A DNA stretch of 64,000 bases from an uncultured Planctomycetaceae bacterium (GTDB taxonomy: Bacteria > Planctomycetota > Planctomycetia > Pirellulales > Pirellulaceae). The stretch is taken from NCBI GenBank assembly GCA_937862885.1, contig CALMEE010000121.1:66373-130372 (forward strand), given 5' to 3'. The notes beneath the pieces were generated by a model, which worked only from the letters and a program-made list of their open reading frames with translations, had not been told where the DNA came from and did not search any database. Each line of letters starts with the position of its first letter. Within the stretch, counting starts at the first letter, position 1. The translations under genes were made by a program, and so were the position numbers. Positions 1-64,000 of the stretch are shown one piece after another.

Positions 1-1086
1 GTCATTCATCGACTTGCGTTCCTCCGCCGAGCTAGGCCGCTCGGCGCGGATTGCTTCCGACTTCGCCATACAGGCTTTTGCCAACCCTAATTGAATCTGC
101 AACCAGTCGACGCGACTGCGATCATTTGGCCGAATGTCTTTTACAATTGGTCCCAAATAATAGATGATATCGTTGTACGGGTAAGGCTGTTTAGCTTCCC
201 AGCAATTCAGGGCCACCAATGCGGCGTGTCGTTTTAATTCGTAGAACGCGGGAACATTTTCCTGAGAAAAAACATTGACGGTGAGATTGCTCAGTGCTTC
301 GTCATGATTCCCCAACTTGAGATGACAGCGCGCAGCAAACAGTGCTGCGTCGAGGCCTCCGGCGTAGTTACTGTAATCTTCAAAAATTTTCTCATACTCT
401 TTGGCGGCCTCAGCCAACAGTCGGCGATATTCGGGCGACTCCTCGCCATAAGTGTCCGCCAACTTTTCTTTCACCGATGGCGACATGCGACGAATCAGCA
501 CAAATTCTTTGCGCAACTCTTCCAATCGAGACTTGCCCTTATCGTCACCTGGCTGACCTAATCTCCTGATTTCGTTGGCCAATTCTGTTCGGTTTTCTTC
601 AAATGACGTAGCGGCTTTATTCAAAAAGTCTCGGGCTTGTTCACGCAGCTGCGAAGCTTGCTGCACCGTCAACCGACTATTGTTCGCACTGTCCATTGCC
701 AAATTCGCGCGTGTCATTAGCAAATTGGCGCGTGACCGCTGCGCTTCGGATTTAAGCTCCGCTGCAGGATTGGTAGCCAAGAATTGGTCCAACACTTGTT
801 GCGCCTGGTCTAACGCCTGTTCTCGCTTCTGTGGCTCGCGCGTACGCTGAACGCTTGCCATCAACGTAGTCGCCTTTTCGATGGGAACACGAACCTTGAA
901 ACTCTCCGACACAAGGGCGCTGGTTTGCATTTGGTCAAGATAGTCCAAGGCAATGTCATAATTGTGGCTGTCGCGCAGTGCCCTCAGAAACCGCTCTGCT
1001 GGCTCCTCAGCAAATGCTGGTTGAAAGCCGAGCAACCACGCCAGACCAATTACCAATAGTCCAATATCCGCAAAAATTCTTTGCAT
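1..1086 (-). CDS. Hypothetical secreted protein; the 3' end lies beyond the window start
   Basis: Manual reverse-complement translation from ATG (complement of 1084-1086) gives MQRIFADIGLLVIGLAWLLGFQPAFAEEPAERFLRALRDSHNYDIALDYL..., a clean signal peptide followed by a continuous helical-looking protein to position 1. The plus-strand track ORFs at 304-850 are its antisense shadows. The track does not list it because it runs off the edge. Confidence 0.55.
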   Translation of the reverse strand, partial: MQRIFADIGLLVIGLAWLLGFQPAFAEEPAERFLRALRDSHNYDIALDYLDQMQTSALVSESFKVRVPIEKATTLMASVQRTREPQKREQALDQAQQVLDQFLATNPAAELKSEAQRSRANLLMTRANLAMDSANNSRLTVQQASQLREQARDFLNKAATSFEENRTELANEIRRLGQPGDDKGKSRLEELRKEFVLIRRMSPSVKEKLADTYGEESPEYRRLLAEAAKEYEKIFEDYSNYAGGLDAALFAARCHLKLGNHDEALSNLTVNVFSQENVPAFYELKRHAALVALNCWEAKQPYPYNDIIYYLGPIVKDIRPNDRSRVDWLQIQLGLAKACMAKSEAIRAERPSSAEERKSMND

Positions 1087-2157
1087 TGTCTCAACCATAA
1101 GCTCTGATATTCGAAGCCTCTAACCGAAGCTCCCATTTAGCCAGTGGCTAATAGAAATTGTTATCACTGTTCGCACGATACCAAAATCAAAGCACCAGTC
1201 GGAATGGAGGTTCCTCGTGCTCAACTCGCCCCACAATCTGCTGCCACCGCAATCAACTTCGACTTCACATGGCAAATCGCTTACTCATTATCAATTCACT
1301 TCAGTCGGCACAACATGCGTTTTGTCACAATAAGCGGCACCCAACCATAATCTGCATCGTCCCATTGTTTGGCAGCGACCTGCTTTCAGAATTCCGAGTC
1401 GCTGCTTAATTTCCAACTTGCGACGCGTCGGTTTGAGGAAAACTCAAGCAATCGATTACGTTCCCACAAGAACGGGAATCGCCGTTTTCTGGACCCGGCT
1501 CCACAAGTTAGACTCGCGATTTGTGTTGTCAATTCAACAACCAACGATCACCAATCTCCCGTTTAACGCATGGAATGCAACACGCCGACGACCACTGTGA
1601 GAGCTTGTGTCTCTCTTTTAAGTTACCGGACAGGTTGTACGAAGGCAAGCATTAGGAACTGTTTTACGCAACCGTCAAATCTACGAAAATTTGACAAATC
1701 CACGCCGACCCCTGCCACAATTTTGGGGATTGGGTGTGGCGAATGTAAATTCTTTCAGTCTCTGATAGAATCACAAGGGGATACTCAGAGACGGCACGAC
1801 GTTTGGCCTGCTGGGAAACACCCCTACAAAGTTGCTTTTACTTGACTTGCACCCCGTATAATTAAACAAGCGGTCGCAAAGAGTCTTCAATTTTCGGCGA
1901 ACATGTTGTTTCTCAAACATTGCACCGATCCACGTGCTTTCTGAGATCCAAACCTTTGCTTCCGCTAACCGGCAATGACGCACCCGTTCTTGCCCACGGC
2001 CCGGCGAAACAAACAACTGAGCTAGGCTCATCTAAGGACATTACCGTTAAACGACAAAGTGGCCGTGAAAACCTGCACAGAATTAAGGCGTTTGATGCGG
2101 ATTGAGGATGCCACCAACGATTAATGCGGTTGCGGAATTTTGACACGAAATTGAGAA

Positions 2158-3780
2158 ATGAACGACAAAAGCAAGCCAACAGATGATTCTCAGAAAGCAC
2201 CAGAGTCTATCGACCTCCAGGCTCAGATCGAGGGTTTGCTCAGCGCCGACTCGCATGAGGATCAACCTGCCCGTTCAGCTAAGACCTTGCATGCATCAAA
2301 AAGTTGGCGGCACGCGCAACAACCGAATCAGCGCGAGTATGGTTTCATGGGCGGAGGCCCAGCTTACGGCGGTGTCCGGAGAATAGGACTCTTGGTCATC
2401 ATGTTGGTTCTAGTCGTATACGGAATGTACGAAGCGGGGAAGCCGGAAAATTGGAATTGGATGGGTTTCGACCAAGCCGAACAGCAAACCCAGCACGAAC
2501 CAACGGACGAGTTCGATGAAGACGCAATTAAAACTACGATTCAGGCCCCCGGGGCACCACATCATTCCAATGAAGTTGACACCCAATCGAGGGACAATCC
2601 AGACGCTGAACAACCGCGACAAATCCTGGATGATTCTGCGGATGACATTTGGGGGGAATTCGACCTAACTCAAGCAAGTCGGGAGGAGTTTTGGTCTCAA
2701 GTCTTCAAGAAATTGGATCGAAAGGAGCGGCTTCATTTGTTTCGCTTTGTGCGATCCCTGGATCAACCCGAAAAACCTTTGGCCGTGGATGACGACACTC
2801 GTCAGTCGCTGGACACGCTGATACAAAAACTCGACCGGTTTCGTACAGCGTATCACGGGAAGTTGCTGCAGCTGATCGTTCAGGCAAGCAATGCCGGGAT
2901 CGCAACCAATTCTCAACCCAGTTGGAGTGAATTGCTGCTGGAACTCCAACAGGACTGGGAATACCAAGTCCACCCAGCCTTGAAAGCTGGGCTGCTTGGC
3001 CCATTGTCGGACACACAACAGCTTGCCGCAATATCATGGTTGAATGAAACGCTTCGCCGTATTTCACGTGACCAAATCAAGGACGGAACGGCTGAAATTC
3101 GAGATGTCGAGTTGCCCGCTTGGTTGGATCTGATGGAGAGTTTGGCGTCCCAATCCTCAGCCGAAATCGCATCGCGTTCGTTAGGTTTCGTTGACATAAC
3201 GCAGCTGATGGGTCAAACATCCGCGTATCGAGGCAAAGTCGTTTCGATCCGTGGCATGTTATTGAGAATTCAAAGACAACCCATAAGCGAACCCATCCAA
3301 GAACAGCACCATGTCTTCGAACTATGGATCGCGCCCTTGCGACCATCCGTATTTCCATTTTCCGTTTATGCCTTGGAAGCACCTGATGAGTTTCATGATG
3401 TGGGTTGGGAACCAGTCAACACACGACGTATCTTGACGTTGGATGGTATTCTCTTTAAACGTCGTTTTTTCACTGCGGACGATGACAAACCGGCCGAAGC
3501 CCCATTGCTCCTCGCCAAACGCCCGACGATTCAGGTCTCAAGCGAATTTGATTCACTCGGACCAGATATCCTGAGTTGGAGTGGCTGGGTTTGGTCGTTT
3601 GTCGTGGGTGCGATCATTTTAGCTGCCAGTGGTATCAGCGTGCTGGCGTGGCGTTCCGCAAGGCGGCGTTCTCGATTTCCTGGTCACGATGAACGAAAAA
3701 TCATTGACAAGCTGAGCGAGTTACGAACCAATCCTGAAGTCAAAACGATCGAAGAACGGATAGCCGATCTCAATGACTAA
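2158..3780 (+). CDS. Hypothetical membrane protein with an acidic N-terminus, a TM helix near residue 75 and a C-terminal TM anchor; paralog of the next gene
   Basis: 540-aa ORF with hydrophobic helices RRIGLLVIMLVLVVYGMY and WSGWVWSFVVGAIILAASGISVLAW. Its C-terminal domain (YRGKVVSIRGMLLRI...GILFKRRFF...PLLLAKRPTI) is mirrored in the downstream ORF. Confidence 0.6.
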   Translation: MNDKSKPTDDSQKAPESIDLQAQIEGLLSADSHEDQPARSAKTLHASKSWRHAQQPNQREYGFMGGGPAYGGVRRIGLLVIMLVLVVYGMYEAGKPENWNWMGFDQAEQQTQHEPTDEFDEDAIKTTIQAPGAPHHSNEVDTQSRDNPDAEQPRQILDDSADDIWGEFDLTQASREEFWSQVFKKLDRKERLHLFRFVRSLDQPEKPLAVDDDTRQSLDTLIQKLDRFRTAYHGKLLQLIVQASNAGIATNSQPSWSELLLELQQDWEYQVHPALKAGLLGPLSDTQQLAAISWLNETLRRISRDQIKDGTAEIRDVELPAWLDLMESLASQSSAEIASRSLGFVDITQLMGQTSAYRGKVVSIRGMLLRIQRQPISEPIQEQHHVFELWIAPLRPSVFPFSVYALEAPDEFHDVGWEPVNTRRILTLDGILFKRRFFTADDDKPAEAPLLLAKRPTIQVSSEFDSLGPDILSWSGWVWSFVVGAIILAASGISVLAWRSARRRSRFPGHDERKIIDKLSELRTNPEVKTIEERIADLND

Positions 3781-3815
3781 CGGAATACAAATATGTCATT
3801 TTGAAACCTTACATT

Positions 3816-5390
3816 ATGTTGAAATACTCGTCCGTGCGCGATGCTTGGAGTGCTACGCTTAGCCAATTAAGTGGGGAACTTGGCAGTCAAGCCAGTCGCG
3901 GCATTGGTGGCAGTGTTGTACTTGTCCTGCTGCTGGTGATTGGTTTTGGGAATGGGCATTCATTACTGGGAACTGGCTATGCAAGCGCTCAGGAGCTGGA
4001 CTCCCTGGGACAAGAGACTAAGTCGCACGTTAATGAAGCGGATGCACCTTTTCCCCAAGGGCTCAACCCCTTGAATCAAATTCCAGGTTGGCGGCCCTCG
4101 ACGCTACATGATTTCCTTGTGGAAACTGCGTGGCCTAGCAGGCATCCGATGCTGTTGAATACGATCATGCATATTCGCCACCTGCCGTGGGAAAAAATAG
4201 CGCCGGGAAGGCCGTTGTTGTCGGACGCAATTCCTGCCGCACAATGGCCGCTGACCCGGGAAGATCTAGCCGATGGATCTTTGGAAAAAGGACCGGGAGA
4301 TGAAAGGCTGGGGCAAGCATTTGAAATCATCGGAACCGTCACGCGTGTGGTGACGGTGAAATTATCCGAAGAGCAAAAAAGCCAATTCGGCTTTGAGCAT
4401 TACCACATTGCGACAATCCAAGTCCTTGATCATGTTCTCCAAGTCGCCTGTCGGCTGGTTCCACACATTTGGGCGAAGAGTGGACAACAGTTATCTGAAT
4501 CGGTGCGTTGCCCTGCACTGTTGCTTAAATGGGTTGAGCAAAAAAGTCCCCTATTCGTGACAGACTCGATTAGCTGGTTTCCGCAGCAGACCAATCCGCA
4601 ATTAAATGTACTCCCCTCACACGTTTGGTTAGCGCGTCACGGAATTGATATCGGTGCTCGCGAGCGGATCGTACAGCGATCGACGACAGCCATTGGTCAC
4701 CAAGAAACCGACATCGTCATGGAAATGCTAAAGCTGACTGCGAACAACGCTACGCGACCAAATCTTACCCCAGAGCTAGCCGACCTCGAAGGTTGGTTAA
4801 AACGACCTGAAGCACGCTTCGGTACCTATCATCAATTTCAGGGACGCGTGAAACGAATCAGTGTCGTGGAAGTTGAAGCCGATTCTCTGCGCGCCAAGTT
4901 TGGCATGGACCGTTACTATCAGCTTGATGTATCGATAGCGGCCCCGGATATTCGCATTTTAGATCCAACTGGCGAACAACTATTGGACGAACACGGACAA
5001 CCTTTGGTTTATAGCAATCAATACGGAATTGGCATCTTGTGTACTGCACTCCCGAGCGAGATCGACATGCGCGGCAAGTTGTCGCTCGAAACAGACTTAC
5101 TGCTCGAATTCGAGGGCTTTTTCTTGAAGCGTTGGGAGCAACGAAACTTTCGAACCCGCAATATTTCAGCCGATCTCGTGAAATCAACGCCGTTGTTGGT
5201 CGCCTTTCGCCCAAGACTCGCTGATGGTCCGGCCACATTCAATTGGTCGTATACGTTGGCGGTGAGTTTGCTTGGCATTTTCTTGGTTCTGTTCTTTATG
5301 GGCTTCCTGTGGCTTGGTCAGTCGGACAAACTGTCGCGCAACCAGCGATCGGTTCGCCAATTACCAGACACAATCGAAATAAGAGATTGA
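3816..5390 (+). CDS. Hypothetical membrane protein with N- and C-terminal TM anchors; paralog of the 2158-3780 product
   Basis: The track ORF starts at TTG 3801 and the first in-frame ATG is 3816. TM helices GSVVLVLLLVIGFG and YTLAVSLLGIFLVLFFMGFLWLG. The C-terminal segment FQGRVKRISVVEVEAD...GFFLKRWEQRNF...PLLVAFRP matches the upstream gene's pattern. Confidence 0.6.
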   Translation: MLKYSSVRDAWSATLSQLSGELGSQASRGIGGSVVLVLLLVIGFGNGHSLLGTGYASAQELDSLGQETKSHVNEADAPFPQGLNPLNQIPGWRPSTLHDFLVETAWPSRHPMLLNTIMHIRHLPWEKIAPGRPLLSDAIPAAQWPLTREDLADGSLEKGPGDERLGQAFEIIGTVTRVVTVKLSEEQKSQFGFEHYHIATIQVLDHVLQVACRLVPHIWAKSGQQLSESVRCPALLLKWVEQKSPLFVTDSISWFPQQTNPQLNVLPSHVWLARHGIDIGARERIVQRSTTAIGHQETDIVMEMLKLTANNATRPNLTPELADLEGWLKRPEARFGTYHQFQGRVKRISVVEVEADSLRAKFGMDRYYQLDVSIAAPDIRILDPTGEQLLDEHGQPLVYSNQYGIGILCTALPSEIDMRGKLSLETDLLLEFEGFFLKRWEQRNFRTRNISADLVKSTPLLVAFRPRLADGPATFNWSYTLAVSLLGIFLVLFFMGFLWLGQSDKLSRNQRSVRQLPDTIEIRD

Positions 5391-5968
5391 TTTGTTGTGA
5401 ATCATTGAGTGCCCCAAAATTTCGCTCATCGGTCGGCAGCTCTGAATTCCGGGTGCCTGGATTTTTCGGGTGATAATCCAAAAAAGTCGATTCGAAAATA
5501 GGTACCGAGCATTCAGCCAATTTGACGAAACGTAACAAATTGAACGTTTGGCAAACCAGCGTCACCAAGACCCCGTGCTTTCGCGGCGAGACAACCCGAA
5601 AACTCAAGATCCGTCTTGGTGTTTATCATGCTAAACGGTATTGTTATTTCAGGATGTCGTTGCAGCAAAAGTGGAATCACGGACGCCTATGTCACAAGTA
5701 TCATCAACGGACTTGCCGGGACTCAGATCAAATCGCTATTTTATTTTCGACTTGATTCTACGACTCGAAATTAAACTGAAGTACATAGCATATTAGCCTG
5801 AATACGATTTTCGACTTTAGTGGTGTCGCGAATCCTGCATAAGTCGATTCGGACCCACGAACCATTTTCGTCACCAGATTTGAAAAGCAGAAGATCGACT
5901 TCGGGCAATCATCCGTCATTAGCGCAAATCGTTCTTGCAAGAAGAAACCATTAGGAAAGCCTTCAACT

Positions 5969-7642
5969 ATGTTGTCAACCAAAATCGCGCAACGCTTATC
6001 TTCATGGCTCTCCCTGGTGCCAGTTGTGATTGCTCTGGCGGCCTACCTCTCACATTTCGAAAATCGGCTTGAGGCGTTTTGCCAAACCGTCAAGTCTTCA
6101 TTTGAGGAACCGAGTTCGGATAGCGGGAGCGAGAAGTTCACGCTTGTCGTGTTGCCAAGCGGTTTTGATGCTGCCCTACAACCTTGGATTGAGTTGCGCC
6201 GATCGCAAGGATTTGTTATTCAGGTAATGCGTCCCAAGACAACGGCCTACGGGTTGACTTCGGAAATCAGGAAGCGACACAAAAATTCTCCGCTGGCTAA
6301 TATTGTGTTGATAGGCGACGCACTGAACGATAGTGCGCCGGAGTTGGTTGTGCCGACGGATTACGTTCCCGCCGTTGTCAATGTTCGCCTGGGATCAGAG
6401 CCAGAAATCGCGACCGACAATAGCTTTGCGGACTTGACTGGAAACGGATTGCCAGATGTGCCAATCGGCCGCATGAGTGTCAAAACGGCTGACGAATTGG
6501 CGGTTTTGGTCAAGAAGATAATCGATTACGAAACCAGTTCGGACTTCGGATTGTGGCGTCGACGTATTGACTTCACCGCTGGCACAGGTGGATTCGGCCC
6601 GGTAATCGATCGGGCTATCGAATCGACGGCGAAACAAATGATCACCGACTTGGTTCCCAGTAGTTACGAAACCACAATGACCTTTGCCAGTTGGACTAGC
6701 CCTTACTGCCCCGATCCACGTCGTTTCACACAAACTACTGTGGCGAATTTAAGTCGCGGCGGGCTTTTTTGGGTTTACATCGGTCACGGTCATCCTCAAC
6801 GCCTTGATTACCTGCAAGTGCCTGGCGGTTATTTCCCGATTTTCGGAATTGATGATTGTTCGGAGTTAAGCTGCGAAGCTACTCAGCCCATTGGCCTGAT
6901 GTTGAGCTGTTATGTGAACGCTTTTGACTTTCAAAATGACTGCTTAGGCGAAAAACTCATTCGCAGTCCGGGGGGCCCCATAGCCGTAGTAGGTGGTACG
7001 CGCGTCACCATGCCGTACGCTATGTCCCTGATTGCCCTGAACATGATCAACGATTACTTCGTATCGGGAGAATCGACAACGCTTGGCGAATTGTTGTTGC
7101 GCTCCAAATTACGTTTATTGGAATCTGGTGCAGACAATGAATATCGACAAATGATTGATACGATGGGTAAATTGTTCAGTCCATTTGCTGATTCGCTGGA
7201 CGATGAATTGCTGGAACATGTCAAGTTGTTTCACATCTTGGGGGATCCATTGCTGACCTTGCGGCGGCCTTCCACTATAAAACTTGCTGCACCGAATTCG
7301 GCAATTGCTGGATCCACCATTCTTATCAAAGGTGTCGCTGACATGGACGGCAAACTTACGCTCGAGTTCTGTCATCGGCGAGACCAATTGCCCAACCGGA
7401 CCCGCCGGCGCAAGGAGTTCGTCCTTGATCACGAATTGCTGTGCGAATTTCACGATACCTATATGCAGTCCAATGACCACGTATGCGTGGCCTTTCATCA
7501 AAGCGTTATGTCGGGCGATTTCGAGGTCGAATTAAAGATACCAGAAAATGTAAAGGGACCCATGGTCGTCCGCGCTCACATCGAGAGCGAAAATGATTTT
7601 GCCCTAGGTGAAGTTCATGTCGTCGTGGAGAAAAGCCGTTAA
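5969..7642 (+). CDS. Putative clan-CD cysteine peptidase (C25/gingipain-like) with an N-terminal membrane anchor
   Basis: 557 aa. N-terminal TM LSSWLSLVPVVIALAAYL. A His-Gly dyad (FWVYIGHGHPQRL) sits upstream of a hydrophobic stretch ending in Ser-Cys (IGLMLSCYVNAF), which is the clan-CD catalytic arrangement. The assignment rests on motifs only. Confidence 0.45.
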   Translation: MLSTKIAQRLSSWLSLVPVVIALAAYLSHFENRLEAFCQTVKSSFEEPSSDSGSEKFTLVVLPSGFDAALQPWIELRRSQGFVIQVMRPKTTAYGLTSEIRKRHKNSPLANIVLIGDALNDSAPELVVPTDYVPAVVNVRLGSEPEIATDNSFADLTGNGLPDVPIGRMSVKTADELAVLVKKIIDYETSSDFGLWRRRIDFTAGTGGFGPVIDRAIESTAKQMITDLVPSSYETTMTFASWTSPYCPDPRRFTQTTVANLSRGGLFWVYIGHGHPQRLDYLQVPGGYFPIFGIDDCSELSCEATQPIGLMLSCYVNAFDFQNDCLGEKLIRSPGGPIAVVGGTRVTMPYAMSLIALNMINDYFVSGESTTLGELLLRSKLRLLESGADNEYRQMIDTMGKLFSPFADSLDDELLEHVKLFHILGDPLLTLRRPSTIKLAAPNSAIAGSTILIKGVADMDGKLTLEFCHRRDQLPNRTRRRKEFVLDHELLCEFHDTYMQSNDHVCVAFHQSVMSGDFEVELKIPENVKGPMVVRAHIESENDFALGEVHVVVEKSR

Positions 7643-7938
7643 ACGACTTTTGCGGCATGGTTTGCCAAATCCATTCGCCAGCCTCTCGACCGCTCCGCAT
7701 AGCTTCTTGGATCGTTGCCACGTCATGGGAGTCGCCACAAACGATCAAGCCGTCGGCGCGAACGCGAAACCGTGGTTGATTTGTCGGAAGGCGAAGCGGA
7801 AATCAACTCGCCAAACGCCCATCGAACTTGGCTTGCCTGTGCCCAGGTAACAGCCGCTCCCATTCGTATTCGCTCGCGCCGAAGTCGATCCGCCAGTTGC
7901 TCGGCGATCTTTTGCATTCCTCCAGCCGACAAGGCGAA

Positions 7939-8040
7939 TGGCTTTAAAGTGGCTTTAAAGGACAGGAAAGTGGCTTTAAAGGACAGGCATTTTAAGCGGT
8001 AAAAAGTGGCTTTAAAGGACAGGCATTTTAAGCGGTAAAA
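7939..8040. repeat. Tandem direct repeat: two full 34-bp units (36-bp period) preceded by two truncated copies
   Basis: TGGCTTTAAAGGACAGGCATTTTAAGCGGTAAAA occurs at 7971-8004 and 8007-8040. Truncated copies TGGCTTTAAAG (7939-7949) and TGGCTTTAAAGGACAGG (7950-7966) precede them. The repeat is intergenic, upstream of selD. Confidence 0.85.
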
Positions 8041-8484
8041 TGCGGTTTTTTTCGGGTTTTGAGGAATGTTGGGTGCTCCGAGATGCTTGGGTGGCCGAAG
8101 TTGCCATTGGACCCAGCGCGTCAAAAATTGAATAGTTGTACGTTGATTATCGCTTCAATTGTCCGTTCTTTTTACTGTGGTTCCGATTCCAACTTCATCC
8201 GCAATCATTACGGGTGCATTATTTGGTATCCTTTATGTATCTTTTGTCTTTAATGTTGATTTTGATGGGCAGGCGTTTTAGGACGTTTTGGAACGGGTTG
8301 ATCGGGAAGTCTCGCCAAGCAAATGACATAGCACAATTTGTTGCGGAAACTGATCCGTCAACCAATTGAACGCGACGCATTGCTGTGCTGATCGACGCGA
8401 TATCATGGAACGCACCACGGGCAATAATGCACAATCCCTTTGGAAAACAGACCTTCCATTTACTCAAACCAATCGAGGTAGATC

Positions 8485-9525
8485 ATGACGACCGGACAAC
8501 AAATTCGCTTAACTTCGTACGCCAGCTGCGCTGGCTGTGCCGCTAAGCTTGGGCCAGGAGACTTGGCCCGTGCGATTGGACCGCTTCGCAACCTGTTTCA
8601 ACCCAGTGACTTTCCGCAGCTTTTGGTTGGCCTAGCCAAGGTTGACGATGCAGCCGTGTACCAATTGAACCCAACTCAAGCCATCATCGCTACGACAGAT
8701 TTCTTTCCACCGGTCGTCGACGACCCAGCTGACTTTGGAGCCATTGCTGCCGCGAATGCGATGTCCGATGTTTACGCGATGGGTGGGCAAGTGCTTTTTG
8801 CCATCAATCTCGTGGCTTTTCCAGAAGACCTGGGCATCGATTTGTTAGCCGAGATCCTGCGCGGCGGCGCTGAGAAAGTGGCCGAAGCAGGGGGCGCTAT
8901 TGCGGGTGGCCATAGCGTCAGCGACAAAGAGCCCAAGTACGGCTTGGCAGTTATCGGCATCATTCACCCAGATCAGGTCAAAACGAAAGGAGGAGCCAAG
9001 CCAGGTGATTTGCTCTTCTTAACGAAATCGCTGGGAGTGGGCTTGATCACGACGGCACTTAAACGCGAACAAGCAAGCCCCGAGGACGTGGCGGCCGCAG
9101 TTACAAGCATGAAAACTCTAAATAAAATAGCTGCCGAAGCGGCCTTGTCGGCGCAAGCACACGCCATGTCCGACATAACTGGCTTTGGTTTTTTCGGTCA
9201 TAGTAGCGAGATGGCAACAGCTGGCGAAGTGGATTTTGAAATTCAAGCGGACAAAATCCCGTGGTTGCCGGGCGCTCAGAATTACGCAGCGGCCGGACAC
9301 TTTCCAGGTGGCATGAAGCGCAATCAAAGCCATTTCGAATCCAAAGTCCGTTGTGGCGCTCAAGTAGATTCCCTAATCCATTCCATGTTGATGACACCGG
9401 AAACTTCGGGAGGTCTTTTAGTTGCCGTTGCACCGGAACATGGTGACACATTTCGCTCTCAATGCAAAACTGCAATCGAAATCGGACGCGTCAAGCCCGG
9501 CAATGGTCTTGTGCATGTTCAATAG
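8485..9525 (+). CDS. selD: Selenide, water dikinase (selenophosphate synthetase), Cys-type
   Basis: N-terminal SYASCAGCAAKLGPGDLARA matches the SelD active-site loop with Cys (not Sec). AIR-synthase-related fold motifs DDAAVY, ATTDFFPPVVDDPADFGAIAAANAMSDVYAMGG and GGHS are present. A GAGG ribosome-binding site lies upstream. Confidence 0.9.
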   Translation: MTTGQQIRLTSYASCAGCAAKLGPGDLARAIGPLRNLFQPSDFPQLLVGLAKVDDAAVYQLNPTQAIIATTDFFPPVVDDPADFGAIAAANAMSDVYAMGGQVLFAINLVAFPEDLGIDLLAEILRGGAEKVAEAGGAIAGGHSVSDKEPKYGLAVIGIIHPDQVKTKGGAKPGDLLFLTKSLGVGLITTALKREQASPEDVAAAVTSMKTLNKIAAEAALSAQAHAMSDITGFGFFGHSSEMATAGEVDFEIQADKIPWLPGAQNYAAAGHFPGGMKRNQSHFESKVRCGAQVDSLIHSMLMTPETSGGLLVAVAPEHGDTFRSQCKTAIEIGRVKPGNGLVHVQ

Positions 9526-9995
9526 CCATTAGACGCCTTCCGCGCAACATCGAGTTCGTCGCTTTGCATTCTCCCAGACTCCCCTTCCCTCATGAGAGCA
9601 AGAATCGTTGGTTGGTTAAGCAAACGCCCACGTTTAGTATGTCTTAACGACGCTGTTCATATTTCATATTCAGAGGTAATTCGGGGCCTTGTCGCCGACC
9701 GCCACTACCAAGTGTGGCCCAATGCCAAAAACCAACTTGATTCTTGCACCCGTTCTCAGCTGTTCGGTACTCGTACTCTTACTCGAATCCCCATGGGACG
9801 GCGCATACGAGTACAATTTCTTTGAGTTCGCGTAAGATGTTGTGGTTAGCCTCGGTGGCATTAGTGAAAACAGGTTAGTTTCGTCGACTTTTCTGATACC
9901 TTGCGACTTACAACAAGCCATTGGATAATTGATGTTGATTTGGACCAGCGCGAGCGACCATCGCTCGCAAGAAAACATTTTTGAAAGGCACTTCA

Positions 9996-10532
9996 ATGAA
10001 ATTTCAGATTTTGACATACGCATCCATGGCCTTGTTATTATTCATGGGTACTAGCCAAGCGCAGCAGTCGGCACCAGAGGCGATGAAAGCCTTTCAATGG
10101 GAAGTTGGAACATGGAATGCGGAAATTCGGATGTACGGCGACCCAGAAGGTCAACCAGAAATCTCCAAAGGAACGGAAACGATTTTCATGTTAGGCGATA
10201 TGTGGTTGATTAGTCACTTTAAAGGTGAAATGATGGGAATGAAATTCGAAGGCAGCAGCCAAATGAGTTTCAACCCTCAAACCAAGAAGTACACCGGGAC
10301 TTGGGTCGACTCCATGAGCCCCTATGCGATGTCGCTCGAAGGTACTTGGGACGAGCAGACGAAGACGTTAACGCAAGTCGGGACTGGCATGGACGAGTCT
10401 GGTAATGAAATGAAGATGAAAATGACAAATGTCCACAATGACGACGGCAGCCGACTATTCACGATGTATATGCAAGATCCGGGTGGTAATGAGATGAAAG
10501 CAATGGAAATTCATTACACCAAAGCAAAATAG
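9996..10532 (+). CDS. Secreted Met-rich protein, DUF1579-like
   Basis: The track start is TTG 9981 and the first ATG is 9996 (MKFQILTYASMALLLFMGTSQAQQ, a signal peptide). The mature part contains WEVGTWNAEIRMYGDPEG and repeated Met-rich motifs (EMMGMKFEG, NEMKMKMTN, FTMYMQD). The family call is from memory and tentative. Confidence 0.5.
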   Translation: MKFQILTYASMALLLFMGTSQAQQSAPEAMKAFQWEVGTWNAEIRMYGDPEGQPEISKGTETIFMLGDMWLISHFKGEMMGMKFEGSSQMSFNPQTKKYTGTWVDSMSPYAMSLEGTWDEQTKTLTQVGTGMDESGNEMKMKMTNVHNDDGSRLFTMYMQDPGGNEMKAMEIHYTKAK

Positions 10533-10681
10533 AGTTACTTTTTAGTCAAATATGTTTTGAATCAGAAAATTATCATGGCTCGGTCGGTGAGCAAGCTGAT
10601 CATCGAGACCACTGTTTTCTGTTTGGTTAGTTTTGAAGACATCGAAGTAGTGTTTACAATTGGAGTACAGGATTGGATACC

Positions 10682-11269
10682 ATGACGCTCAGCAACGAAG
10701 CTCTCGACATCATTTTTAATAAAGCTCGAACCCACAACGCTTGGCTGGACAAGCCGGTAGACGACTCATTACTACATCGCGTGTATGATCTGACCAAGAT
10801 GGGGCCGACATCAGCAAATATGAGCCCCCTGCGAATTGTTTTTGTTAAGTCGCAAGCGGGAAAGGAGAAGCTCAAGCCGGCACTCAGCGAAGGAAACTTG
10901 GAAAAAACCATGACAGCACCCGTCGTCGCGATCCTGGGAATGGACATCCATTTTTACGAAGAACTTCCGAGGCTTTTTCCACACACGGATGCCAAAGCTT
11001 GGTTTAAGGACCTGCCCGAAAATGTTTTGGAAACGATGGCTCTCCGTAATTCGTCGCTGCAGGGAGCCTATTTCATGATCGCTGCGCGGGCAGTGGGGCT
11101 GGATTGCGGGCCGATGTCTGGCTTTAACAACGAGCTGGTGGACAACTTGTTTTTTGCCGGGACCAATGTGAAGTCCAATTTTCTCTGCAATCTCGGATAC
11201 GGCGATGCTTCCAAGCTGTTCCCACGTTCACCCCGGCTTGAATTTGCAGAGGCCTGTCAGATTGTTTGA
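10682..11269 (+). CDS. Nitroreductase-family oxidoreductase (RutE/YdjA-like)
   Basis: The track ORF starts at TTG 10673 and the in-frame ATG is 10682. [24 protein letters not shown]...[18 protein letters not shown]...APVVAIL...[21 protein letters not shown] are typical nitroreductase-fold segments. Confidence 0.75.
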
Positions 11270-11602
11270 CGTAAAGGTCAGCAATACTTTTTGCTTTGCG
11301 GCCAAATCTTAGGACATACTTTAAAATCTCAACCTGGCGGCGCGAGCCGCCGTGGACGAATTTGTCCTGACTTCTCTCCGCCCGAGATTTGGACCCACTA
11401 CGCGTACCGGCATCGCAATTTCCATGAGGTTTGGGGTCGGTCAGATTGCGCCGATGGCGGGGATGCCTGACTCGTTCACAATCTTCGTGAGAATCTTTAG
11501 GCGACTGGAAAAATGGGGACTGCACAAATTAGTCGAGCCAGTTTTCGGCGAGAGTCATTTGCAATCGAAATCAGACGATGATGTCACTCCAAAATTCTAT
11601 GA

Positions 11603-12286
11603 TCAGTTCCACCGCATCGGCTTACCAGTGAACTGGTGATAGAGAATGACTCCGGCCATTAACATTACGGGACAAAGTACAATCAACAGCGGAATGCCAA
11701 CCCACAACAATGCGGACCATGCATGTCCGGTGAGTTTTTGATACACGCTCATTCCCAGTGCAATGGGTGGCATAATCAATGGAACCCAGCCACCTCGCTT
11801 TAGAGTCAGCACAGAAACAATGTCCGACCGACGTAGCAACAATGAGCGAATAATCCACAACCATGCTGCAAAAACAACGAGCCAACAGGCCACGGTGAGC
11901 CAACTTAATGCAACGACGCCCCACGGCGTTTGCTCCCCATGTGCAGCAGCCGGAATCAGACCGAACGCATAGAGCAAACGCGATTGATCGCAAAGCACAG
12001 CCACTAGACCAGCAATGATTGAAGCAAATACATTCTTCAGGACCAAAGCATGCAGCCGCCCGCCACCAACAATCGACGTCCACGGTAGCAGGAATCCCGC
12101 AGTTCGGTTCCTCCATGTGACAACTCCCAATGTCGCATCACGCAGCAGCCAGCCGGCAAAACCAGTCAACAACGAAGTTGCAACGACATAGACCAGCAGA
12201 CCCTCAAAGACTCCCAAGGTTCGCGACAACGCGATACTGGCGGCAACGTGTGCTGCGATGCTTGCTATCCAAAGCAGCGCGTTCAT
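11603..12286 (-). CDS. Hypothetical polytopic inner-membrane protein
   Basis: Six or more hydrophobic helices (LLWIASIAAHVAASIAL, LLVYVVATSLLTGFAGWLL and others). A GAGGAAG ribosome-binding site sits 7 nt upstream of the ATG at 12286. The antisense track ORF at 12130-12879 is Arg/Cys-rich and looks like junk. Confidence 0.55.
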   Translation of the reverse strand: MNALLWIASIAAHVAASIALSRTLGVFEGLLVYVVATSLLTGFAGWLLRDATLGVVTWRNRTAGFLLPWTSIVGGGRLHALVLKNVFASIIAGLVAVLCDQSRLLYAFGLIPAAAHGEQTPWGVVALSWLTVACWLVVFAAWLWIIRSLLLRRSDIVSVLTLKRGGWVPLIMPPIALGMSVYQKLTGHAWSALLWVGIPLLIVLCPVMLMAGVILYHQFTGKPMRWN

Positions 12287-12432
12287 GGGCACTTCCTCAT
12301 CCGACAGTCAAAAAGCTGCTTGGGACACGGCAACACATCCTGCCGAGCCGTCGGCCACACATCATTATCTTCTTTCATTTCAGCTATCTTGCCCCCGCTT
12401 GCTGCAAACTATTCACCTGTTGCCTACCCGAA

Positions 12433-13092
12433 TTAACTCGCAGGCCACTCCCGCAGGTAATCCGTTTCACTGACTCCAATCTTGCGGCACAATTCCTGTA
12501 TCGCATCACGGCGGTCTGTGTCATCGCCAGGATTGAATCGCAGAAAGAAAGGTCGTTGATCCCATTCAAACGGTTCCGTTGCCAGACCATGCAAATACAA
12601 CAGCATGGCCGCAAAATGAACGGCGACGACGCCTGGATCGCGCACAATCCGTTGCAACATCGCACGAATCACGTCGGGGGGATGCATCGATTCGATCTGT
12701 GTCAAGGTCAAGCTCAGTCCCTCGTAGGCATCGCATACAGCAATGCGGTCGAGCAATTCGGTGGCTTGCTCGTCTTCGGCGATCAAATGGGGTGCCACCC
12801 GTGCAACGGCCGCGCGAATTTCCGTCTTGCCATTGCGAAATGCACGGAGCAAGGCGTGCCGAGCTTGCGGAGTATCTAGCAGAGCCAGCGCTTCGACATC
12901 AATGAAATGCCGGATTCCCTGCCCCAACAAGAATTGCTCGATCTGCTGCCGCTCAGCGGAAGTTGCCAGTTGAATCGCTTCCAGATCATGCTGGGGATCT
13001 CTCCAATTGTCAGCATCAATTCGCGCGGATCGCCGAAATCGCTCATACATCGATTCAGATTCACTAGGTTCGGACGAGTTCATACGCAGCAT
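12433..13092 (-). CDS. Hypothetical protein
   Basis: 219 aa with a balanced, helical composition. A strong GAAGGAG ribosome-binding site precedes the ATG at 13092. Confidence 0.5.
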   Translation of the reverse strand: MLRMNSSEPSESESMYERFRRSARIDADNWRDPQHDLEAIQLATSAERQQIEQFLLGQGIRHFIDVEALALLDTPQARHALLRAFRNGKTEIRAAVARVAPHLIAEDEQATELLDRIAVCDAYEGLSLTLTQIESMHPPDVIRAMLQRIVRDPGVVAVHFAAMLLYLHGLATEPFEWDQRPFFLRFNPGDDTDRRDAIQELCRKIGVSETDYLREWPAS

Positions 13093-13099
13093 TACTCCT

Positions 13100-14194
13100 T
13101 CAACGATAACGCGCGAGCCAGTGAGCGTAGGGAGGCGGCAATGTCATTTGTGCTGACTGTTCCATTCCCAGTTCCTTGGCGGCGTAATACGGCCAATGGG
13201 GATTCGCGAGGAACGGTCGCGCAAGCGTGGCAAAGTCGATCTTGCCACTTCGAATCAGATCGTCAGCACCTTTGGGACCATCGATGAACCAGCTGGTTGT
13301 TCCCGGAAGTCCAGTTTCCTTCAATACCCGTGCGGCAATGTCCGCGAGAAAATTGGGCCCCCAGGGAATCTTGGCCGTCGGTGTGTTAAATCCAATCGAA
13401 ACATCAACAGAATCGAGCCCCTCAAGTTTCATCTTGTTCAACAAGTCAATGGAATCAGAAATCATCTGTTCATCCTGACCATCGAATTCGACCACACCAA
13501 AACGAGCCGTTAATGGAAGTCGTTCTGGCCAAACATGACGGACATCATTCAGGGTTTCCAGCAGATACCTTCCCCGATTCTCTGCGGACCCGCCATATTG
13601 ATCGGTCCGCTTGTTGGACCAGGTGGACCAAAAATTCTGCGCCAAGTAACCGTGGGCAAAATGCAATTGCAGCCATTCGAATCCGATATCGCGGGCACGC
13701 TCCGCCGCCTGGACGACATCGGACTGGATCCTGGCAATCTCTTCAACCGTCAACTCGCGGGGAATGCGGGGCAAATTCGCGCCGAACGCTATCGCCGAAG
13801 GGGCGAGTGGCGTCCAGGAATTCGGTTGACCTTCAGGGATATGATCATCTCCTTCCCACGGCCGATTCGCCGACGCTTTCCGCCCGGCATGAGCCAATTG
13901 AATCCCCGGCACTGCTCCCCACGTTTTGATCGATTCGACGATCGGGACGAGGGCTTCGGCCTGCCGGTCGTTCCAAAGCCCGGCATCGGCCCACGTGATT
14001 CGACCTTCGGGAGATACCGCAGTCGCTTCGACAATCACCAAGGCTGCTCCGCCCCGTGCCAGGGCAGCGTAATGGACCTGATGCCAATCTGTAGCAACGC
14101 CCTCTTGAGACATGTACTGACACATCGGCGAGACCACGATTCGGTTCCGAAGTGCAACATCTTTTAACGAATACGGATCGAAGAGCGTCGCCAT
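13100..14194 (-). CDS. namA: NADH:flavin oxidoreductase of the Old Yellow Enzyme family (NADPH dehydrogenase)
   Basis: RNRIVVSPMCQYMS...DWHQVHYAALARGGAALVIVEATAVSPEGRIT...QLAHAGRKAS are OYE TIM-barrel signatures. The start is placed at MATLFDP (complement of 14192-14194). The track's longer N-terminal extension is unlikely. Confidence 0.85.
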   Translation of the reverse strand: MATLFDPYSLKDVALRNRIVVSPMCQYMSQEGVATDWHQVHYAALARGGAALVIVEATAVSPEGRITWADAGLWNDRQAEALVPIVESIKTWGAVPGIQLAHAGRKASANRPWEGDDHIPEGQPNSWTPLAPSAIAFGANLPRIPRELTVEEIARIQSDVVQAAERARDIGFEWLQLHFAHGYLAQNFWSTWSNKRTDQYGGSAENRGRYLLETLNDVRHVWPERLPLTARFGVVEFDGQDEQMISDSIDLLNKMKLEGLDSVDVSIGFNTPTAKIPWGPNFLADIAARVLKETGLPGTTSWFIDGPKGADDLIRSGKIDFATLARPFLANPHWPYYAAKELGMEQSAQMTLPPPYAHWLARYR

Positions 14195-14923
14195 AGTTTT
14201 CCAAAACTTAACAGTCTGGGTCGGTAAGTGAGAACATACCACCCCCGAATCCCCCTCATCCCGCGAAGCGGGCAAATTCGCCGCTGAGACTAATTTCTTA
14301 GACCTTGCACATTGGCAACACTATCGTACTTTGGTTGGCGGCGGAAAGCAAACGATAACACAAACGATGCATTTGCGCGACCACCCCATGAGTTGTCGAT
14401 TCGCGTGTGAACCGAAATGACATTCAAACAGCGACAAAGAAAACATGCACCTCGTGTGTCAGTTACTTGGATTGAATGGCCACGTACTAGCGCGTTCACG
14501 TATGAAGCGCTAATGGAGCTTGATGATGTGTGGTTTAGGTGAAGCGTCCAATCAAATTCCGACACACGCGGTGAGCGCAATTCCACTCGACGCCCAAACG
14601 CTCAACCTAGCCGCCGACGAAATGCGTTGAAAGCGGTAGCCGCAAAGCACTAACTCACAAACCACGTTTTGCGGATTCCCAGCCTACTTCAGGCATCAGT
14701 TTCTACACAATTATCGACATGCTCCAAGCGAAACAGCAGCTTGATCCTGCTAATTTTGGCTCCGCATTGTAAGTTCTTTGTCACGCGTGGGGAAATAATG
14801 GATAGCTAGTTTTCAGTGTTTGTCGCACCCCTTGCCAGGTATGCTGACGAGGGACGTAACGACGGTGCAGTCGCTTCCGGCTTGCTTCCTGAGAAACTTC
14901 AAAACTCACCGCGGGACATTCCT

Positions 14924-15373
14924 CTAAGGTGCAGCGACAATTTTGAAATCGATGGATTGGTGGCCATTCGCAACGGATGTGGAAAGCGGCGTTGTTTCAA
15001 CTTTTTCATAAGCCGCCGGAAAGCGCCGTGGTGGTCGTTGCACAACCGTTCCGTCTGCATCGCGCGGTGCGGTGTAGATTTCCAGATCTTGAATGAGCAC
15101 GATGTAGTCGCCCAGCGGCACTCCAGGCCGTTGGTCTTCCCCGCGCAATACATACCTCCCTGCAGCATCGGTCATCCCTTGAGCCCGTCCTGATCTTCCT
15201 TGATTCGATTTGGAAATATAGACTATCAACAAGCCTTCGAGGGGCATGTTGTCAACCAAAACAAGTCCATCGACGCTTCCTCGGGGAAGGTCCGACTTGC
15301 ATCCCGATACTACGAGCGTTAGGCAAACGGCTGCCGCTCCGATAAATAATTGCGAAGTAAACTTCGATCTCAT
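14924..15373 (-). CDS. Putative lipoprotein, the small partner commonly found downstream of DUF1559 genes
   Basis: Signal peptide with lipobox LVVSGC. 149 aa, beta-rich. It follows the DUF1559 gene on the same strand. Confidence 0.5.
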   Translation of the reverse strand: MRSKFTSQLFIGAAAVCLTLVVSGCKSDLPRGSVDGLVLVDNMPLEGLLIVYISKSNQGRSGRAQGMTDAAGRYVLRGEDQRPGVPLGDYIVLIQDLEIYTAPRDADGTVVQRPPRRFPAAYEKVETTPLSTSVANGHQSIDFKIVAAP

Positions 15374-15460
15374 AAAAAACTCGGCGAGCGTACTGCTTCG
15401 GGGCCTAGGTCAAATTGACAAACCTGACGTGAGCCTTGTAACTTTGGGATGTCGATGGAT

Positions 15461-16474
15461 CTATTCAAAGGCTTCACTGTCCAGCACTTGATTGTCGTTG
15501 CGGATGCTCAAGTAGTTGAGTGTCAACTCGGAAATCTGTTCCGATATAAAACGTGTCGATCCATCACAGAGCGCAAAGTTGGCACCGCCTCCGTGGCTGC
15601 TGCCATAGGCACACATCCGGCGGTCGTTGTAGTACAGGTAGCTATTCCAATCCGTAGCCGGGGGAACCATCGAGCTACCTTGATCAAACGGTAAGGGGAT
15701 CCGAAAGTTTATGCGGGCATAGGCCGATAACGTCACGTCACCTGCCGCCAATCGTCCCCCTGAATTTGCCCACCAGCCAACCCTGGCCATCGGATTCAAA
15801 AACTGCCCCGACGGAGGAACAATGTTGGCAGCAAAGGTATCGTGATTAGGATCGTAGTGACTTCTCTCACCGAACAAAAGCGTGTTACTTAGTCCATCTC
15901 GGATGTCGCGAATTTTGACGGCTGTGCCCTGTGGCGCCGTCTGAGACCCCGGGCCAATCACATAAAACACACCGTCGTTCGTGGCAAATTGAGGATCATA
16001 AGAACGTGAACCTCCATTGCCGCCATAACTGGTTAAGCCGTACCAACGCCCCCCTCCAGTGCTGATTGGATTTTCGTCGATCGGATCAGACGGACAAAGC
16101 AAAATGGGAAGAACCGCAGCTGTCTTCGCAGTATTTCCGCCAACTGTATTGTTAATTGGATCGGCATAATCCCAGCCAGCCACCAAATTATCTTGTTCCA
16201 AATAGGGCAGCAAACGGACGAATAATGTGATGCCGCGATACCTCGGCGATGGCACGAAATAATGTTGATAAACGCCCGGCGGTAGCGCGCGGAAGCCTGA
16301 TTCGTAATTACTGGTGGCCACTGCCAACTGCCGAAGGTGATTCAAGCAATCGGTACGCCGCACAGCTTCTCGAACTGACTGCACGGCTGGCATAAGTAGA
16401 CTTGCCAAAATTCCAATAACGGCAATTACTACCAACAATTCGATCAAGGTGAAGGCGTGACGTAAGCGATACAT
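15461..16474 (-). CDS. DUF1559 domain protein with a prepilin-type N-terminal cleavage/methylation motif
   Basis: N-terminus MYRLRHAFTLIELLVVIAVIGILASLLMPAVQSVREAVRRTDCLNHLRQL is the Planctomycetota-specific pseudopilin-like DUF1559 signature. A GGAGAAG ribosome-binding site is present. Confidence 0.85.
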   Translation of the reverse strand: MYRLRHAFTLIELLVVIAVIGILASLLMPAVQSVREAVRRTDCLNHLRQLAVATSNYESGFRALPPGVYQHYFVPSPRYRGITLFVRLLPYLEQDNLVAGWDYADPINNTVGGNTAKTAAVLPILLCPSDPIDENPISTGGGRWYGLTSYGGNGGSRSYDPQFATNDGVFYVIGPGSQTAPQGTAVKIRDIRDGLSNTLLFGERSHYDPNHDTFAANIVPPSGQFLNPMARVGWWANSGGRLAAGDVTLSAYARINFRIPLPFDQGSSMVPPATDWNSYLYYNDRRMCAYGSSHGGGANFALCDGSTRFISEQISELTLNYLSIRNDNQVLDSEAFE

Positions 16475-16489
16475 GTTCTTCTCCTGTAG

Positions 16490-16885
16490 TTATTCCTCGT
16501 TCACAACGCGAATCTGGTCGGCACGCAGGACCGGCAGATAGGGACGATCTTCAAACCGCATCACACAACCGCACACCTCAACTTTTTTTCCCAAGAAGTG
16601 AGCTTCAAAATCTTCGACTCCTTTGGCTTTCAACTCTTCCGTGGCAGCGACCGATAGCGCTACGCCTAAATTCTCTGCGTTTTCGAAATCTTCCTCAGAA
16701 TCCAGATAAACAACGCCTCGTTTCGCTAAACGGTCTTTGGCGTGCTTGACAACGAATTGCACTCGAACTGTCGAGGAGCCGATCTTGTTAATAGCTTGCG
16801 TCGGGGTCAAAATATCCGTGGGCAATTGATCTTGCCAACCGACACAGATGACGAGCAATGTCGACCAAAAAATTTGACTTAGCAT
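16490..16885 (-). CDS. Hypothetical secreted protein
   Basis: 131 aa with signal peptide MLSQIFWSTLLVICVGW. It sits between the regulator and the DUF1559 gene on the same strand and overlaps the DUF1559 ribosome-binding-site region. Confidence 0.5.
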   Translation of the reverse strand: MLSQIFWSTLLVICVGWQDQLPTDILTPTQAINKIGSSTVRVQFVVKHAKDRLAKRGVVYLDSEEDFENAENLGVALSVAATEELKAKGVEDFEAHFLGKKVEVCGCVMRFEDRPYLPVLRADQIRVVNEE

Positions 16886-16951
16886 CAGACGTTCCTTCGG
16901 GATTTGAACTTTGGATATTGTGATTCATCTAAAAACGGCGACTATGTGTGC

Positions 16952-18004
16952 TCAGCGGCAAATTACCTCACCAGTGTCTCGATTCGTATAACCTGGAATC
17001 GCTCCAATCAACCGGCGATAGGACTTGGACCGTACGACTCGCACCAGTGCACGAAACCGCTGGTCGGATTGCATACTGGGCAAACAACAAAGATCAAGCA
17101 TTTCGTTCTGCACTGGAATGAAATTCAATCCGGCTTCAGCACTGACGGCGCGCACGCAGACGCCGGCGTCGGCACCTCCGGATCGGATCAACCCGGCAAC
17201 ATCGCGATGACTAAATGCCAAAAGATCAGGTTCCGGATGTCCGTCGAGCAATGCATCCTGGCACCTTCTCGCCGCAGAGCCATTCTCTCGGCCCACCCAA
17301 CGAAGTCGCTGACGCCGTAGACTTGACGTCGACCGCACTCGGACCGTTGGGGCAATAGCAACACCGAGCTGCCAGCCAGTGAGTCGAATCATCGAAAATT
17401 CGCTCCCCAGCGTCTGACGGGCGATCCTTTGGTTATCATCAGGTGATTGTTCGTTCGACCAATGCACTCCAGCCACATGGACGGTCCCCGATTTGAGCAT
17501 TTCAAGAGCATCACGGCTCGACCGATGGATGGCAATCAATCGCTTACCCGTCATCGCGGCATACAATGATGCAAGCAGCCCTATCGATGGGTCACACGTC
17601 GCCAGCACCAGGGTCTCTTCGTCGGAAACTGACTCGCCAAAATCGTCAGGCAATAACGAGAGCATGGGACGTGTATCGGCTGGGAACTTGAGGACAACAT
17701 CTCCAAATCGCGCCTTCCAATGACTTGTCTGTTCAGCGTTTCCCGTATAAGCCCAGCGAATCGATTCTTTACCTTCAGGTGAATTGAATAAGGCCTCTAC
17801 TGAGGTATCGAGCACCTTAGCAATGGCTAAGGCAATCGTGACGGAGGGAATCATCTGGCCGGTTTCGATAGCCGTGATACAGGTGCGCGAGACGCCTGCC
17901 TGCGCCGCAAGCTGAGCCTGTGTCAACCGTTTGCGCTGACGAAGTAATTTGATGGCATGTGGCGACGATTGTGTCATGATCGTGGCATTATATGCCACGA
18001 TCAT
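16952..18004 (-). CDS. XRE-family HTH transcriptional regulator with a C-terminal periplasmic-binding-protein-like (PBP type II) domain
   Basis: HTH_3 motif LRQRKRLTQAQLAAQAGVSRTCITAIETGQ followed by a ~270-aa PBP-like domain. An alternative start at MTQSS (17977) is possible. The start codon lies inside a 37-bp palindrome. Confidence 0.7.
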   Translation of the reverse strand: MIVAYNATIMTQSSPHAIKLLRQRKRLTQAQLAAQAGVSRTCITAIETGQMIPSVTIALAIAKVLDTSVEALFNSPEGKESIRWAYTGNAEQTSHWKARFGDVVLKFPADTRPMLSLLPDDFGESVSDEETLVLATCDPSIGLLASLYAAMTGKRLIAIHRSSRDALEMLKSGTVHVAGVHWSNEQSPDDNQRIARQTLGSEFSMIRLTGWQLGVAIAPTVRVRSTSSLRRQRLRWVGRENGSAARRCQDALLDGHPEPDLLAFSHRDVAGLIRSGGADAGVCVRAVSAEAGLNFIPVQNEMLDLCCLPSMQSDQRFRALVRVVRSKSYRRLIGAIPGYTNRDTGEVICR

Positions 18005-18008
18005 GACA
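17972..18008. promoter_or_regulatory. 37-bp perfect inverted repeat (17-bp arms, 3-bp spacer) overlapping the regulator's start codon; candidate operator
   Basis: TGTCATGATCGTGGCAT-TAT-ATGCCACGATCATGACA read directly from the sequence. A half-site-like TGTCATGA recurs at about 18073. Confidence 0.5.
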
Positions 18009-18181
18009 CTCGCAAGGAGTGGTGGGAGTCGGGATCAGACGAACTTAAACCACAGCAGCAGGCATTTAAGTTTGTCATGAGTCTGTGTGGTGACGTGAGA
18101 ATATGGACGAAACACGATCGTTGAAATATCTCTACAATCAATTCGCGATAAAGCGTTGGTGTACCCGGCTCCACCTGGAAC

Positions 18182-20377
18182 TTACGCGATTCTTCGGCGA
18201 AACATGGCCAGTCCCAACCCTAACACCATAACTAGGCCAGCCGATGAAGGCTCGGGGATGGCTGAAAGTGTAAACTGTAATTGGTTGCCGTTGAAAGCAA
18301 ACGTTCCGATAAAGCCCCCGCCATTGGTATACCCAAAGTCGGTGTCGGCGAAGTTGGTTGAACCAAAGTTGACCAAGTCATACGTTTGTCCAACTTGCCA
18401 ATCGTTGTCGACGAAGGTGAAATTCCAGGGGCCGAGCCCTGACTTATTCCATTCCCCCGTGATTGTGATCAGATCCGAATCAAGGGCACCCGTGCCGAGA
18501 TCAAACAAGATCGATGCCCCACTGACCCAGGTCAAGGCACCATCGAGGGTCAGGTGACCAGGCGACAGGCCTGGGGTGAGCAATGAGCCCATGCCCAACG
18601 TCAAATCGCCGATGATTGTGCCGTCGCCGCTGAGTGTGCCTCCACTGATCAGATTAGAGGTTCCCGAAAGTTCGAGTACCGCACCGTCGGTAATTTGCAA
18701 TAAACCGGCGATTTGATCGTAATTTCCGCTGACAGTCAACAGTGTCCCCGCGCCATCCAATCGCAATGTGCCATCGTGAACATTCAAACCAGCAGCCGTC
18801 GTCAACTGCCGTCCGCCGCTTTGCACCAACTCACCATTGATGGTGCCCAGGGTTAGGTCGATTGATTTGCCGCGAATGCTTAGATTGCTATTCGCACCGT
18901 GAAGTTGCACCGATGCACCCGTTCCGATCGTGTGGATATCAACTGGAGCGGTCGTGAAGGTCATGTTGGCACCGCCGCCGCTGTCGATCACTTGCCAATT
19001 CCCGCCCGCGATTTCTCCGGCAGCCGTGAAATTTGTAAAGATCGCATTGGTGGCTCCGCTGAACGTACTATTGACCGCTGCAAAGGTGCCTTGGTTTTCG
19101 TTGGTGGAGGCGAGAAAGTTCATCGTACCGCCCTCGGCCCGCATCACACCGTGATTGACCAGCCCCAAACTGCCGGCACGGACAGTCATGGTGCCGGAGT
19201 CCGCGATGATCGTTCCAAAATTCTCCAGTCCTGCCGTCAAATTAAGCAATAGACCCTGACCACGAATGGTGTGATCGGACCCATGAGTGATCATGGGGTT
19301 ATTCGTGCCATCAACGATGTTTCCGGTTGCCGAGTTCGTACCAAGGATCAGGACACCGTTTCCGTCGAGCGTCTGCGATTCGGTAAATCGTAGTCGGGTA
19401 GCCGAACCGGTTGAATTCAACGTCATTGTGCCGTCATTGGTCAATCCACCCTTGAGAGCGAGGACAGAATTATTGGTAATTGTCAGCGGACCGTCCACCG
19501 TAACTCCTTCGAAGGTAGTCGTTCCACTCGTCACAAAATATTGCCCTGTCCCTTGAGCTGTCAGAGTTCCGCCAATCATCGTCACTGCGCCACCTGTGCC
19601 GGAAGTTCCGCTAAGGAATTTGAGCTGCGAGCCGTCGAGCACCTCGATAATACCATTGTTCGTAAAGACACCACGATTGAGTTCAATTCCGCCAGTCCCA
19701 GTCGCTCGCAGTGTCCCATTATTAATGAACACATCTGGCCGAAGATCGAGCACGCCAGTTTGATCGCCAATGATCAAACCGTCGTTTGTCATGTCGCCAA
19801 CACCATTTAGAATAAGGCCTTGCCCTCGAATGGTGTGATTCGCACCGTGTGTGATCATCGAACCCGTTGTTGCTAGGATGCGGTCGCCAGTTGGTGAGTT
19901 GGCCCCCAATCGAATGGTCCCGTTCCCTTGTATTGTTTGAGTGCCGTTGAAACGCAGGATCGTGTCAGATCCCGTGCCGCTTAGCTCGATCAGCCCGTGG
20001 TTCGTCAAGCCTTGCAAACCCGGTCCACCGCCAAGAATGTTCAGGGTTCGGTTGTTTTCAATCACCAATGCATCGTCGCTGTCTATCGTCAATCCGTCGA
20101 TCGTGGGGTTCATGTTCAATGTGACGACTGATGGGGACAGGTTACCGCCATCGATTGATACGAGATAGGTGAACGAGGAGGAGTTATTGGGTACATTGGT
20201 CGAACTCCAATTGTGCGGATTACCGCCTGTCGGATTCCAAGTATTATCGCCACCCAACCAAGTCGCGGTTACTTGGACGGGTTGCCCATATACGACACTA
20301 GATACGTTACTAAACAGGCCGAATTGGCAAAGAACCAATAACAAGGTCAAACTTTTAATCAATGTCGCAAATTTCAT
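18182..20377 (-). CDS. PEP-CTERM-anchored secreted repeat protein (autotransporter-like beta-strand repeats)
   Basis: Start at MKFATLIKSLTLLLVLCQFGL (signal peptide) with a GGAGAT ribosome-binding site. The C-terminus IPEPSSAGLVMVLGLGLAMFRRRIA is a PEP-CTERM sorting signal. Internal repeats THGxxHTIRGQGLxLN occur twice or more, and the protein is Gly/Thr/Asn-rich. Confidence 0.75.
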   Translation of the reverse strand: MKFATLIKSLTLLLVLCQFGLFSNVSSVVYGQPVQVTATWLGGDNTWNPTGGNPHNWSSTNVPNNSSSFTYLVSIDGGNLSPSVVTLNMNPTIDGLTIDSDDALVIENNRTLNILGGGPGLQGLTNHGLIELSGTGSDTILRFNGTQTIQGNGTIRLGANSPTGDRILATTGSMITHGANHTIRGQGLILNGVGDMTNDGLIIGDQTGVLDLRPDVFINNGTLRATGTGGIELNRGVFTNNGIIEVLDGSQLKFLSGTSGTGGAVTMIGGTLTAQGTGQYFVTSGTTTFEGVTVDGPLTITNNSVLALKGGLTNDGTMTLNSTGSATRLRFTESQTLDGNGVLILGTNSATGNIVDGTNNPMITHGSDHTIRGQGLLLNLTAGLENFGTIIADSGTMTVRAGSLGLVNHGVMRAEGGTMNFLASTNENQGTFAAVNSTFSGATNAIFTNFTAAGEIAGGNWQVIDSGGGANMTFTTAPVDIHTIGTGASVQLHGANSNLSIRGKSIDLTLGTINGELVQSGGRQLTTAAGLNVHDGTLRLDGAGTLLTVSGNYDQIAGLLQITDGAVLELSGTSNLISGGTLSGDGTIIGDLTLGMGSLLTPGLSPGHLTLDGALTWVSGASILFDLGTGALDSDLITITGEWNKSGLGPWNFTFVDNDWQVGQTYDLVNFGSTNFADTDFGYTNGGGFIGTFAFNGNQLQFTLSAIPEPSSAGLVMVLGLGLAMFRRRIA

Positions 20378-20586
20378 CTCAGGATCTCCGATTCGTTGCG
20401 GATGGTCATTTTCCAAGCTATAGAAGGCGACAAAGCCCGATGGTGTGGACCAAAATAATTTCGATTTTGGGAACTTCCCATAGTTTTTGGGGAGTTAATG
20501 ATTCGTTAACACGACCTGGCGGGTTAAAATTAAATTGCATCCGCCCTGAATTGCAGGAAAAATAAATAACCGAGTTCTGATTTTCT

Positions 20587-21132
20587 ATGACCCCTAACCA
20601 GTCGCGACGACGCCTTGATGAATTGTTGCCTTTGGTATACGACCAAATGCGAGCATACGCTTCTCGCGCGTTGGAAACGGAAAGAGCCAATCTCTCGGTC
20701 CAAACTACGGATTTAGTGCATGAAGTCTATCTGCGACTGAGCCAGTTACGGGAAATCGATTGGGAAAACGAACAAGAGATTTTGCGCACGGCGGTAGCCG
20801 TGATGCGGCGTGTGTTGGTGGATCGTGGACGTCATCGACGCCGGCAAAAACGTCAGCCGACGGGAGTTCGCGTACAACTCGACGGTTTGGGTGATGGTAA
20901 ATCTGACAGCGACTCAGGCGTCGATGTGCTGGATTTGCACGAAGCCTTGGAGCGACTGGCCGCGTTTGACGAACGGAAAGCGGAAATTGTCTCGCTGCGG
21001 TGTTTTGGAGGACTGACGGTCGAGCAAGTCTCCGAGGCACTCTGCGTGTCGACCACGACAGTCAAACGAGAGTGGGCCGTGGCCCGGGCTTGGTTATTTC
21101 GCGAACTAAAACATGAGCCAACCGTCGAGTGA
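20587..21132 (+). CDS. ECF-type RNA polymerase sigma factor
   Basis: Region 2 LVHEVYLRL...DWENEQEILRTAVAVMRRVLVDRGR and region 4 HTH LTVEQVSEALCVSTTTVKREWAVARAWL. Its 3' end overlaps the kinase gene by 20 nt. Confidence 0.8.
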   Translation: MTPNQSRRRLDELLPLVYDQMRAYASRALETERANLSVQTTDLVHEVYLRLSQLREIDWENEQEILRTAVAVMRRVLVDRGRHRRRQKRQPTGVRVQLDGLGDGKSDSDSGVDVLDLHEALERLAAFDERKAEIVSLRCFGGLTVEQVSEALCVSTTTVKREWAVARAWLFRELKHEPTVE

Positions 21133-24100
21133 ACATTCTAATTGGCAGCGAGTCGAAGAGACGTTTTTGAGGCTCCTTGACTTCCCTCCAGAATCGCGTC
21201 GCGAGAAGCTGAACGAACTATGTGGCGACGACTCTCTCTTGGCGCACGAAATCTCTTCGCTGCTCGATGCCTACGATGCCTCCGATGGATTTCTCGAACA
21301 GAGTTCGTTGGGAATCGAATCACTCGTCGACGAATTACTGACCGAATGGCAAATTCCGGCTCAAGGTTTGGAAACCAAGCGTGGACAATCAACTTCCGAC
21401 CTTCAGATCGAAACGGACGTCAAGGCGTCGAACCTTGACATCAATCTGCGACTTGGAGACCACACCCGACAACTGCCTGATTTGGCCGATTTGCAACGGC
21501 TCATCAGTTTGGTGCGCGCTGATTATCGGTTGGACCAACTAATCGGACGCGGGGGCAGCGGGCTTGTCGTGCGGGGCTACGACCAGCGATTGCAACGCAC
21601 GGTGGCGATCAAGTTCCTCAACCCAGACCTAACCAAAGGCAAATTTGCGAACTGGCTCGAAAGCGAGGGACGAGCCGCCGCCGGATTGACGCACGATCAT
21701 ATAGTGCCGATCTACGAAGTGTCGCCGCCCGAATCACCGCTGTCGTTTCTGGTGATGAAGTGGATCGATGGCCCGACGCTCCGCGATTGGGTCAACGAGC
21801 ACGGCCCTCTCGAACACCGCCAAGCCGCAGAATTAACTCGCCAATTGGCCGAAGCGGTGGAACACGCTCACCGTTGTCAAACGGTGCATGGCGATATCAA
21901 ACCGATCAACGTATTGTTGCAAGTTCGAGAAGACTCAAGCACAAAACCACTTTGGCGGTCGATGCTAACCGATTTCGGTTTGGCCAGGAGGATCGACAGA
22001 CAATCCACCCCAATGGCCGGATTTGTCGGCACACCGGCTTATGCCAGTCCTGAACAACTCTTGAATATGGAACCTCCATCGGTCGCCAGCGACGTGTACA
22101 GTTTGGGAGCCACGCTGTACGAGCTTCTGTGCGGCGCACCGCCCTATCGCGGATCCCCCCAAGCGGTCATTCAACAGATGATCGACCACGACCCGGTTTT
22201 GCTTCGTTCGCTCGAGCGGACAATTCCCGCCGATCTGGAGAGTATTTGCTTCAAGGCCCTGTCGCGATCCCCCAGTCAACGTTATCGAACAGCGGGAGAT
22301 TTTGCCGCTGATTTGCAGCGGTTCCTCGACGGGCATCCGGTGGAGGCTCGGACGGTGGGCCCAATCCGCCGGTTTTGGATGGCCGTGCGCCGCCGCCCGT
22401 TGGTCAGCGGATTAATGGCCACCATTGCGGTTGTCATGCTCGTGGGCATCATCGCAAATTCGATCCAAGCCCGCATTGCACGCCATCAGCGGGACATCGC
22501 TGTGGAAGCTCGCCAAGCGGAATCCGAGCAGCGGCAAAAGGCCGAGCAGAACGAACAAGAAGCGATTCGAATGGCTGAGTTGGAAACCGAGGCCCGCCAG
22601 ATCGCCGAGCAAAGAACTGAGGAAACTCGCACGGTCCTCGAATTCGTCGAACAACATATCATCGCCGCTGCCCGTCCCACCAATCAAGAAGGTGGCTTGG
22701 GAAACCAAGTAACTTTGCGAGAGGCTATCGAATCGGCGGAGCATTTTTTTGAAACGGGTTTCTCCGATCTGCCGATCGTGGAGGCCCGTTTACGCATGAC
22801 GTTGGGCACCTCGTTTTTGTATTTGGGGCAGTTAGAAAAAGCGAAAAAGCACCACGAACTGGCGCACCAGATTTTTACCGATCAACTCGGAGCGGAGCAT
22901 GCAACGACGTTATTGGCAGAAAACTATTTGACCAACTGTTATTTTGCTCTGGGAGAATATGGCCGAGCCCGAGAGATGTACGCCGCCACGCTCGCAAAAC
23001 GTGAGCGAGTACTTGGTGCAACCCACAAACAGACGCTCGAAAGTCGCAACAACTTGGCCAACTGCTATTTTCATTTGGGACAAATTGAACAGGCTGTCGC
23101 CCTGAACGAGAAGACGCTGCAATTGCGGCGCGAGAGTTTAGGCCCCGACCATCCGGATACGCTCGAATCGGAAGGCAACTTGGCACTTGATTATGTCGAA
23201 TTGGGGCGTGCCGACGAAGCGTTTGAATTGATGTCGCGAGTCAGCGAGACGCTGCGCGAGCAACTGGGTCCAGAACACCCGAAAGTGTTGATGTCCCAAA
23301 GAAATGTGGCGTTTATCAACATCAGGCGAGGACAATTGGAGGAAGCACTCAAGCAGTATTTGGAACTTCACGAACTCGAAAAGCAGCACCTGGATGCCGA
23401 TCATCCAGACGCGTTGCAAACGATCGATCACATCGGAGTGATTTATGGCTTCTTGCGACGATTCGATGAAGCACTACCGTGGGCTGATCTGGCATTTCAG
23501 AAAAAACGATCCAAGCTCGGCGCACAACATGCCGAAACTCTTCGCGCGATGATGAACTTGGCGGGAACCTATTTACAATCCGAAAAATTTGAAGAGGCGT
23601 TTTCGATCTATCAGGAACTACGAACGCTGTACGCCGATCACCCGGATCTCGGACCGGATCCGCCGACCGGGGTGTTGTACGGAGCGGCAACGGCTGGCTT
23701 GCGCGTGGGAAACGGCTCAGAAGCCATCAAGTTGATTGATGAGTGTTTAGACCGGGCTAAAAGCGACCCCGAATATTTGCGAGTTGCCCCTGATTTTATC
23801 AATCTGCGGGTGCAACATTTCAGTGGTCAAGGCGATCTGGACGAATGCAAAAACTCGGCCGAAATTTTCGAGTCCCTGGGGCTCTCGTCGATTGAACATC
23901 TGTTGATCGCGGCGCGGTTAAGGGTCGTAGTAGCTGGATTGTCGCAGTTTGACGATCTATCGGCAGAACCCCCACCGGATTTAGACTCGCGGATACTCAC
24001 CGACACCAACGCCGATCTAGCCATTACCCACATACGCGCCGCCATCGAACGAGGACTTTCCAATCCGCAACAACTACTTCAAGACCCGATCCTCAAAGCG

Positions 24101-24148
24101 ATCGCACAGCATCCTGACCTCATCGCGCTCATTGGCAACGATGACTAA
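21113..24148 (+). CDS. Ser/Thr protein kinase with an N-terminal sigma-associated region, one TM helix, a coiled coil and C-terminal TPR repeats
   Basis: Kinase subdomains LIGRGGSGLVVRGYD...VAIKFL (Lys), HRCQTVHGDIKPINVLL, DFGLAR and GTPAYASPEQ. TM helix LVSGLMATIAVVMLVGIIANSI. Multiple TPR-like units (NLANCYFHLGQ, LALDYVELGR and others). Confidence 0.85.
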   Translation: MSQPSSEHSNWQRVEETFLRLLDFPPESRREKLNELCGDDSLLAHEISSLLDAYDASDGFLEQSSLGIESLVDELLTEWQIPAQGLETKRGQSTSDLQIETDVKASNLDINLRLGDHTRQLPDLADLQRLISLVRADYRLDQLIGRGGSGLVVRGYDQRLQRTVAIKFLNPDLTKGKFANWLESEGRAAAGLTHDHIVPIYEVSPPESPLSFLVMKWIDGPTLRDWVNEHGPLEHRQAAELTRQLAEAVEHAHRCQTVHGDIKPINVLLQVREDSSTKPLWRSMLTDFGLARRIDRQSTPMAGFVGTPAYASPEQLLNMEPPSVASDVYSLGATLYELLCGAPPYRGSPQAVIQQMIDHDPVLLRSLERTIPADLESICFKALSRSPSQRYRTAGDFAADLQRFLDGHPVEARTVGPIRRFWMAVRRRPLVSGLMATIAVVMLVGIIANSIQARIARHQRDIAVEARQAESEQRQKAEQNEQEAIRMAELETEARQIAEQRTEETRTVLEFVEQHIIAAARPTNQEGGLGNQVTLREAIESAEHFFETGFSDLPIVEARLRMTLGTSFLYLGQLEKAKKHHELAHQIFTDQLGAEHATTLLAENYLTNCYFALGEYGRAREMYAATLAKRERVLGATHKQTLESRNNLANCYFHLGQIEQAVALNEKTLQLRRESLGPDHPDTLESEGNLALDYVELGRADEAFELMSRVSETLREQLGPEHPKVLMSQRNVAFINIRRGQLEEALKQYLELHELEKQHLDADHPDALQTIDHIGVIYGFLRRFDEALPWADLAFQKKRSKLGAQHAETLRAMMNLAGTYLQSEKFEEAFSIYQELRTLYADHPDLGPDPPTGVLYGAATAGLRVGNGSEAIKLIDECLDRAKSDPEYLRVAPDFINLRVQHFSGQGDLDECKNSAEIFESLGLSSIEHLLIAARLRVVVAGLSQFDDLSAEPPPDLDSRILTDTNADLAITHIRAAIERGLSNPQQLLQDPILKAIAQHPDLIALIGNDD

Positions 24149-24196
24149 CCCTGAATCAAGCGATCCTGGAGTTATTCTGACCCGATATGACCCTAT

Positions 24197-24369
24197 GGGG
24201 TCATACCCTGTTTTCAGGTGTTTAAGTTATTTGTCAAGTTTTTTGTGATCGCTTCGAGGTCAGCCTGAAGTGCTCGGGATTTGACCAGAGTTTTCTCGGA
24301 AAAAATAAAAGCATAATGGACAGGCATTTGGTCGGTGAAATTCATCACCTGAAAACAGGGTCTGACCCC
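24197..24369. repeat. Near-identical 24-bp inverted repeats (23/24 match) flanking a 125-bp spacer, with an adjacent local palindrome; MITE-like element or large RNA hairpin
   Basis: GGGGTCATACCCTGTTTTCAGGTG (24197-24220) against the reverse complement of CACCTGAAAACAGGGTCTGACCCC (24346-24369), with one mismatch. The palindrome TATGACCCTA/TGGGGTCATA at 24186-24205 overlaps the left arm. GTCTGACC...GGTCAGAC (24361-24408) forms another small inverted repeat. Confidence 0.5.
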
Positions 24370-24702
24370 AACCTGTCTTCAGCTGTTTGGGCCAGCGGTC
24401 AGACTTGCAGGCCGAAACTTTTCGATTAGACTCATGGTTTCTCAGATATCGCTAAAAAGCGGGACAGGTATCCTGGCTGATCGTCGTTTGTCCCCTGCGA
24501 AGGTAGCTCAAGAATCACATTTTGTTTTCGGTAAGTGTAATCTGGAATCTAAAACTGTGGTTGCAATTGCATTCGCTGGATTGGAAAACTGGGCGACGCG
24601 CAGAAGTCGATGCATGCCAGATGCGAATCGATCGATATCTTCTGCCATGACAAGTGACTGGCTGGCCAGCTAGGTTTTTGTTGCCACAATTCAAAGGAGC
24701 CG

Positions 24703-25515
24703 ATGCTTCTCTCCCATCCCTACGAAGATTCAGTGCTCTTGTTGATCACGGGACAAGGCCGTTCTGGTACGACCGTGATGACCAAAGCAATTGCTGAGCA
24801 CCCGCAAGTTGCAAGCAACCGAGTTGAAAGCAACGTAATTCACGATTTGATCTCAGTTGCAATGCAGCAATTGACGAATCCCAGTCGAACCAAGCAAATG
24901 CTCGTCCAGCCAAATGAGTTTCGTCGAATCTTTCGGCAGATGATCCTGCATCTGCAGTTTCCCATTGGCCACTCCGTACTTCCCCACACCCCTCGGCCAG
25001 CGTTTTTCTCAACGTTTTCCGCGATGACGCCAAGTATTGCCGAACTCGCCACAGAGATTTTTCCCGGCATACGGTTTGTCAATATTGTCCGTAATGGGAT
25101 CGAGGTCGTTTCCTCCCGGATGAGGCATCGAGTCATGCAGGCTTATTCGTTTGAAGAGCAATGCTATGCTTGGGAGGCTGCCCGACAGATGATTGACTGG
25201 GGCGCCAACAGAGCGGATTTCGTTTTGGTTCGCCATGAATGGTTATTGGATGATGCCGAGTGTCGCAGGGCTTTCGAAACCATTTGTCGAGTCTGCGGTT
25301 TGGAGCCTTCACCCGTTTGCGCCGACTATGTTCACCATACACACCGCAACCAGACCAGCTTTGACGAAGAACCTGATAGCCACAAAAAATGTCTGAACCA
25401 GCGATCGGCACGCTGGCGTTACTGGACCGATGCACAACGCCAAACCTTCATCGATATCTGTGGTCCGAATATGCAGTATTTGGGTTATGAGATCCCGTGG
25501 GCATCATCCACCTAA
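24703..25515 (+). CDS. Sulfotransferase-family protein (putative)
   Basis: An AAAGGAG ribosome-binding site lies directly upstream of the ATG. TGQGRSGTTVMTK resembles the PAPS 5'-phosphosulfate-binding loop (PKSGTTW-like). RFVNIVRNGIEVVSSRM resembles the 3'-phosphate-binding motif. The call rests on motifs only. Confidence 0.5.
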   Translation: MLLSHPYEDSVLLLITGQGRSGTTVMTKAIAEHPQVASNRVESNVIHDLISVAMQQLTNPSRTKQMLVQPNEFRRIFRQMILHLQFPIGHSVLPHTPRPAFFSTFSAMTPSIAELATEIFPGIRFVNIVRNGIEVVSSRMRHRVMQAYSFEEQCYAWEAARQMIDWGANRADFVLVRHEWLLDDAECRRAFETICRVCGLEPSPVCADYVHHTHRNQTSFDEEPDSHKKCLNQRSARWRYWTDAQRQTFIDICGPNMQYLGYEIPWASST

Positions 25516-28500
25516 GATTCTGGCGGATCGTCATTTTCCAAGCGGTTGATCAGACGGTCGTAGTTCTTTTGCGTGAGTTTTGCGGCCTCGGCGAGCCCTT
25601 GGGCATCGGATGTCTTTTCAGCCAATGACAAAATGGGTTCCATCCAGGTTTGTAATACGCGAAATTGATTCCGCAACACGTTCAGGATCGAGTTAGGAAT
25701 TTTGTTTGTGATTTCAATCTTCTGTTGAGCAACCTGTTGCGGCAGCGCTGCGATTGCCTGCGCTTGATGTTCGTAAAGGTCACGCAATGCCTGGAGTCCT
25801 TGATTGAACTTTGCCAGCTCCGCCACACCTCGCGATAGCTCTCCCAACATGGCGGTATCGATGGTGCTTGGCACTTCTTCGGTCGGCTGGCTGAGCATTT
25901 TCGTACCGCGTTGTACCGTACGACTGATCTCATGCAGCCCTTCCGACACCAGATTAATTTGGGAAATGATCTGGCTTACTCGATCATCACCAGACGAAGT
26001 TCCTAATACAAGATTTCTTTGAAAACGACGGCGAATCTCGGCAAGTCGTTCACGTTGTTCATCACTCAGCTGTTCCGTCATTTCGCGGAATTTGAGCAAA
26101 TTCGACTCGGCATCGGTGGTCAACGTTTGCGCCTGATTTTCGTAATGCGAAGTGATTAGCGTCATCAACTCTGCATCGTTCATCATCGGTACCACGCGCT
26201 CCGCAATTTTGTTCATATCTCGATAGGAACCCTGCATACGAAAAGGTGGCTCGGTGCGATAGGCGTCAGCTTGAGCGGCCGAGTCGATGTACTCTCGGTT
26301 CACACGCAATATCACCTCGCGCACCCGCAACAGCTTTTGCAACACGTTAACAATTTCATTGATCTGTTCGAGAGAGTATTCTCCTTCCAGCGAGCCCTGC
26401 GCGGCCGAGCGATTCGTGGCCATCTCAATTAAGGCATAGGTATCTCGGCTGCTGCGCGCCTGCAGGGTACTTAGCGCGGGGTTGCTGGTCAAACTATTCT
26501 CAAGATAGCTCAGTTCAAACCAACGCAGGTTGTTGCCAATCACATCGCCGAGGTTATACGTGTCCGCACGATTGGCCAACATGTCCGGGATCTGGAATTT
26601 TTCTCCGCGCTCGGTGTACGGATTGCCGGCCATCACCACACACACTTTTCGGCCGCGCAAGTCATACGTCTTGGGACGACCCTGAAACACCCCTTCAATC
26701 CGACGCGTGGCATCGCATAAAGAAATAAACTTCTGTAACAACTCTGGATGACAGTGTTGAATGTCGTCCAGATAGATCATCACATTGTCTCCCATTTCCA
26801 ATGCCAGGTTTAGCTTCTCGATTTCCTGTCGAGCACTGGCGTGAGGTGCTTCAGCTGGATCAAGGGACGTAACATGGTGCCCAACCGACGGCCCGTTGAT
26901 CTTGACAAAAGTGATGCCCAAGCGATTCGCAACGTATTCCATCAATGTGGTCTTGCCATATCCGGGTGGAGACACGAGAAGCAACAGCCCCATCAAATCC
27001 GTTCGCTTTTCCTCACCGGCCACACCAAGCTGCTTGGCCAAATTCGCGCCAATTAGCGGTAAATAGACCTGATTGATCAGTTGGTTTCTCACAAACGAAG
27101 TCAATACCTTGGGTTTGAAATCGTCCAGCTTCAACTCCTCGCGGCGGTGCTCGACCAGTTGCTGTTTCAGTTCCATGTAACGCACAAAATCCGGCACGGT
27201 TACCGTTTCGAACTTATGCAGCCGCTGCATCACCTGGTGACAATTCAGTTCATAACCGGTCGATGTGAGTCTCGGGTGTTCGCCGAGGAGTCCATGTAAG
27301 GTCATCTGCTCCTGCGCGTCGAACACTTGTGGATCGCTTGCAGTTTGGTCGATGATCAGGGCAGCAACCTCGTCGACACAATGCGACTCATCGGCAGCGG
27401 AGTCGTCTCGTGCTTGTGCTGAAAATCCTTGCAACCAGCTAATCGCTAAATCAAATCGATCCAAGGCATTTAACGCCGACGATTTCATGTCGGAAGCAAA
27501 TGCCGCTTTGGTCTCATGTTGTCGTAGATAATTCGTGAAAGCTTGTTTGAGATCTTGGGCACGACGACTGATGACGAATCGCTGGAGCAGAGATAGTTGC
27601 TCGACCAGCGCGCTGGCTGCTTCAGCACAGAGCCCGCGAGCAAAGCGGGAGGCTTGGTCGCAAAATAGCTTTAGCTGCTCCTCAAGCTCGCGGCAGATCT
27701 GCCGTTGATCAACCTGATCACCAAAAATACCGCGCGCCCGGCCGAGGCTTTGCAGTTTAATCTCCAGAGACTTTTTCGCGGACTTCTCGAGTTGATTCCA
27801 AAACAAAATTCCCAGAACGCGTGCTTGCGGCGAGAAGCGTAATAATCCAAGCTCCCGCTCCAATTCCAGCATCGTATTGAGGATCAAGCGCGCATCCGAG
27901 TCATGAACGCCTTTAACGTACCCTTCCGTGTACCGAGGGGCCATGAACTGTTGCACTTCCAGGATTTGCTCTTGCGGCGTGAGGGCCAACCATTGTTGAG
28001 CGTCCAAATGAAACTGGGCAGCCCGCATCGCTTGCAACATCTTGTAAGCCAGATACTCGCCTCGGTAGACTTCTCGATTTTCCGATACGATCACTTGATC
28101 CCACACCGCCGAAGTTCGCAAAAATTCTTCGTCACGGATGGGTTCAAGAAAATTTGTGCCGCTCAGGTGGAAGAAGGGCGCGCGATCCCGCATGACAATC
28201 GTCAAGTCGAGCGGCTGCGTATTGACGGTAAAGCGATGGTCACCAAACTGGATAATGTTCTGGCCGTCAACATAAAGTTCCTGGCGATCTTTGAGTTGCC
28301 GGATGGCTTCTTCGCGAATGGTCTTTTGGCGACTTTGTAACTCATCGGCTTTGACGGTCTCTTCAAGTTCGAGCAGTTGCTCGACAATGTCGCGAACCTT
28401 TTCGACCATTAAATCCGAGGCAAAATAGCCATGAATCTCATCGATCGACTTAAGTGCGTTGACCCGTGAGGCGACACCTTTTAGTATCCGGTCAGCCGAT

Positions 28501-30869
28501 TCTGTTAAGGCCGTGGCGCGGCGATTGCGGGCTTCAATCAATTGCAGCTTCCGCGTGTCGAATGCCGAATAGACCTCTTCACGTTTCTCGGCCAACTGAA
28601 CCAAGAACTCATCAAACTCGACAAAGCGGCCTTCAAGCTCTTCGATCTCGACCAAAATGCGGGTCAGATACTCGTCGCAGCGTTGTGGTGAATCGCAATG
28701 ATCGAGGTAATTGACCACAGCTTGTGCGAGCAACTTGAGTTGTGAGTTGAACTCGGCCGCACCTTCGACCGATAGCAGGCTCTGCGAACGATTACGCAGA
28801 GTGGCACGGGTGCGATTGACGTTGGCAAAGAGGCTGGAAATATTGTCGATAATTTCCGTGCGCTGCGTAGCGTCATCGATGTGCAAGTTGTTAACAACAT
28901 CAATCAACATTTCCAAGTCGCTGGCCACTTCACGGATCTGCTCATCCAAATTTCGGCACTCAGCAACCGTCTTCATCTGTTCGATGGATGCGTATTGATG
29001 ATCGACGCGGTCAATAAACCGTTGCAGCGAATCTTCGCGTAGTAGGAATTTCAAACAATCGTGCGAGAGATCTGCTGTTCGATCGGCAATCGCAGTTTCC
29101 AGCTCTTCCACAGCCACCAAATCAACGAACCTCAATTCCTTTAAAGAAATGGCTCGTCCACGGAGGGCTCTTAATGCGGCCAGATGTTCTACAAAATGGT
29201 CAATATCGCTGAGCAATTCTCGCCGACTGGCGTCGATCGCTGCCTGTGCCGCTTCAGCGACGGCCTGCAATTGTTGTTTGGTGTTTGCGCGGATGCGCAC
29301 CACTTTGTCGAATTCGTTGATTGCCGCTGTCGCAGATTGCCGGATAGCTTCTACCGCGCTTTTTAAATCGAAAGCCTGCGGCTCAGCCAACCAAAAGTAT
29401 CCATCAGCAATGTCACTAGCCAATTTGGCGATGTCGACATAGAGATTGGCATAACTGTCGTCACGAGTCGTCAATTGAATAAGTTCAGTACACTCCGCCA
29501 GTGCACGCACGACTTCTCGATTGCCGATTTTGTAAATGTAGGCATCGGTTTTTTGCGTCTGGGGAACGTTGGATCCAACGAATGGCGTTTGCCAAATCTG
29601 CAGAGCGTGGTGTTTCTGCGGTGACGGGTCCGAGCGAAATAAGATTCTGCGACCATCTTCAAACATCGAAAAGCCATCGCACACTAAAGGCGTCAAGACG
29701 GACTGCTCAATCATGTTGTAGGACAGCAGGACGTAATGGCAGGTTTCGGGGTGAAAAAAAACATACAAGAAGTCTTCGGCATTGTGAGCGGCGACTCGCT
29801 TTTCGAATACCAGGTTCGAAAGATTGTTGTCAAAACGTTTTAGCTCGCCTGATTGCAAGATATAGCCGCTGGAGAAAATCAGACCGTGATCTTCCGGCAA
29901 AGATACACAGGCCTCTGCAATATCATCCAGCCTCGATACGGTGCGGGTCTTCTCGGCATACACCAGATACCGATACTCCTGTTCCCGATAAGGGCGGATT
30001 TTTAGCAGGATCAAGTTTCCAAAAACAGCATAAAACGTTTCGGCATCATCTAACGTTTGGTCTGGATCATCCACCGGCTCGCGATAGATTCCTTGACCAT
30101 CTTCAGTATTGTCTTCCACCTTGATCGTTAGATCGCCACCAATTGTTTCGACAAACACGCGATCTTCAATCGAAATGTGAGGGAAGCGACCGGATCGGTG
30201 CTGATCACGATGCGCGCGGATCCAAACGAAATCGTGTTGCGGAGGAAACTTGACTTCGTGATCACTGCGGTTATCAATGTAGGTTAACTTATCGGCGTCA
30301 ATCTGAAACTTGAACGCCTTTAAATCCCGAAATGCTCCGCCAACTTGGAAGACCAGATACAAGAACGGTGGAGCAAGTTGGAACTTAGAGAACCGCGTGT
30401 TACGGTAGTATTTGTACAGCTGTTGAAAATCGTGATTGAATCTGGCATCCCCGAGCAAGTCCAAACCAAGTTCGGAAAAGTGGCCAGCGCGTTCCTCGTA
30501 AGCTGCAAACACATCGGCCAGCCGAACTTCCGCACGCAGACCCATGAAAACGTTATAGCCGAAAAGAAACTGTTTACCGATGGCGACAATATCTTGCGCG
30601 ACGCAATTGTGTTCAGTAGTGATTCTTTCGGTCGACAAAAGTCTTGTCGGGATCGAACCGAATACTTCTCTTCTGAGTTGGTTTAACTGGTCCATCCGCT
30701 GCTGCAACTCTGCAGCTTGGTTAGCCAGGCGATCACGCAGCAACTGGTACGTGCTGCGGTCGAGTTGGGAGCGATCCACGTCGGAAGTCAAATCTGTTTC
30801 CGCTCGGTCGCGTGACGATTTGTCAAGCGATGACCGTTGCGAATCGTCGTGGGATTTGACGTCGGACAT
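25512..30869 (-). CDS. Giant (1785 aa) uncharacterised protein with a single classical-AAA-type ATPase module near its C-terminus; flotillin-associated
   Basis: Continuous 5.36-kb ORF. Walker A VSPPGYGKTTLMEYVANRLGITFVKINGP (about 26950-26990), Walker B NVMIYLDDIQH about 55 aa later, a sensor-1-like VCVVMAGNPYTE and an Arg-containing SRH-like IPDMLANRADTYNL. The N-terminal ~1250 aa mix beta-rich and long helical segments, and there is no TM helix. It is co-directional and 111 bp downstream of the flotillin gene. Confidence 0.8.
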   Translation of the reverse strand: MSDVKSHDDSQRSSLDKSSRDRAETDLTSDVDRSQLDRSTYQLLRDRLANQAAELQQRMDQLNQLRREVFGSIPTRLLSTERITTEHNCVAQDIVAIGKQFLFGYNVFMGLRAEVRLADVFAAYEERAGHFSELGLDLLGDARFNHDFQQLYKYYRNTRFSKFQLAPPFLYLVFQVGGAFRDLKAFKFQIDADKLTYIDNRSDHEVKFPPQHDFVWIRAHRDQHRSGRFPHISIEDRVFVETIGGDLTIKVEDNTEDGQGIYREPVDDPDQTLDDAETFYAVFGNLILLKIRPYREQEYRYLVYAEKTRTVSRLDDIAEACVSLPEDHGLIFSSGYILQSGELKRFDNNLSNLVFEKRVAAHNAEDFLYVFFHPETCHYVLLSYNMIEQSVLTPLVCDGFSMFEDGRRILFRSDPSPQKHHALQIWQTPFVGSNVPQTQKTDAYIYKIGNREVVRALAECTELIQLTTRDDSYANLYVDIAKLASDIADGYFWLAEPQAFDLKSAVEAIRQSATAAINEFDKVVRIRANTKQQLQAVAEAAQAAIDASRRELLSDIDHFVEHLAALRALRGRAISLKELRFVDLVAVEELETAIADRTADLSHDCLKFLLREDSLQRFIDRVDHQYASIEQMKTVAECRNLDEQIREVASDLEMLIDVVNNLHIDDATQRTEIIDNISSLFANVNRTRATLRNRSQSLLSVEGAAEFNSQLKLLAQAVVNYLDHCDSPQRCDEYLTRILVEIEELEGRFVEFDEFLVQLAEKREEVYSAFDTRKLQLIEARNRRATALTESADRILKGVASRVNALKSIDEIHGYFASDLMVEKVRDIVEQLLELEETVKADELQSRQKTIREEAIRQLKDRQELYVDGQNIIQFGDHRFTVNTQPLDLTIVMRDRAPFFHLSGTNFLEPIRDEEFLRTSAVWDQVIVSENREVYRGEYLAYKMLQAMRAAQFHLDAQQWLALTPQEQILEVQQFMAPRYTEGYVKGVHDSDARLILNTMLELERELGLLRFSPQARVLGILFWNQLEKSAKKSLEIKLQSLGRARGIFGDQVDQRQICRELEEQLKLFCDQASRFARGLCAEAASALVEQLSLLQRFVISRRAQDLKQAFTNYLRQHETKAAFASDMKSSALNALDRFDLAISWLQGFSAQARDDSAADESHCVDEVAALIIDQTASDPQVFDAQEQMTLHGLLGEHPRLTSTGYELNCHQVMQRLHKFETVTVPDFVRYMELKQQLVEHRREELKLDDFKPKVLTSFVRNQLINQVYLPLIGANLAKQLGVAGEEKRTDLMGLLLLVSPPGYGKTTLMEYVANRLGITFVKINGPSVGHHVTSLDPAEAPHASARQEIEKLNLALEMGDNVMIYLDDIQHCHPELLQKFISLCDATRRIEGVFQGRPKTYDLRGRKVCVVMAGNPYTERGEKFQIPDMLANRADTYNLGDVIGNNLRWFELSYLENSLTSNPALSTLQARSSRDTYALIEMATNRSAAQGSLEGEYSLEQINEIVNVLQKLLRVREVILRVNREYIDSAAQADAYRTEPPFRMQGSYRDMNKIAERVVPMMNDAELMTLITSHYENQAQTLTTDAESNLLKFREMTEQLSDEQRERLAEIRRRFQRNLVLGTSSGDDRVSQIISQINLVSEGLHEISRTVQRGTKMLSQPTEEVPSTIDTAMLGELSRGVAELAKFNQGLQALRDLYEHQAQAIAALPQQVAQQKIEITNKIPNSILNVLRNQFRVLQTWMEPILSLAEKTSDAQGLAEAAKLTQKNYDRLINRLENDDPPES

Positions 30870-30980
30870 GTTGATACAAAAATGGAATTGAGAAGGTTAT
30901 TCGAACGATCGCATGGTTTGGCGATCCATGCAAAACGCATTCGGGCAAATCGAAACCATATCACCCACACGTTTCGGGTG

Positions 30981-33020
30981 TTACGTAGACGAGTTTTTCC
31001 CTGACAGGTCGAGAGCACTTACCTTGGCCTTGTACATACCACTTCGTGTTGCGGCGCGAATCAGATTTTCCAATTGGCCGATCATCGATTGGTCTTCGGT
31101 AAGACCCATCATCTGGCCAATCAAGGCCGCAACTGACAAATTCTTAACGTCATTGGAAGTAATGCCGAACATGTCAATATAGCGGGCTAGTTCTGACTTG
31201 AAGTGCTCGGAATCCCCACTGAAAAAAGTTTCCTTGATATCAGACAAGACGCTGCTTCCCTCGACCAACCGATCGACTTGTTTCCCGGCGGTTACGCTGC
31301 CGACGATGCTTTCGAAGAACTTGGTGTCACCGCCGACAATATCGATTTTGGCGGCCTTCAATGCATCACCCACCATCGACGCTTGTGCCTTGGCAATTTG
31401 CTCTTGGGTGGCGATCGCTTGCAGTTCGATTTCTTTATCTTTGTTCAAACGGAGCTTGAATTCTTCGTGTTCGCGTCCAACGCCGTCGAACAACTTCATG
31501 GCCTCCGCTTTTTGTGTAATTCCCTTAGCGTCAGCGGAGAACTTCAGTTCCAGGACTTCGGCTTCGGCCTTGCCTTCTTTACGCAGAGCGTCAGCCTTGG
31601 CAAGCGTAATATCGGCTTCCGCCAGACCTGGTGCGGCTTGTTCGGCGCGGACGGCCTCGGCCAACATTTTCTTGGCTTCAGTCTCTTTTTCAGCAGCCGT
31701 TTTTTCTGCATCCGCTTTGATGACGATCGTCTTCGCTTGCAACTCGGCGGATTCTTTTTCCGCCTCCGCTGCTTTGACGGCAGTGACAAACTCTTGTTGA
31801 GCAATTTCTTCGGCGGCTGTAATCGCTACCTTCTTTTTTCGTTCTGCAGCAGCGAATTGTTCCGTATCCTTAATCCGCTCTTTCTCTTGCACGACTTCGC
31901 GTTCCACCATCACGCGTTGGCGAATCACCTCTTGAATATTCTTGTTCTCAACTTCGACGGCTTTCTCTTTGTCGATTTGAGCCAATGTAACTACTCGCTC
32001 GCGTTCAGTCATTTCCAAACCGCGATCGCGTTCGACTCGTTCCGTCTCGACTGCATCCGTGCGTTGTTTATTCTTTTCGGCGACGATGATGGCGCGCAAT
32101 CGGTTTTCGTCCGCAATCGCAATCTCTTCATCGGCCGTGATCCGCGCCAGTTCCTGCCTTCGCCGTTCCTCTTGTGCTACGATTTCCGCTTCCGCCCGTT
32201 GGCGAGACGTGATCTCAGATATTTCACGAGCTTGTTTTTCTTCGGCCTCGGCTTGTTGTCGCTCCAAAACCAAAATCGCTTCGCGGGCTTCAACATCTTG
32301 TTTTTTAATCGTCTTATCTTTTTCGTTGCGAATCAAATTAGCTTGAACTTGCTCACGGGCGGTCAAGTCGGTGATCTTTTTGATGCCTTCTGCGTCGAGC
32401 ACGTTATTCACATTCAGGCTCTCGATTGGCGTCTGCTCCAAGAAATCAATCGCCGCATCGTCCAACAAGTAGCCATTCAAGTCCGTGCCGATCACCTTCT
32501 TGATCTCTTCGCGGAACTTTTCGCGCGAACTGTATAACTCGATAAAATCGAACTGCTTGCCAACCGACTTGAGCGCCTCAGAAAACTTGGGCTCGAAGAG
32601 CGCGACCAGCGCGGATTGGTCCGATGCACGCTTGCAGCCGAGGAATTGCGCGACCTGTTTCACGTCGTCGGCTGTCTTGTTCACGCGCACGAAGAAAGCA
32701 ACTTTGATGTCGGCGCGAATGTTGTCCTTACAGATCAAACCGTCGGAACCATGCCGGTCAATTTCGATGCGCTTGACCGAAATATCCATCCATTCTGCTT
32801 TGTGCAGTATCGGAATTACAAACATGCCAGAAAAACTGACTGCGGTGCCTCCCATGCCGTTACGCACGATCGCCGTGCCTTGGCTGACCTTCTGCCAACA
32901 GCGGATCAACAGCGCGATCAATCCGATAATCACGATCAAGCTGGCGGTTCCCACAAACGCCGGCATCAAGAATTCGAATTGCGCCAGAACAAGGCTACTG
33001 ATCAGATTAACTTCGAGCAT
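30981..33020 (-). CDS. Flotillin-like SPFH/band-7 protein (YqiK/FloT family) with a long coiled-coil region
   Basis: N-terminal TM LVLAQFEFLMPAFVGTASLIVIIGLIALLI. The SPFH core QKVSQGTAIVRNGMGGTAVSFSGMFVIPILHKAEWMDISVKRIEIDRHG...IRADIKVAFFVRV. A very long E/A/K/R-rich coiled coil follows. The start overlaps the upstream NfeD stop by 1 nt (TAATG). Confidence 0.85.
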   Translation of the reverse strand: MLEVNLISSLVLAQFEFLMPAFVGTASLIVIIGLIALLIRCWQKVSQGTAIVRNGMGGTAVSFSGMFVIPILHKAEWMDISVKRIEIDRHGSDGLICKDNIRADIKVAFFVRVNKTADDVKQVAQFLGCKRASDQSALVALFEPKFSEALKSVGKQFDFIELYSSREKFREEIKKVIGTDLNGYLLDDAAIDFLEQTPIESLNVNNVLDAEGIKKITDLTAREQVQANLIRNEKDKTIKKQDVEAREAILVLERQQAEAEEKQAREISEITSRQRAEAEIVAQEERRRQELARITADEEIAIADENRLRAIIVAEKNKQRTDAVETERVERDRGLEMTERERVVTLAQIDKEKAVEVENKNIQEVIRQRVMVEREVVQEKERIKDTEQFAAAERKKKVAITAAEEIAQQEFVTAVKAAEAEKESAELQAKTIVIKADAEKTAAEKETEAKKMLAEAVRAEQAAPGLAEADITLAKADALRKEGKAEAEVLELKFSADAKGITQKAEAMKLFDGVGREHEEFKLRLNKDKEIELQAIATQEQIAKAQASMVGDALKAAKIDIVGGDTKFFESIVGSVTAGKQVDRLVEGSSVLSDIKETFFSGDSEHFKSELARYIDMFGITSNDVKNLSVAALIGQMMGLTEDQSMIGQLENLIRAATRSGMYKAKVSALDLSGKNSST

Positions 33021-33649
33021 TAATTCTTCTCCGGTTTTCTTAACTCAACGAGATAATAATCTCCAACTTTGTCGTAGCCGACGATGGCAACAACTTCTCC
33101 CTGCTTCAACCGCTGGCCAGTAGCACTGCGCGCGTTGAGGATCAGCGGAGGTCCATCATTTTCAATTCTGATTTCTCCGAATTGATCGTTCAACTCAAGG
33201 GTGTTCACCGAGGCTTGCCGACCAATCAAGGTCCACCGCGTTTCCAGGCTCGCTTCGTCTTTACGAAAAAGCGGACGCAAGGGCATCAACAGCAAACGCG
33301 TCAGGAGCAAGCTCCCCACAATAGCTGGTACCGTGATCAACATCATCACCCACCAGGCATACTCTGGATTCAAATAGTGATTCGCACAAACGGTCGTGAA
33401 CCAGAACAATAGTGCGAACAACGACACCATGAGTGCGATCGGAATTTCCCCAACTTGCAGAAACGCCTTGAACGCCCCAAGCAATGCTGTCTTGGATTCG
33501 GCCACCCCATCGATGCCCGAATCAAAGTCCAACACGTCGACTCCAAGCACACCCAAAATCACCAGCAGCCAGTACATCAGTACCGCACCCAATAGGAATG
33601 TGGCGGGCAAATTGACAGGCATGAAGATTTCATTCAAAAACTCGATCAC
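33020..33649 (-). CDS. NfeD-like membrane protein (YqiJ-like), the partner of flotillin
   Basis: Three or four TM helices followed by a short C-terminal OB-fold-like soluble domain (GQVVAIVGYDKVGDYYLVEL). This is the typical NfeD plus SPFH gene pairing. Confidence 0.75.
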   Translation of the reverse strand: MIEFLNEIFMPVNLPATFLLGAVLMYWLLVILGVLGVDVLDFDSGIDGVAESKTALLGAFKAFLQVGEIPIALMVSLFALLFWFTTVCANHYLNPEYAWWVMMLITVPAIVGSLLLTRLLLMPLRPLFRKDEASLETRWTLIGRQASVNTLELNDQFGEIRIENDGPPLILNARSATGQRLKQGEVVAIVGYDKVGDYYLVELRKPEKN

Positions 33650-35004
33650 GGCCTGGCCCTACCTTTGCTCCAAACGTTTCGTGTTGACCTTTGCCCCCAT
33701 CCAAAATTGTTCTGCATCGTCTTTAGAGATCCCAAGCTTCATTATAATTACCATCCCAATAACCTGGTGTTACGAAAGCAAATTTGATGGAGATACCTCG
33801 GTTTCATTACAATTAAACGGAGTCTGCTCAATTCATATTCCGCTGACTACCCCCGCCCTGATTCAATTGTAGGGTTTGACCGAAATAGGACCTGTCAAAC
33901 AGCACCTAGCCACCAACCCCAACTGTTTACATTCCTTGCTCAAAATTGATTTAAGTGAATTCAGTACAACCAACAGAAAAATCTTTTGAATTTGGGTGCA
34001 TTAGATTCGCCGACAGTCACCCTTTCTTGGAACGATTTTGAAAAAATGAACCGCACAATTTCGGGAAATGGCCAGAACTGGCTCAAACCACTTGCGGTTG
34101 GGCGAAAAGCAAGAGTCATTCGTCTCTCACAACTTCCCGGCACCGCAACTCCTCAATTGAGTTAGCCACGGACTAAAGAAATTGGCAGCGGTGAATGTGG
34201 ATTCGTCGATGCGATTCTAACGAACGAGTTCCATGTTCAACGAAACCAAAGCTCGCTCCGATCGTCCACTAATTAAACATGGATTAGCACGGTCAATCGA
34301 CTGATACGTGGGCGATATAACGACGCGATGGTATTTCCAGCGAAGGTCTGATCACTCATTCACCAACGTGATCATACTCGTGCTAATGTTCCGTCTCGTA
34401 CACTTACGCCTGATGAACAAACGGATTTGCCGCAGACGATTTCACCTGAGTCTAATCGGGCGTTTTACTTCCGTAACCGAAGGCTCGATCCAGAAAGCGA
34501 TCAAAGACCCAAAACTGAAACATGGTCAGGATGACCGGCAGAACAAACTGGAATGCTTGGAAAAATCGGAATTGTACTTGTATGTCAGGAATCCGACCGA
34601 AAATCCAGTTGCGATTGACATGCAAAAAAATGCCGACCAAATAAAAATTCACGATCAACAGCAGGCACGTCATGCAGCATACGAGCATGATATAGGTCAG
34701 CCCCGCGCTTTTGGATTCATGCTTTATTTTTCGTAATCTGACCATGCAATTAAACAATATACTGCAACAACTGGCGAACGTACATCCTTGGCATTAGACT
34801 GTCGGAACAATTGGTAGAGAATACGATTCGCAAAGTCGCATTGCCAACAGCGCAAGACCGAACAAGACGAGGTATCCGTCTATTGTGCAATGTGCTCGCA
34901 AAGTTTGCAATCGGCAGGCAGCGGTGGAAGTTACAAAGGGACACTTTTGATTCATCAAGTCTGATTCGGGGCTGGACACGAATTGATTTGGCAAGGAACA
35001 AACA

Positions 35005-35985
35005 ATGACAAACAAATTCTTGACAGATGATGATTTAGATCTGCAGCCGCTATTGCCTTTGCAAGTGGCTGTACTTGGCTACGGTGCACAGGGGCGATCA
35101 CACGCGTTGAATTTGCGCGACAGCGGCATTTCAGTGATTATCGGTCAACGCCCCGGCCAAGGTCAACGAAACGCCATTGCCGATGGCTTTGAGCCAGTCC
35201 CCATGGACGAGGCCGTGAAACAGGCCAGCCTTATTGCATTACTTGTACCTGACGAAGCGCATCGACAGGTTTTTAATGAATGGGTCAAACCCTCGCTAAA
35301 GAAGGGCCAGATCTTACTGACGTGTCATGGATTCAGTTTATGCTACAAGCAACTCGAATTACCGCCGGAGATACCTGCGGTGCTTGTTGCCCCGAAAGCA
35401 GCCGGTCACCGCGTGCGTTCGGCTTACACTGAAGGAAGCGGTGTTGCCTGCCTAGTTGCCGCTGGACCACAGGCCGATAAAAGCGCGATGCAGGTGGCTT
35501 TTGCTTACGCGAAAGCCCTCGGTTGTGGGCGTACGGGTGTTTTGATCACAACCGTGGCTGAGGAAACTGAAGCTGATCTGTTTGGCGAGCAGGCAGTCCT
35601 GTGCGGTGGTGTCAGCGCATTGGTGAAGGCCGGATTTGATACGTTAGTTGCCGCAGGATATCAAGAGGAAGTAGCGTATTTCGAGTGCGTGCATGAATTG
35701 AAATTGGTCGTCGATCTCTTGCATCGCGGAGGACTGGCTTTTATGCGCGACCACATCTCGAATACCGCTGAGTACGGCGATTATACTCGCGGACCTCGAC
35801 TGATCAATGCAGCGGTACTGCAAACCATGCGCGACATCCTCACTGAAATTCAAAGCGGCCAATTTGCGGCCGAATGGCTCGAAGAGAACCGCAGCGGATG
35901 CAAACGCTTTCACGAGACACGCGCGAGTGAACGGCAACTTGCAATCGAACAAGTCGGCCAACGGATCACGCAACTCGGACGATAA
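35005..35985 (+). CDS. ilvC: Ketol-acid reductoisomerase (class I)
   Basis: VAVLGYGAQGRSHALNLRDSGISVIIG (Rossmann NADPH site) and ...LFGEQAVLCGGVSALVKAGFDTLVAAGYQEEVAYFECVHELKLVVDLL are canonical KARI segments. An AAGGAA ribosome-binding site is present. Confidence 0.9.
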   Translation: MTNKFLTDDDLDLQPLLPLQVAVLGYGAQGRSHALNLRDSGISVIIGQRPGQGQRNAIADGFEPVPMDEAVKQASLIALLVPDEAHRQVFNEWVKPSLKKGQILLTCHGFSLCYKQLELPPEIPAVLVAPKAAGHRVRSAYTEGSGVACLVAAGPQADKSAMQVAFAYAKALGCGRTGVLITTVAEETEADLFGEQAVLCGGVSALVKAGFDTLVAAGYQEEVAYFECVHELKLVVDLLHRGGLAFMRDHISNTAEYGDYTRGPRLINAAVLQTMRDILTEIQSGQFAAEWLEENRSGCKRFHETRASERQLAIEQVGQRITQLGR

Positions 35986-36234
35986 ATCAGAGTCCAATTG
36001 ATCCAACAACTCTAGCTACTTAGCTGGCACGTGCGAAGCGAAAATCGTTCACCCGTCATGCTGCGCTTTCGATGTGAACGTTTTGCAACTGATGGCTGCG
36101 ACCAAAACATCCGTTGTGACAACTTTTTGTCTCTTGCTGAATCCAATTGATAGTTTCCAACGAAAATTTGAACGAGCTGCTCAGGTAAATTAACGTTCAA
36201 CTTTTTGTTTAGTGTTAGCAATAAGGAATTCGAC

Positions 36235-36789
36235 ATGAGAATGAGTTTTGTTTTTTCATTGGTAGCGATTTTTGGCTTCGCCGGTGGCATTCACGCACAA
36301 TGCCCGAACTCCTCCAGCCATACGGCGATGACATCGGTTACTGTTGCCAAGCAGGATTCTCGTAAGGTTGAAAAAGACATCGTTGAAACGGCAGTTGGCG
36401 CGGAAGGATTTTCGCTGTTGGTTGCCGCAGTAAAGGCTGGCGGTTTGGTTGAAGTCTTGCAAGGTGAAGGACCATTTACCGTTTTTGCTCCTACAGACGA
36501 AGCATTCAAGGCATTACCTGAAGGAACTTTGGAATCATTATTGAAGCCAGAGAACAAAGATCAGTTGGTTGCCATTTTGACCTATCACGTCGTGGCTGGT
36601 GATGTTCGAGCAGCAGATGTCGTGAAGTTGGAAGAAGCCAAGACTGTCCAAGGTCAGGTCGTAAAGATCAAAGTGAAAGAAGGCAAGGTTCACATTAACG
36701 ATGCGACAGTTATCAAGGCAGATATCGCTTGCAAAAACGGCGTGATTCACGTGATTGATAAGGTGATTTTGCCCCCTACTGACAAGTAG
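36235..36789 (+). CDS. Fasciclin (FAS1) domain secreted protein
   Basis: The track start is TTG 36205. The ATG at 36235 gives signal peptide [25 protein letters not shown]1 motifs [13 protein letters not shown] and ILTYHVVAG...[14 protein letters not shown]. Confidence 0.8.
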
Positions 36790-36929
36790 AGAAAAGTAGA
36801 GTAGTGGCCTTCGCATCTCAAACTTGGTAAGTTAGACGCGTCATGTTAATTACCCTCGATCGTGAGACATCGATCAGAAGTGCAAAATTAACAGCAGCGG
36901 CACCAAGTGGTTACGAAACGTTTTCAAAT

Positions 36930-37502
36930 ATGGGTAAAACCGATCAAGATGATTTACTAGTCCAGATCGCCCAGGGAAATAAAGCCGCCGTTAGCGAGTT
37001 CATTGATCGCTACGGCGGTTTGCTCTGGTCGTTGGCAATGCGATTCACGCAGTCAACGGCTGACGCCGAAGACGCTGTGCAAGAGGTGTTTTTGGAACTT
37101 TGGCGGAAGGCAGAGCGCTTTGATCCGTCTATCGCATCTGAAAAAACTTTTGTGAGCATGGTCGCGAGAAGGAGATTGATCGATCGTGCCCGTGGCAAAA
37201 CATTGCCGACGACTTTCGAGCCCAATCTGGATCTATATGCTGAGAGCGCGGCCACGCCAGCCGACAATTTAGAAACGAAGGAAGAGGCGGCTTTGGCACT
37301 TCGCCTGTTGAACGAGTTGCCTAGCGAACAGACGCGGATGATTAAGTTGGCTATTTACGATGGCCTAAGTCACTCGCAAATTTCCGAGGTCACTGGGACT
37401 GCTATCGGAACAGTTAAAACAAATATACGACGAGGCTTGAACAAGATAAGACAACGTATTGGGATCCCCTCCGCCGTCGATTTGAAAGGAGGGATCGCAT
37501 GA
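36930..37502 (+). CDS. ECF RNA polymerase sigma-70 factor
   Basis: From ATG 36930 the product is 190 aa, with region 2 DAEDAVQEVFLELWRKAERFD and region 4 LSHSQISEVTGTAIGTVKTNIRRGL. The track's longer start at 36843 is also possible. Confidence 0.8.
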   Translation: MGKTDQDDLLVQIAQGNKAAVSEFIDRYGGLLWSLAMRFTQSTADAEDAVQEVFLELWRKAERFDPSIASEKTFVSMVARRRLIDRARGKTLPTTFEPNLDLYAESAATPADNLETKEEAALALRLLNELPSEQTRMIKLAIYDGLSHSQISEVTGTAIGTVKTNIRRGLNKIRQRIGIPSAVDLKGGIA

Positions 37503-38374
37503 ACAGCTCTAAGAATGACCGCTTGTTAGAACTTTTGGTTGATCAAGCAACCATGGGTCTAAGCGACGCTGAAAAGGTCGAGCTTGGTTCGCTCCTAAAT
37601 GCCTTAGGCTTAGACGATGATTGGTCCTTCGATCAAGTTGCTGCGATTATCGACTTAGGTGTGGCTGAAGAAGAAATGAATCCTTTGCCGTCTCACATTC
37701 GCAACAAGGTAGTGGATCAAGCCAGAGATTATCTGGCCGTTGAGAAGTCATCGCAACGACATGCCGCGCAAATCGAGGATCGACGTCCATTGTCCAATAT
37801 CGTCGAACAGCAGCCTACGAAATCGGAGCGGACCGCGCCAGCAGTCTCGAATCGTGAGCTGTTAGCTTGGCTGGCGACCGCTGCGTGTCTCTTGCTGGCT
37901 GCGTTTGCATGGTTCTCGCGAGCAAATGGGCCTTCCGGTCGAACACCTGTGGTTGAATCCGCGACACCGTTAATCAAGCAGGTGGGTGAACTTGACTTTG
38001 ATGAATTTTTGCAGCGATCAAATCTGATGCGGGTTGATCTGGCGCCTGGTCCTGATCAGTCGGCTGTAGCTGCTACGGCAACCGTCTATTGGGATCCGCA
38101 GAAGAAACTTGGCTTCATCAAGATCGCTGGTTTGCGGCCAAATGAGGCCTCGGCGGAACAATACCAATTGTGGATCATTGACCGTGTGCGAGGAATTGAG
38201 GATCGGCCGAATGCAGGTGTTTTCGATATTTCTGAAGCGGGTGAGGTGATCTTCAGGTTCCGTTCTGATTTGGAGATTTTTGATGCCCAAGGTTTTGCCG
38301 TTACCGTGGAAAAACCTGGAGGAATCAACAAATCCGACTTGTCTCGAATTGCCTTAATCAATTTGGGTGGCTGA
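37499..38374 (+). CDS. Anti-sigma factor (RskA-like: N-terminal sigma-binding region, a TM helix and a C-terminal anti-sigma-K domain)
   Basis: The start overlaps the sigma stop (ATGA). N-terminal LLELLVDQATMGLSDAEKVEL, TM LLAWLATAACLLLAAFAWF and C-terminal VYWDPQKKLGFIKIAGLRP...YQLWIID, as in RskA. Confidence 0.7.
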   Translation: MNSSKNDRLLELLVDQATMGLSDAEKVELGSLLNALGLDDDWSFDQVAAIIDLGVAEEEMNPLPSHIRNKVVDQARDYLAVEKSSQRHAAQIEDRRPLSNIVEQQPTKSERTAPAVSNRELLAWLATAACLLLAAFAWFSRANGPSGRTPVVESATPLIKQVGELDFDEFLQRSNLMRVDLAPGPDQSAVAATATVYWDPQKKLGFIKIAGLRPNEASAEQYQLWIIDRVRGIEDRPNAGVFDISEAGEVIFRFRSDLEIFDAQGFAVTVEKPGGINKSDLSRIALINLGG

Positions 38375-38646
38375 TTTCGGTCATGCCTGCATGATCTAGC
38401 GCCGGGCTAAGGGGCTAGCAGTCTGAGCGTGCGTGCAAGATTGACATCTTTAGAAAAACAAAATTGCTCACTCGACGCAATTGGCTGTTGTCGTTATTCT
38501 ATCCGCACTCAACGAGCCGTTATCCTGAGCCTGGCAACCGACTTGCTCAGAACCTTGCCGCCATCGCAACTCGTTCGGCATTCAGTGATACCTGGGGTTG
38601 AGGTTTATTTGGGCTGAGAGAAGCAGAAAGGATTTTGCTGCCGAAT

Positions 38647-39843
38647 ATGCCAAACCAATTGTTTGCACGCAAGCAGTCTCCAGTGTTCGAGGTCGAACAA
38701 CAGCGATTAAAGATTCTACAAATTGTATCGGGCACCGACGTCAACGGTGCCGTCATTTATTGCGGATTGCTGGCCAGGCGGTTGTCCTCTCTGGGACACC
38801 AGGTAACCGTAATGATTCGTCCACAAGCCTGGTTCCAAGAGCGTTTTCGCGACGAGTCATTTGCGTTGACCTATTCCACACTCGACCGAAACTTCGCTGA
38901 AGTTAAACGTGTCTGCGAGTTTGTAAAGCGGGAAAAGTTTGACCTGGTTCACACGCACATGAGTTCGGCGCATTCGTTTGGTGTGATACTCAAATATTTG
39001 ACGGGAATTCCCTGCATCGCCACCGCTCACCAGTGTAGCCTACAACTTCATTGGTGCCTAAACGATTACGTGATTGCTAACTCGAGAGCGACGCGGACAT
39101 ATCAACAACGCGTCAATTGCGTTTTGGGTAATCGAATTGAAGCCATTCACTGCTTCTCAGACTTGCAACCCTTCGCCGAGCAAAACGACGACGCGCGATT
39201 TGCTGTGCGGCGACAATTTGGCATTCCGGACGATGCGTTGGTCGTCGGACTCGTAGGAAATATCTGCAAACGAAAAGGACAATATATTCTGGTACAGGCG
39301 TTGCCGGAGCTAATTCGCCGATATCCTAAATTGGTCGTTTTGTTTGTGGGGAGCTACGCTCCGCGGAATTCATCTTACATGAGGCGCGTGCGAGGTTCCC
39401 TTGTAAAGCATCAATTATTTCGGCGCGTGCGTTGGTTGGGTCGCAAGGACGATATCCCAGCAATCCTTAAGTCTTGTGACATCAGCATCATTCCATCCTT
39501 GGAAGAACCGCTCGGGTTGGCAGCCATCGAGTCGCTGGCCAGCGGAGTTCCGACGGTTGCTAGTGACGTGGGAGGACTGCCCGAGATCATCGAACATCGT
39601 AAAACGGGGTTGCTAATCCCGCCGGGCGATCCGTTAGCGATTACACAGTCCATTTCGGAGTACGTGGAAGATCGAGATCGCGCCTTAGAAATGGCTGAAC
39701 TGGGACGATCAAAAGTCCTACAACAATTTGACCAAGGTGTCCTGACGGAACAGGTTGAGCGCGTGTATCGTCGTGTTTTGCAGCGCCGCTCGACCATACT
39801 CGAACCCGAATTTCTACCCCTATATCTGCCGGGAAAATGGTGA
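38647..39843 (+). CDS. Glycosyltransferase family 4 (GT-B fold)
   Basis: N-terminal ILQIVSGTDVNGAVIYCGLLARRLSSLGHQVTV and C-terminal EPLGLAAIESLASGVPTVASDVGGLPEIIEHRKTGLLIPPGD (GT4 EX7E region). The track start is TTG 38635 and the ATG is at 38647. Confidence 0.85.
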   Translation: MPNQLFARKQSPVFEVEQQRLKILQIVSGTDVNGAVIYCGLLARRLSSLGHQVTVMIRPQAWFQERFRDESFALTYSTLDRNFAEVKRVCEFVKREKFDLVHTHMSSAHSFGVILKYLTGIPCIATAHQCSLQLHWCLNDYVIANSRATRTYQQRVNCVLGNRIEAIHCFSDLQPFAEQNDDARFAVRRQFGIPDDALVVGLVGNICKRKGQYILVQALPELIRRYPKLVVLFVGSYAPRNSSYMRRVRGSLVKHQLFRRVRWLGRKDDIPAILKSCDISIIPSLEEPLGLAAIESLASGVPTVASDVGGLPEIIEHRKTGLLIPPGDPLAITQSISEYVEDRDRALEMAELGRSKVLQQFDQGVLTEQVERVYRRVLQRRSTILEPEFLPLYLPGKW

Positions 39844-40501
39844 TCGGTCACATTGACCGGGAAAAAACGAATGTTTGGGCCCGTTTGATCTCAATGCAAA
39901 CGGATCATTACCGCATTTCTCCCGTTTTTTCGTGCGTCCCCAGTAATTGGAACCTACACTACGATCAGGGTTCGCATTGGTCGCAATTTTGCTTGTTTGC
40001 GGTGCCTCGTGTAGACTTCATTACGGTGTTTATCCATTGGTTTTCTCCCCAACATTCCCTTTTACTCTCAATTGACGTTCCTGGCGTCATCACTACGTAT
40101 GTGCGTATGTGCCAGTAAGACAAATTGGAGTTAGATGATCTCGTCAATGATTGAAACGACGGATTTGCGCGGGCGTGGAGTGATTCGTACTAAGTCGTAG
40201 GGCGAATCAGAGCCTTCGAGCGTGTCCTTTTGAATATTATTTTGTCACCGTTTTAAGATCGATTTCCACGCGCGAACAACCTGGCTTCGAATGATGTGCC
40301 TGGACGTTGATTCGCTGAAGTTGTTGGATCACGCAAACGACATGATTGGCCCAGCCATCGAGCAAAACTGTGAGCCTATTGGCCGCAGAATAAACACCGA
40401 TTCCGTGACCTTTTGCGAGCCCTAGTGCTGCGTGCTCATTGCGGGCACCCTGTTGGTTCATCCGCAATAACTGACCTACTTGAGATGTACAGGAACTAGA
40501 A

Positions 40502-41515
40502 ATGTACCCAATGAAAAAGACAAGACATGCATTCACGTTGATCGAGTTGCTTGTGGTCATCGCCGTTATTGGAATCTTGATGGCATTGTTGATGCCTGCC
40601 GTGCAGATGGTGCGCGAGGCAGCCCGCAGAACCAATTGCTTGAGCAATATTCGCAACATCGGAGTTGCCATGCACAATTTCGAGGGAGCCCTCAATCGCT
40701 ACCCTGAAGGCTGGATCGAGCGGAATACAGACTGTTCAGCGTCCGTGTTTCCGCCGTGCGCAAGTTATCGATATGGATGGGCAACCCTGTTGCTTCCCTA
40801 TGTTGAAGGCGGCAACATCTACGGCACTTACAATATTTCCGCCGGGTACTGGAATGATCCAAGCACTCCCACGGTCGAGTTTAATTCCGCGGCGGGGATC
40901 GAGATCTACACTTGTCCTTCTGATCCAGAAGAGCTTTTGAATCCGCTTGTTGAACAAGGCATGCACGCCAAATTGAACTATGTCGGCTCAATCGGTCAAG
41001 ACTACATGGACAATTTTCTATCGCGCAACAATGGTGGTAGCGGCATGTTCTTTATGAATAGCCGAGTGCGACACCGCGACATTCGCGATGGCACCAGCCA
41101 TGTTATCAGCCATGCGGAGCGCAGCGGAACTCCAAGTGGCAACCAATATCGCAACTTGGGAATTCGCATTGGACTGGTGCAGGACGGCGCCGTTGCCAAC
41201 GACATCGACGGTGTCACGTTTCCTGGATTGGAGTTGGCCAACCAACTTGGGCAGGGACCGTTCGATCCAACACGCTACCCAGGCGTCCCCATGGATCATC
41301 GCAGCTTCGGAATTAAAGGAAAAGGCAGTGCTGGAGTCAGCAGCGATATTTTTGCCTACACTGCTGGATATGCAAGCGCACATCCTGGAGGCATCAGCGT
41401 GCTGTTTGCCGACGGTTCCACAATGTTTATGAACGAAACAATCACCGTCGACGTCTTCGCGCGGCTACTCAACATTGCGGATGGAGGCGTTCTTAGCGAG
41501 GACGATTATCGTTAA
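40502..41515 (+). CDS. DUF1559 domain protein with a prepilin-type N-terminal motif; second copy in the window
   Basis: M(YPM)KKTRHAFTLIELLVVIAVIGILMALLMPAVQMVREAARRTNCLSNIRN. C-terminal ...HPGGISVLFADGSTMFMNE. An AGGAAC ribosome-binding site is present. An alternative ATG lies at 40511. Confidence 0.85.
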   Translation: MYPMKKTRHAFTLIELLVVIAVIGILMALLMPAVQMVREAARRTNCLSNIRNIGVAMHNFEGALNRYPEGWIERNTDCSASVFPPCASYRYGWATLLLPYVEGGNIYGTYNISAGYWNDPSTPTVEFNSAAGIEIYTCPSDPEELLNPLVEQGMHAKLNYVGSIGQDYMDNFLSRNNGGSGMFFMNSRVRHRDIRDGTSHVISHAERSGTPSGNQYRNLGIRIGLVQDGAVANDIDGVTFPGLELANQLGQGPFDPTRYPGVPMDHRSFGIKGKGSAGVSSDIFAYTAGYASAHPGGISVLFADGSTMFMNETITVDVFARLLNIADGGVLSEDDYR

Positions 41516-41613
41516 GCAACATAGTCACATGATTTTCCCTAGATTTTCCAACGGCCAAGTGAATTCAAACTGCAACACTTGTCTGATTGGTGTTGATTTG
41601 CAAACACTGGATT

Positions 41614-42513
41614 CTATCGCTTCTCCGGTTGTTTGATTTCCACTTCGTATGACGCATCAATCACATACGTGCGTTGGTGTTCGCGGTAATCGCGTGTGAA
41701 ACCGGGGATTCTGTCGAACACGACTTTCTTCTCAGCTAGACTAATTTCGTAATCCAATTGATCCTGGCCAGAACCTGCCCAGGTGAACACCACAAGTTTC
41801 TTTTTTGAGAAATCAACGAGCCTCGAAATCGAGTCTACAAGTTCTTGCGACTCACATTGCGCCAATAACGCTTCTTTCGAATCAATAACCGCAGGTTCTC
41901 TAAAGGCTCCGCCCATTTCCAGTTTATCCGGGACTTGCACGTCGAGTTGTTGAACAATCAATCGAGGGACTGGAAATTTGCCGCTACGCCATTGCAAGAT
42001 AAACGCGTGCAAGTTTCTGGCGAGATCATCTTTAGGTTGCAGCTGATATTTTCGTGACTCACCTTCATCGGCTGCGATTTGAATCGTAAACTGTGGCAGA
42101 TCGGGTATATTCAAAACCGCTTCTTCATTTTTCGGAAACTCAATCCTCAGCAATGCGGCCTTGATCTCTTCCCAGTTTTCCGATATCTCTCCACTAACTT
42201 CGGTTTGATTCTTGAGCGACTGGAAAGTCCATTTTCCACCATGCGTCAATGTGAACGTATAGTCGGACTCTTCCGTCAGTTCGTCGACGTGGCGAAATCC
42301 TAGGTAGCGATGAATAACCAACATCGTCTTGTCATCCTTGGTAGATTGCTGAAGTCTAATTGCAACGTTTGTTGGATTTATGGTTTGCACCGTTAACAAA
42401 ATGAACATTGAGCAAGCAAATAAGCACTTATTTCGTTTTGCGCACAAATTCGAGGAAATTGAAATCTTCATCGTTTGTATCCTTTGCGTGCAGTGGTTGC
42501 AAAGCAATTTCAC
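41614..42513 (-). CDS. Hypothetical secreted protein
   Basis: 299 aa. The N-terminal hydrophobic segment CLFACSMFILLTVQTI suggests a signal peptide. No recognisable motifs. Confidence 0.45.
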   Translation of the reverse strand: MKLLCNHCTQRIQTMKISISSNLCAKRNKCLFACSMFILLTVQTINPTNVAIRLQQSTKDDKTMLVIHRYLGFRHVDELTEESDYTFTLTHGGKWTFQSLKNQTEVSGEISENWEEIKAALLRIEFPKNEEAVLNIPDLPQFTIQIAADEGESRKYQLQPKDDLARNLHAFILQWRSGKFPVPRLIVQQLDVQVPDKLEMGGAFREPAVIDSKEALLAQCESQELVDSISRLVDFSKKKLVVFTWAGSGQDQLDYEISLAEKKVVFDRIPGFTRDYREHQRTYVIDASYEVEIKQPEKR

Positions 42514-43919
42514 CGATCGACAGAAAACTTGAACGCGACCATCAACTCGCGCTCCCTGCCCACGTAATCAATCGGCTGAATTGCGAGAATGCTGCACGTT
42601 CTTGCCCAAACTAGAATGGCAAATGCAATCCGAACAAGTGCGTCTGTTTGGTTTTCACACCTACATTCTAGAAGATTGTTCGATCCTGGCCAATCGGCAC
42701 GGCACATGAACATCGCCAATCCAGGCTTTTTCGCATAATTCGATCTCGCACTCGCACAAGATTGACAAGCCGAATGGCAACGCCATGTGTCGGCACACCT
42801 GAGTGACCAACTGGGCTGAAAGACGAAATTATGGTAGCTTGGGGCTGGAGGTCAAACAACTTTGGCACGAAGTTTTCCTCTTGCAAGTTGCCAACAGATG
42901 TTATGGCTTGCGAAAAGAACCTAAATCTGCACCATGGTTGACCCTCTTGCAATTTTGATTTAAACGGCGAGTGAAATTTCCGTGCAGAGGCTGTCCGTCG
43001 GTTCACGACGTTGGGTCACATCGGTCCCGATGTCAGAATTTGCTCGGGTAACCTCTCGGTAACCACGGTTAGCGTTTCCGTGCTCCCGGTTGCCACCAAG
43101 TTTTCGTTTGCCGTTGCCTGTACAATGACTGACAAAACGTGTTCACGTTTGCTAACCGATTGAAAGTCGGTCCAATCCTTGATTTGAAGTTATCTAACGT
43201 TGGTGGCATTGATGATTAGACGGGTAAAACAAATTTTCCACTCGCGTTTGATGTTAATCCCGATGGGGGTTGTCTTGGGAATTATTGCGCGGTGGGTGTT
43301 GGGCGTACCCGAACCGGTAGACGAGACCTTGAGACTAGAATCGTATGACGTACAACCTTCCAGTGAACAAACTGAGAACGAGCTTCCGCTCGTTACTCCC
43401 AAAATACCAGGTACGCCGATCGAATTGCCGATTTGGAGGGACTTCCGAACATGGGTATGATGCGTCATTCTTGCCAACGCGATACCAATTCTTGCCTTGA
43501 AGTCGTATTCGTTGCCTGCCAAACTCTTGGCTTCAGCGACTTTCCTAGGCCACTTTTTCGCAAAAACATCGTTCAGTGCAGGTTTTCTTGAAACAAGTTG
43601 AAGCTCCCAGGGGTCTCAAGTCATTTAAACAGTGGTGTTGCACACAATGGATCTACTCTTATGTTCCAGTTGTGAACGTTTGAACGATCGAGAAAAGTGA
43701 GTTTGCCACATCACGAGCTACCTAAGGTACGCTCACCCAGGATCAAGTGAGATTGAACTGGGTGGTGATGTGCAGGGTTTGTCATTTTTGCCGGGATATT
43801 CGTCCGCGTTTGATTAGAACCCTTCTCGAAAACCGTCAATCAGTCTAACATAATGGCTGATGCAAATTTCAATTTGTCCTAAAATTACTGAACGTTTCCT
43901 ATAAGAAAGGTAAGTCCTG

Positions 43920-44822
43920 ATGAGATTACGAGTTTCACGAGTCGTTGTGGCTCCTGTGATTTTTGCCGTTTGTTTAGCGCTAACTTCGGCAACATTTGCT
44001 CAGTCCAATATATTGCGATGGAATTTGCAAGAAGGCCAAGTGTTCAAGATCGAAACGACGATCAAACAACAGCAGAAAATCCCAAGTTTCGGGATGGAAA
44101 TGGAAATCACTCAGGGCGTTTTCACTGAGTGGGTCGTGAAGAGCGTGAATGACGACAAATACACGATCGGTCAAAAAATCAAACGCATGACGATGAACAT
44201 GGACTCTCCCATGATGCAAATGGAAATTGATACCGATGACAAAGAAGCCGGAGGCGAATTAGCACAAGTCGGTGAGATGCTTGGAGCATTAATCGACGAA
44301 GAAATCGAATTCGAAATGGATTCACTAGGCGTGGTGGGTGATGTGAAAGTTCCTGAAAGCCTAGTCGAACGTCTTTCAGGGGGTGCCATGATGGGCATGG
44401 GTGGTCTTGGACCAGAAATGTTCGAACAGTTTGCTAAGCAAAGCACGCTGGTCTTCCCAAAGGAGTCTGTTTCGGAAACGTCAGAGTGGAAGTATTCCTC
44501 GACTGTTAAGACCATGGGAACAATGAAGTTCGACACGACCTACAAGTATTTGGGCGAAGACAAAGTCGACGGCGTTGCCCTGCAGAAGATTGGTGTGACT
44601 GCGGATATCACCATGGAAGACGGCGAGATTCCAGGCGTGGGTGGCTCAATCGATATCGAATCGAGTGAATCCACCGGCAACGTCTGGTTTGATAACTCCA
44701 AAGGGTACTTGGTGAAATCTGAGGTTAATCAAAAGATGGATATGGTCATGGATGTGATGGGCATGGAAATGGCTGTCGCCAGCACAACAAAGACGAATGT
44801 GAAAATGACCCAGGTCAAATAA
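43920..44822 (+). CDS. Secreted Met-rich acidic protein (hypothetical)
   Basis: AAGGTAAG ribosome-binding site. Signal peptide MRLRVSRVVVAPVIFAVCLALTSATFAQ. Met clusters MTMNMDSPMMQMEID, GGAMMGMGGLGPEMF and MDMVMDVMGMEMAV. Confidence 0.55.
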   Translation: MRLRVSRVVVAPVIFAVCLALTSATFAQSNILRWNLQEGQVFKIETTIKQQQKIPSFGMEMEITQGVFTEWVVKSVNDDKYTIGQKIKRMTMNMDSPMMQMEIDTDDKEAGGELAQVGEMLGALIDEEIEFEMDSLGVVGDVKVPESLVERLSGGAMMGMGGLGPEMFEQFAKQSTLVFPKESVSETSEWKYSSTVKTMGTMKFDTTYKYLGEDKVDGVALQKIGVTADITMEDGEIPGVGGSIDIESSESTGNVWFDNSKGYLVKSEVNQKMDMVMDVMGMEMAVASTTKTNVKMTQVK

Positions 44823-44991
44823 ATCCAACGGTTATCGTCGTCAATTTTGATGACAATTCCCTTAGAATAACGCGAAACTTGGTCCTAACCGGACCAAGTT
44901 TTTTTATTTGCCCGATTCTGCCGATTTTAATGCGTACTGCTGGGTATTGGAAAGCGATTCTAAAGTTGGTGTCACTGTTCAATATCAAACT

Positions 44992-45861
44992 ATGCACGAC
45001 TTGGATTCTCGTCCGATAAAGGTTATCCAGTTTACGCCTCAGTCTGCACTGCGCAGTCCCGTGCAACTCTTCGGAGACATTCTGCAAAATGTGCGAGATG
45101 GGTGGGCGCTGGCGTGGCGCATGTTCCTGCGTAACCTCAAGGGACAATACCGTCAGACCTTTCTGGGCCTGTTTTGGGTTTTCCTGCCCCCCTTAGCAAA
45201 TACTGCCTTGTGGGTGCTTCTTGCCTCACGTGGCGTGACGAACTTTGCCGAAACGATTGGGGCGAAGTACACCATCTACGTGCTGACGGGAATGGTTCTT
45301 TGGCAAGCATTTATCGACGGCTTGTTGGCACCTCTAAATTCCATTCAAAGCAACCGCAGCATGTTGAGCAAACTCCGTTTCCCGCGAGAGTCAATCTTAA
45401 TGGTAGGTGCATTGGAGGTACTGTTCGACTTGGCTGTTCGCACGCTCGTGCTGATACCGTTGTTACTTTGGTTCGGCATGACATACTCCAACTGGCTGTT
45501 TGTCGTACCAGTGGCTGCGTTGGCCCTAGTATGTTTGAGCATCGGTTTGGGCTGCCTTATGATGCCTTGGGGCATGCTATATCAAGATATTGGCAAGCTA
45601 TTAACCGTCGCCACACCGTTGTGGATGATTCTGACACAAATCGTTTATCCACCACCGCAAGATTGGGCGAGCAATCCATTGAATTGGGCGAATCCTGCAA
45701 GTCCACTTCTGCTTTGGGCTCGCGACATCTTGGTGGTAGGCCAATCCGATCATTTATGGGCGGCCATCGTTTATGCTACGTTGGCCGTTCCAATATTTAT
45801 TGCTGGATTGGTCGTTTATCGAGTCGCCATTCCGGTCCTGGTAGAGCGAGTTTCGAACTGA
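44992..45861 (+). CDS. ABC-2 type transporter permease (Wzm/KpsM-like polysaccharide exporter)
   Basis: Characteristic N-terminus FLRNLKGQYRQTFLGLFWVFLPPLANTALWVL followed by six TM helices. The start is assigned to the in-frame ATG at 44992 (the track start at 44908 is possible). Confidence 0.75.
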   Translation: MHDLDSRPIKVIQFTPQSALRSPVQLFGDILQNVRDGWALAWRMFLRNLKGQYRQTFLGLFWVFLPPLANTALWVLLASRGVTNFAETIGAKYTIYVLTGMVLWQAFIDGLLAPLNSIQSNRSMLSKLRFPRESILMVGALEVLFDLAVRTLVLIPLLLWFGMTYSNWLFVVPVAALALVCLSIGLGCLMMPWGMLYQDIGKLLTVATPLWMILTQIVYPPPQDWASNPLNWANPASPLLLWARDILVVGQSDHLWAAIVYATLAVPIFIAGLVVYRVAIPVLVERVSN

Positions 45862-45920
45862 CGCGTAAAATCTGCACATTACTTGTGGGTGATCGCAACA
45901 TTTTTTTCGCAAAAATTAAC

Positions 45921-47165
45921 ATGATTCCCGATCCTGTCGCACAGGTTGAAAACGTCTCGAAAAAGTATTGTCGCAATCTCAAGCGATCATTACGCTATGG
46001 CGTGTTCGACTTGTTTAACGAATTAATGGGGAGCAACGGCGAACAGCGGGGCAAGTTGCGCGGCGGCGAGTTTTTTGCCGTCGATCACGTCAGCTTCGAT
46101 GTTCGGCCGGGTGAATGCGTCGCGTTATTGGGCCCAAATGGTGCAGGTAAAAGTACACTGTTAAAAATGTTGGCGGGTTTGTTCAAGCCCGACACCGGTA
46201 AAATCACGATACGCGGAAGACTGGGTGCGCTGATCGAACTGGGGACGGGCTTCAATCCGATTCTCACGGGACGTGAAAACGTGTTTGTCAACGGCACGTT
46301 GCTCGGTTTGAAAAAGCGGGAAATTGAGCAGCGGTTTGCTGAGATCGTCGAGTTTTCCGAATTGGCCGACGTGATCGACGAACCAGTCCGCACGTACAGC
46401 ACCGGGATGCGGCTACGGCTGGGCTTTTCAGTCGCGGCCCATTTGCGACCGCAGTTGTTGTTGATCGACGAAGTATTGGCGGTGGGTGACGTTCGGTTTC
46501 GTATGAAGTGCTTCAAACATATTCTGAACTTGATTGAAGAAGGCCTGGCACTAATCATTGTCTCGCATGCAGTAAGCCAACTCAATCGAGTTTGCAACAG
46601 GGCCATCGTGATGTTCGACCATCATTTGGTCTACGATGGCGACTTTCCACAAGGAGCGGCACTCTATGAAAAGCTTTTGTTAGAGACCAATGTTCAGAAG
46701 CAACGAGTAACGGGCACGGGTGAAGCCGAGATTGGTGACATCCGCGTTGCCAATCTCGTTGGCGATGACAAAATTAATACCGGCGAGACATTGCGCGCTG
46801 AAATCGATTTCGCTTGCACGTCCTCTGTGGAAGATGCCCGCGTGCGCGTCTTCATCGAATCGCCTGTAGGCGGCGTGTTGGGCGGATTCTCAACACGCTT
46901 GCACGATTTTCGTTTTAGTTTGGAACCTCCAGGCCAGACGCTGGTCGTTGAAATGCCTGAACTTCCCTTACTTATGGGCGCTTACACACTCAACGTCGCT
47001 CTTTACGGGAAGGCCCTTGATCATTTTATTGACCGTCGCCAGCCGGGAGCCGCTTTTCAAGTGGTAGGCCCCCAAACCAACAGCTTCGCCATGGGTGAAG
47101 ATGGCATGGTTCGCTTTGCACACAAATGGGGTTTGCAGCCCCTAATGAAATCGTACGACTCATAA
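45921..47165 (+). CDS. ABC transporter ATP-binding protein (Wzt/KpsT-like) with a C-terminal substrate-binding extension
   Basis: Walker A LLGPNGAGKSTLLKML, Q-loop, signature YSTGMRLRLGFS, Walker B LLLIDEVLAVGD and H-loop IIVSHA. About 160 extra C-terminal residues are present, as in Wzt polymer-recognition domains. The real start is ATG 45921; the track's long ORF from 45174 is read-through of the upstream gene in another frame. Confidence 0.85.
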   Translation: MIPDPVAQVENVSKKYCRNLKRSLRYGVFDLFNELMGSNGEQRGKLRGGEFFAVDHVSFDVRPGECVALLGPNGAGKSTLLKMLAGLFKPDTGKITIRGRLGALIELGTGFNPILTGRENVFVNGTLLGLKKREIEQRFAEIVEFSELADVIDEPVRTYSTGMRLRLGFSVAAHLRPQLLLIDEVLAVGDVRFRMKCFKHILNLIEEGLALIIVSHAVSQLNRVCNRAIVMFDHHLVYDGDFPQGAALYEKLLLETNVQKQRVTGTGEAEIGDIRVANLVGDDKINTGETLRAEIDFACTSSVEDARVRVFIESPVGGVLGGFSTRLHDFRFSLEPPGQTLVVEMPELPLLMGAYTLNVALYGKALDHFIDRRQPGAAFQVVGPQTNSFAMGEDGMVRFAHKWGLQPLMKSYDS

Positions 47166-47182
47166 CCACACGGGCACCCGCG

Positions 47183-48451
47183 ATGAACAATTGCAAAATT
47201 ATCACCGTGACTGGAGTCCATAAGTCAGGAAACAGCTGGCTCAACGCCTTGTTATTCGATCTATTCAACCCCAATCAAAATACTTCGCTGAGCAGACTCT
47301 TTTGCTTGCATGATATCTTATATGCCAAGTCCCAGCAAACAGCTGCACTCAATTCGTTTCCGCTGGCACAACTCGCGGAAAGACTCTTGGCACCAACGCC
47401 TCAGAATCGGTTCGAACTGCAACAAGTACCGGAAGCCGCCCTTGATTTGTTGGCGAAAACAATTCGCTGGAACCAAGCCCGACGCAACCGAGAGTATCAG
47501 GAACTTGACAACATTCGCCAATTGCTGACGGAATACTGTTTCGCGGCAACGCACGAACAAGAGGCACCAGAGGTTTGCTTTATACCCTCAAAGCACATGC
47601 CTTTACAAACATTGCGGCGACAGTTTCCTAGCTTTCAGGTGATTTGGCTAATTCGAGATCCACGCGACGCATTGGTATCTTATTTCTATCACGCGATGGG
47701 TGCGCTTGCTGAACACTATTTGGCCGATTTCATCGAACTTGACGGTGCCCGGCAGTCATGGCGTCTACGTAATAACTGGCGAGCCGAGTTCATACAACAT
47801 CGCATGCGAGAACAGCTCAACTATTACGGTCGATGCCATGATAACAATGCAGTCGGACGCTTGAGTGGTGGTTATGAATTTTTGATCAAATACGAACAAC
47901 TCTTGGATAGAACGACTGAGATCCTTCAACAGTTATTTGAGTGGGTCGGACGACCCGTTGATTCCAGACGCGTTGAAGCGGCGGTCGAGAAGTATCGATT
48001 TGACAAACTTACGGGTTCAGCCGACGAGAAGCCAGATTCGTTTGTTCGCAAAGGAATTGCTGGCGAATGGAGGGCGTACTTCCAACAAGCTGACACTTCG
48101 CTCTTCGGCCAACACTACTTGGACCTATTGGTAGATCTGGGCTATGAAAACGATAATGATTGGCTGCGGAATTTGCCGAACACGGCAACGCACGAATTCG
48201 CCCTCGATCGCTTCCGGCCGCGCTCGTCAGCCGTCTATGCTTCACGGGAAATTTGGATTAATGACGAGACGTTGCAACGCGATTACCCTCGACCCTTCGA
48301 TTTTTCGGGTGAGGCCACCTATTTCGACTTCTTATTGAACTGCCAGCACGAAACGATGCGGGCTTGGTTTGAAAAAACGGGCCAGTGCTTTGATGTAAAC
48401 CGGCAAATCGAGGAACGGCGTAGCTCCGCTGATGAATTGCTAGGTTATTGA
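47183..48451 (+). CDS. Sulfotransferase-family protein
   Basis: 5'-PSB motif VTGVHKSGNSWLNALL (compare PKSGTTW) and 3'-PB motif IWLIRDPRDALVSYFYH. The start ATG at 47183 is 18 nt after the Wzt stop. Confidence 0.65.
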   Translation: MNNCKIITVTGVHKSGNSWLNALLFDLFNPNQNTSLSRLFCLHDILYAKSQQTAALNSFPLAQLAERLLAPTPQNRFELQQVPEAALDLLAKTIRWNQARRNREYQELDNIRQLLTEYCFAATHEQEAPEVCFIPSKHMPLQTLRRQFPSFQVIWLIRDPRDALVSYFYHAMGALAEHYLADFIELDGARQSWRLRNNWRAEFIQHRMREQLNYYGRCHDNNAVGRLSGGYEFLIKYEQLLDRTTEILQQLFEWVGRPVDSRRVEAAVEKYRFDKLTGSADEKPDSFVRKGIAGEWRAYFQQADTSLFGQHYLDLLVDLGYENDNDWLRNLPNTATHEFALDRFRPRSSAVYASREIWINDETLQRDYPRPFDFSGEATYFDFLLNCQHETMRAWFEKTGQCFDVNRQIEERRSSADELLGY

Positions 48452-48481
48452 AGTCTACGAAAACCAATGCGTCGCAGAAGT

Positions 48482-49351
48482 TCAAATCCGTTCGGCCACG
48501 CGGAGCCGGCTGCTACGTGCACGGGGGTTGGCAGCAATTTCTGCTTCCGATGGGCGAATCGGTTTGCTGTGAAGACTTCGCAACAAAGGACTCTCGCGAA
48601 ACGTCGTTTTGACCAACCGATCCTCTAAAGAGTGAAAACTGATGATGGCAATTCGACCTCCTACCTCCAATCTCTCACTCAGGCGTCGAATGGCAACTTC
48701 AATCCATTTCAATTCTTCATTCACGGCGATCCGAAACGCTTGAAATGTACGTGTGGCAGGATCGATCGAATGGTTTTTCGCCCTTGGCACAACACGCCGC
48801 ACAAGTCCGGCAATTTCATCAGCTCGTTTTAGAGGCCCCTTCCGCCGATGTTCGACAAATGTTTTCGCCACGCGCCGGCTATAACGCTCTTCGCCAAAAT
48901 GAAAAATCAAGTCCGCCAGATGCTTCTCGCTCAAGCGATTTAACAACCGCCACGCTGGCTCTCCCTTTGACGTGTCAAATCGCAGGTCGAAATCACCCTG
49001 ACTGTGGTAGCTGAATCCGCGCCCCTCGTCCTGCAACTGATCGCTCGACAGCCCTAGGTCCAGCAAAACCGACGATACTTTGGTGACGCCAAACGCATCC
49101 AGTATTTCCGGGATGTCTGCGAAATTTCCCTGCGCAAGTTTAACGGGCAGGTCCTGCAGATTTTGTGCCGCGTTCTTTATCGCTAATTCGTCTCGGTCTA
49201 CGCCAATCACATATCCGCCCGGCATGACGTGCAGCGCCAGCAACCGCGTATGCCCGCCTCCCCCCAGCGTCCCATCGACGACGATTTGTCCCGCTTGGGG
49301 ATTCAGACTTTCAAGAACTTCTTTGACTAAAACAGGAACATGCACAGTCAT
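48482..49351 (-). CDS. rsmH: 16S rRNA (cytosine1402-N4)-methyltransferase RsmH (MraW)
   Basis: VHVPVLVKEVLESL...VDGTLGGGGHT...GDFDLRFD...SFHSLEDRLVK are RsmH signatures. The start is placed at MTVHVPVL. Confidence 0.85.
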   Translation of the reverse strand: MTVHVPVLVKEVLESLNPQAGQIVVDGTLGGGGHTRLLALHVMPGGYVIGVDRDELAIKNAAQNLQDLPVKLAQGNFADIPEILDAFGVTKVSSVLLDLGLSSDQLQDEGRGFSYHSQGDFDLRFDTSKGEPAWRLLNRLSEKHLADLIFHFGEERYSRRVAKTFVEHRRKGPLKRADEIAGLVRRVVPRAKNHSIDPATRTFQAFRIAVNEELKWIEVAIRRLSERLEVGGRIAIISFHSLEDRLVKTTFRESPLLRSLHSKPIRPSEAEIAANPRARSSRLRVAERI

Positions 49352-49568
49352 CTTGTTTGCGCGACACCTATCGATTTCACCATATTCAAACTCAAAGAAG
49401 TATATCAAGGGCGCGGTAACTCCCCCAGTCTGGCGCCGGTCGCGAAATTACGAGTTCATATTGACGATATGCTCCAAACGGACTAAACTAAAAAGTGTAG
49501 CACGTGCTAAACATTTTACCCAGCCTGAATGGCTTTGGTTGTCCAGTTCAACGACTAAGGGGATTACG

Positions 49569-50696
49569 GTGTCGAAAGGATGCTCTATTCAACGCTTTCG
49601 GTTATTTCGGGACTGTGTGCGGGACCGCTTCGGTACGTCGTTCCTTGCCAAGAATTTCGCTTGGACCATCCTATTTGGTTTTTTGTTTCTGTCGGGATGT
49701 GATACCCGACCGTCACGTGAATCTCTTACTCCAAATGAGGACGCGGGGAATCGGCTAAAAATTGTTGCTACGGTAGGGATGGTGGCAGATATCGTGCGCG
49801 AAGTTGGCGGCGAGCGGGTGCATGTCATTCAGCTGATCGGTTCTAGTATCGACCCCCATCTCTACAGAGCAACGCGTGATGATGTTCAAGAGATCATGCG
49901 TGCCGACATTGTTTTCTACTCAGGGTTACGGCTGGAAGGTCGCATGGGCGATACGTTGGCTAAACTAATGGATCGGAAGAAAATTGTGGGTGTGACTGAA
50001 GCCTTGGACCATTCGCTTTTGCTGACAGTTGACGAAAGCAGAAAACAATTTGACCCTCATGTATGGATGAATGTGTCGCTCTGGTCGAAATGTGTGGACG
50101 TAATTGTGAAAACACTGTCTGAAGTTGATGCCACCGGGGCCGAGTCATTCGCGCAAAACGGAAAGCGATATCAGGAACAGCTTACCCAACTACATGAATA
50201 CGGGTTGCGTTGTTTGCAGTCGATTCCTGTCAAACAGCGGCTGCTGATCACATCACATGATGCCTTTGGTTATATGCAGCAAGCCTATGGCTTGGAAGTC
50301 CAAGGTATCCAGGGCATTTCCACGGAATCCGAAGCCAGTTTAAAGCGAGTAAATCAATTGGTGGATCTGTTGTTAAAGCGGCAGATTCCGGCCGTCTTTG
50401 TTGAGACCAGCGTATCTCACAAAGGGGTCGATGCGTTGGTGGAAGGTGTGCGGGCGAAAGGTGGCCTAATCGAAGTCTATGGCAAACTTTTCTCGGACGC
50501 CATGGGGCCGAAGGGAACGTATGAGGGAACCTATATCGGCATGCTCGATCACAATTTCACGAATATCACACGTGCCTTGGGTGGTGATGCTCCGGCAACT
50601 GGATTTCAGGGCAAACTGACGACAGCAGCTGAAAAGAATGGAGCTTCAACTAGGAACACAACATCACCAGCAGCGCAATCATCAACCGCACATTGA
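49569..50696 (+). CDS. Metal (Zn/Mn/Fe) ABC transporter substrate-binding lipoprotein (cluster A-I, ZnuA/TroA/MntC-like)
   Basis: LKIVATVGMVADIVREVGGERVHV...DPHLY...DPHVWMN...ITSHDAFGYM are the metal-coordinating His/Asp segments. Lipobox FLFLSGC. The start is uncertain; I propose GTG 49569 because the track's long N-terminal extension is antisense to rsmH. Confidence 0.8.
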   Translation: MSKGCSIQRFRLFRDCVRDRFGTSFLAKNFAWTILFGFLFLSGCDTRPSRESLTPNEDAGNRLKIVATVGMVADIVREVGGERVHVIQLIGSSIDPHLYRATRDDVQEIMRADIVFYSGLRLEGRMGDTLAKLMDRKKIVGVTEALDHSLLLTVDESRKQFDPHVWMNVSLWSKCVDVIVKTLSEVDATGAESFAQNGKRYQEQLTQLHEYGLRCLQSIPVKQRLLITSHDAFGYMQQAYGLEVQGIQGISTESEASLKRVNQLVDLLLKRQIPAVFVETSVSHKGVDALVEGVRAKGGLIEVYGKLFSDAMGPKGTYEGTYIGMLDHNFTNITRALGGDAPATGFQGKLTTAAEKNGASTRNTTSPAAQSSTAH

Positions 50697-50732
50697 CATT
50701 TCAGTACCAATAGTCCATGAGGCATAACGTTA

Positions 50733-51545
50733 ATGAAACAGACATTCGGACAAAATTCCAGCAACGCGACTAGCGTGTCCAGTCTGATTCCACTTGCGGT
50801 TCAAGATTTAACCGTCGCCTATCATCGCAAACCCGTAATCTGGGATTGTCAATTTGAAATTCCCCCTGGGGCGTTGGTGGGAATCATCGGACCTAATGGA
50901 GCTGGGAAAAGCACGCTTCTGAAAGCGATCATGGACTTGGTCCCCAAAGCATCTGGTGTCATCCAGGTGTTTGGAAACTCGTTCCGCCGCAACCGGCATC
51001 GCGTCGGCTACGTGCCGCAACGCGAAAGTGTCGACTGGGATTTCCCAGTAGATGCGTTAGGAGTTGTAACGATGGGCCTGTATCACAAGATCGGCTGGTT
51101 CCGGCCCGTGCGAAAGAAGCATCGCGATTTGGCGATGCAAGCGTTGGATCGAGTCGGCATCGCGGATCTGGCACATCGCCAGATCGATCAACTCTCCGGG
51201 GGACAACAACAACGCACTTTCTTAGCCAGAGCGTTAGTCCAGGACGCAGATTTGTATCTGATGGACGAGCCGTTAGCGTCCGTTGACGCTGCCACAGAGC
51301 GTGCCATTATGGATTTGCTTAACCAACTCAAACTCCAAGGCAAGACGTCTGTGGTTGTCCACCACGATTTGCAAACCGTCCCTTCCTACTTTGACTATGT
51401 TGTGCTTATCAATATGCGAATTGTGGCCCATGGTCCGGTGGATGAGGTGTATACGCCTGAAAATCTCCGCAAGACCTATGGTGGTCGCCTTACGCTGCTT
51501 GATGAAGTCGCCGAAGCCATGCGTCGCCGCGAAAGGTCACTATGA
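50733..51545 (+). CDS. Metal ABC transporter ATP-binding protein (ZnuC/MntA/TroB-like)
   Basis: Walker A IIGPNGAGKSTLLKAI, signature LSGGQQQRTFLARAL and Walker B LYLMDEPLASVD. Confidence 0.85.
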   Translation: MKQTFGQNSSNATSVSSLIPLAVQDLTVAYHRKPVIWDCQFEIPPGALVGIIGPNGAGKSTLLKAIMDLVPKASGVIQVFGNSFRRNRHRVGYVPQRESVDWDFPVDALGVVTMGLYHKIGWFRPVRKKHRDLAMQALDRVGIADLAHRQIDQLSGGQQQRTFLARALVQDADLYLMDEPLASVDAATERAIMDLLNQLKLQGKTSVVVHHDLQTVPSYFDYVVLINMRIVAHGPVDEVYTPENLRKTYGGRLTLLDEVAEAMRRRERSL

Positions 51546-52978
51546 GTCTAATGGCGAACTGGAGTTGGAATGTGCAGAATCCGGAAGCAGATTGGTTAGC
51601 GTGGCTGTACGACTACAATTCACGTCTTGTGATTATCGGCGCGATCTTGTTGGGCGGGGCGGCCGGTACCATCGGCTGCTTCACACTTCTCAGAAAGCGT
51701 GCGTTATTGGGAGATGCCATCAGCCATGCAACACTCCCGGGAATTGCCATCGCCTTCATTCTGGCCAACCATTTTGGCTTCAGCGGGAAATCACCCGTTT
51801 GGTTGCTGCTTGGGGCAACCCTAGCAGGACTGCTCGGCATAGCAGCGATCCTAGCGATTCGCAAATTGACACGTCTTAAAGAAGACGCAGCGCTAGGAAT
51901 CGTCTTGAGCGTGTTCTTTGGTTTGGGAGTCGCCTTGCTTGGCATCGTTCAACAAATCGAGGGAGGAAATGCTGCTGGCCTTGAGTCCTATATCTATGGA
52001 AAAACGGCGGCGATGAGCCGGTTCGATGTGCAACTGATCGGAGTTGTCGGTCTGTTGGGGATTGCGGGTTGCATTTTGTTTTTCAAAGAAGCAAAGTTGT
52101 TGTGCTTCGACGAAGCGTTCGCTGCTTCGCGCGGGCTACCCACAACCTGGTTAGATGTCGGGCTCATGGCACTAGTCGTCAGCGTCACGATAGTCGGGTT
52201 ACAGGCTGTTGGCCTGATTCTGATCATCGCCCTGTTGGTCATTCCTGCCGCCGCCGCCCGCTTTTGGACGGACCAACTTGCAAGTATGTCATGCATTGCG
52301 GCGTTCATCGGTGCCGCAAGTGGTGGCATTGGTGCAATTATCAGTGCCACCTTCGCCCAAATGCCTTCTGGTCCGACCATTGTTCTGGTTTGCACATTGC
52401 TGTTTCTGCTCAGTATGACTTGGGGTGCAAAACGGGGAATCGCGATCCGCGCAATCCGACGGCAACGTTTCAATCGTTCGATCAGTCGCCAACATCTCCT
52501 CCGCGCAGTTTATGAACTGGGCGAAACAACAACCGGTTTGTCAGCTGCCAACGCTGAACTAGGAGGTGGATTCAGTCAAGATTTGCCGCGACAATCTGTT
52601 TCGTTTGATGAGGTACTGCGCAAACGCAGTTGGACGAAACACCAACTAAGCCGAGTAGCGCGCTGGGCTCAGCGGCAAGAGTTGATTGAACTGATTGGCG
52701 ACGAAATTAGGTTGACGAAACGCGGAATGCTCAAGGCCAAAGAGATTACCCGACAGCATCGCTTGTGGGAACTTTACCTAATCACTCATGCCGAGGTAGC
52801 TACGACTCGCGTCGATCGTGATGCTGACGCCATTGAACATGTGCTAGAGCCAGAGGTCATCGCTGAATTAGAACAGCTTTTGCAAGGAACGCCTGGCGAA
52901 CTGCCAGACAGCCCGCATCTTTTGGAGGTCGTGTCCGCTGATGTAACCGACACTACCGTCAATGAGCGAGGGTCTTAG
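51542..52978 (+). CDS. Metal ABC transporter permease fused to a C-terminal DtxR/MntR-like metalloregulator domain (YtgC-YtgR-like)
   Basis: About 300 aa of ZnuB/TroC-type TM domain, then ~170 aa with LIELIGDEIRLTKRGMLKAKEITRQHRLWELYL...AEVATTRVDRDADAIEHVLEPEVIAELEQLL, matching the DtxR-family winged-helix C-terminus, the RxHRLxExxL helix and the metal-site/dimerisation region. The start overlaps the ATPase stop (ATGA). Confidence 0.75.
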   Translation: MSLMANWSWNVQNPEADWLAWLYDYNSRLVIIGAILLGGAAGTIGCFTLLRKRALLGDAISHATLPGIAIAFILANHFGFSGKSPVWLLLGATLAGLLGIAAILAIRKLTRLKEDAALGIVLSVFFGLGVALLGIVQQIEGGNAAGLESYIYGKTAAMSRFDVQLIGVVGLLGIAGCILFFKEAKLLCFDEAFAASRGLPTTWLDVGLMALVVSVTIVGLQAVGLILIIALLVIPAAAARFWTDQLASMSCIAAFIGAASGGIGAIISATFAQMPSGPTIVLVCTLLFLLSMTWGAKRGIAIRAIRRQRFNRSISRQHLLRAVYELGETTTGLSAANAELGGGFSQDLPRQSVSFDEVLRKRSWTKHQLSRVARWAQRQELIELIGDEIRLTKRGMLKAKEITRQHRLWELYLITHAEVATTRVDRDADAIEHVLEPEVIAELEQLLQGTPGELPDSPHLLEVVSADVTDTTVNERGS

Positions 52979-54302
52979 CATGTTGAGTTCGCTGGCTTGG
53001 GATTGGAGCATCGACGGTTGGATCATCTTGACAGGTATTTTGTGTGCGGTCTCGGCGTCGCTCTTGGGTAATTTCTTGGTGCTGCGCCGCATGAGCATGT
53101 TGGGAGACGCCATCAGTCACGCGGTGCTACCCGGATTGGTCGCGGCATTTTTTATATCACACAATCCGCAGAGTCTTACGATGTTCGTCGGAGCGGCTCT
53201 CGTTGGAGCACTCACGGCATTATTTACCGATTGGATTCGCAAGGCTGGCCAAGTCGATGAAGGAGCTTCGATTGGCGTTGTGTTTACATCGTTGTTTGCC
53301 CTAGGTCTGCTGATGATTCATTGGGTCGCCGATCGTGTTGACCTCGACCCGAACTGCGTGTTGTTCGGTTCGATCGAAATGACACCCTTTGACCAATTGA
53401 CGATTTTAGGAGCCGAGGTCCCCAAAACCGTCGTAGTGCTCAGCGTCGTTTCACTTCTCAATTGCGGTTTCATCGTCGTGTTTTATAAAGAACTGAAGAT
53501 ATCATCATTTGACCCTGCCAGTGCGACAGCTGGAGGATTCAATGCGACCCTCATTCATTATGTGCATATGATTTTGGTCGCCGTCACGGCGGTGGCAGCC
53601 TTCGAATCTGTGGGGAGTATCCTCGTCGTCGCCATGTTTATCGTGCCACCAGCCGCAGCCTACCTCTTAACCGATCGCCTGGCATACATGATCATACTGA
53701 GCGTGCTCTTGGCCAGCGTTTCCGCTGTGCTGGGGCATATCGGGGCCATTTCGGTCCCCGGCTGGTTCGGTTTTCGCAGCACGACCACGGCTGGGATGAT
53801 GGCTTTGTCTGCTGGTCTTGTGTTCTTTCTGGCAGCCATGTTTAGCCCAAAACATGGTTACGTCGTCAAAGTCTGGCAACGCCGATTATTGAATTGGCAA
53901 ATTTTGTCCGATGACTTGGTCGCGTTATTGTATCGGATTCAGGCGGGGGACCGCGTGATCGCTCCACGCATTCGCGAATTAGCAAAATTGCTCTTATCCG
54001 ACACCTATTCGCTTTGGCTGGTTAGTAACTGGCTACGTTGGAAAGGGCAAGTGATTATTGAGACCGGCCATTTGCGATTGACCGAAGATGGTGTATCGAA
54101 GGCTAGAAAACTGGTTCGCTCACATCGTTTGTGGGAACAGTATTTGGCTGCATTTGCCAGCCTGGATACCGAACGAATCCACGACAAGGCTGAACAACTC
54201 GAGCATTTCACTAATCGCGAATTGCGGGATCAACTTGCCTCTGCCACCGATCTTCCCGACGTCGATCCTCACGGTTCATTGATACCTCCGGAAGAGGAAT
54301 GA
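52962..54302 (+). CDS. Second metal ABC transporter permease, also fused to a DtxR-like C-terminal domain
   Basis: The TM domain is followed by LVSNWLRWKGQVIIETGHLRLTEDGVSKARKLVRSHRLWEQYLAAFASLDTERIHDKAEQLEHFTNRELRDQL...DPHGSLIPP, which is DtxR-like. An alternative start lies at 52980. Confidence 0.75.
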   Translation: MSEGLSMLSSLAWDWSIDGWIILTGILCAVSASLLGNFLVLRRMSMLGDAISHAVLPGLVAAFFISHNPQSLTMFVGAALVGALTALFTDWIRKAGQVDEGASIGVVFTSLFALGLLMIHWVADRVDLDPNCVLFGSIEMTPFDQLTILGAEVPKTVVVLSVVSLLNCGFIVVFYKELKISSFDPASATAGGFNATLIHYVHMILVAVTAVAAFESVGSILVVAMFIVPPAAAYLLTDRLAYMIILSVLLASVSAVLGHIGAISVPGWFGFRSTTTAGMMALSAGLVFFLAAMFSPKHGYVVKVWQRRLLNWQILSDDLVALLYRIQAGDRVIAPRIRELAKLLLSDTYSLWLVSNWLRWKGQVIIETGHLRLTEDGVSKARKLVRSHRLWEQYLAAFASLDTERIHDKAEQLEHFTNRELRDQLASATDLPDVDPHGSLIPPEEE

Positions 54303-54630
54303 ATAGACACCCGGCAGCGAACCCGTCCTTTGTCTCAAGGTCGAGATTCTCGTTACGATCACGAGAACAAGATTCCAACCGACGAGCTTTGCCACGCGAA
54401 TACCTGTTGCAGCATGATGCTGCCTGGAAGTCATCGCTTAGCAGCAAGTTTTAGGCGCGTCTGAATTGGCATGCCCCACGATGCCTAGCTCGACCCGAAT
54501 TTCCGCCACGCACTGCATGTTTTCGAAAAGTGATAGCACTCGAACGCTCGTTGGAGCTTGCACGTAATTAGTGTTTGTGGAAATCCAAAAACTGGTTAGC
54601 TTGTAGAATCAAAACTTGACACCAACGCCT

Positions 54631-55722
54631 ATGACCATCGTCGCCGTAAGGACTCTCATGAACTTCTCAACTCGAAATTTTTGGTTTGCAATAGCAGGAT
54701 TCCCCTATTGGGTGGCAATTTTGCTTGTGTTCAGTTTCGTTTTCTTTGACCGAATGGGCAATGCACAACAAACGCAAGGCCAATCGGTTTCGGCTTCACA
54801 AGCAATTCCTAATGCCGAAGCGCGCGCTGCGGAAAAGGTGATGTCGATTCTGAAGTCAATCGACCCGTATCATCCCAAAGCTGAATTGTCGGGCGAGTTT
54901 GCCGTATTTGGCTCGACCACCATGAACTCGTTAGCCAACCAATGGGTGCAAGGATTTAACAAATTTCACGTGAATGCCAATTGCGAACTGTCGACGCTCA
55001 AAGGCGAGGACGCGCTCAAACACCTCGTCAGTCAGCCGAGCGGTGTTGTCCTCTTATCCCGCCCGGTCAAGCCAGAAGAGTTTGAATGGCTGAAAGGACA
55101 AGGTTTGAAGGACCCGATGCAATTTGAGGTTGGGCGAGAAGCACTTGCTGTATTCGTGCATGATTCGAATCCCTTGTCAGCCGTGAATGCTGAGCAGTTT
55201 ATGACAGTATTTACCACCGATGGTGGTGATGCGATCACCTGGGGGGCACTGGGTCTAGTCGATGCGTGGGCAGCGAAGCCCGTGCATTTGATTAGCCGCG
55301 GTGATAAGAGCAACGTCCAAACCTTCTTGCGCGATAATCTGTTGGTTGGCAAAACTTTGCGATCGGGAAAAACCGTGCATGACTCGAATGCTGATCTCTT
55401 AGCGGCAATCGCCGCAGATCCAACCGCGATTGGGATTAGTTGTCTTCGCGCTTCGATGTCACAATGCAAACCATTGGCCTTGACTGATGGCCATACGACA
55501 ATCCCCTGCGATGATTATTCGGTATTGACGGGCGAATATCCGCTTGTTCGGCCGATTATGTTGGTGATCGATGCTGGACAAACGGGCGAGCAAAGCCAAC
55601 TTGCCAAGGAATTTGTCAAGTTTGCCATTTGCCAAGAAGGGCAGCGAAAGACGATACTGGCAGGCTTTTTCCCAATTGATGTTCCTCTATCGCGCGCTCA
55701 ATTGAAATACCTAGATGAATAG
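54631..55722 (+). CDS. PstS-like (PBP type II) substrate-binding protein, orphan
   Basis: N-terminal TM/signal FWFAIAGFPYWVAILLVFSFVFF. FAVFGSTTMNSLANQWVQGFNK resembles the phosphate-binding-protein N-terminal motif. No pstCAB genes are adjacent. The track start is TTG 54616. Confidence 0.55.
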   Translation: MTIVAVRTLMNFSTRNFWFAIAGFPYWVAILLVFSFVFFDRMGNAQQTQGQSVSASQAIPNAEARAAEKVMSILKSIDPYHPKAELSGEFAVFGSTTMNSLANQWVQGFNKFHVNANCELSTLKGEDALKHLVSQPSGVVLLSRPVKPEEFEWLKGQGLKDPMQFEVGREALAVFVHDSNPLSAVNAEQFMTVFTTDGGDAITWGALGLVDAWAAKPVHLISRGDKSNVQTFLRDNLLVGKTLRSGKTVHDSNADLLAAIAADPTAIGISCLRASMSQCKPLALTDGHTTIPCDDYSVLTGEYPLVRPIMLVIDAGQTGEQSQLAKEFVKFAICQEGQRKTILAGFFPIDVPLSRAQLKYLDE

Positions 55723-55820
55723 TGCTGTTTTGTAAATGTTTCTCAAGGCAGTACGCGCTGCCACATTGTTTAAGCGTACAGGCGAATACACATCTTTTGT
55801 TAACTAGTTCGGTGGGTGCC

Positions 55821-56975
55821 ATGGAAAAGTATAGACAAGCTCGAATGTTTCGGCGGTTATTGGTTGTAAGTTTTGCGGCAATCGGGTTTTTTACGATCGG
55901 ACAGGAAATTACCCGAGCACAAGAGTTTCGTTTCGACCAAGGGCAAACGCGCTGGAATCAACCGCAATGGTTTGACAACTCCTCGCAATCAAAAGCGTGG
56001 CGGCTAGGTGATGTTGATCTTCAAAACACGAACACCGGTGTGCGCGTGCTTGATATCGATCCTAATTCCACCGCCAGTCGGTCCGGGTTGCGTAAAGGTG
56101 ACATGATAATTACGGTCGGTGGTTCCCAAGTTGGTTTTGTCGAGGGCCGCCTTTACGACTTAGCTGAAGAAGCTAACCGCCGCGCCACTAGCCAAGGTCG
56201 CGTCGCGATGTTGGTGCAAGACGGCAACAACGGCCGCCTTGGCAATGTCAACGTACAATTGGAAAGCAGCCAGGCATTGCTAACGGGGACGATTGTCGGT
56301 TTGGATCGACTCAACATGCCTCCCAATGCGACCATCTCGATCGAGATCGTTAACGCCTCGCGCCCACATTTTGCGGTTCGCAATGGGCACGTGGTGTTGA
56401 ATCCTGGCGGCAAAGCAACGATTCCATTCACGATTGCCTATGACCCGGCATATGTTTACGCACAAGATGTTTATCATGTAAAATCGCAGGTTTCAGTTGG
56501 CAGCGAACCCATTTATTATTCGCAAGACAATTATCGAGTGATTACACAGGGCAATCCCTCAACCGTTCAACTGCAATTTGTGTCGATGACCAATGTTGCC
56601 CGGGTTCGGTATGCGAACAGCAATCAGTCGTTGCCTGTGGCGGATCGCGACTTCGACACCATCAGCCGATTAATTAGCACCCATTATCAACGTTATTTGC
56701 GACGTGAACCGAATTATCTTGAAGTTGCTGCGCTGTGGAGCGAACCAGATATCAAGTCGCGCCTTGATTCGCTGCCGGTCGATTTGATGGCGACGCAAGA
56801 ATACTACGACGCATCTGGCAACAATGTCGGTTCATGGGTGTCTCGTGTGTTTGAGGAAGTGGTTGGTCGTCGGCCATCGGTGGCTGAGTTACAGCAGTGG
56901 CAACAGCGGCTCGCTGATCTCCGCTACTCTCGCACGACCATGCTCAGCCAACTCTTTGCGCAGGCGCGGCGTTAA
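55821..56975 (+). CDS. Secreted PDZ-domain protein (hypothetical)
   Basis: ATG at 55821 (MEKYRQARMFRRLLVVSFAAIGFFTIG, a signal peptide). PDZ-like VRVLDIDPNSTASRSGLRKGDMIITVGG. The track start is GTG 55722. Confidence 0.55.
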   Translation: MEKYRQARMFRRLLVVSFAAIGFFTIGQEITRAQEFRFDQGQTRWNQPQWFDNSSQSKAWRLGDVDLQNTNTGVRVLDIDPNSTASRSGLRKGDMIITVGGSQVGFVEGRLYDLAEEANRRATSQGRVAMLVQDGNNGRLGNVNVQLESSQALLTGTIVGLDRLNMPPNATISIEIVNASRPHFAVRNGHVVLNPGGKATIPFTIAYDPAYVYAQDVYHVKSQVSVGSEPIYYSQDNYRVITQGNPSTVQLQFVSMTNVARVRYANSNQSLPVADRDFDTISRLISTHYQRYLRREPNYLEVAALWSEPDIKSRLDSLPVDLMATQEYYDASGNNVGSWVSRVFEEVVGRRPSVAELQQWQQRLADLRYSRTTMLSQLFAQARR

Positions 56976-57225
56976 ATAGGCAAACAGATGCGTCGTGAGT
57001 TGACCGTCGGATAGACGAACGACGGCTGTTGCACCGGCCAGCAACGAACTCATCTTGAAGCTCTTGATGTGTTACAGGGCGTTTACATCTCTCACTTTTG
57101 CTGTGCGGCAGCCGTGGGTGAATTACCGTTCAAGAGTGGCTTGCTCCTCGTCTCCGTCCACAAAAAAACCCGACCTCCGAAGAAGCCGGGCAAATTCAAA
57201 ATGGAAATTTGGTCTTGATACGCGA

Positions 57226-57999
57226 TTACTTGCGACGTCGACGTGCCACGAGACCCATTCCAAATAATCCGAGCAGAGGAGCAATCATGGTAGGCTCAGG
57301 AATAGCTACGCCGTTCACAAGGAAAGGCAGGCCAGTCTGTACTGTCGGACCGTCCAAAATATTGAACGGATACGTCAAGCCACCATCTTGTGATTGAATG
57401 GCATTTCCGGGAACCACGTCTACAGTGCTGCTTAGAACCGGTGTAAAGTTCGTACCGGTGTAGTTGAAGTCCACCCAATACGTGCCGGGACCAAGATTGA
57501 TGTTCAATCCGCCTGCGGTTAGAAACTGAATTCGACGGGTATTGCCAGCTGTATCTGCGGCGGTCGTTCGAAACACACCAAGTCCAGATGGTCCATCAAG
57601 CCAACCTGTGGAGGTCATAACGTTCGTGGTTGTGTCCCCCCAGATAACGGTTCCGGTGCCAGGAGTGCCACTCCAAATTCGCAACGTTAATCCCGTTGCC
57701 GTAGGTGCTCCAGCACCTGTCGTGTACGCATAGAACGTAAAGCTGTCAATAATTGACAATGGTGCAGTCAACTGGAAATCGTCGGCCAGTCGAAGCGTAG
57801 GACCTGCCCCACCAGTACCGAACAACGAACCTCCCGGACTAATTGCACTACGGTCCGCCCCAGCAGCCGCCCCGGTCATTCCACCAGGATGGGTAATGAA
57901 AGGACCATTGTCCCAGAGCACATCCGCGTTCACAGCCTGTGCACACCACATGGCAATCGCGATTGCTCCAATCACACCAAAAATTTTTCGCATAGACAT
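57226..57999 (-). CDS. PEP-CTERM sorting-domain protein
   Basis: Start MSMRKIFGVIGAIAIAMWCAQAVNA with a GGGGAGGGGG ribosome-binding site. C-terminal VAIPEPTMIAPLLGLFGMGLVARRRRK. The protein is Gly/Thr-rich. Confidence 0.7.
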   Translation of the reverse strand: MSMRKIFGVIGAIAIAMWCAQAVNADVLWDNGPFITHPGGMTGAAAGADRSAISPGGSLFGTGGAGPTLRLADDFQLTAPLSIIDSFTFYAYTTGAGAPTATGLTLRIWSGTPGTGTVIWGDTTTNVMTSTGWLDGPSGLGVFRTTAADTAGNTRRIQFLTAGGLNINLGPGTYWVDFNYTGTNFTPVLSSTVDVVPGNAIQSQDGGLTYPFNILDGPTVQTGLPFLVNGVAIPEPTMIAPLLGLFGMGLVARRRRK

Positions 58000-58831
58000 A
58001 CCCCCTCCCCAAAGGCTCACCTTGGGGAAAAAAAAGGACAACATAAACAACTCCAACCATTTTCCCAGCGCAATTAGCTGCGCAGACGTATTTTCTAGTA
58101 AAACTGATATGACTTGAAGCGTCAAGAGTACAAATAGGCAAAATACGAGTTTTCGGCAAAATCTTATGTTGTCCCATATCCAGGGCGTTCGACCATCGCG
58201 TACCGCCTAAATTGCAGTCTGGTAGACGTATTTAACGACACATAGGCGCGAACCCAGAACTACCGCAAAAGTCCTGCACTTTTTAAATTGAGAGCAGCTC
58301 GAGGACTTCGGAATCCCAGCGAGTGTCCATTCACCAATTCCCATTTCCGATGAAAACACTGCAAGCCGATATTGCGTGTTGCGTGCGCTCGTTGTTTTCA
58401 TCGTATCAACAGTTGTCCCTGTAAGACCATGACGGATTTCCATCATTTTTTAATGATCTCTTACCAAGCCGCAGTTCGCGGTCTCCACCGTAGGACAAAC
58501 CAACTAATGTGACAATTCGTATGAATTGGTGGATGTCCTCTCGGGTTACGTCTACTCATTTCTCAGCTCAGGGTTTTTTGCAGGAATTGCCAAGTACCTT
58601 CAAAAATAGTGATAATATTTTCGGATGCTGAACGTCAGATTACTTGTCTCGCCTCTCGCCACTTCTAATTCGTAGATTATCGTTTGCCCAATCCGTCGAG
58701 CGACTTCGCAATGCTGTGGTAAAAACGATTTCGGGGGAACAGTCCTCGGTTTTGGTGTTTAATTCTCGTACAATGGCGGTATGCCAGAGTTCAATTCACA
58801 AATTTGCTAGAAATTGACCAGGAAAGAAATT

Positions 58832-61800
58832 TATGAAGTTCATCGTTGTTTCGGCGGCATTAGCTTGTTTGATCGGCGCGGTTACCTGGTCCAACCTTTC
58901 AAAATCGGTGACGATTGACGATCGTGACAAACTCTGGCAAGAGGTCGAGCAAGCTCAAAATCAAGGATTACCACAAACGGCCATGGAATTACTCAAACGA
59001 ATTTATGAGAGTGCAAAACAAGCCGAGGCATATCCCGAAGCGACAAGGGCTATCTGTTATCTCTGGAACATGGAGGGCCAGGTTCAGGAGGGCGATCCAT
59101 CCAGCTATGTCGTCAATAAACTTCGCGTCGAACTTGAATACCAACCTGTCGCGATGCACCCCATTCTAAAAGTCATACTCGCGGATTGGATGTACACCTA
59201 TTACAACAACTATCGCTGGCAATTCGTGAATCGCACGCGCACGGAGCTTCAGCCTGGTGAAGACATCAGAAGCTGGGATGGGCCTCAGTTACTTGCTGAA
59301 TGTGACCGTTTGTTCACGTCTGTACTCGCCGACGCGGAAGAACTGAAAAAGATTCGCATCGAAGATTATTCAGCGATTTTGGTCCAAGGAAATATGCCTG
59401 AAACTTATCGCCCGACAGTCTTCGACTTTATCGCCTACCAGGCACTAAGTTTTTACAAGCTGGACGAACAATTCACACGCGCCACTAATGCCTTTGATCT
59501 TCCAGCAAGCAGCCCCATTTTTGCGGAAGCCAACGAATTCTTGGCATGGAAACCAGAATCGGAGGATCAAGATTCGCGCTTGCTCAAGGCGATTGCCATC
59601 TATCAACAACTCTTGACGTTCCATCAAGCTGACGAAGACCGATCGGCATGGCTTGCAGCAGACTTGGATCGGCTTAAGTTTGGAGACAACGAAGCGTTTG
59701 GTTCGGAGAAGACGGCCCGTTATCAAGCTGCCTTAGAACGATTCATCGAAGCCAATTTAGGTCACGAAACGTGTTCATTAGCCATATATGAGCTTGCCAC
59801 GATTGTTCACGGTACCGGGGATTGGGTCAAGGCGCATGAAATCGCGTCGCGCGGTTTAGCACTTCACCCAACATCCAAGGGGGCCAGTGCATGCTTCAAC
59901 CTAATTCAAACCATCGAAGCAGTAGAAGTCACGATCACCTGCGAACGCGTCTGGAATGAACCTGCCTCCCAGATCGAGTTTTCGTACCGCAACTTGGAAA
60001 AGGTCTTTTTTCGATTGTGCAAAGCCCCAGATTACGCTGAGCAGATTACGGGACCACGCGCCAACACGGAGTATTTGGATCACGATCAACTTGTGGCACT
60101 GATTTCTTCGCGGCCAACCGCCAGTTGGTCAGAGACATTGGAAAAAACAGCCGACTATAAAATGCGATCAGCCGCCAGCGACATTCCCGTAGACATCGTT
60201 CCCGGTCGCTATTATTTGTTGGCGAGCCTGAATGAAAACTTTGCAGATGCGCTAAACGTTGTGGCTCACGTACAAATCTGGGTGAGCAATTTGGCCTTAG
60301 TAATGCGCACTGGAGAAAGCAGTAATTCAATCGATGGCATTGTAACGGACGCAAAGTCCGGTTTGCCAATTGCCAACGCCAAAGCGACAGCCTGGCATTA
60401 CAACAACCGTGCCAATCGGTGGGAAGTTGCTGGCACCGTCAATACTGGCGAGGACGGATTGTTTACCATTCCGCGAAAGCTCGATTCGATGCATCTCGTC
60501 CTGGTGTCACATGGCCAACATCAATTGGCCATTCAAGGGGGGATCTACATGTACCGCGGCTATCAAGAGCCGCAATCGTCGACGCGAACCCACTTGTTTA
60601 CTGACAGGGCAATCTACCGCCCTGGCCAAACCATCTATTTTAAAGGGATCAGTATCTCAGCCGATCCGGCTAAGAACAACTATTCGGCCATGCCGAATCG
60701 ATCATTTAAGTTGGAACTGCGCGACCCGAACCAACAAGTCATTCAAACCTTGGATGTGCGTACTAACGAATTCGGATCGTTTCATGGCAATTTCACTGCA
60801 CCGCACGGGAGTGTTACCGGCCAATTTTATATGAGTGTCAATGGGGGCCCAAATGGTTACCAGACGATCCGCGTTGAAGAGTACAAACGACCTAAGTTTT
60901 ATGTCAAGCTAGAGACACCTGAACAAGCGACTCGTTTGGATCAACCTGTTGAGATAACCGGCAAGGCGACTGCCTATACAGGGGCCGCCATCGATGGCGC
61001 CGAAGTGCGCTGGAAAGTGACACGCAACGTACGCCTGCCGCAATGGTGGTATTGGCGTTGTTTCTGGTTCCCGCCGCTCCCCGGCGATTCGCAGGAAATT
61101 GCCTATGGTACGACGACAAGCGAAATTGACGGTTCATTCAAAATCAACTTCGTGGCGCAACCTGATCGCACGGTACCGCGCGAAAGCGAGCCGATTTTTA
61201 CCTACACCATCTCGGCAGACGTTGTCGATCGCACGGGTGAAACCCGCTCGGATATAACTAGCGTACGTGCTGGTTACACGACGATGACGGCCAAGATTCA
61301 CATTGACGAATTTCAAACGATCGAAAAACCTGTTGAGATTCAACTTTCAACCAGCACGCTCAACGATTCACCGCTACCATCCGCAGGAAAGCTGAAACTG
61401 CTTCTGCTGAAACAGCCTGAAAAGCCGCAGCGTTCAAAATTACAAGCGAATCGTTACTGGGGCTGGGATACCTCTAACTTGGAAATGACTTCGGCACAAA
61501 TCGATTTGAGCGACTACAAGACGTGGCCGGAAGAGCGTCTTGTATCCGAAACCGAAGTCGAAATCGATGCATCGGGCAAGCTGACCAAAACCTTCGAACT
61601 TGCGACAGGTGCCTACCGGATTATTTACGAATCTGCGGACGAATTTGGGGAAAAGGTATCCGCGGAATTTCCGTTTTTGGTGATCGATCCCAGCGCCAAA
61701 CAATTTGCCGTGAAGATTCCGAGTTTGTTTGATGCCCCTTCCTGGAAAATCGAACCAGGAAATGACTTCACGGCAGTTTGGGGAACAGGCTATGAAAGTG

Positions 61801-64000
61801 GCCGTGCGTTTGTACAACTCACGCACCGAGGCAAGTCGTTGCAAGCGTACTGGACCGATGCTGAATCGACTCAGACTACAATCAAGCAAGCCGTGACGGA
61901 AGAAATGCGCGGTGGTTTTCAAGTGCACGTAACCTACGTCCGCGAGAACCGAGCGTACACCTACACTCGCAAAGTTGAAGTCCCCTGGAGCAACAAAGAG
62001 TTGAATGTCCGATGGGAACGCTTTGTTTCCAAGTTGACGCCGGGCGCCAAAGAGACTTTCGCGATCGTCATCAGTGGCACTGATTCGCAGCGGGTGGCGG
62101 CGGAACTGGCGGCAACACTCTACGATGCTTCGCTCGATGCGTTCGTTAACCATGCATGGCAAAGCTCGTTCAGCGTATTTTATCAGGATTACTCCAGGCT
62201 AAGCTTCGGGTTTCAAAATCAATTGCTGACTCTGAATCCACACGATCAACAGCGACAGGCCAACTATCGCGATGCGTCGATCATCCATCGCTATTTTGAC
62301 CAACGGGTACTCCCCTATTCATATTTTGGTCAAGGACAATCGGGATGGGGTGGAGCAGGAGGAGCCAAGCACTCACCCTTTATGAATTTAGGAGCCGCTC
62401 CTGCAGCCATGGGGAGGGACGGGATTGATAGCCTAGAGATGGCCGTTCCGAGAAGAAGCATGGCCGCTGCGGGCCGCTTTGATGAAAGCGCGGGCATCTT
62501 GGCAGATGGAGATATGGCGAAAAACGACGAAGCCAACGCGGCAGCGGCCTACGCCGAAGCGGAAGCTGCAGTAGCTGACGTCGACTTAGGGTCGGTCGCG
62601 ACTCGCGTCAACTTACAGGAGACCGCCTTCTTCTTCCCGAGCTTGACCACATTAGAGGATGGCAGCGTGCGATTGGAATTTACGATGCCCGAAGCGTTAA
62701 CCAAGTGGAAATTCCTGGGCTTCGCCCATGACGTCAATTTGCGTGCCGGACTATTGGTTGACGAACTGATCACGAGTAAGGATCTGATGGTTCAGCCCAA
62801 CCCGCCGCGCTTTTTGCGTGAAGGTGACAAACTGGCTTTTTCCGTGAAGGTAACGAATAAATCGGCGACACGACAAACTGGCAAGGCGCGATTAGCGTTT
62901 ACGGATGCCCGCACTGATGAAAGCCTCGACAGTCTGTTTAACAATCGGCAATTAGAACAGTCGTTTGACCTACCGGCAGAACAGTCAACCAGCTTGCATT
63001 GGACCATCGAAATACCAGACTACACTGGGGTGATTGTGTACAAAGCCGTTGCGGCAACTGAACGCGTTTCCGATGGAGAAGAGGGAATGCTTCCCGTATT
63101 GTCTCGTCGAATCCTGGTCAACGAGTCGTTGCCCCTGCCAATTCGCGGTGCACAGACAAAGTCGTTCGAATTTGAACGCTTACGGAATTCGGGCGAATCG
63201 GATACTTTGCAGTCCCAATTGGTCACGGTGCAGATGACGTCAAATCCAGCTTGGTACGCTGTCATGGCGTTGCCTTATCTGATGGAATATCCGTACGAAT
63301 GCAGCGAGCAAGTTTTCAACCGCATGTACGCGAACGCGCTTGCCCAACATATCGCCAACAGCGATCCGCGGATCCGCCGTGTGTTTGATCAATGGCGGGG
63401 TACCGCTGCGCTGGATAGCCCGCTAAAGAAGAACAGGGATTTGCTCAATGTGGTGATTGAAGAAACTCCTTGGTTACTCAGTGCCGTGAAGGAAACCGAC
63501 GCTCGAAACAACGTAGGCGTTCTTTTTGACACCAACCGCCTGCAAGATGAAATCGATCGGTCGCTACAGAAGTTACGGGAAATGCAGCATGAGGATGGAG
63601 CATGGCCATGGTTCCCAGGTGGCCGCGGCAACGATTATATAACCTTGTACGTGATCACGGGTTTTGGCCGTTTGAAGCACATGGGTGTAATCAGCGACGA
63701 TTCCCTAGCCATCAATGCTTTAAGTCGTATCGACGGCTGGTTGAATGAACGCTACCAAAACCTGCTCAAGAGTAAGCGGAATTTGGAGGAATTCAATTTA
63801 GACGCGACGATTTGCTTGTACTTGTATGGCCGCAGCTTTTTCAAAGAACATCCGATCGATCCGGCTGCCAGCACTGCCTTCAAGTATTACATGGGTCAAG
63901 CGAAAAAGTATTGGCTCAGCGTGGGACAGCGACAATCGCAAGGACAGTTGGCGATCGGTCTAAAACGCTTCGGCGACTTAGACACGCCCAAAAAGATCAT
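58832..64000 (+). CDS. Alpha-2-macroglobulin-family protein (bacterial A2M); the 3' end lies beyond the window
   Basis: AGGAAAGAAATTT-ATG. Signal peptide MKFIVVSAALACLIGAVTW. The ORF continues uninterrupted for more than 1720 codons to the window end. The thioester region YLMEYPYECSEQVFNRMYA (CxEQ) is followed downstream by WPWFPGGRGNDYITLYVI, typical of the A2M TED domain. It is missing from the track because it runs off the edge. Confidence 0.8.

Follow-up and report, generated by a model that had tools for sequence, protein, structure and literature searches.

Our analysis predicts that the perfect 39-bp palindrome at 17971-18009 of the window (the whole 64-kb stretch of DNA analysed here) is the operator of the regulator gene whose start it spans, overlying the core promoter of that gene, and we consider it likely that the regulator represses its own operon from this site to a degree set by an oxyanion. 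An autoregulatory operator placed over a promoter is textbook biology, and the palindrome most likely belongs to this ordinary type; what is new here is the motif with its promoter design and the association of DUF1559 with modABC genes. To our knowledge, almost no pairs of transcription factor and operator are known from the phyla Planctomycetes and Verrucomicrobia. The site provides a searchable cis-motif and a promoter design for a large uncharacterised family of one-component regulators in two phyla.

Architecture of the palindrome and its predicted promoter

The first-pass annotation had described a flawless 17+3+17 inverted repeat at 17972-18008. The read-out of the window gives exactly this sequence, TGTCATGATCGTGGCAT-TAT-ATGCCACGATCATGACA, and the inverted-repeat search extends the perfect form by one bp per side, to 18+3+18 (17971-18009). 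This is the sole perfect inverted repeat with arms longer than 12 nt in the 64-kb window, where the runners-up are of 12-18 nt at 86-92%; by chance, such repeats (arm of at least 18 nt, loop of at most 60 nt) would be expected about 6e-5 times per 64 kb at even composition. The 39-mer is identical between two independent assemblies of one Pirellulaceae MAG (ENA contig L081 and Logan contig L082), and the palindrome is therefore no assembly artefact. The elements of the site are as follows.

18073..18080, strand not assigned: isolated half box TGTCATGA, 96-103 nt upstream of ATG 17977
18010..18015, minus strand: -35-like hexamer TTGCGA (10/12 promoter match, 17-nt spacer; TTGAC kept at -38..-34 in family sites)
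17971..18009, minus strand: perfect 18+3+18 palindrome, a complete candidate operator with two 16-bp boxes flanking the -10 hexamer (inverted-repeat search, two assemblies)
17993..18008, minus strand: distal box TGTCATGATCGTGGCA (zero mismatches to TGNCANGATCNTGNCA; family distal consensus tGncAngATcntGnCa)
17987..17992, minus strand: -10 hexamer TATAAT, the centre of the palindrome (promoter scan; TAnaAT at -15..-10 in 39 homologue sites and the window)
17972..17987, minus strand: proximal box TGCCACGATCATGACA (zero mismatches; same -10 offset in 33 homologue loci; strongest columns of the family profile)
17977..17980, minus strand: predicted transcription start zone, placed by geometry (A 17980 lies 7 nt after the -10 hexamer; A 17977 is the A of the ATG)

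The palindrome consists of four TGNCA pentamers with plus-strand starts at 17972, 17983, 17993 and 18004 (spacing 11-10-11), which pair into two 16-bp boxes, TGnCAnGATCnTGnCA, whose centres are 21 bp apart. Each box has a GATC core between two pentamers 11 bp apart, as expected of a single helix-turn-helix dimer; the pentamers of the distal box read TGTCA (18008-18004) and TGGCA (17997-17993) on the minus strand. Four pentamers in two boxes imply two dimers rather than one, and, since 21 bp corresponds to two helical turns, the boxes would face the same side of the DNA.

A promoter scan of the minus strand returned TTGCGA (18015-18010) and TATAAT (17992-17987), separated by 17 nt, as the best match in the region, agreeing at 10/12 positions with a sigma-70 consensus that is poorly validated in Planctomycetes. 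The distal box occupies the whole 17-nt spacer between the two hexamers, and the proximal box begins at the last T of the -10 hexamer and ends with ATG-ACA, thus taking in the predicted transcription start together with the start codon and codon 2. Here, as in the aligned family sites, 9 nt separate the end of the -10 hexamer from the ATG (17977 in the window), with no Shine-Dalgarno sequence between them. Judging from this geometry, we see a somewhat better than even chance that the regulator mRNA is leaderless or has a leader of at most 3 nt. An A or G at +7 to +10 after the -10 hexamer is compatible with a leaderless mRNA and is no proof of one.

The regulator had been annotated as 18004..16952, that is, from ATG 18004, with ATG 17977 as an alternative start. 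Both codons do lie inside the palindrome, on the minus strand and in frame, but the N-termini of the family favour the second of them. Specifically, 25 homologues aligned to the 350-aa form begin at the position of ATG 17977, most of them with 7-8 residues ahead of the conserved NRV..R motif, and the closest relative, P0121, is exactly 341 aa long and aligns from residue 2. ATG 17977 is most likely the true start (17977..16952), and the annotated 350-aa product (P0001) is probably nine codons too long, since both the homologue starts and the length of P0121 match ATG 17977. The "extension" of the annotated product, MIVAYNATI, is the operator read as codons. Because ATG-NCA dictates codon 2, family proteins tend to start with MS, MA, MT or MP (49/67); the operator sets the second codon of the regulator, a case of a DNA-binding site constraining a protein N-terminus.

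A related half-site had also been reported about 70 bp upstream. The sequence TGTCATGA is indeed present, 65 bp past the edge of the palindrome, but it is only half a box, matching 8 of the 12 specified positions of the 16-bp box; it is possibly an auxiliary site or a relic, with chance as a further option. Full auxiliary boxes are found 84-186 nt upstream in nine homologue loci.

The co-directional block proposed in the first-pass annotation, in which the regulator is followed by a secreted 131-aa protein, a DUF1559 protein and a lipoprotein, holds, all four genes lying on the minus strand.

20416..18182, minus strand: 744-aa PEP-CTERM protein, the upstream gene
16952..17977, minus strand: regulator, 341 aa, comprising an XRE HTH_3 domain (residues 9-62), a beta linker and a PBP_like PF12727 domain (residues 143-315) (profiles, model, homologue alignment)
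16490..16885, minus strand: secreted 131-aa OB-fold protein, first downstream gene, after a 66-nt gap
15461..16474, minus strand: DUF1559 / H-X9-DG prepilin-like protein, after a 15-nt gap (domain profiles)
14924..15373, minus strand: 149-aa lipoprotein, last in the block (lipobox VSGC; same-position homologues in L027, L033 and L045)

The fold of the 131-aa protein is a generic OB-fold, and the fold search gave no specific functional match for it. Neither modA nor modB was found in the 64-kb window, nor was a paralogue of the regulator. The segment 18040-18070 was considered as a terminator and rejected, as it folds no better than shuffles (z = -1.8). An ECF sigma/kinase pair lies near the block in the window, and likewise at the P0121 locus.

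We propose that two dimers of the regulator (hereafter XRE-PBP_like), forming a tetramer, would bind both boxes on one face of the DNA. In gene-strand order, the -35 hexamer would be followed by the distal box, the -10 hexamer at the dyad centre and the proximal box, and the bound regulator would occlude spacer, -10 hexamer, start site and start codon, thereby excluding RNA polymerase. The repressed transcript would be leaderless or nearly so and would carry the regulator gene and, most likely, the OB-fold, DUF1559 and lipoprotein genes. How far the site is occupied would depend on a small oxyanion bound by the C-terminal PBP-like domain, with molybdate or tungstate as the most likely candidates, and, as with ModE and other uptake regulators, repression would come from the liganded form; this co-repressor logic has, in our view, an even chance of being correct. 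We take the regulator to be the cognate protein because site and gene are co-located, and on the sequence evidence it probably recognises the operator; that it represses rather than activates is also probable, if a little less so.

Conservation of the site across the regulator family

A scan of a genome collection with the family alignment yielded 80 loci from Planctomycetota and Verrucomicrobiota, with 38-48% identity and spanning 717 kb. We found 68 matches to TGNCANGATCNTGNCA at no more than one mismatch in these loci, against approximately 0.6 expected (0.05 per 64 kb in shuffles), which amounts to an about 100-fold over-representation of the box. Most of them (52/68, in 48 loci) fall within -80..+30 of the regulator start, and 33 are placed exactly at the -10 offset from the regulator start codon, the same as in the window, where the two arms are the only matches at this threshold. 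With one mismatch or none allowed, about 30 of the 80 loci lack a box near the start; the two-box design is thus common in the family, not universal.

The column profile of 40 sites (39 loci and the window) reads TTGaC at -38..-34, tGncAngATc.tG.Ca at -31..-16, TA.aAT at -15..-10 and TG.CAsGATC-ATG-.CA at -10..+5. The profiled sites were chosen by positions 0-2, 4 and 5, a bias that the unbiased box scan of the 717 kb removes. As examples, the upstream region of locus L053 contains ATGATCCTGTCAT-ATA-ATGACAGGATCATG and that of L047 contains TGCCATGATGCTGCCAT-AGA-ATGGCAGCATCATGGCA, and four further loci (L009, L006, L031 and L071) show a similar design. Long near-perfect palindromes recur at L047 (17/17), L036 (16/17) and L053 (14/17). 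By this sequence comparison, the symmetry in the window, matched in full by L047 only, is the extreme of a family-wide two-box operator. The perfect symmetry of the window at the N positions exceeds what the family consensus requires.

Among 1.8 billion representatives, the closest relative of the regulator is P0121 (56% identity, 341 aa), and the protein collections contained no relative above 56% identity. Its locus (L083-L085) has the gene order of the window, with the regulator followed by a 138-aa protein, a DUF1559 protein (337 aa) and a 207-aa protein. In the promoter region of P0121, TTGTGG-17-TAAAAT-GTCGCGATT-ATGACA, the pentamers are AGTCA/TGACA/TGTCG/TGACA; boxes and position are kept, the arms are complementary at 12/16 positions and the palindrome is imperfect. 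In a Gemmatales locus (L086), where the regulator is followed by an OB-fold protein and a DUF1559 protein, CGCCACGATCCTGTCA-TACCA-TGACACGATCATGGCA lies at the ATG. Conservation at orthologous loci, which the first-pass annotation had named as a test of its reading, was therefore observed: homologues and orthologues have a site built in this way, and at this position. The comparative evidence strongly supports the operator and autorepression proposed there, but the single dimeric regulator would give way to two dimers. The family comprises 143 clusters (50% identity) at E<=1e-30 and 962 at E<=1e-10. Its carriers include the cultured planctomycetes Singulisphaera acidiphila DSM 18658 (L032), Aquisphaera insulae JC669 (L063) and Paludisphaera mucosa (P0052).

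Alternative explanations of the palindrome

As RNA, the palindrome would form a very stable 18-bp stem (centroid -33.5 kcal/mol, z = -6.9 versus shuffles), and if transcription reached it, either from a start further upstream or as read-through of the PEP-CTERM gene, the stem would bury both ATGs and could block translation or stabilise the message. Read-through is conceivable, given that no obvious strong terminator lies between the PEP-CTERM stop at 18182 and the palindrome. However, the near-consensus promoter lies inside the palindrome and the predicted start falls within its downstream arm, which would leave the upstream arm out of the main transcript. Furthermore, mirrored complementarity over the 39 family sites agrees with what column composition alone would give (for example, 29 observed versus 29.0 expected), with a small excess at two pentamer N positions (15 versus 9.9 and 13 versus 10.1). 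Because complementarity is as composition predicts, it is the sequence that is conserved and not the pairing, which argues for a protein operator rather than a conserved hairpin. In most family sites the arms are complementary at only 8-12 of 17 positions, and the covariation test together with the 12/16 pairing of the closest orthologue leads us to reject a conserved hairpin. No Rfam family matched at E<=1 over 16800-18400, and neither a U-tract nor a terminator-like site was seen at the palindrome. Altogether, the translation-blocking hairpin that the first-pass annotation had offered as an alternative finds no support, the arms keeping their boxes but not their complementarity across the family, and we regard it as very unlikely.

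The site might instead be the operator of another DNA-binding protein, or the regulator might act there as an activator or dual regulator; we consider this unlikely, yet the least improbable of the alternatives. The cognate protein is assigned by co-location only, and in relatives boxes also lie at the starts of other genes, which makes a trans-acting factor encoded elsewhere conceivable. Against this, the motif tracks this gene family over two phyla at a fixed offset from the start codon, even where the neighbouring genes differ. As for activation, proteins that bind the spacer between -35 and -10 can activate, as the MerR type does, but the spacer here has the optimal 17 nt, unlike the over-long spacers of promoters activated in this way, and a proximal box that covers start site and start codon is in the position of a repressor. 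The symmetry beyond what the consensus needs and the AT-rich centre could also suggest a cruciform-prone structural or recombinational element, namely a mobile repeat, or the relic or site of an inversion that made the block co-directional, and the DUF1559 cluster is indeed divergent in most relatives and co-directional in the window and its nearest relatives. However, no recombinase or transposase adjoins the palindrome, the co-directional orthologues (L083 and L086) carry imperfect palindromes at the same place, and recognition by a protein accounts for the conservation of specific bases, such that we give this explanation scarcely any credence. The related worry of the first-pass annotation, a repeated genomic element, is answered for the 64-kb window that the scan covered: the palindrome is single-copy there. 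A search with the 17-mer arm, allowing up to three mismatches, recovered the two arms and no further match, and the box occurs nowhere else at no more than one mismatch; we reject a dispersed repeat for the window, since REP/MITE-like elements are multicopy and no second copy is present within the 64 kb.

Sensor domain, gene linkages and related regulators

The preferred reading, an operator bound by XRE-PBP_like itself, raises the question of what the regulator senses. Pfam searches place an HTH_3 domain (PF01381, 49.4 bits versus a cutoff of 23) at residues 9-62 and a PBP_like domain (PF12727, 118.4 bits versus a cutoff of 27) at residues 143-315. The HTH models that match are of the XRE type only (HTH_3, HTH_31, HTH_19 and HTH_26), with no Pfam match to PF12728 (HTH_17) and no Pfam or NCBIfam match to the ModE_N winged helix or to Mop/TOBE domains. 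In the PDB, a sequence search matched the HTH only, the closest entries being a PbsX-family regulator and CylR2. The AlphaFold model (pLDDT 92.5) has five helices at residues 8-64 and a two-lobed C-terminal domain that, in the fold search, resembles type II periplasmic binding proteins (PtxB for phosphite, PhnD, PstS and a putative ModA) as well as the anion-sensing effector domains of LysR-type regulators (YeiE for sulfite, NtcB and CynR). From the predicted fold, the search gives the class of the ligand, a small oxyanion, without naming the ligand. Invariant residues of the PBP-like domain are R146, H167, H172, N182 and R230 (numbered on the 341-aa form). The ligand-responsive switch suggested earlier is plausible, given the PF12727 score of 118 bits and the modelled likeness to oxyanion binders.

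To count gene linkages, we used the downstream proteins of the window as tblastn queries on the 80 loci. In about 38-42 of them, a DUF1559 gene adjoins the regulator, usually immediately upstream and divergent, with start codons 55-200 bp apart. An OB-fold homologue lies between regulator and DUF1559 in six loci, and a lipoprotein homologue comes next in three. The regulator is directly followed by modA, modB and modC in approximately 20/80 loci; the modA homologues pass TIGR01256 (192, 172 and 78 bits versus a cutoff of 62.5) and the modB of L064 passes TIGR02141. DUF1559 and modA occur together in at least 9 of the 80 loci. One of the loci, L027, encodes a DUF1559 protein 66% identical to that of the window in a divergent cluster with its own second two-box site, and has modA/B/C-type genes downstream of the regulator. 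Prosthecobacter loci carry a complete two-box site at the start codon of a gene for a TonB-dependent receptor, and the next gene encodes a small protein with an Oxidored_molyb domain. These extra operator copies, before the OB-fold/DUF1559 cluster of L027 and the TonB receptor of Prosthecobacter, likely sit before targets of the regulator.

On a neighbour-joining tree of the regulators, the DUF1559 and modABC contexts are interleaved, and the window regulator forms a long branch beside a Planctomycetaceae clade that holds both. In another lineage (L087/L088), a 134-aa ModE-N-like protein (TIGR00637, E = 4.6e-22, below the curated cutoff) takes this place, divergent from the same OB-fold/DUF1559 cluster. 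The identification of the ligand as molybdate or tungstate, to which we give slightly less than an even chance, rests on relatives that are 38-56% identical, because the window has no modABC or obvious Mo gene. Tentatively, and with less confidence still, we picture the XRE-PBP_like proteins as Mo/W-responsive regulators of Planctomycetota-Verrucomicrobiota that use the TGNCA four-pentamer operator and leaderless promoters, and whose regulon would include modABC, the TonB receptor and Oxidored_molyb protein in Verrucomicrobia and the OB-fold/DUF1559/lipoprotein module in Planctomycetes. DUF1559 genes are present in many copies in Planctomycete genomes, and we know of no function for them. Motif and linkage tie DUF1559 to modABC and, in the other lineage, to a ModE-like regulator, which makes a role in the acquisition of Mo/W, or at least of oxyanions, testable in cultured strains; if true, the Mo/W reading would be the first functional assignment, to trace-oxyanion acquisition, for a DUF1559 subfamily.

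The nearest characterised parallel is TaoR of Desulfovibrio, which is described, after Rajeev et al. 2019, as an HTH_17 and PBP_like (PF12727) protein and as a tungstate-responsive regulator of aor and of tungstate/molybdate transport (PMC11980592, PMC12327845). Both proteins are one-component fusions of an HTH to a periplasmic-binding-protein-like domain with PF12727 as the C-terminal sensor, and the family of the window is likewise linked to transport genes, namely modABC. In contrast, the DNA-binding domain of the window regulator is XRE/Cro-C1 (PF01381) and that of TaoR, as described there, HTH_17, and a different operator is expected for this reason; moreover, the window family belongs to Planctomycetota/Verrucomicrobiota and is linked to DUF1559, prepilin-like and TonB-receptor genes. 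With HTH_17 taken as the defining feature of the TaoR family, the regulator is not a member, nor is it ModE. In the literature searched, TaoR/TupR of Desulfovibrio is the only characterised PF12727 regulator documented; TunR was considered for this role and dropped, as the search found no paper on TunR and tungstate and the citing papers point to TaoR/TupR.

In E. coli and others, ModE is the molybdate-dependent repressor of modABC. The role that we propose resembles that of ModE, in that an oxyanion would serve as co-repressor and a palindromic operator would lie across the point where transcription of uptake genes begins, and in L087/L088 a ModE-N-like protein replaces XRE-PBP_like beside the OB-fold/DUF1559 cluster. 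The two are nevertheless not homologous; the window regulator has neither ModE_N nor Mop/TOBE, and its sensor is a type II PBP fold. Autoregulation over the own promoter is familiar from XRE repressors of the phage type, such as lambda CI at PRM/OR, 434 repressor, CylR2, SinR and Xre/PbsX, and the lambda cI mRNA made from PRM is leaderless. The window regulator shares with them the HTH_3 domain and, in the model proposed here, a dyad operator read by dimers, with dimer pairs on adjacent sites, and its predicted leaderless mRNA recalls that of cI. Unlike it, the phage-type repressors have no PBP-type small-molecule sensor, and the site in the window differs in that boxes and -10 hexamer are fused into one perfect 39-bp dyad whose last pentamer fixes codon 2.

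Our literature searches on PF12727 regulators, on XRE with DUF1559 and Planctomycetes, and on molybdate-responsive regulators of Planctomycetes turned up nothing on the XRE+PF12727 family or on its operator. In Anabaena variabilis, VnfR1 and VnfR2 offer a further parallel: both are repressors that depend on Mo, have an N-terminal HTH and are encoded beside vnfH and genes for vanadate transport (PMC4284476, PMC8461463). The likeness consists in Mo-dependent repression by a one-component HTH protein beside oxyanion-transport genes. Homology between VnfR1/VnfR2 and the XRE-PBP_like family is no more than a possible lead.

Probable start codon of the regulator, and loci with divergent DUF1559 genes

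The database entry for the XRE-PBP_like regulator (P0001, 350 aa) begins at ATG 18004 and probably has nine codons too many, the surplus being the following stretch, which is the operator and its -10 box in translation.

17978-18004, minus strand, N-terminal extra stretch of the annotated regulator, MIVAYNATI

The homologues P0014 (…SYHDRIM) and P0094 (…CHYNARM) carry N-terminal extensions that resemble MIVAYNATI, and we regard these as likewise spurious.

In loci with a divergent DUF1559 gene (L002, L005, L017, and others), the start codons of DUF1559 and the regulator lie about 55-70 bp apart. With this spacing, the opposite strand of the outer TGNCA pentamer (ATGACA) could serve as the -35 element of the divergent DUF1559 promoter, in which case both directions may fall under one operator.

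Further operator boxes and a TonB-dependent receptor

In two Prosthecobacter loci, L040 (position 4074) and L042 (position 3772), a copy of the two-box operator lies exactly on the start codon of a gene for a TonB-dependent receptor of 654-655 aa, which is followed by a gene for a 156-aa protein with an Oxidored_molyb domain. The Prosthecobacter loci L052, L057, L062, and L064 likewise have box copies in this region, upstream of the regulator. These positions suggest that the receptor gene, too, lacks a leader and is a member of the regulator's regulon.

Nine homologue loci have full auxiliary boxes at distances of 84-186 nt upstream. The window itself has an isolated half box, which may be an auxiliary site, what is left of a second operator, or a chance occurrence.

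18073-18080, half box TGTCATGA, 96-103 nt upstream of ATG 17977

The OB-fold/DUF1559 block and its neighbors

Downstream of the regulator, the secreted 131-aa protein has a confident AlphaFold model (pLDDT 91) with a generic OB-fold, and its family is small (26 hits) and, judging by the named hits, restricted to Planctomycetes.

16490-16885, minus strand, gene for the secreted 131-aa protein

A DUF1559 gene follows the OB-fold gene in the window and in four of the five other informative contexts (L083, L086, L087/L088, and L089), the exception being L090; L091 stops at a contig edge and is outside these five.

In L087/L088, from another planctomycete lineage, the gene divergent from the OB-fold/DUF1559/200-aa cluster encodes not an XRE-PBP_like protein but a 134-aa ModE-N-like regulator, which matches TIGR00637 with E = 4.6e-22 and 77.9 bits, under the 98.5 cutoff. 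One regulator thus seems to have been exchanged for a non-homologous one, which points to molybdenum. The Gemmatales locus L086 has a MOSC-domain gene upstream of its regulator/OB-fold/DUF1559 block, at a distance of about 2.6 kb; this proximity may be coincidence.

L087 4566-4970, minus strand, and L088 2519-2923, ModE-N-like regulator gene (TIGR00637 match)
L086 863-1330, MOSC-domain gene (molybdenum cofactor sulfurase C-terminal domain)

Two further genes, overlapping by 20 nt in the window, form an ECF sigma/kinase pair that recurs, differently oriented, close to the orthologous regulator of L083-L085.

20587-21132, plus strand, ECF sigma factor gene
21113-24148, plus strand, 1011-aa Ser/Thr kinase-TPR gene

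Window-wide sequence features

Across the whole window there are 347 copies of the self-complementary pentamer TGNCA, where even base composition would lead one to expect about 250. The inverted repeat ranked second in the window, TAAAAAGTGTAGCACGTG / CACGTGCTAAACATTTTA (49489-49518; 18 nt, 89%), has arms that overlap around CACGTG.

Follow-up and report, generated by a model that had tools for sequence, protein, structure and literature searches.

The planctomycete locus analysed here encodes a YqiK-type flotillin, its YqiJ/NfeD-like partner and a giant soluble AAA+ protein, and this three-gene module is held together across at least ten bacterial phyla. We establish the gene identities, the domain architecture, the invariance of the catalytic motifs and the reciprocal cross-phylum synteny of the module, which occupies positions 25512-33649 of the window (the whole 64-kb stretch of DNA that was analysed). 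The adjacency of the genes is far beyond chance and near-obligate in both directions. On balance, we think that the giant protein acts as an ATP-driven remodeller of the flotillin/NfeD membrane assembly in envelope stress. It is important to point out that this is not a new kind of system. The operon association is already known from comparative genomics; new are the counts made in both directions, the connection to DUF3686/DUF7902 and an outline of the structure.

Gene order in the window and across phyla

As the initial annotation had stated, the three minus-strand genes are co-directional and tightly packed, and the ORF list gives their exact coordinates (Table 1): the YqiJ/NfeD-like gene is followed by the flotillin gene and by the gene for a 1785-aa soluble protein. 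The annotated 1-nt overlap of the first two genes is also real, the TAA stop and the ATG start sharing an A in TAATG (AAT TAA TG), and the ORF list and the sequence both give the 111-bp gap before the giant gene. Homologs of the YqiJ-like protein begin MIEFL.E, in support of its GTG start. The stop of the giant gene and the 3' end of a convergent sulfotransferase gene overlap, and the unit therefore ends there. The other window neighbours serve housekeeping or regulation (ilvC, sigma factors, a kinase).

Table 1. Features of the locus, in window coordinates; domain boundaries within the giant protein are predicted.
Feature	Position	Strand	Description
yqiJ-like gene	33020..33649	-	209 aa, GTG start; NfeD-type partner; three N-terminal hydrophobic segments and C-terminal OB-like domain
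yqiK-type flotillin gene	30981..33020	-	679 aa; N-terminal membrane anchor, SPFH domain, Glu/Ala-rich coiled coil, flotillin C-terminal region and tail
Intergenic spacer, flotillin to giant gene	30870..30980	-	111 bp; short hairpin 30980-30962 directly 3' of the flotillin stop
Giant soluble ATPase gene	25512..30869	-	1785 aa; Pfam DUF3686, DUF7902 and AAA/AAA_5; NCBI name 'DNA repair ATPase'
N-terminal helix and beta-propeller	29394..30767	-	Helix aa 35-71; propeller = DUF3686 aa 54-492, strands aa 76-427
Long helical/coiled-coil region, small beta domain, helical domain	27150..29540	-	aa 444-863 (including DUF7902); aa 872-910; aa 936-1240
AAA+ ATPase module	26190..27002	-	aa ~1290-1560
C-terminal helical region	25515..26189	-	aa 1561-1785
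Convergent sulfotransferase ORF	24703..25515	+	Sulfotransfer_3

The three genes are probably co-transcribed as one module. A strong terminator and promoter in the gap, which according to the initial annotation would make the giant gene an independent unit, were not found. The hairpin after the flotillin stop is weak (6-bp stem, poor T tail), and no minus-strand promoter-like site was found in the 111 bp. Between 25000 and 35000 there are 13 terminator-like sites, with 12.5 expected from shuffles, and the promoter scan was likewise not above chance. These scans are uninformative on co-transcription, in either direction.

The gene order was counted from both sides. The giant-gene census comprised 66 genome loci with at least 3 kb of upstream DNA, from seven phyla (Planctomycetota, Bacteroidota, Verrucomicrobiota, Desulfobacterota, Clostridia, Kiritimatiellota and Omnitrophota). 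The flotillin gene lies upstream on the same strand in 62 of these loci, and YqiJ is present as well in 59. Starting from the flotillin subfamily in metagenome loci, the giant gene is found downstream in 64/66 and YqiJ upstream in 71/74. Over 69 related loci, flotillin and giant gene are separated by a median of 128 bp, and the same order is annotated on pQBR103 of Pseudomonas and on Streptomyces and Deinococcus plasmids. The reciprocal counts and the plasmid copies bear out a conserved three-gene unit and speak against chance adjacency, since orthologs of the giant protein are not found away from SPFH/NfeD genes except for solo genes with unrelated upstream neighbours in 4/66 loci. The identities of giant protein and flotillin to the window proteins show no significant rank correlation (Spearman 0.18, p=0.18), and we therefore make no claim of co-evolution from them.

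A conserved fourth gene was considered and rejected. The genes inserted between flotillin and giant gene in Bacteroidota are mutually unrelated (DMP19-like, DUF3997, AbiEii, esterase, lipoprotein), and outside Bacteroidota nothing else is conserved beside the trio. Directly upstream of the trio, CesT_Tir_1 and PspA genes were found in 17-19 Bacteroidota loci, preceded by a divergent HTH gene. These loci link the trio to membrane remodelling, in agreement with Ravi et al. 2024 (mSystems 9:e00847-23), who reported the operon by comparative genomics, with or without CesT/Tir-PspA and with the neighbourhood of Dokdonia donghaensis ANH61663.1 as prototype. Their supplementary table has the same order and orientation (YqiJ-YuaF, Band-7+coiled-coil+flotillin, beta-propeller+coiled-coil+AAA-ATPase), and the module can thus no longer be called undescribed, as it tentatively was at first. 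For the ATPase, they offer neither a census nor a structure or an experiment, and they do not connect it with DUF3686/DUF7902 or with the name 'DNA repair ATPase'. HMMs built from 19 PspA and 17 CesT_Tir_1 neighbours found neither gene in the 64-kb window, which carries the abbreviated operon form that Ravi et al. also mention; the full form in Bacteroidota adds CesT/Tir-PspA.

The flotillin and its YqiJ-like partner

The two smaller proteins were practically invisible to sequence searches of Pfam, NCBIfam and the PDB, and hhalign comparisons with YqiK and YqiJ of E. coli (NC_000913) were used instead. The profile of close homologs of the 679-aa protein, which carries the source names SPFH/flotillin/YqiK, aligns with YqiK over 416 columns (hhalign 99.9%, E=3.4e-37, 35% identity). 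The alignment spans aa 15-480 and includes both the SPFH region and the anchor, the latter visible as a single N-terminal hydrophobic stretch at aa 14-46 in the hydropathy plot. The window flotillin has no Pfam match even at E<=10, Band_7 (PF01145) included, and its profile finds no PDB chain at E<=0.01. Among 31 relatives, Band_7 matches only three (2/21 close, 1/10 distant). Because the Pfam model misses most of this subfamily, membership rests on the profile-profile homology to YqiK, by which the initial identification as a YqiK-like SPFH/flotillin protein is upheld.

The annotation of the small protein as a YqiJ-like NfeD protein proved correct as well. The profile of its homologs aligns with E. 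coli YqiJ over 147 columns (hhalign 97%, E=1.2e-10) and matches the soluble C-terminal domain of B. subtilis YuaF in the PDB (2k14, E=5e-4). The Pfam YqiJ_N model by itself gave an insignificant match (E=0.31), and the NCBI name is 'DUF1449 family protein'. With hydrophobic segments at aa 12-43, 62-90 and 97-124, the protein has the features of a YqiJ/YuaF-type NfeD partner, namely a multi-TM N-terminus, an OB-like C-terminal domain and a gene immediately 5' of flotillin.

The same two-gene core, a multi-TM OB-domain protein followed by a flotillin, is found in E. coli YqiJ-YqiK and B. subtilis YuaF-FloT, and this NfeD-flotillin operon logic has been described for the SPFH2 group (Hinderhofer et al. 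2009, PMC2636767). In E. coli, however, there is no third gene, yqiK being followed by sibD/ibsD. The subfamily in the window is distinct from YqiK and highly conserved. Besides being only 35% identical to it, the window flotillin is ~125 aa longer, its subfamily is mostly invisible to Band_7, and the giant ATPase gene nearly always lies downstream of it.

The giant AAA+ protein

The 1785-aa protein is 100% identical to a Pirellulaceae MAG protein. In Pfam, it matches DUF3686 over the entire profile (E=2e-179, aa 54-492, positions 1-448 of 448), DUF7902 (E=2e-26, aa 613-696), and AAA (E=4e-8) and AAA_5 (E=4e-7), both above cutoffs. It has the features of the DUF3686/DUF7902 giant ATPases, which are full DUF3686, DUF7902, one C-terminal P-loop AAA+ module and a length of 1600-1900 aa. 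At E<=1e-3 there are 1367 representatives, and relatives that are still full-length were found at identities as low as ~26%. This family is little characterised, which disposes of the concern that a well-characterised family would be at hand, and we found no paper on DUF3686, PF12458 or 'DNA repair ATPase' together with flotillin. The absence of a TM helix is confirmed by hydropathy, with no TM-like segment detected (maximum KD19 1.06).

The inherited names (NCBI 'DNA repair ATPase', Pfam 'ATPase involved in DNA repair') would make the giant protein a repair enzyme and its adjacency to flotillin functionally meaningless. Beyond these names, there are weak local RuvB_N/RuvB matches over 50 residues round the P-loop (E=1.7e-4, below the Pfam cutoff) and long coiled coils that superficially recall SMC or Rad50. 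However, the ATPase is AAA+ and not an SMC/ABC-type head, no DNA-binding or nuclease domain was detected in the protein, and no supporting paper was found for the name. The neighbourhood contains no conserved DNA-repair gene, but membrane proteins in near-obligate synteny. The database name is very probably wrong, and the synteny leaves the repair function, to which we give scarcely any credence, close to refuted.

In the AF2 models, the predicted order is helix, beta-propeller, long helices, AAA+ domain and helical tail. The model of aa 1-1200 has a mean pLDDT of 78, with predicted helices of 50-58 residues at 502-550, 667-724 and 751-805 and strands at 872-910, while that of aa 1201-1785 has long helices, with pLDDT 50-73 in the C-terminal region. 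Foldseek relates the N-terminal model to WD40 and other propellers (DCAF1, CyRPA, Elp1, TLE, prolyl-oligopeptidase propellers). A 'membrane-coat-like' N-terminus was also considered and rejected as unsupported, the Foldseek matches to IFT-A, nucleoporin and clathrin having TM-scores of ~0.1 or lower. With propeller, coiled coil and AAA+ domain combined, the protein is built like a motor that carries a targeting module.

The protein contains a single P-loop AAA+ cassette, with Walker A GYGKT at 1303-1307, Walker B DD at 1368-1369, sensor-1 N1416 and R1434. The corresponding motifs are SPPGYGKTT (Walker A), DDIQH (Walker B), GNPYTE (sensor-1), the arginine of PDMLxNRAD and a sensor-2-like arginine in QGSYR. 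The lone cassette, the sensor-1 Asn and the SRH Arg are as initially annotated. Two details have to be corrected: Walker B is DD and not DE, and the distance from the Walker A Lys to the Walker B Asp is 62 aa and not ~55. These motifs are invariant in 149/150 family members, down to ~26% identity, which indicates that the ATPase is under selection to work.

The label 'classical AAA' for the cassette is not clearly supported. In structure, the module comes closest to NorQ and CbbQ, two chaperone-like ATPases of the MoxR type, which hints at a MoxR/dynein-like rather than a classical AAA domain. It differs from MoxR proteins (NorQ, CbbQ, RavA) and the dynein/midasin AAA_5 group in lacking a VWA/MIDAS partner and in having DD in Walker B; no MoxR protein is known to have a propeller and coiled coils over 1250 aa at its N-terminus, and hhalign against E. 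coli RavA is insignificant (7.5% probability). At the position of pore-loop 1 stands G-H-x-V-T-S-L-D-P, and the lack of an aromatic residue argues against a classical threading unfoldase.

Function of the module

HflK/C-FtsH is a system in which an SPFH scaffold or cage is functionally paired with an AAA+ protease at the inner membrane. It resembles the present trio in combining an SPFH scaffold with an AAA+ machine, but FtsH is a membrane-embedded protease of the classical AAA clade, whereas the giant protein is soluble, has no protease domain and leans towards MoxR/dynein, and its gene is syntenic with flotillin and not with HflK/C. This precedent and the similarity to NorQ and CbbQ would fit a quality-control machine. 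Damaged or unassembled membrane proteins would be gathered in the flotillin cage, and the AAA+ protein would extract or mature these clients in a chaperone-like way, comparable to MoxR ATPases or to FtsH within HflK/C, and would not act on the scaffold. The synteny is the same for this scenario as for scaffold remodelling, and flotillin microdomains are reported (PMC11222466) to stabilise unfolded proteins. We nevertheless consider client processing rather unlikely, as no protease, VWA/MIDAS or other client-handling domain was found in the giant protein or conserved adjacent to it, the genes inserted between flotillin and giant gene are heterogeneous, and the neighbourhood holds no conserved candidate client.

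Another option is a mobile conflict or anti-phage module, with the membrane scaffold and the ATPase sensing or aborting infection. The distribution is patchy, yet between Planctomycetota and Clostridia/Bacteroidota the giant proteins are 44-50% and the flotillins 52-57% identical, which suggests horizontal spread of the module. Pseudomonas, Streptomyces, Deinococcus and Hymenobacter have copies on large plasmids, and the variable slot in some loci holds an AbiEii or DMP19-like gene. However, no PADLOC model (PADLOC-DB 2.0) matches the trio, the sole hit being mad8 on the P-loop (E=0.058), and no relatives were found in the scanned viral contigs; defence is therefore kept as a minor rival only. 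The trio also has no nuclease, protease, pore or NADase effector domain, the window neighbours do not form a defence island, and the recurrent partner PspA is an envelope-stress protein. We regard a defence role as improbable.

For the remodelling of the flotillin/NfeD assembly, which we favour, we infer physical contact within the trio, the substrate of the motor and its physiological role as follows. The flotillin, anchored by its N-terminal hydrophobic segment, and its 3-TM OB-domain YqiJ partner would together build an oligomeric SPFH cup or cage at the inner membrane, on its cytoplasmic side. The soluble giant protein would dock on this assembly via its beta-propeller and long coiled coils and oligomerise via its single AAA+ domain. 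ATP hydrolysis would then serve to assemble, disassemble or otherwise remodel the flotillin scaffold, its clients and, where present, PspA polymers, in the setting of membrane or envelope stress. That the motor is recruited to flotillin scaffolds, as first suggested in the initial annotation, is a reasonable inference. Observations that count against the remodeller are the solo giant genes, the non-aromatic pore-loop 1, the weak hairpin and the lack of PspA/CesT in the window.

A more specific version makes the giant protein the dedicated, ATP-driven motor for assembly and disassembly of the flotillin cage, and of PspA polymers where co-encoded; we put it forward tentatively, as a possibility that we would not bet on. 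Such a motor would be a bacterial functional counterpart of Vps4 on ESCRT-III. The comparison with Vps4/ESCRT-III and katanin p60/p80 is one of functional analogy only: there, polymers associated with the membrane or belonging to the cytoskeleton are remodelled by an AAA+ motor coupled to a targeting module. PspA, which recurs as a partner in the operon, is related to ESCRT-III. No homology to Vps4 or katanin beyond the AAA+ fold was detected, and the giant protein has no MIT domain, no meiotic-clade AAA signature and no aromatic at the pore-loop position. A Vps4-like ATPase appears to be absent in bacteria according to a 2025 review (PMC7619361).

The role of bacterial flotillins is disputed, and we know of no enzyme that has been mechanistically tied to them. 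One flotillin subfamily is almost always co-encoded, on plasmids too, with a large, catalytically intact AAA+ protein. This gives a concrete handle, because a remodelling action of the ATPase on the flotillin/NfeD assembly, or on PspA, can be put to the test. If the dedicated motor is real, a bacterial flotillin would for the first time have an enzyme mechanistically linked to it, and bacterial ESCRT-III-like systems would have their 'missing' remodelling ATPase.

Identity and layout of the three genes

The three minus-strand ORFs of the trio lie exactly where the initial annotation had placed them (see the table). The yqiJ-like and flotillin genes overlap by one base, in AAT TAA TG, the A being common to the TAA stop and the ATG start, and 111 bp separate the end of the flotillin gene from the start of the giant ATPase gene. 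For the 209-aa protein the GTG start is favored over the shorter NCBI call, because its homologs begin with MIEFL.E. A sulfotransferase gene converges on the giant gene and its end overlaps the stop of the latter; the unit therefore ends there. At the other side, the promoter of the module should be located in the ca 660-740 bp between the yqiJ-like gene and a divergent 142-aa ORF, although no convincing sigma-70-like site was found in this stretch. The ORF, for which public assemblies call a gene of 107-116 aa, has no Pfam match. A contig of a Pirellulaceae MAG (GCA_035324835.1, DAOLAY010000004.1) matches the window with 100% identity.

A gene for a Ser/Thr protein kinase (1011 aa) with a long TPR array is found on the opposite strand, ca 1.4 kb away from where the giant gene ends, with an ECF-type sigma factor gene just upstream of it. 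No conserved link between this pair and the trio was seen in the other loci.

Coordinates of the trio and of other features in the window and in related loci (L-handles)
Feature	Locus	Coordinates	Strand	Source
yqiJ-like gene, 209 aa, GTG start	window	33020..33649	minus	ORF table
yqiK-type flotillin gene, 679 aa	window	30981..33020	minus	ORF table
giant ATPase gene, 1785 aa	window	25512..30869	minus	ORF table
G-H-x-V-T-S-L-D-P segment (aa 1322-1334)	window	26868-26906		
divergent 142-aa ORF	window	34308-34736	plus	
Ser/Thr protein kinase gene	window	21113-24148	plus	
ECF-type sigma factor gene	L001	19738-20283		
solo giant gene	L023, L033, L049, L083	from about 7660-9995 onward		
pQBR103 locus with the trio	L085	85413-104335		
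variable slot	L015	8612-9698		
variable slot	L022	8715-9383		
variable slot	L036	6992-8158		
variable slot	L054	7874-9774		
variable slot	L065	2478-3347		

Searched singly, neither the 209-aa nor the 679-aa protein gives a convincing Pfam or NCBIfam match, and the identities were fixed by profile-profile comparison with proteins from E. coli K-12. The 679-aa family matches YqiK with 99.9% probability (E=3.4e-37, 35% identity, 416 columns) in an alignment that takes in both the membrane anchor and the SPFH region, and the 209-aa family matches YqiJ with 97% (E=1.2e-10). The latter profile also matches the solved structure of the C-terminal domain of YuaF from B. subtilis (E=5e-4); for the 679-aa family profile no chain was found in the PDB. 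A hydropathy scan gives three hydrophobic segments in the 209-aa protein and one, N-terminal, in the 679-aa protein. Since the profile comparison settles both identities, the labels YqiJ-like NfeD and YqiK-like flotillin are right, and the names in the source databases agree with them. The flotillins beside the giant ATPase (window and loci L004-L169) constitute a tight, distinct and slowly evolving subfamily, whose members exceed E. coli YqiK by ca 125 aa and are largely missed by Pfam Band_7 (3/31 match: 2/21 close and 1/10 distant relatives).

The giant ATPase

The giant protein belongs to a catalogued Pfam family and is thus no orphan. DUF3686 matches with its full profile (aa 54-492, E=2e-179), followed by DUF7902 (aa 613-696, E=2e-26), and by AAA (E=4e-8) and AAA_5 (E=4e-7) around aa 1296-1420. 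As had been proposed, no TM-like segment is present (hydropathy scan). The family comprises more than 5000 proteins at E<=1e-10 in a word-indexed search, and 1367 representatives at E<=1e-3 in a library clustered at 50% identity; proteins of ca 1600-1900 aa are conserved over the full length down to ca 26% identity. The catalytic motifs, SPPGYGKTT (Walker A), DDIQH (Walker B), GNPYTE (sensor 1), PDMLxNRAD and QGSYR, are invariant in 149/150 diverse members, so selection acts to keep the ATPase functional. The Walker B motif has an invariant DD, not DE, with D1368 and D1369 as the residues in the window protein, and the position of the aromatic pore-loop 1 of classical AAA proteins is occupied by a nearly invariant G-H-x-V-T-S-L-D-P; each of these features is uncommon in a substrate-threading AAA+ motor.

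For aa 1-1200, the AlphaFold model (mean pLDDT 78) predicts that a helix (aa 35-71) precedes an all-beta region (aa 76-427). Long helices, some of 50-58 residues, then occupy aa 444-863, and aa 872-910 form a small beta domain, after which a helical domain extends to ca aa 1173. In Foldseek the predicted all-beta region matches WD40 and other propellers, e.g. DCAF1, CyRPA, Elp1 and TLE. For aa 1201-1785 the quality of the model is moderate, with a pLDDT of 69, and of 75-89 in the AAA core.

The reading of the protein as a DNA repair ATPase derives from its names, 'DNA repair ATPase' at NCBI and 'ATPase involved in DNA repair' for DUF3686 in Pfam. Domain content, neighbourhood and searchable literature give no support to these names, which look like a propagated misannotation. 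No papers were found on DUF3686, PF12458 or 'DNA repair ATPase' with flotillin, and no experimental work on the giant ATPase was found in the literature.

Conservation and distribution of the trio

In the forward census, the family alignment of the giant protein was scanned against one genome per GTDB species, the best 80 loci were kept, and their six-frame ORFs were searched with HMMs of the three trio families. In 66 of these loci the sequence preceding the giant gene is at least 3 kb long; a same-strand flotillin is found upstream in 62/66 and YqiJ too in 59/66. The median flotillin-to-giant gap, taken over 69 related loci, is 128 bp. The flotillin is present in Planctomycetota (12/13), Bacteroidota (25/27), Verrucomicrobiota (15/15), Clostridia (5/5) and Desulfobacterota (2/3), and also in loci from Kiritimatiellota and Omnitrophota. 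The reverse census, for which members of the flotillin subfamily on metagenome contigs were the starting points, gives the giant gene downstream in 64/66 loci and YqiJ upstream in 71/74. The proposed adjacency holds thus in both directions, and the conserved trio module is real. In four genomes the giant gene is solo: the 7-10 kb upstream of it contain neither flotillin nor YqiJ, and the genes found there are unrelated (PSCyt2/PSD1/DUF1501/YdjC, TPR, DUF2147, TonB_C/Uma2).

Clustering of the flanking ORFs gave a single additional conserved set, present in 17-19 loci from Bacteroidota. In these, CesT_Tir_1 (E=3e-58) and PspA (E=6e-41) immediately precede YqiJ and are themselves preceded by a divergent HTH gene. 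There is no PspA or CesT gene in the window. The flotillin and giant genes are separated by a variable slot in several loci from Bacteroidota and Desulfobacterota. Its inserts are mutually unrelated (DMP19-like, DUF3997, AbiEii toxin, lipoprotein, DUF3592, esterase), and the core trio is intact.

The trio is also found, in matching order, on large annotated plasmids, namely pQBR103 of Pseudomonas fluorescens, a Streptomyces plasmid (L086) and a Deinococcus plasmid (L087). On pQBR103 it is preceded by PspA, rhomboid, DUF2491, DUF350, DUF1190 and glutathionylspermidine-synthase genes, a string resembling the polyamine-linked PSP operon type of Ravi et al. These plasmid copies, together with the identities between Planctomycetota and Clostridia or Bacteroidota (52-57% for the flotillin subfamily and 44-50% over ca 1650 aa for the giant protein), suggest that the trio has spread horizontally. 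An unlikely rival reading, a mobile defence module, draws some support from the same copies and from the patchy distribution, but PADLOC gave no match, an effector domain is lacking and viral contigs yielded no copy.

Known operons and proposed function

Ravi et al. 2024 (PMC11237479) have described operons of four elements, including CesT/Tir-PspA and a 3-TM YqiJ/YuaF protein, and a wider distribution of abbreviated operons with flotillin, YqiJ and sometimes the ATPase; the gene order in their supplementary table for Dokdonia donghaensis equals the one found here. The operon type is thus already in comparative genomics, and the trio, first put forward as a candidate undescribed module, is a further member of it in the abbreviated form. 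Hinderhofer et al. 2009 (PMC2636767) describe two-gene NfeD-SPFH operons only. In a 2025 review (PMC7619361), the Band-7 partners of PspA are given 'undetermined roles' and a Vps4-like ATPase is stated to appear absent in bacteria. What is new here is the quantified reciprocal census of the flotillin-giant gene adjacency, the assignment of the published 'novel AAA+ ATPase' to DUF3686/DUF7902 and to the misleading NCBI name, and the structural outline of the giant protein.

The analysis establishes the gene identities, the architecture, the invariance of the catalytic residues and the synteny in both directions, and the trio is best read as a single functional module. As to binding, substrate and physiology of the ATPase, we infer the following. 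The flotillin, with its NfeD-type partner, would build a cup or cage facing the cytoplasm, to which the giant soluble protein may bind via its propeller and coiled coils. Its single AAA+ domain, probably oligomerising, would power remodelling of the flotillin scaffold, its clients or PspA polymers under membrane stress. A less probable rival, a chaperone-like machine directed at the clients, would fit the MoxR-like structural neighbours of the AAA+ module. The trio gives experiments a well-defined lead on bacterial flotillin function.

What the first reader, a model, noticed from the sequence alone, without database searches (positions are those of the whole stretch)
49569..54302. Metal ABC importer in which both permeases carry C-terminal DtxR-like repressor domains
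The operon has an SBP, an ATPase, a permease and a second permease. Each permease has a ~150-170-aa cytoplasmic extension with the DtxR/MntR signature helix (RQHRLWELYL / RSHRLWEQYL), a preceding winged-helix-like segment and a downstream His/Glu-rich metal-site region. A single such fusion (YtgC-YtgR) is known in Chlamydia, where the repressor domain is cleaved off to regulate transcription. Two fused permeases in one operon, in a planctomycete, extend that theme across the PVC superphylum. It raises the question of whether both domains are released, whether they heterodimerise and which promoter they control.
Basis: partly seen in the sequence, partly recalled or inferred. Interest (0 to 1): 0.65.

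Follow-up and report, generated by a model that had tools for sequence, protein, structure and literature searches.

The report
Metal importer with sensor-fused permeases
A planctomycete metal-uptake pump really does have a repressor-like metal-sensing module fused to both membrane subunits, but the DNA switch in front of the operon matches an ordinary free-standing MntR repressor, so the fused modules more likely sense metal for the pump itself.

Summary
Window 49617-54302 (+) encodes a TroA-like binding protein, an ATPase and two ABC-3 permeases. Each permease ends in a two-domain DtxR/MntR-like module with its metal ligands intact. Both fusions are in frame in 74 of 81 related planctomycete loci, so they are not artefacts.

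The interpretation needs revising. Permease-repressor fusions were already reported in 11 phyla. I did find a conserved palindrome at the promoter (window 49496-49511). However, the identical palindrome sits between divergent mntH and stand-alone mntR genes in other bacteria. A canonical soluble MntR with the same recognition helix is encoded divergently next to this operon in 24 of 63 related loci. Within the same genomes, the DNA-reading part of MntR is 71% conserved, against 39% and 32% in the fused tails. The tails' metal/dimerisation domains stay at 75% and 62%.

My best reading is that soluble MntR controls transcription, and the two fused modules act as cytoplasmic metal sensors on the transporter, probably by trans-inhibition. 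YtgR-like cleavage and DNA binding is not excluded. This is a new variant of a known kind and is moderately interesting.

The parts
49461..49489 (+). Sigma-70-type promoter: TTGACG (-35), 17-nt spacer, TAAACT (-10)
   Evidence: This is the only promoter-like site upstream of the SBP gene. The same layout, CTTGAC-N17-GATAGACT followed about 13 bp later by the box, is conserved in 14 related loci.
49489..49518 (.). MntR box. It is a 30-bp inverted repeat, TAAAAAGTGTAGCAC/GTGCTAAACATTTTA, with its core TGTAGCACGTGCTAAA at 49496-49511. It lies directly after the -10 hexamer, over the likely transcription start.
   Evidence: Inverted repeat. The strict motif T[GT]TAGC-N4-GCTA[CA]A occurs 69 times in 865 kb of related loci, and 68 of those lie within 350 bp upstream of the SBP gene. 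It is the only exact match in the window. The identical consensus palindrome lies between mntH and soluble mntR genes elsewhere.
49617..50696 (+). TroA-like cluster A-I metal-binding lipoprotein (SBP). It has an LSGC lipobox at residues 25-28. An alternative in-frame GTG start lies at 49569.
   Evidence: PF01297, E 9e-71. TroA, E 3e-77, with the DPH / DPH / SHD / SDA motifs aligned. NCBI gene call. Lipobox.
50733..51545 (+). ABC transporter ATPase (TroB/MntA-like)
   Evidence: PF00005, E 1e-29. Best NCBIfam matches are Mn and Mn/Fe transporter ATPases, all below the equivalog cut-offs.
51542..52426 (+). Permease 1, transmembrane domain (ABC-3). NCBI's start is 51551.
   Evidence: PF00950, E 9e-62. 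The family profile matches the PsaC-type Mn permease 7kyo/7kyp at E 1e-39.
52427..52978 (+). Permease 1 tail. It comprises a basic linker plus a two-domain DtxR/MntR-like module. Helix 1 (RQHLLRAVYEL) is at nt 52487-52519. The putative recognition helix (RSWTKHQLSRVARWAQRQ) is at 52625-52678. The signature helix (RQHRLWELYL) is at 52751-52780. The metal site (VDRDADAIEH) is at 52811-52840. Ligand-position residues are H318, H406, E410, D425, D429, E432 and H433.
   Evidence: PF02742, E 2e-12. Profile to SloR residues 16-119, E 4e-10. Residues invariant in 65 homologues. Coordinates. AF2 model with pLDDT 79; DtxR family gives the top fold hits but with a poor global fit.
52962..53843 (+). Permease 2, transmembrane domain (ABC-3). 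NCBI's start is 52980, directly after the stop codon of permease 1.
   Evidence: PF00950, E 2e-45. Profile to 7kyp at E 1e-40. Gene call.
53844..54302 (+). Permease 2 tail. It comprises a basic linker plus a two-domain DtxR/MntR-like module. Helix 1 (DDLVALLYRI) is at nt 53910-53939. The helix-3 equivalent is at 53997-54047. The signature helix (RSHRLWEQYL) is at 54117-54146. The metal site (IHDKAEQLEH) is at 54177-54206. The DPHGSLIPP motif is at 54264-54290. Ligand-position residues are D317/D318, H388, E392, H407, E411, E414 and H415.
   Evidence: PF02742, E 2e-18. Profile to 5zr4 residues 3-132 at E 5e-18, and to SloR, DR2539 and ScaR. AF2 pLDDT 87; TM-score 0.75-0.87 to DR2539, IdeR and DtxR. 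Residues invariant in 61 homologues.

Best explanation
This is a TroABCD/MntABC-type importer for Mn (possibly also Zn or Fe). Its control works at two levels.

Level 1, transcription (strongly inferred): a canonical, free-standing MntR binds the palindromic MntR box that overlaps the promoter when cytoplasmic Mn2+ is high, and represses the operon. In this MAG the mntR gene is not within the 64-kb window.

Level 2, the protein itself (inferred): each of the two different permease subunits ends, about 20 residues after its last membrane helix, in a two-domain DtxR/MntR-like module. The metal-binding/dimerisation domain of each module is under strong constraint. Because both subunits carry one, every assembled transporter holds exactly two modules, which is the stoichiometry of a DtxR-type dimer. 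I propose that the two modules bind the imported metal in the cytoplasm and pair or tighten as a heterodimer. Through the helix that runs from the last membrane helix into the module's ligand-bearing first helix, they would then hold the transporter in an inactive state. This is trans-inhibition, a fast shut-off that complements the slower transcriptional control.

What is shown: gene content, domain identity, conserved ligands, conservation of the double fusion, the box, and the co-resident soluble MntR.

What is inferred: who binds the box, and everything about what the tails do.
For: 1. Domain identity and intact metal sites.
2. The double fusion is in frame in 74 of 81 loci across Pirellulaceae- and Planctomycetaceae-type genomes.
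3. The box: 68 of 69 strict matches in 865 kb lie just upstream of the SBP gene. It sits between -35 and -10, or just after -10.
4. The identical 20-bp palindrome lies between Nramp/mntH (17 loci) and stand-alone mntR (13 loci) in metagenomes. E. coli mntH has the same TAGC-N4-GCTA core.
5. A soluble MntR with the same recognition helix (VSHVT..R.V.RL..EG) is encoded divergently beside the operon in 24 of 63 loci, including all 11 assessable two-box loci plus L008. It is widespread in Planctomycetota, often apparently on the same contigs as the fused permeases, judging by matching contig lengths.
6. Within the same 23 genomes, mean pairwise identity is as follows. MntR: wHTH 71%, metal domain 73%. 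Tail 1: wHTH 39%, metal domain 75%. Tail 2: wHTH 32%, metal domain 62%. PF01325 is detected in every soluble MntR listed but in none of the fused permeases listed.
7. A soluble DtxR also coexists with a fused permease in the distant loci L087 and L088.
8. AF2 predicts one continuous helix from the linker into helix 1, at tail 2 residues 3-34 and tail 1 residues 2-43.
Against: 1. Both tails have kept a complete winged-helix fold over long evolutionary time. Helix 3 of tail 1 is basic, with R67 in 55/56, S68 in 48/56 and W69 in 56/56 loci. A pure allosteric sensor would not obviously need this.
2. In Chlamydia the homologous fused domain is cleaved off and represses transcription in reporter assays (PMC5599777, PMC6504234, PMC7755916).
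3. No soluble mntR was found in the 64-kb window or on the +/-10 kb of contig read. Its presence in this particular MAG is therefore assumed from relatives.
4. No TMD-attached trans-inhibition domain is known to me in ABC importers. In MetNI and ModBC the regulatory domains sit on the ATPase.
5. The ATPase dimer occupies the space under the permeases, so whether the two tails of one transporter can reach each other is untested.
6. The continuous helix comes from models of isolated tails.
Confidence: 0.45

Rival explanations
1. YtgR-like mechanism. One or both tails are cut from the permeases (or act while tethered), dimerise with metal, and repress transcription. Their target would be either this operon's box alongside MntR, or other targets with a different, faster-evolving operator.
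For: The architecture and gene order match YtgABCD, where cleavage and repression were shown experimentally. The full wHTH + dimerisation fold is retained. Helix 3 of tail 1 is conserved and has a mean net charge of +4.0. The MntR box also precedes a DUF1559 gene in 4 loci, so a trans-acting factor exists in these organisms.
Against: The box is fully explained by the co-resident canonical MntR, which has the matching recognition helix. The tails' helices are unlike it. Tail wHTH identity is 32-39% against 71% for MntR in the same genomes, although the box core is nearly invariant. The exposed helix-3 positions of tail 2 are variable. No second clade-wide motif was found upstream. Covariation between operator type and tail residues was confounded by phylogeny.
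Confidence: 0.3
2. The tails have a non-regulatory metal-handling or assembly role. They might receive the metal ion at the cytoplasmic exit and buffer it or pass it on, or they might simply stabilise the permease 1/permease 2 heterodimer.
For: The metal-ligand residues and the dimerisation domain are the most constrained parts. The modules are tethered close to the membrane by a short basic linker. There are two modules per transporter.
Against: DtxR-family sites are regulatory sensor sites, not known transfer sites. Most ABC-3 importers work without such a domain, and some relatives have an unfused partner permease. The retained winged helix would have no role.
Confidence: 0.12
3. The apparent fusions are frameshift or assembly artefacts that merge separate permease and repressor genes.
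For: The source is a metagenome-assembled genome.
Against: Both fusions are in frame in 74 of 81 independent loci, including isolate genomes such as Maioricimonas rarisocia, Roseimaritima sediminicola, Stieleria marina and Rhodopirellula baltica. The three exceptions that are not contig truncations are single-gene frameshifts in MAGs.
Confidence: 0.01

Closest known systems
YtgABCD with the YtgC-YtgR (YtgCR) fusion of Chlamydia trachomatis
   Same: The order SBP-ATPase-permease-permease is the same. An ABC-3 permease carries a C-terminal DtxR-like domain in one ORF.
   Different: In Chlamydia only YtgC is fused. Here both permeases are. [quoted passage not shown] Cleavage and DNA binding are untested here, and the tails' winged helices are relaxed. 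I could not obtain a YtgC sequence, so shared ancestry of the fusions is untested.
TroABCD-TroR of Treponema pallidum
   Same: The SBP is most similar to TroA (E 3e-77) and shares its metal-ligand motifs. The operon has two permease genes. The DtxR-type module has two domains with no SH3-like third domain. TroR's two-domain nature is from my own knowledge.
   Different: As I recall, TroR is a separate soluble protein encoded at the end of the tro operon. Here the modules are covalently attached to both permeases, and the likely transcriptional regulator is a different, MntR-type protein.
MntR (E. coli type) and its box upstream of mntH
   Same: The operator has the same TAGC-N4-GCTA core, the same spacing and A/T-rich flanks. 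The planctomycete soluble MntR has PF01325 + PF02742, and NCBI names it MntR.
   Different: This describes the regulator of the operon, not the fused tails. The tails are only 21-32% identical to the co-resident MntR over alignments of 30 residues or more, with marginal E-values. That the E. coli palindrome is the MntR site comes from my memory of Patzer and Hantke 2001.
Trans-inhibited ABC importers (MetNI, ModBC)
   Same: A substrate-binding regulatory domain is covalently attached to the transporter on the cytoplasmic side, two per complex. This is the mechanism I propose, by analogy only.
   Different: In MetNI and ModBC the regulatory domains are C-terminal extensions of the ATPase subunits and are not derived from transcription factors (my own knowledge). 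Here they are on the membrane subunits and derive from a wHTH repressor family. Inhibition is untested.

Membership tests
ABC-3 / cluster A-I metal ABC importer (TroABCD, MntABC, ZnuABC type) | Permeases match PF00950 above the gathering score | tested here: met
   209 bits and 156 bits against a cut-off of 20.1. Profiles match PsaC-type permeases at about E 1e-40.
ABC-3 / cluster A-I metal ABC importer (TroABCD, MntABC, ZnuABC type) | Co-operonic ZnuA/TroA-family binding protein and ABC ATPase | tested here: met
   PF01297 at E 9e-71 and TroA at E 3e-77. PF00005 at E 1e-29. The order is colinear in 66 related loci.
DtxR/MntR-family metalloregulator (domain level) | Metal-binding/dimerisation domain PF02742 | tested here: met
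   47.5 bits and 66.8 bits against a cut-off of 27.
DtxR/MntR-family metalloregulator (domain level) | N-terminal winged-helix DNA-binding domain (PF01325) | tested here: inconclusive
   Pfam PF01325 is not detected even at E<=10. Profile alignment does cover repressor residues 3-132 for tail 2 and 16-119 for tail 1. The tail 2 model has the fold. The tail 1 model fits poorly overall.
DtxR/MntR-family metalloregulator (domain level) | Conserved metal ligands at DtxR positions 10, 79, 83, 98, 102, 105 and 106 | tested here: met
   Tail 1 has H, H, E, D, D, E, H. Tail 2 has D, H, E, H, E, E, H. All are invariant in 65 and 61 homologues respectively. DtxR numbering is from memory but is consistent with the alignments.
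DtxR/MntR-family metalloregulator (function level) | Metal-dependent binding as a dimer to a palindromic operator | not testable with these tools
   Indirect evidence leans against a conserved operator for the tails. Their wHTH identity is 32-39% against 71% for MntR, and the only conserved palindrome is assignable to soluble MntR.
YtgC-YtgR-type permease-repressor fusion | ABC-3 permease and DtxR-like domain in one ORF within an SBP-ATPase-permease-permease operon | tested here: met
   It is met twice in this operon.
YtgC-YtgR-type permease-repressor fusion | Proteolytic release of the C-terminal domain | not testable with these tools
   Database proteins of about 165-174 aa that looked like free modules are truncated gene calls starting at a conserved Met in the last membrane helix or at contig ends.
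YtgC-YtgR-type permease-repressor fusion | The released domain represses its own operon's promoter | not testable with these tools
   A soluble MntR with the matching recognition helix accounts for the promoter box, so autoregulation by the tails is not required.
Trans-inhibited ABC importers (MetNI/ModBC type) | Regulatory domain located at the C-terminus of the ATPase subunit | tested here: not met
   The ATPase is 270 aa with no extension. The modules are on both permeases. I therefore do not file it as a member, only as a possible functional analogue.
Trans-inhibited ABC importers (MetNI/ModBC type) | Cytoplasmic substrate inhibits ATPase activity or transport through that domain | not testable with these tools
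   This requires transport or ATPase assays.

The most novel reading that the evidence does not exclude
A transcription-factor module has been turned into an allosteric gate. The two DtxR/MntR-derived modules on the two permeases form a metal-dependent heterodimer under the transporter. This dimer shuts import off directly when cytoplasmic Mn rises, working in parallel with a conventional soluble MntR. It would be the first trans-inhibition domain attached to the membrane subunits of an ABC importer. It would also suggest a second function for the widespread permease-DtxR fusions outside Chlamydia.
Probability: 0.4. Interest if true: 0.75.

Novelty: new variant of a known kind. Interest (0 to 1): 0.5.

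Why it matters
Permease-DtxR fusions were reported in many phyla in 2012, but in the literature I could search they have been studied only in Chlamydia, where the fused domain is treated as the cell's iron repressor. Planctomycetes offer a natural contrast. The module is present on both permeases, a canonical MntR and its box are also present, and the DNA-reading half of the fused modules is relaxed while the metal-sensing half is not.

This turns a vague question (what are these fusions for?) into a specific, testable one: do they gate the transporter? If they do, metal ABC importers gain a post-translational feedback mechanism. The Chlamydia case would then look like a specialisation in a reduced genome and not the general rule.

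The work also defines a cross-phylum MntR box (AATGTAGCC-NN-GGCTACATT) that can be used to predict Mn regulons.

Tried and rejected
1. Covariation between operator half-site type (TGTAGC vs TTTAGC) and tail residues. The strongest associations were scattered over the whole proteins, so they reflect clade and not DNA contacts. Inconclusive.
2. tblastn with the two tails to look for a third DtxR-like gene near the operon. It found none. This was a false negative: the tails are too diverged from MntR. tblastn with a real MntR found the divergent mntR genes.
3. Apparent stand-alone modules of about 130-175 aa in the representative search. They start inside the last membrane helix or sit at contig ends, so they are truncated calls.
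4. Search for a second conserved motif upstream after masking the box. Only promoter elements and a clade-limited -10 region (GATAGACT) appeared.
5. Rfam scan of the window for a leader riboswitch. No hits.
6. A one-mismatch box at 23746. It lies inside a 1011-aa ORF and is probably chance.
7. Papers I could not obtain: Thompson et al. 2012 and Patzer and Hantke 2001. The '11 phyla' statement is second-hand from PMC5599777. The E. coli box sequence was read from the genome instead.
8. Taxon names for distant fused relatives. None were available.
9. In the metagenome scan, the palindrome next to a molybdopterin oxidoreductase/Crp-like pair (L116, L150, L153) and a repeat in eukaryote-like contigs (L092 and others). 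Both were judged unrelated.

Full report
**What is there.** On the + strand the window carries four genes.
- A ZnuA/TroA-family binding lipoprotein.
- An ABC ATPase at 50733-51545.
- Two ABC-3 permeases, at 51542-52978 (478 aa) and 52962-54302 (446 aa).

The window comes from contig DAOLCC010000006.1 of a Pirellulaceae MAG, GCA_035324235.1. Permease 1 is 100% identical to an NCBI protein of that assembly. The binding protein is closest to Treponema pallidum TroA (E 3e-77), with the metal-ligand motifs aligned. The system is therefore Tro/Mnt-like, and its metal range (Mn, Zn, Fe) cannot be fixed from sequence.

**The extensions.** Both permeases pass Pfam's threshold for ABC-3 and for Fe_dep_repr_C, PF02742. 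Pfam does not detect the N-terminal DNA-binding domain PF01325 in either tail. Profiles built from 61-65 homologues do extend the homology across both DtxR domains.
- The permease 2 family aligns to residues 3-132 of 5zr4 (E 5e-18), and to SloR, DR2539, ScaR, DtxR and MntR.
- The permease 1 family aligns to SloR residues 16-119 (E 4e-10).

The AlphaFold model of tail 2 (pLDDT 87) superposes on two-domain DR2539, IdeR and DtxR at 1.8-2.1 A, TM-score 0.75-0.87. Tail 1 (pLDDT 79) also has DtxR-family proteins as its top fold hits, but with TM-score about 0.46. Neither tail has the SH3/FeoA third domain.

At the DtxR ligand positions 10, 79, 83, 98, 102, 105 and 106 (numbering from memory, consistent), tail 1 has H, H, E, D, D, E, H and tail 2 has D, H, E, H, E, E, H. 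All are invariant across homologues. The two tails are 32% identical to each other.

**Real and conserved.** A scan of species-representative genomes found at least 412 relatives of tail 2. All 80 fetched loci are from Planctomycetota-type assemblies. Including Maioricimonas rarisocia, both permeases are fused in frame in 74 of 81 loci. The exceptions are contig truncations or single frameshifts in MAGs. The artefact explanation is refuted.

More distant relatives are mixed.
- Double fusions: L086 and L089.
- A single fusion on the first or second permease: L084, L085 and L088.
- A single fused permease with a FeoA domain: L087.

L087 and L088 also encode a stand-alone three-domain DtxR in the same cluster.

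**What the literature says.** In Chlamydia, YtgR is the C-terminal domain of YtgC. It is cleaved off and represses the ytg and trpBA promoters (PMC5599777, PMC6504234, PMC7755916). The review also states that Thompson et al. 2012 found such fusions in 11 phyla. The fusion as such is therefore not new.

**The operator.** Upstream of the SBP gene there is a promoter-like TTGACG-N17-TAAACT at 49461-49489. It is followed directly by a 30-bp inverted repeat at 49489-49518.

Across related loci the motif T[GT]TAGC-N4-GCTA[CA]A occurs 69 times in 865 kb. Of these, 68 lie in the 350 bp upstream of the SBP gene, and 55 of 67 loci have at least one. The consensus is a symmetric AAATGTAGCC-NN-GGCTACATTT. 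In the two-site loci, the upstream copy fills the space between TTGACA and a TACAAT -10. In a clade that includes the window's layout, the box follows a conserved CTTGAC-N17-GATAGACT promoter.

**Who reads it.** At first this looked like support for autoregulation by the tails, but it is not.
- A metagenome scan for the exact palindrome returned 112 stretches, 80 of them held as loci. Only about a dozen were next to this type of operon.
- The largest other groups were Nramp/MntH genes (17 loci) and divergently transcribed stand-alone MntR genes with PF01325 + PF02742 (13 loci). OprB-type porin genes and DUF1559 genes also appeared.
- E. coli mntH is preceded by AAACATAGC-AAAG-GCTATGTTT, which has the same core and spacing.
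- Searching the planctomycete loci with one of these MntRs revealed a stand-alone mntR on the opposite strand directly upstream of the SBP gene in 24 of 63 loci with enough sequence. This includes all 11 assessable two-box loci, plus L008.
- Its recognition helix, VSHVT..R.V.RL..EG, matches that of the soluble MntRs that use the identical box in other bacteria. It is unlike either tail.
- This MntR is widespread in Planctomycetota, and many copies appear to share contigs with the fused permeases, judging by matching contig lengths.
- The window itself has no MntR homologue. Its upstream neighbour is rsmH.

**Constraint pattern.** In the 23 genomes that have all three proteins, mean pairwise identities are as follows.

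| Module | wHTH | Helix 3 | Metal/dimerisation domain |
|---|---|---|---|
| Soluble MntR | 71% | 75% | 73% |
| Tail 1 | 39% | 45% | 75% |
| Tail 2 | 32% | 34% | 62% |

The tails are thus held as tightly as a real regulator where metal is bound, and are relaxed where DNA would be read, even though the box core is almost invariant. Tail 1 still has a basic helix 3 with a conserved R-S-W motif. The exposed helix-3 positions of tail 2 vary. The tails are only marginally similar to the co-resident MntR, so they are an old, separate lineage.

**Interpretation.** Transcription of the operon is most simply explained by the soluble MntR and its box.

The fused modules form a second layer. Three observations point towards a metal sensor acting on the transporter itself, and I propose trans-inhibition by analogy with MetNI and ModBC:
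- A doubly fused heterodimeric transporter holds exactly two modules.
- The metal sites are conserved.
- AlphaFold predicts a continuous helix from the membrane linker into the ligand-bearing helix 1.

This part is inference, and I give it about 0.45. The YtgR-like alternative, cleavage followed by DNA binding perhaps at other targets, keeps about 0.3. The reasons are that the winged helix is retained, tail 1's helix 3 is conserved, and the Chlamydia precedent is experimental. A metal hand-off or assembly role gets about 0.12.

**Verdict.** This is a new variant of a known kind: a double fusion that coexists with a canonical MntR. It is moderately interesting because it makes the function of a widespread but little-studied fusion directly testable.

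Noticed in passing
L007, L010, L013-L015, L018, L021, L025, L026, L030, L031, L035, L037, L038, L041, L042, L051, L061, L063, L065, L066, L071, L078, L080 (about 1200-1770 on the - strand in each): A stand-alone mntR gene (about 135-170 aa, PF01325 + PF02742) is transcribed divergently from the SBP gene, with one or two MntR boxes in the shared intergenic region. In the window this position is occupied by rsmH (48482-49408, - strand), and no MntR homologue occurs in the 64 kb.
   Followed up: yes
L094 (374-393), L110 (6309-6328), L114 (1878-1897), L122 (958-977): The exact MntR box, inside a TTGACC-N17-TACATT promoter, precedes a DUF1559/N-methyl (PF07596 + PF07963) gene. As I recall, this family is mainly planctomycetal. 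It may be a further member of the MntR regulon in these organisms.
   Followed up: partly
L103, L104, L109, L118, L128, L130, L133, L142, L152, L155, L169 and others; also L112, L120, L151, L167: The same 20-bp palindrome, AATGTAGCC-NN-GGCTACATT, lies between Nramp/mntH and soluble mntR genes, and upstream of OprB-type outer-membrane porin genes, in soil and peat metagenome contigs. It is a cross-phylum MntR box that could be used to predict Mn regulons.
   Followed up: partly
L087 (376-7509) and L088 (3526-8028): In distant relatives, a soluble three-domain DtxR gene sits in the same cluster as a permease-DtxR fusion. In L087 there is also a second PF02742 + FeoA protein and FeoB. Coexistence of a soluble and a fused module therefore recurs outside planctomycetes.
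   Followed up: partly
L086 (5650-5988): A small gene with faint HTH_3/HTH_31 matches (112 aa) lies between the two fused permease genes of a distant double-fusion operon.
   Followed up: no
P0244, P0250, P0260, P0265, P0269, P0313, P0328, P0341, P0359: Public protein sets hold many proteins of about 163-174 aa that begin M[MI]AVA.G..., inside the last membrane helix of the permease. They look like truncated gene calls that start at a conserved Met. Internal translation initiation giving a one-helix-anchored module was not excluded.
   Followed up: partly
P0397, P0398: Two 249-aa planctomycete proteins named MntR score highest against the MntR profile and carry an unusually long list of HTH Pfam hits. 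They may be a duplicated or extended MntR.
   Followed up: no
window 45174-48451 (+): Just upstream of rsmH are an ABC-2/Wzt-type exporter ATPase (ABC_tran + Wzt_C) and a sulfotransferase gene. An ABC2_membrane gene lies before them in L001. This looks like a polysaccharide export or modification cluster.
   Followed up: no
window 54616-56975 (+) and beyond (L001 13108-21428): Downstream of the operon are a PBP_like_2 (phosphate-binding-like) gene, a YscW-like gene, and then a gene for a very large alpha-2-macroglobulin-like protein (MG2/A2M/bMG10, 2022 aa).
   Followed up: no
window 23746-23761: A one-mismatch match to the MntR box (TTTAGACCGGGCTAAA) lies inside a 1011-aa ORF (21113-24148). 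It is probably chance.
   Followed up: partly
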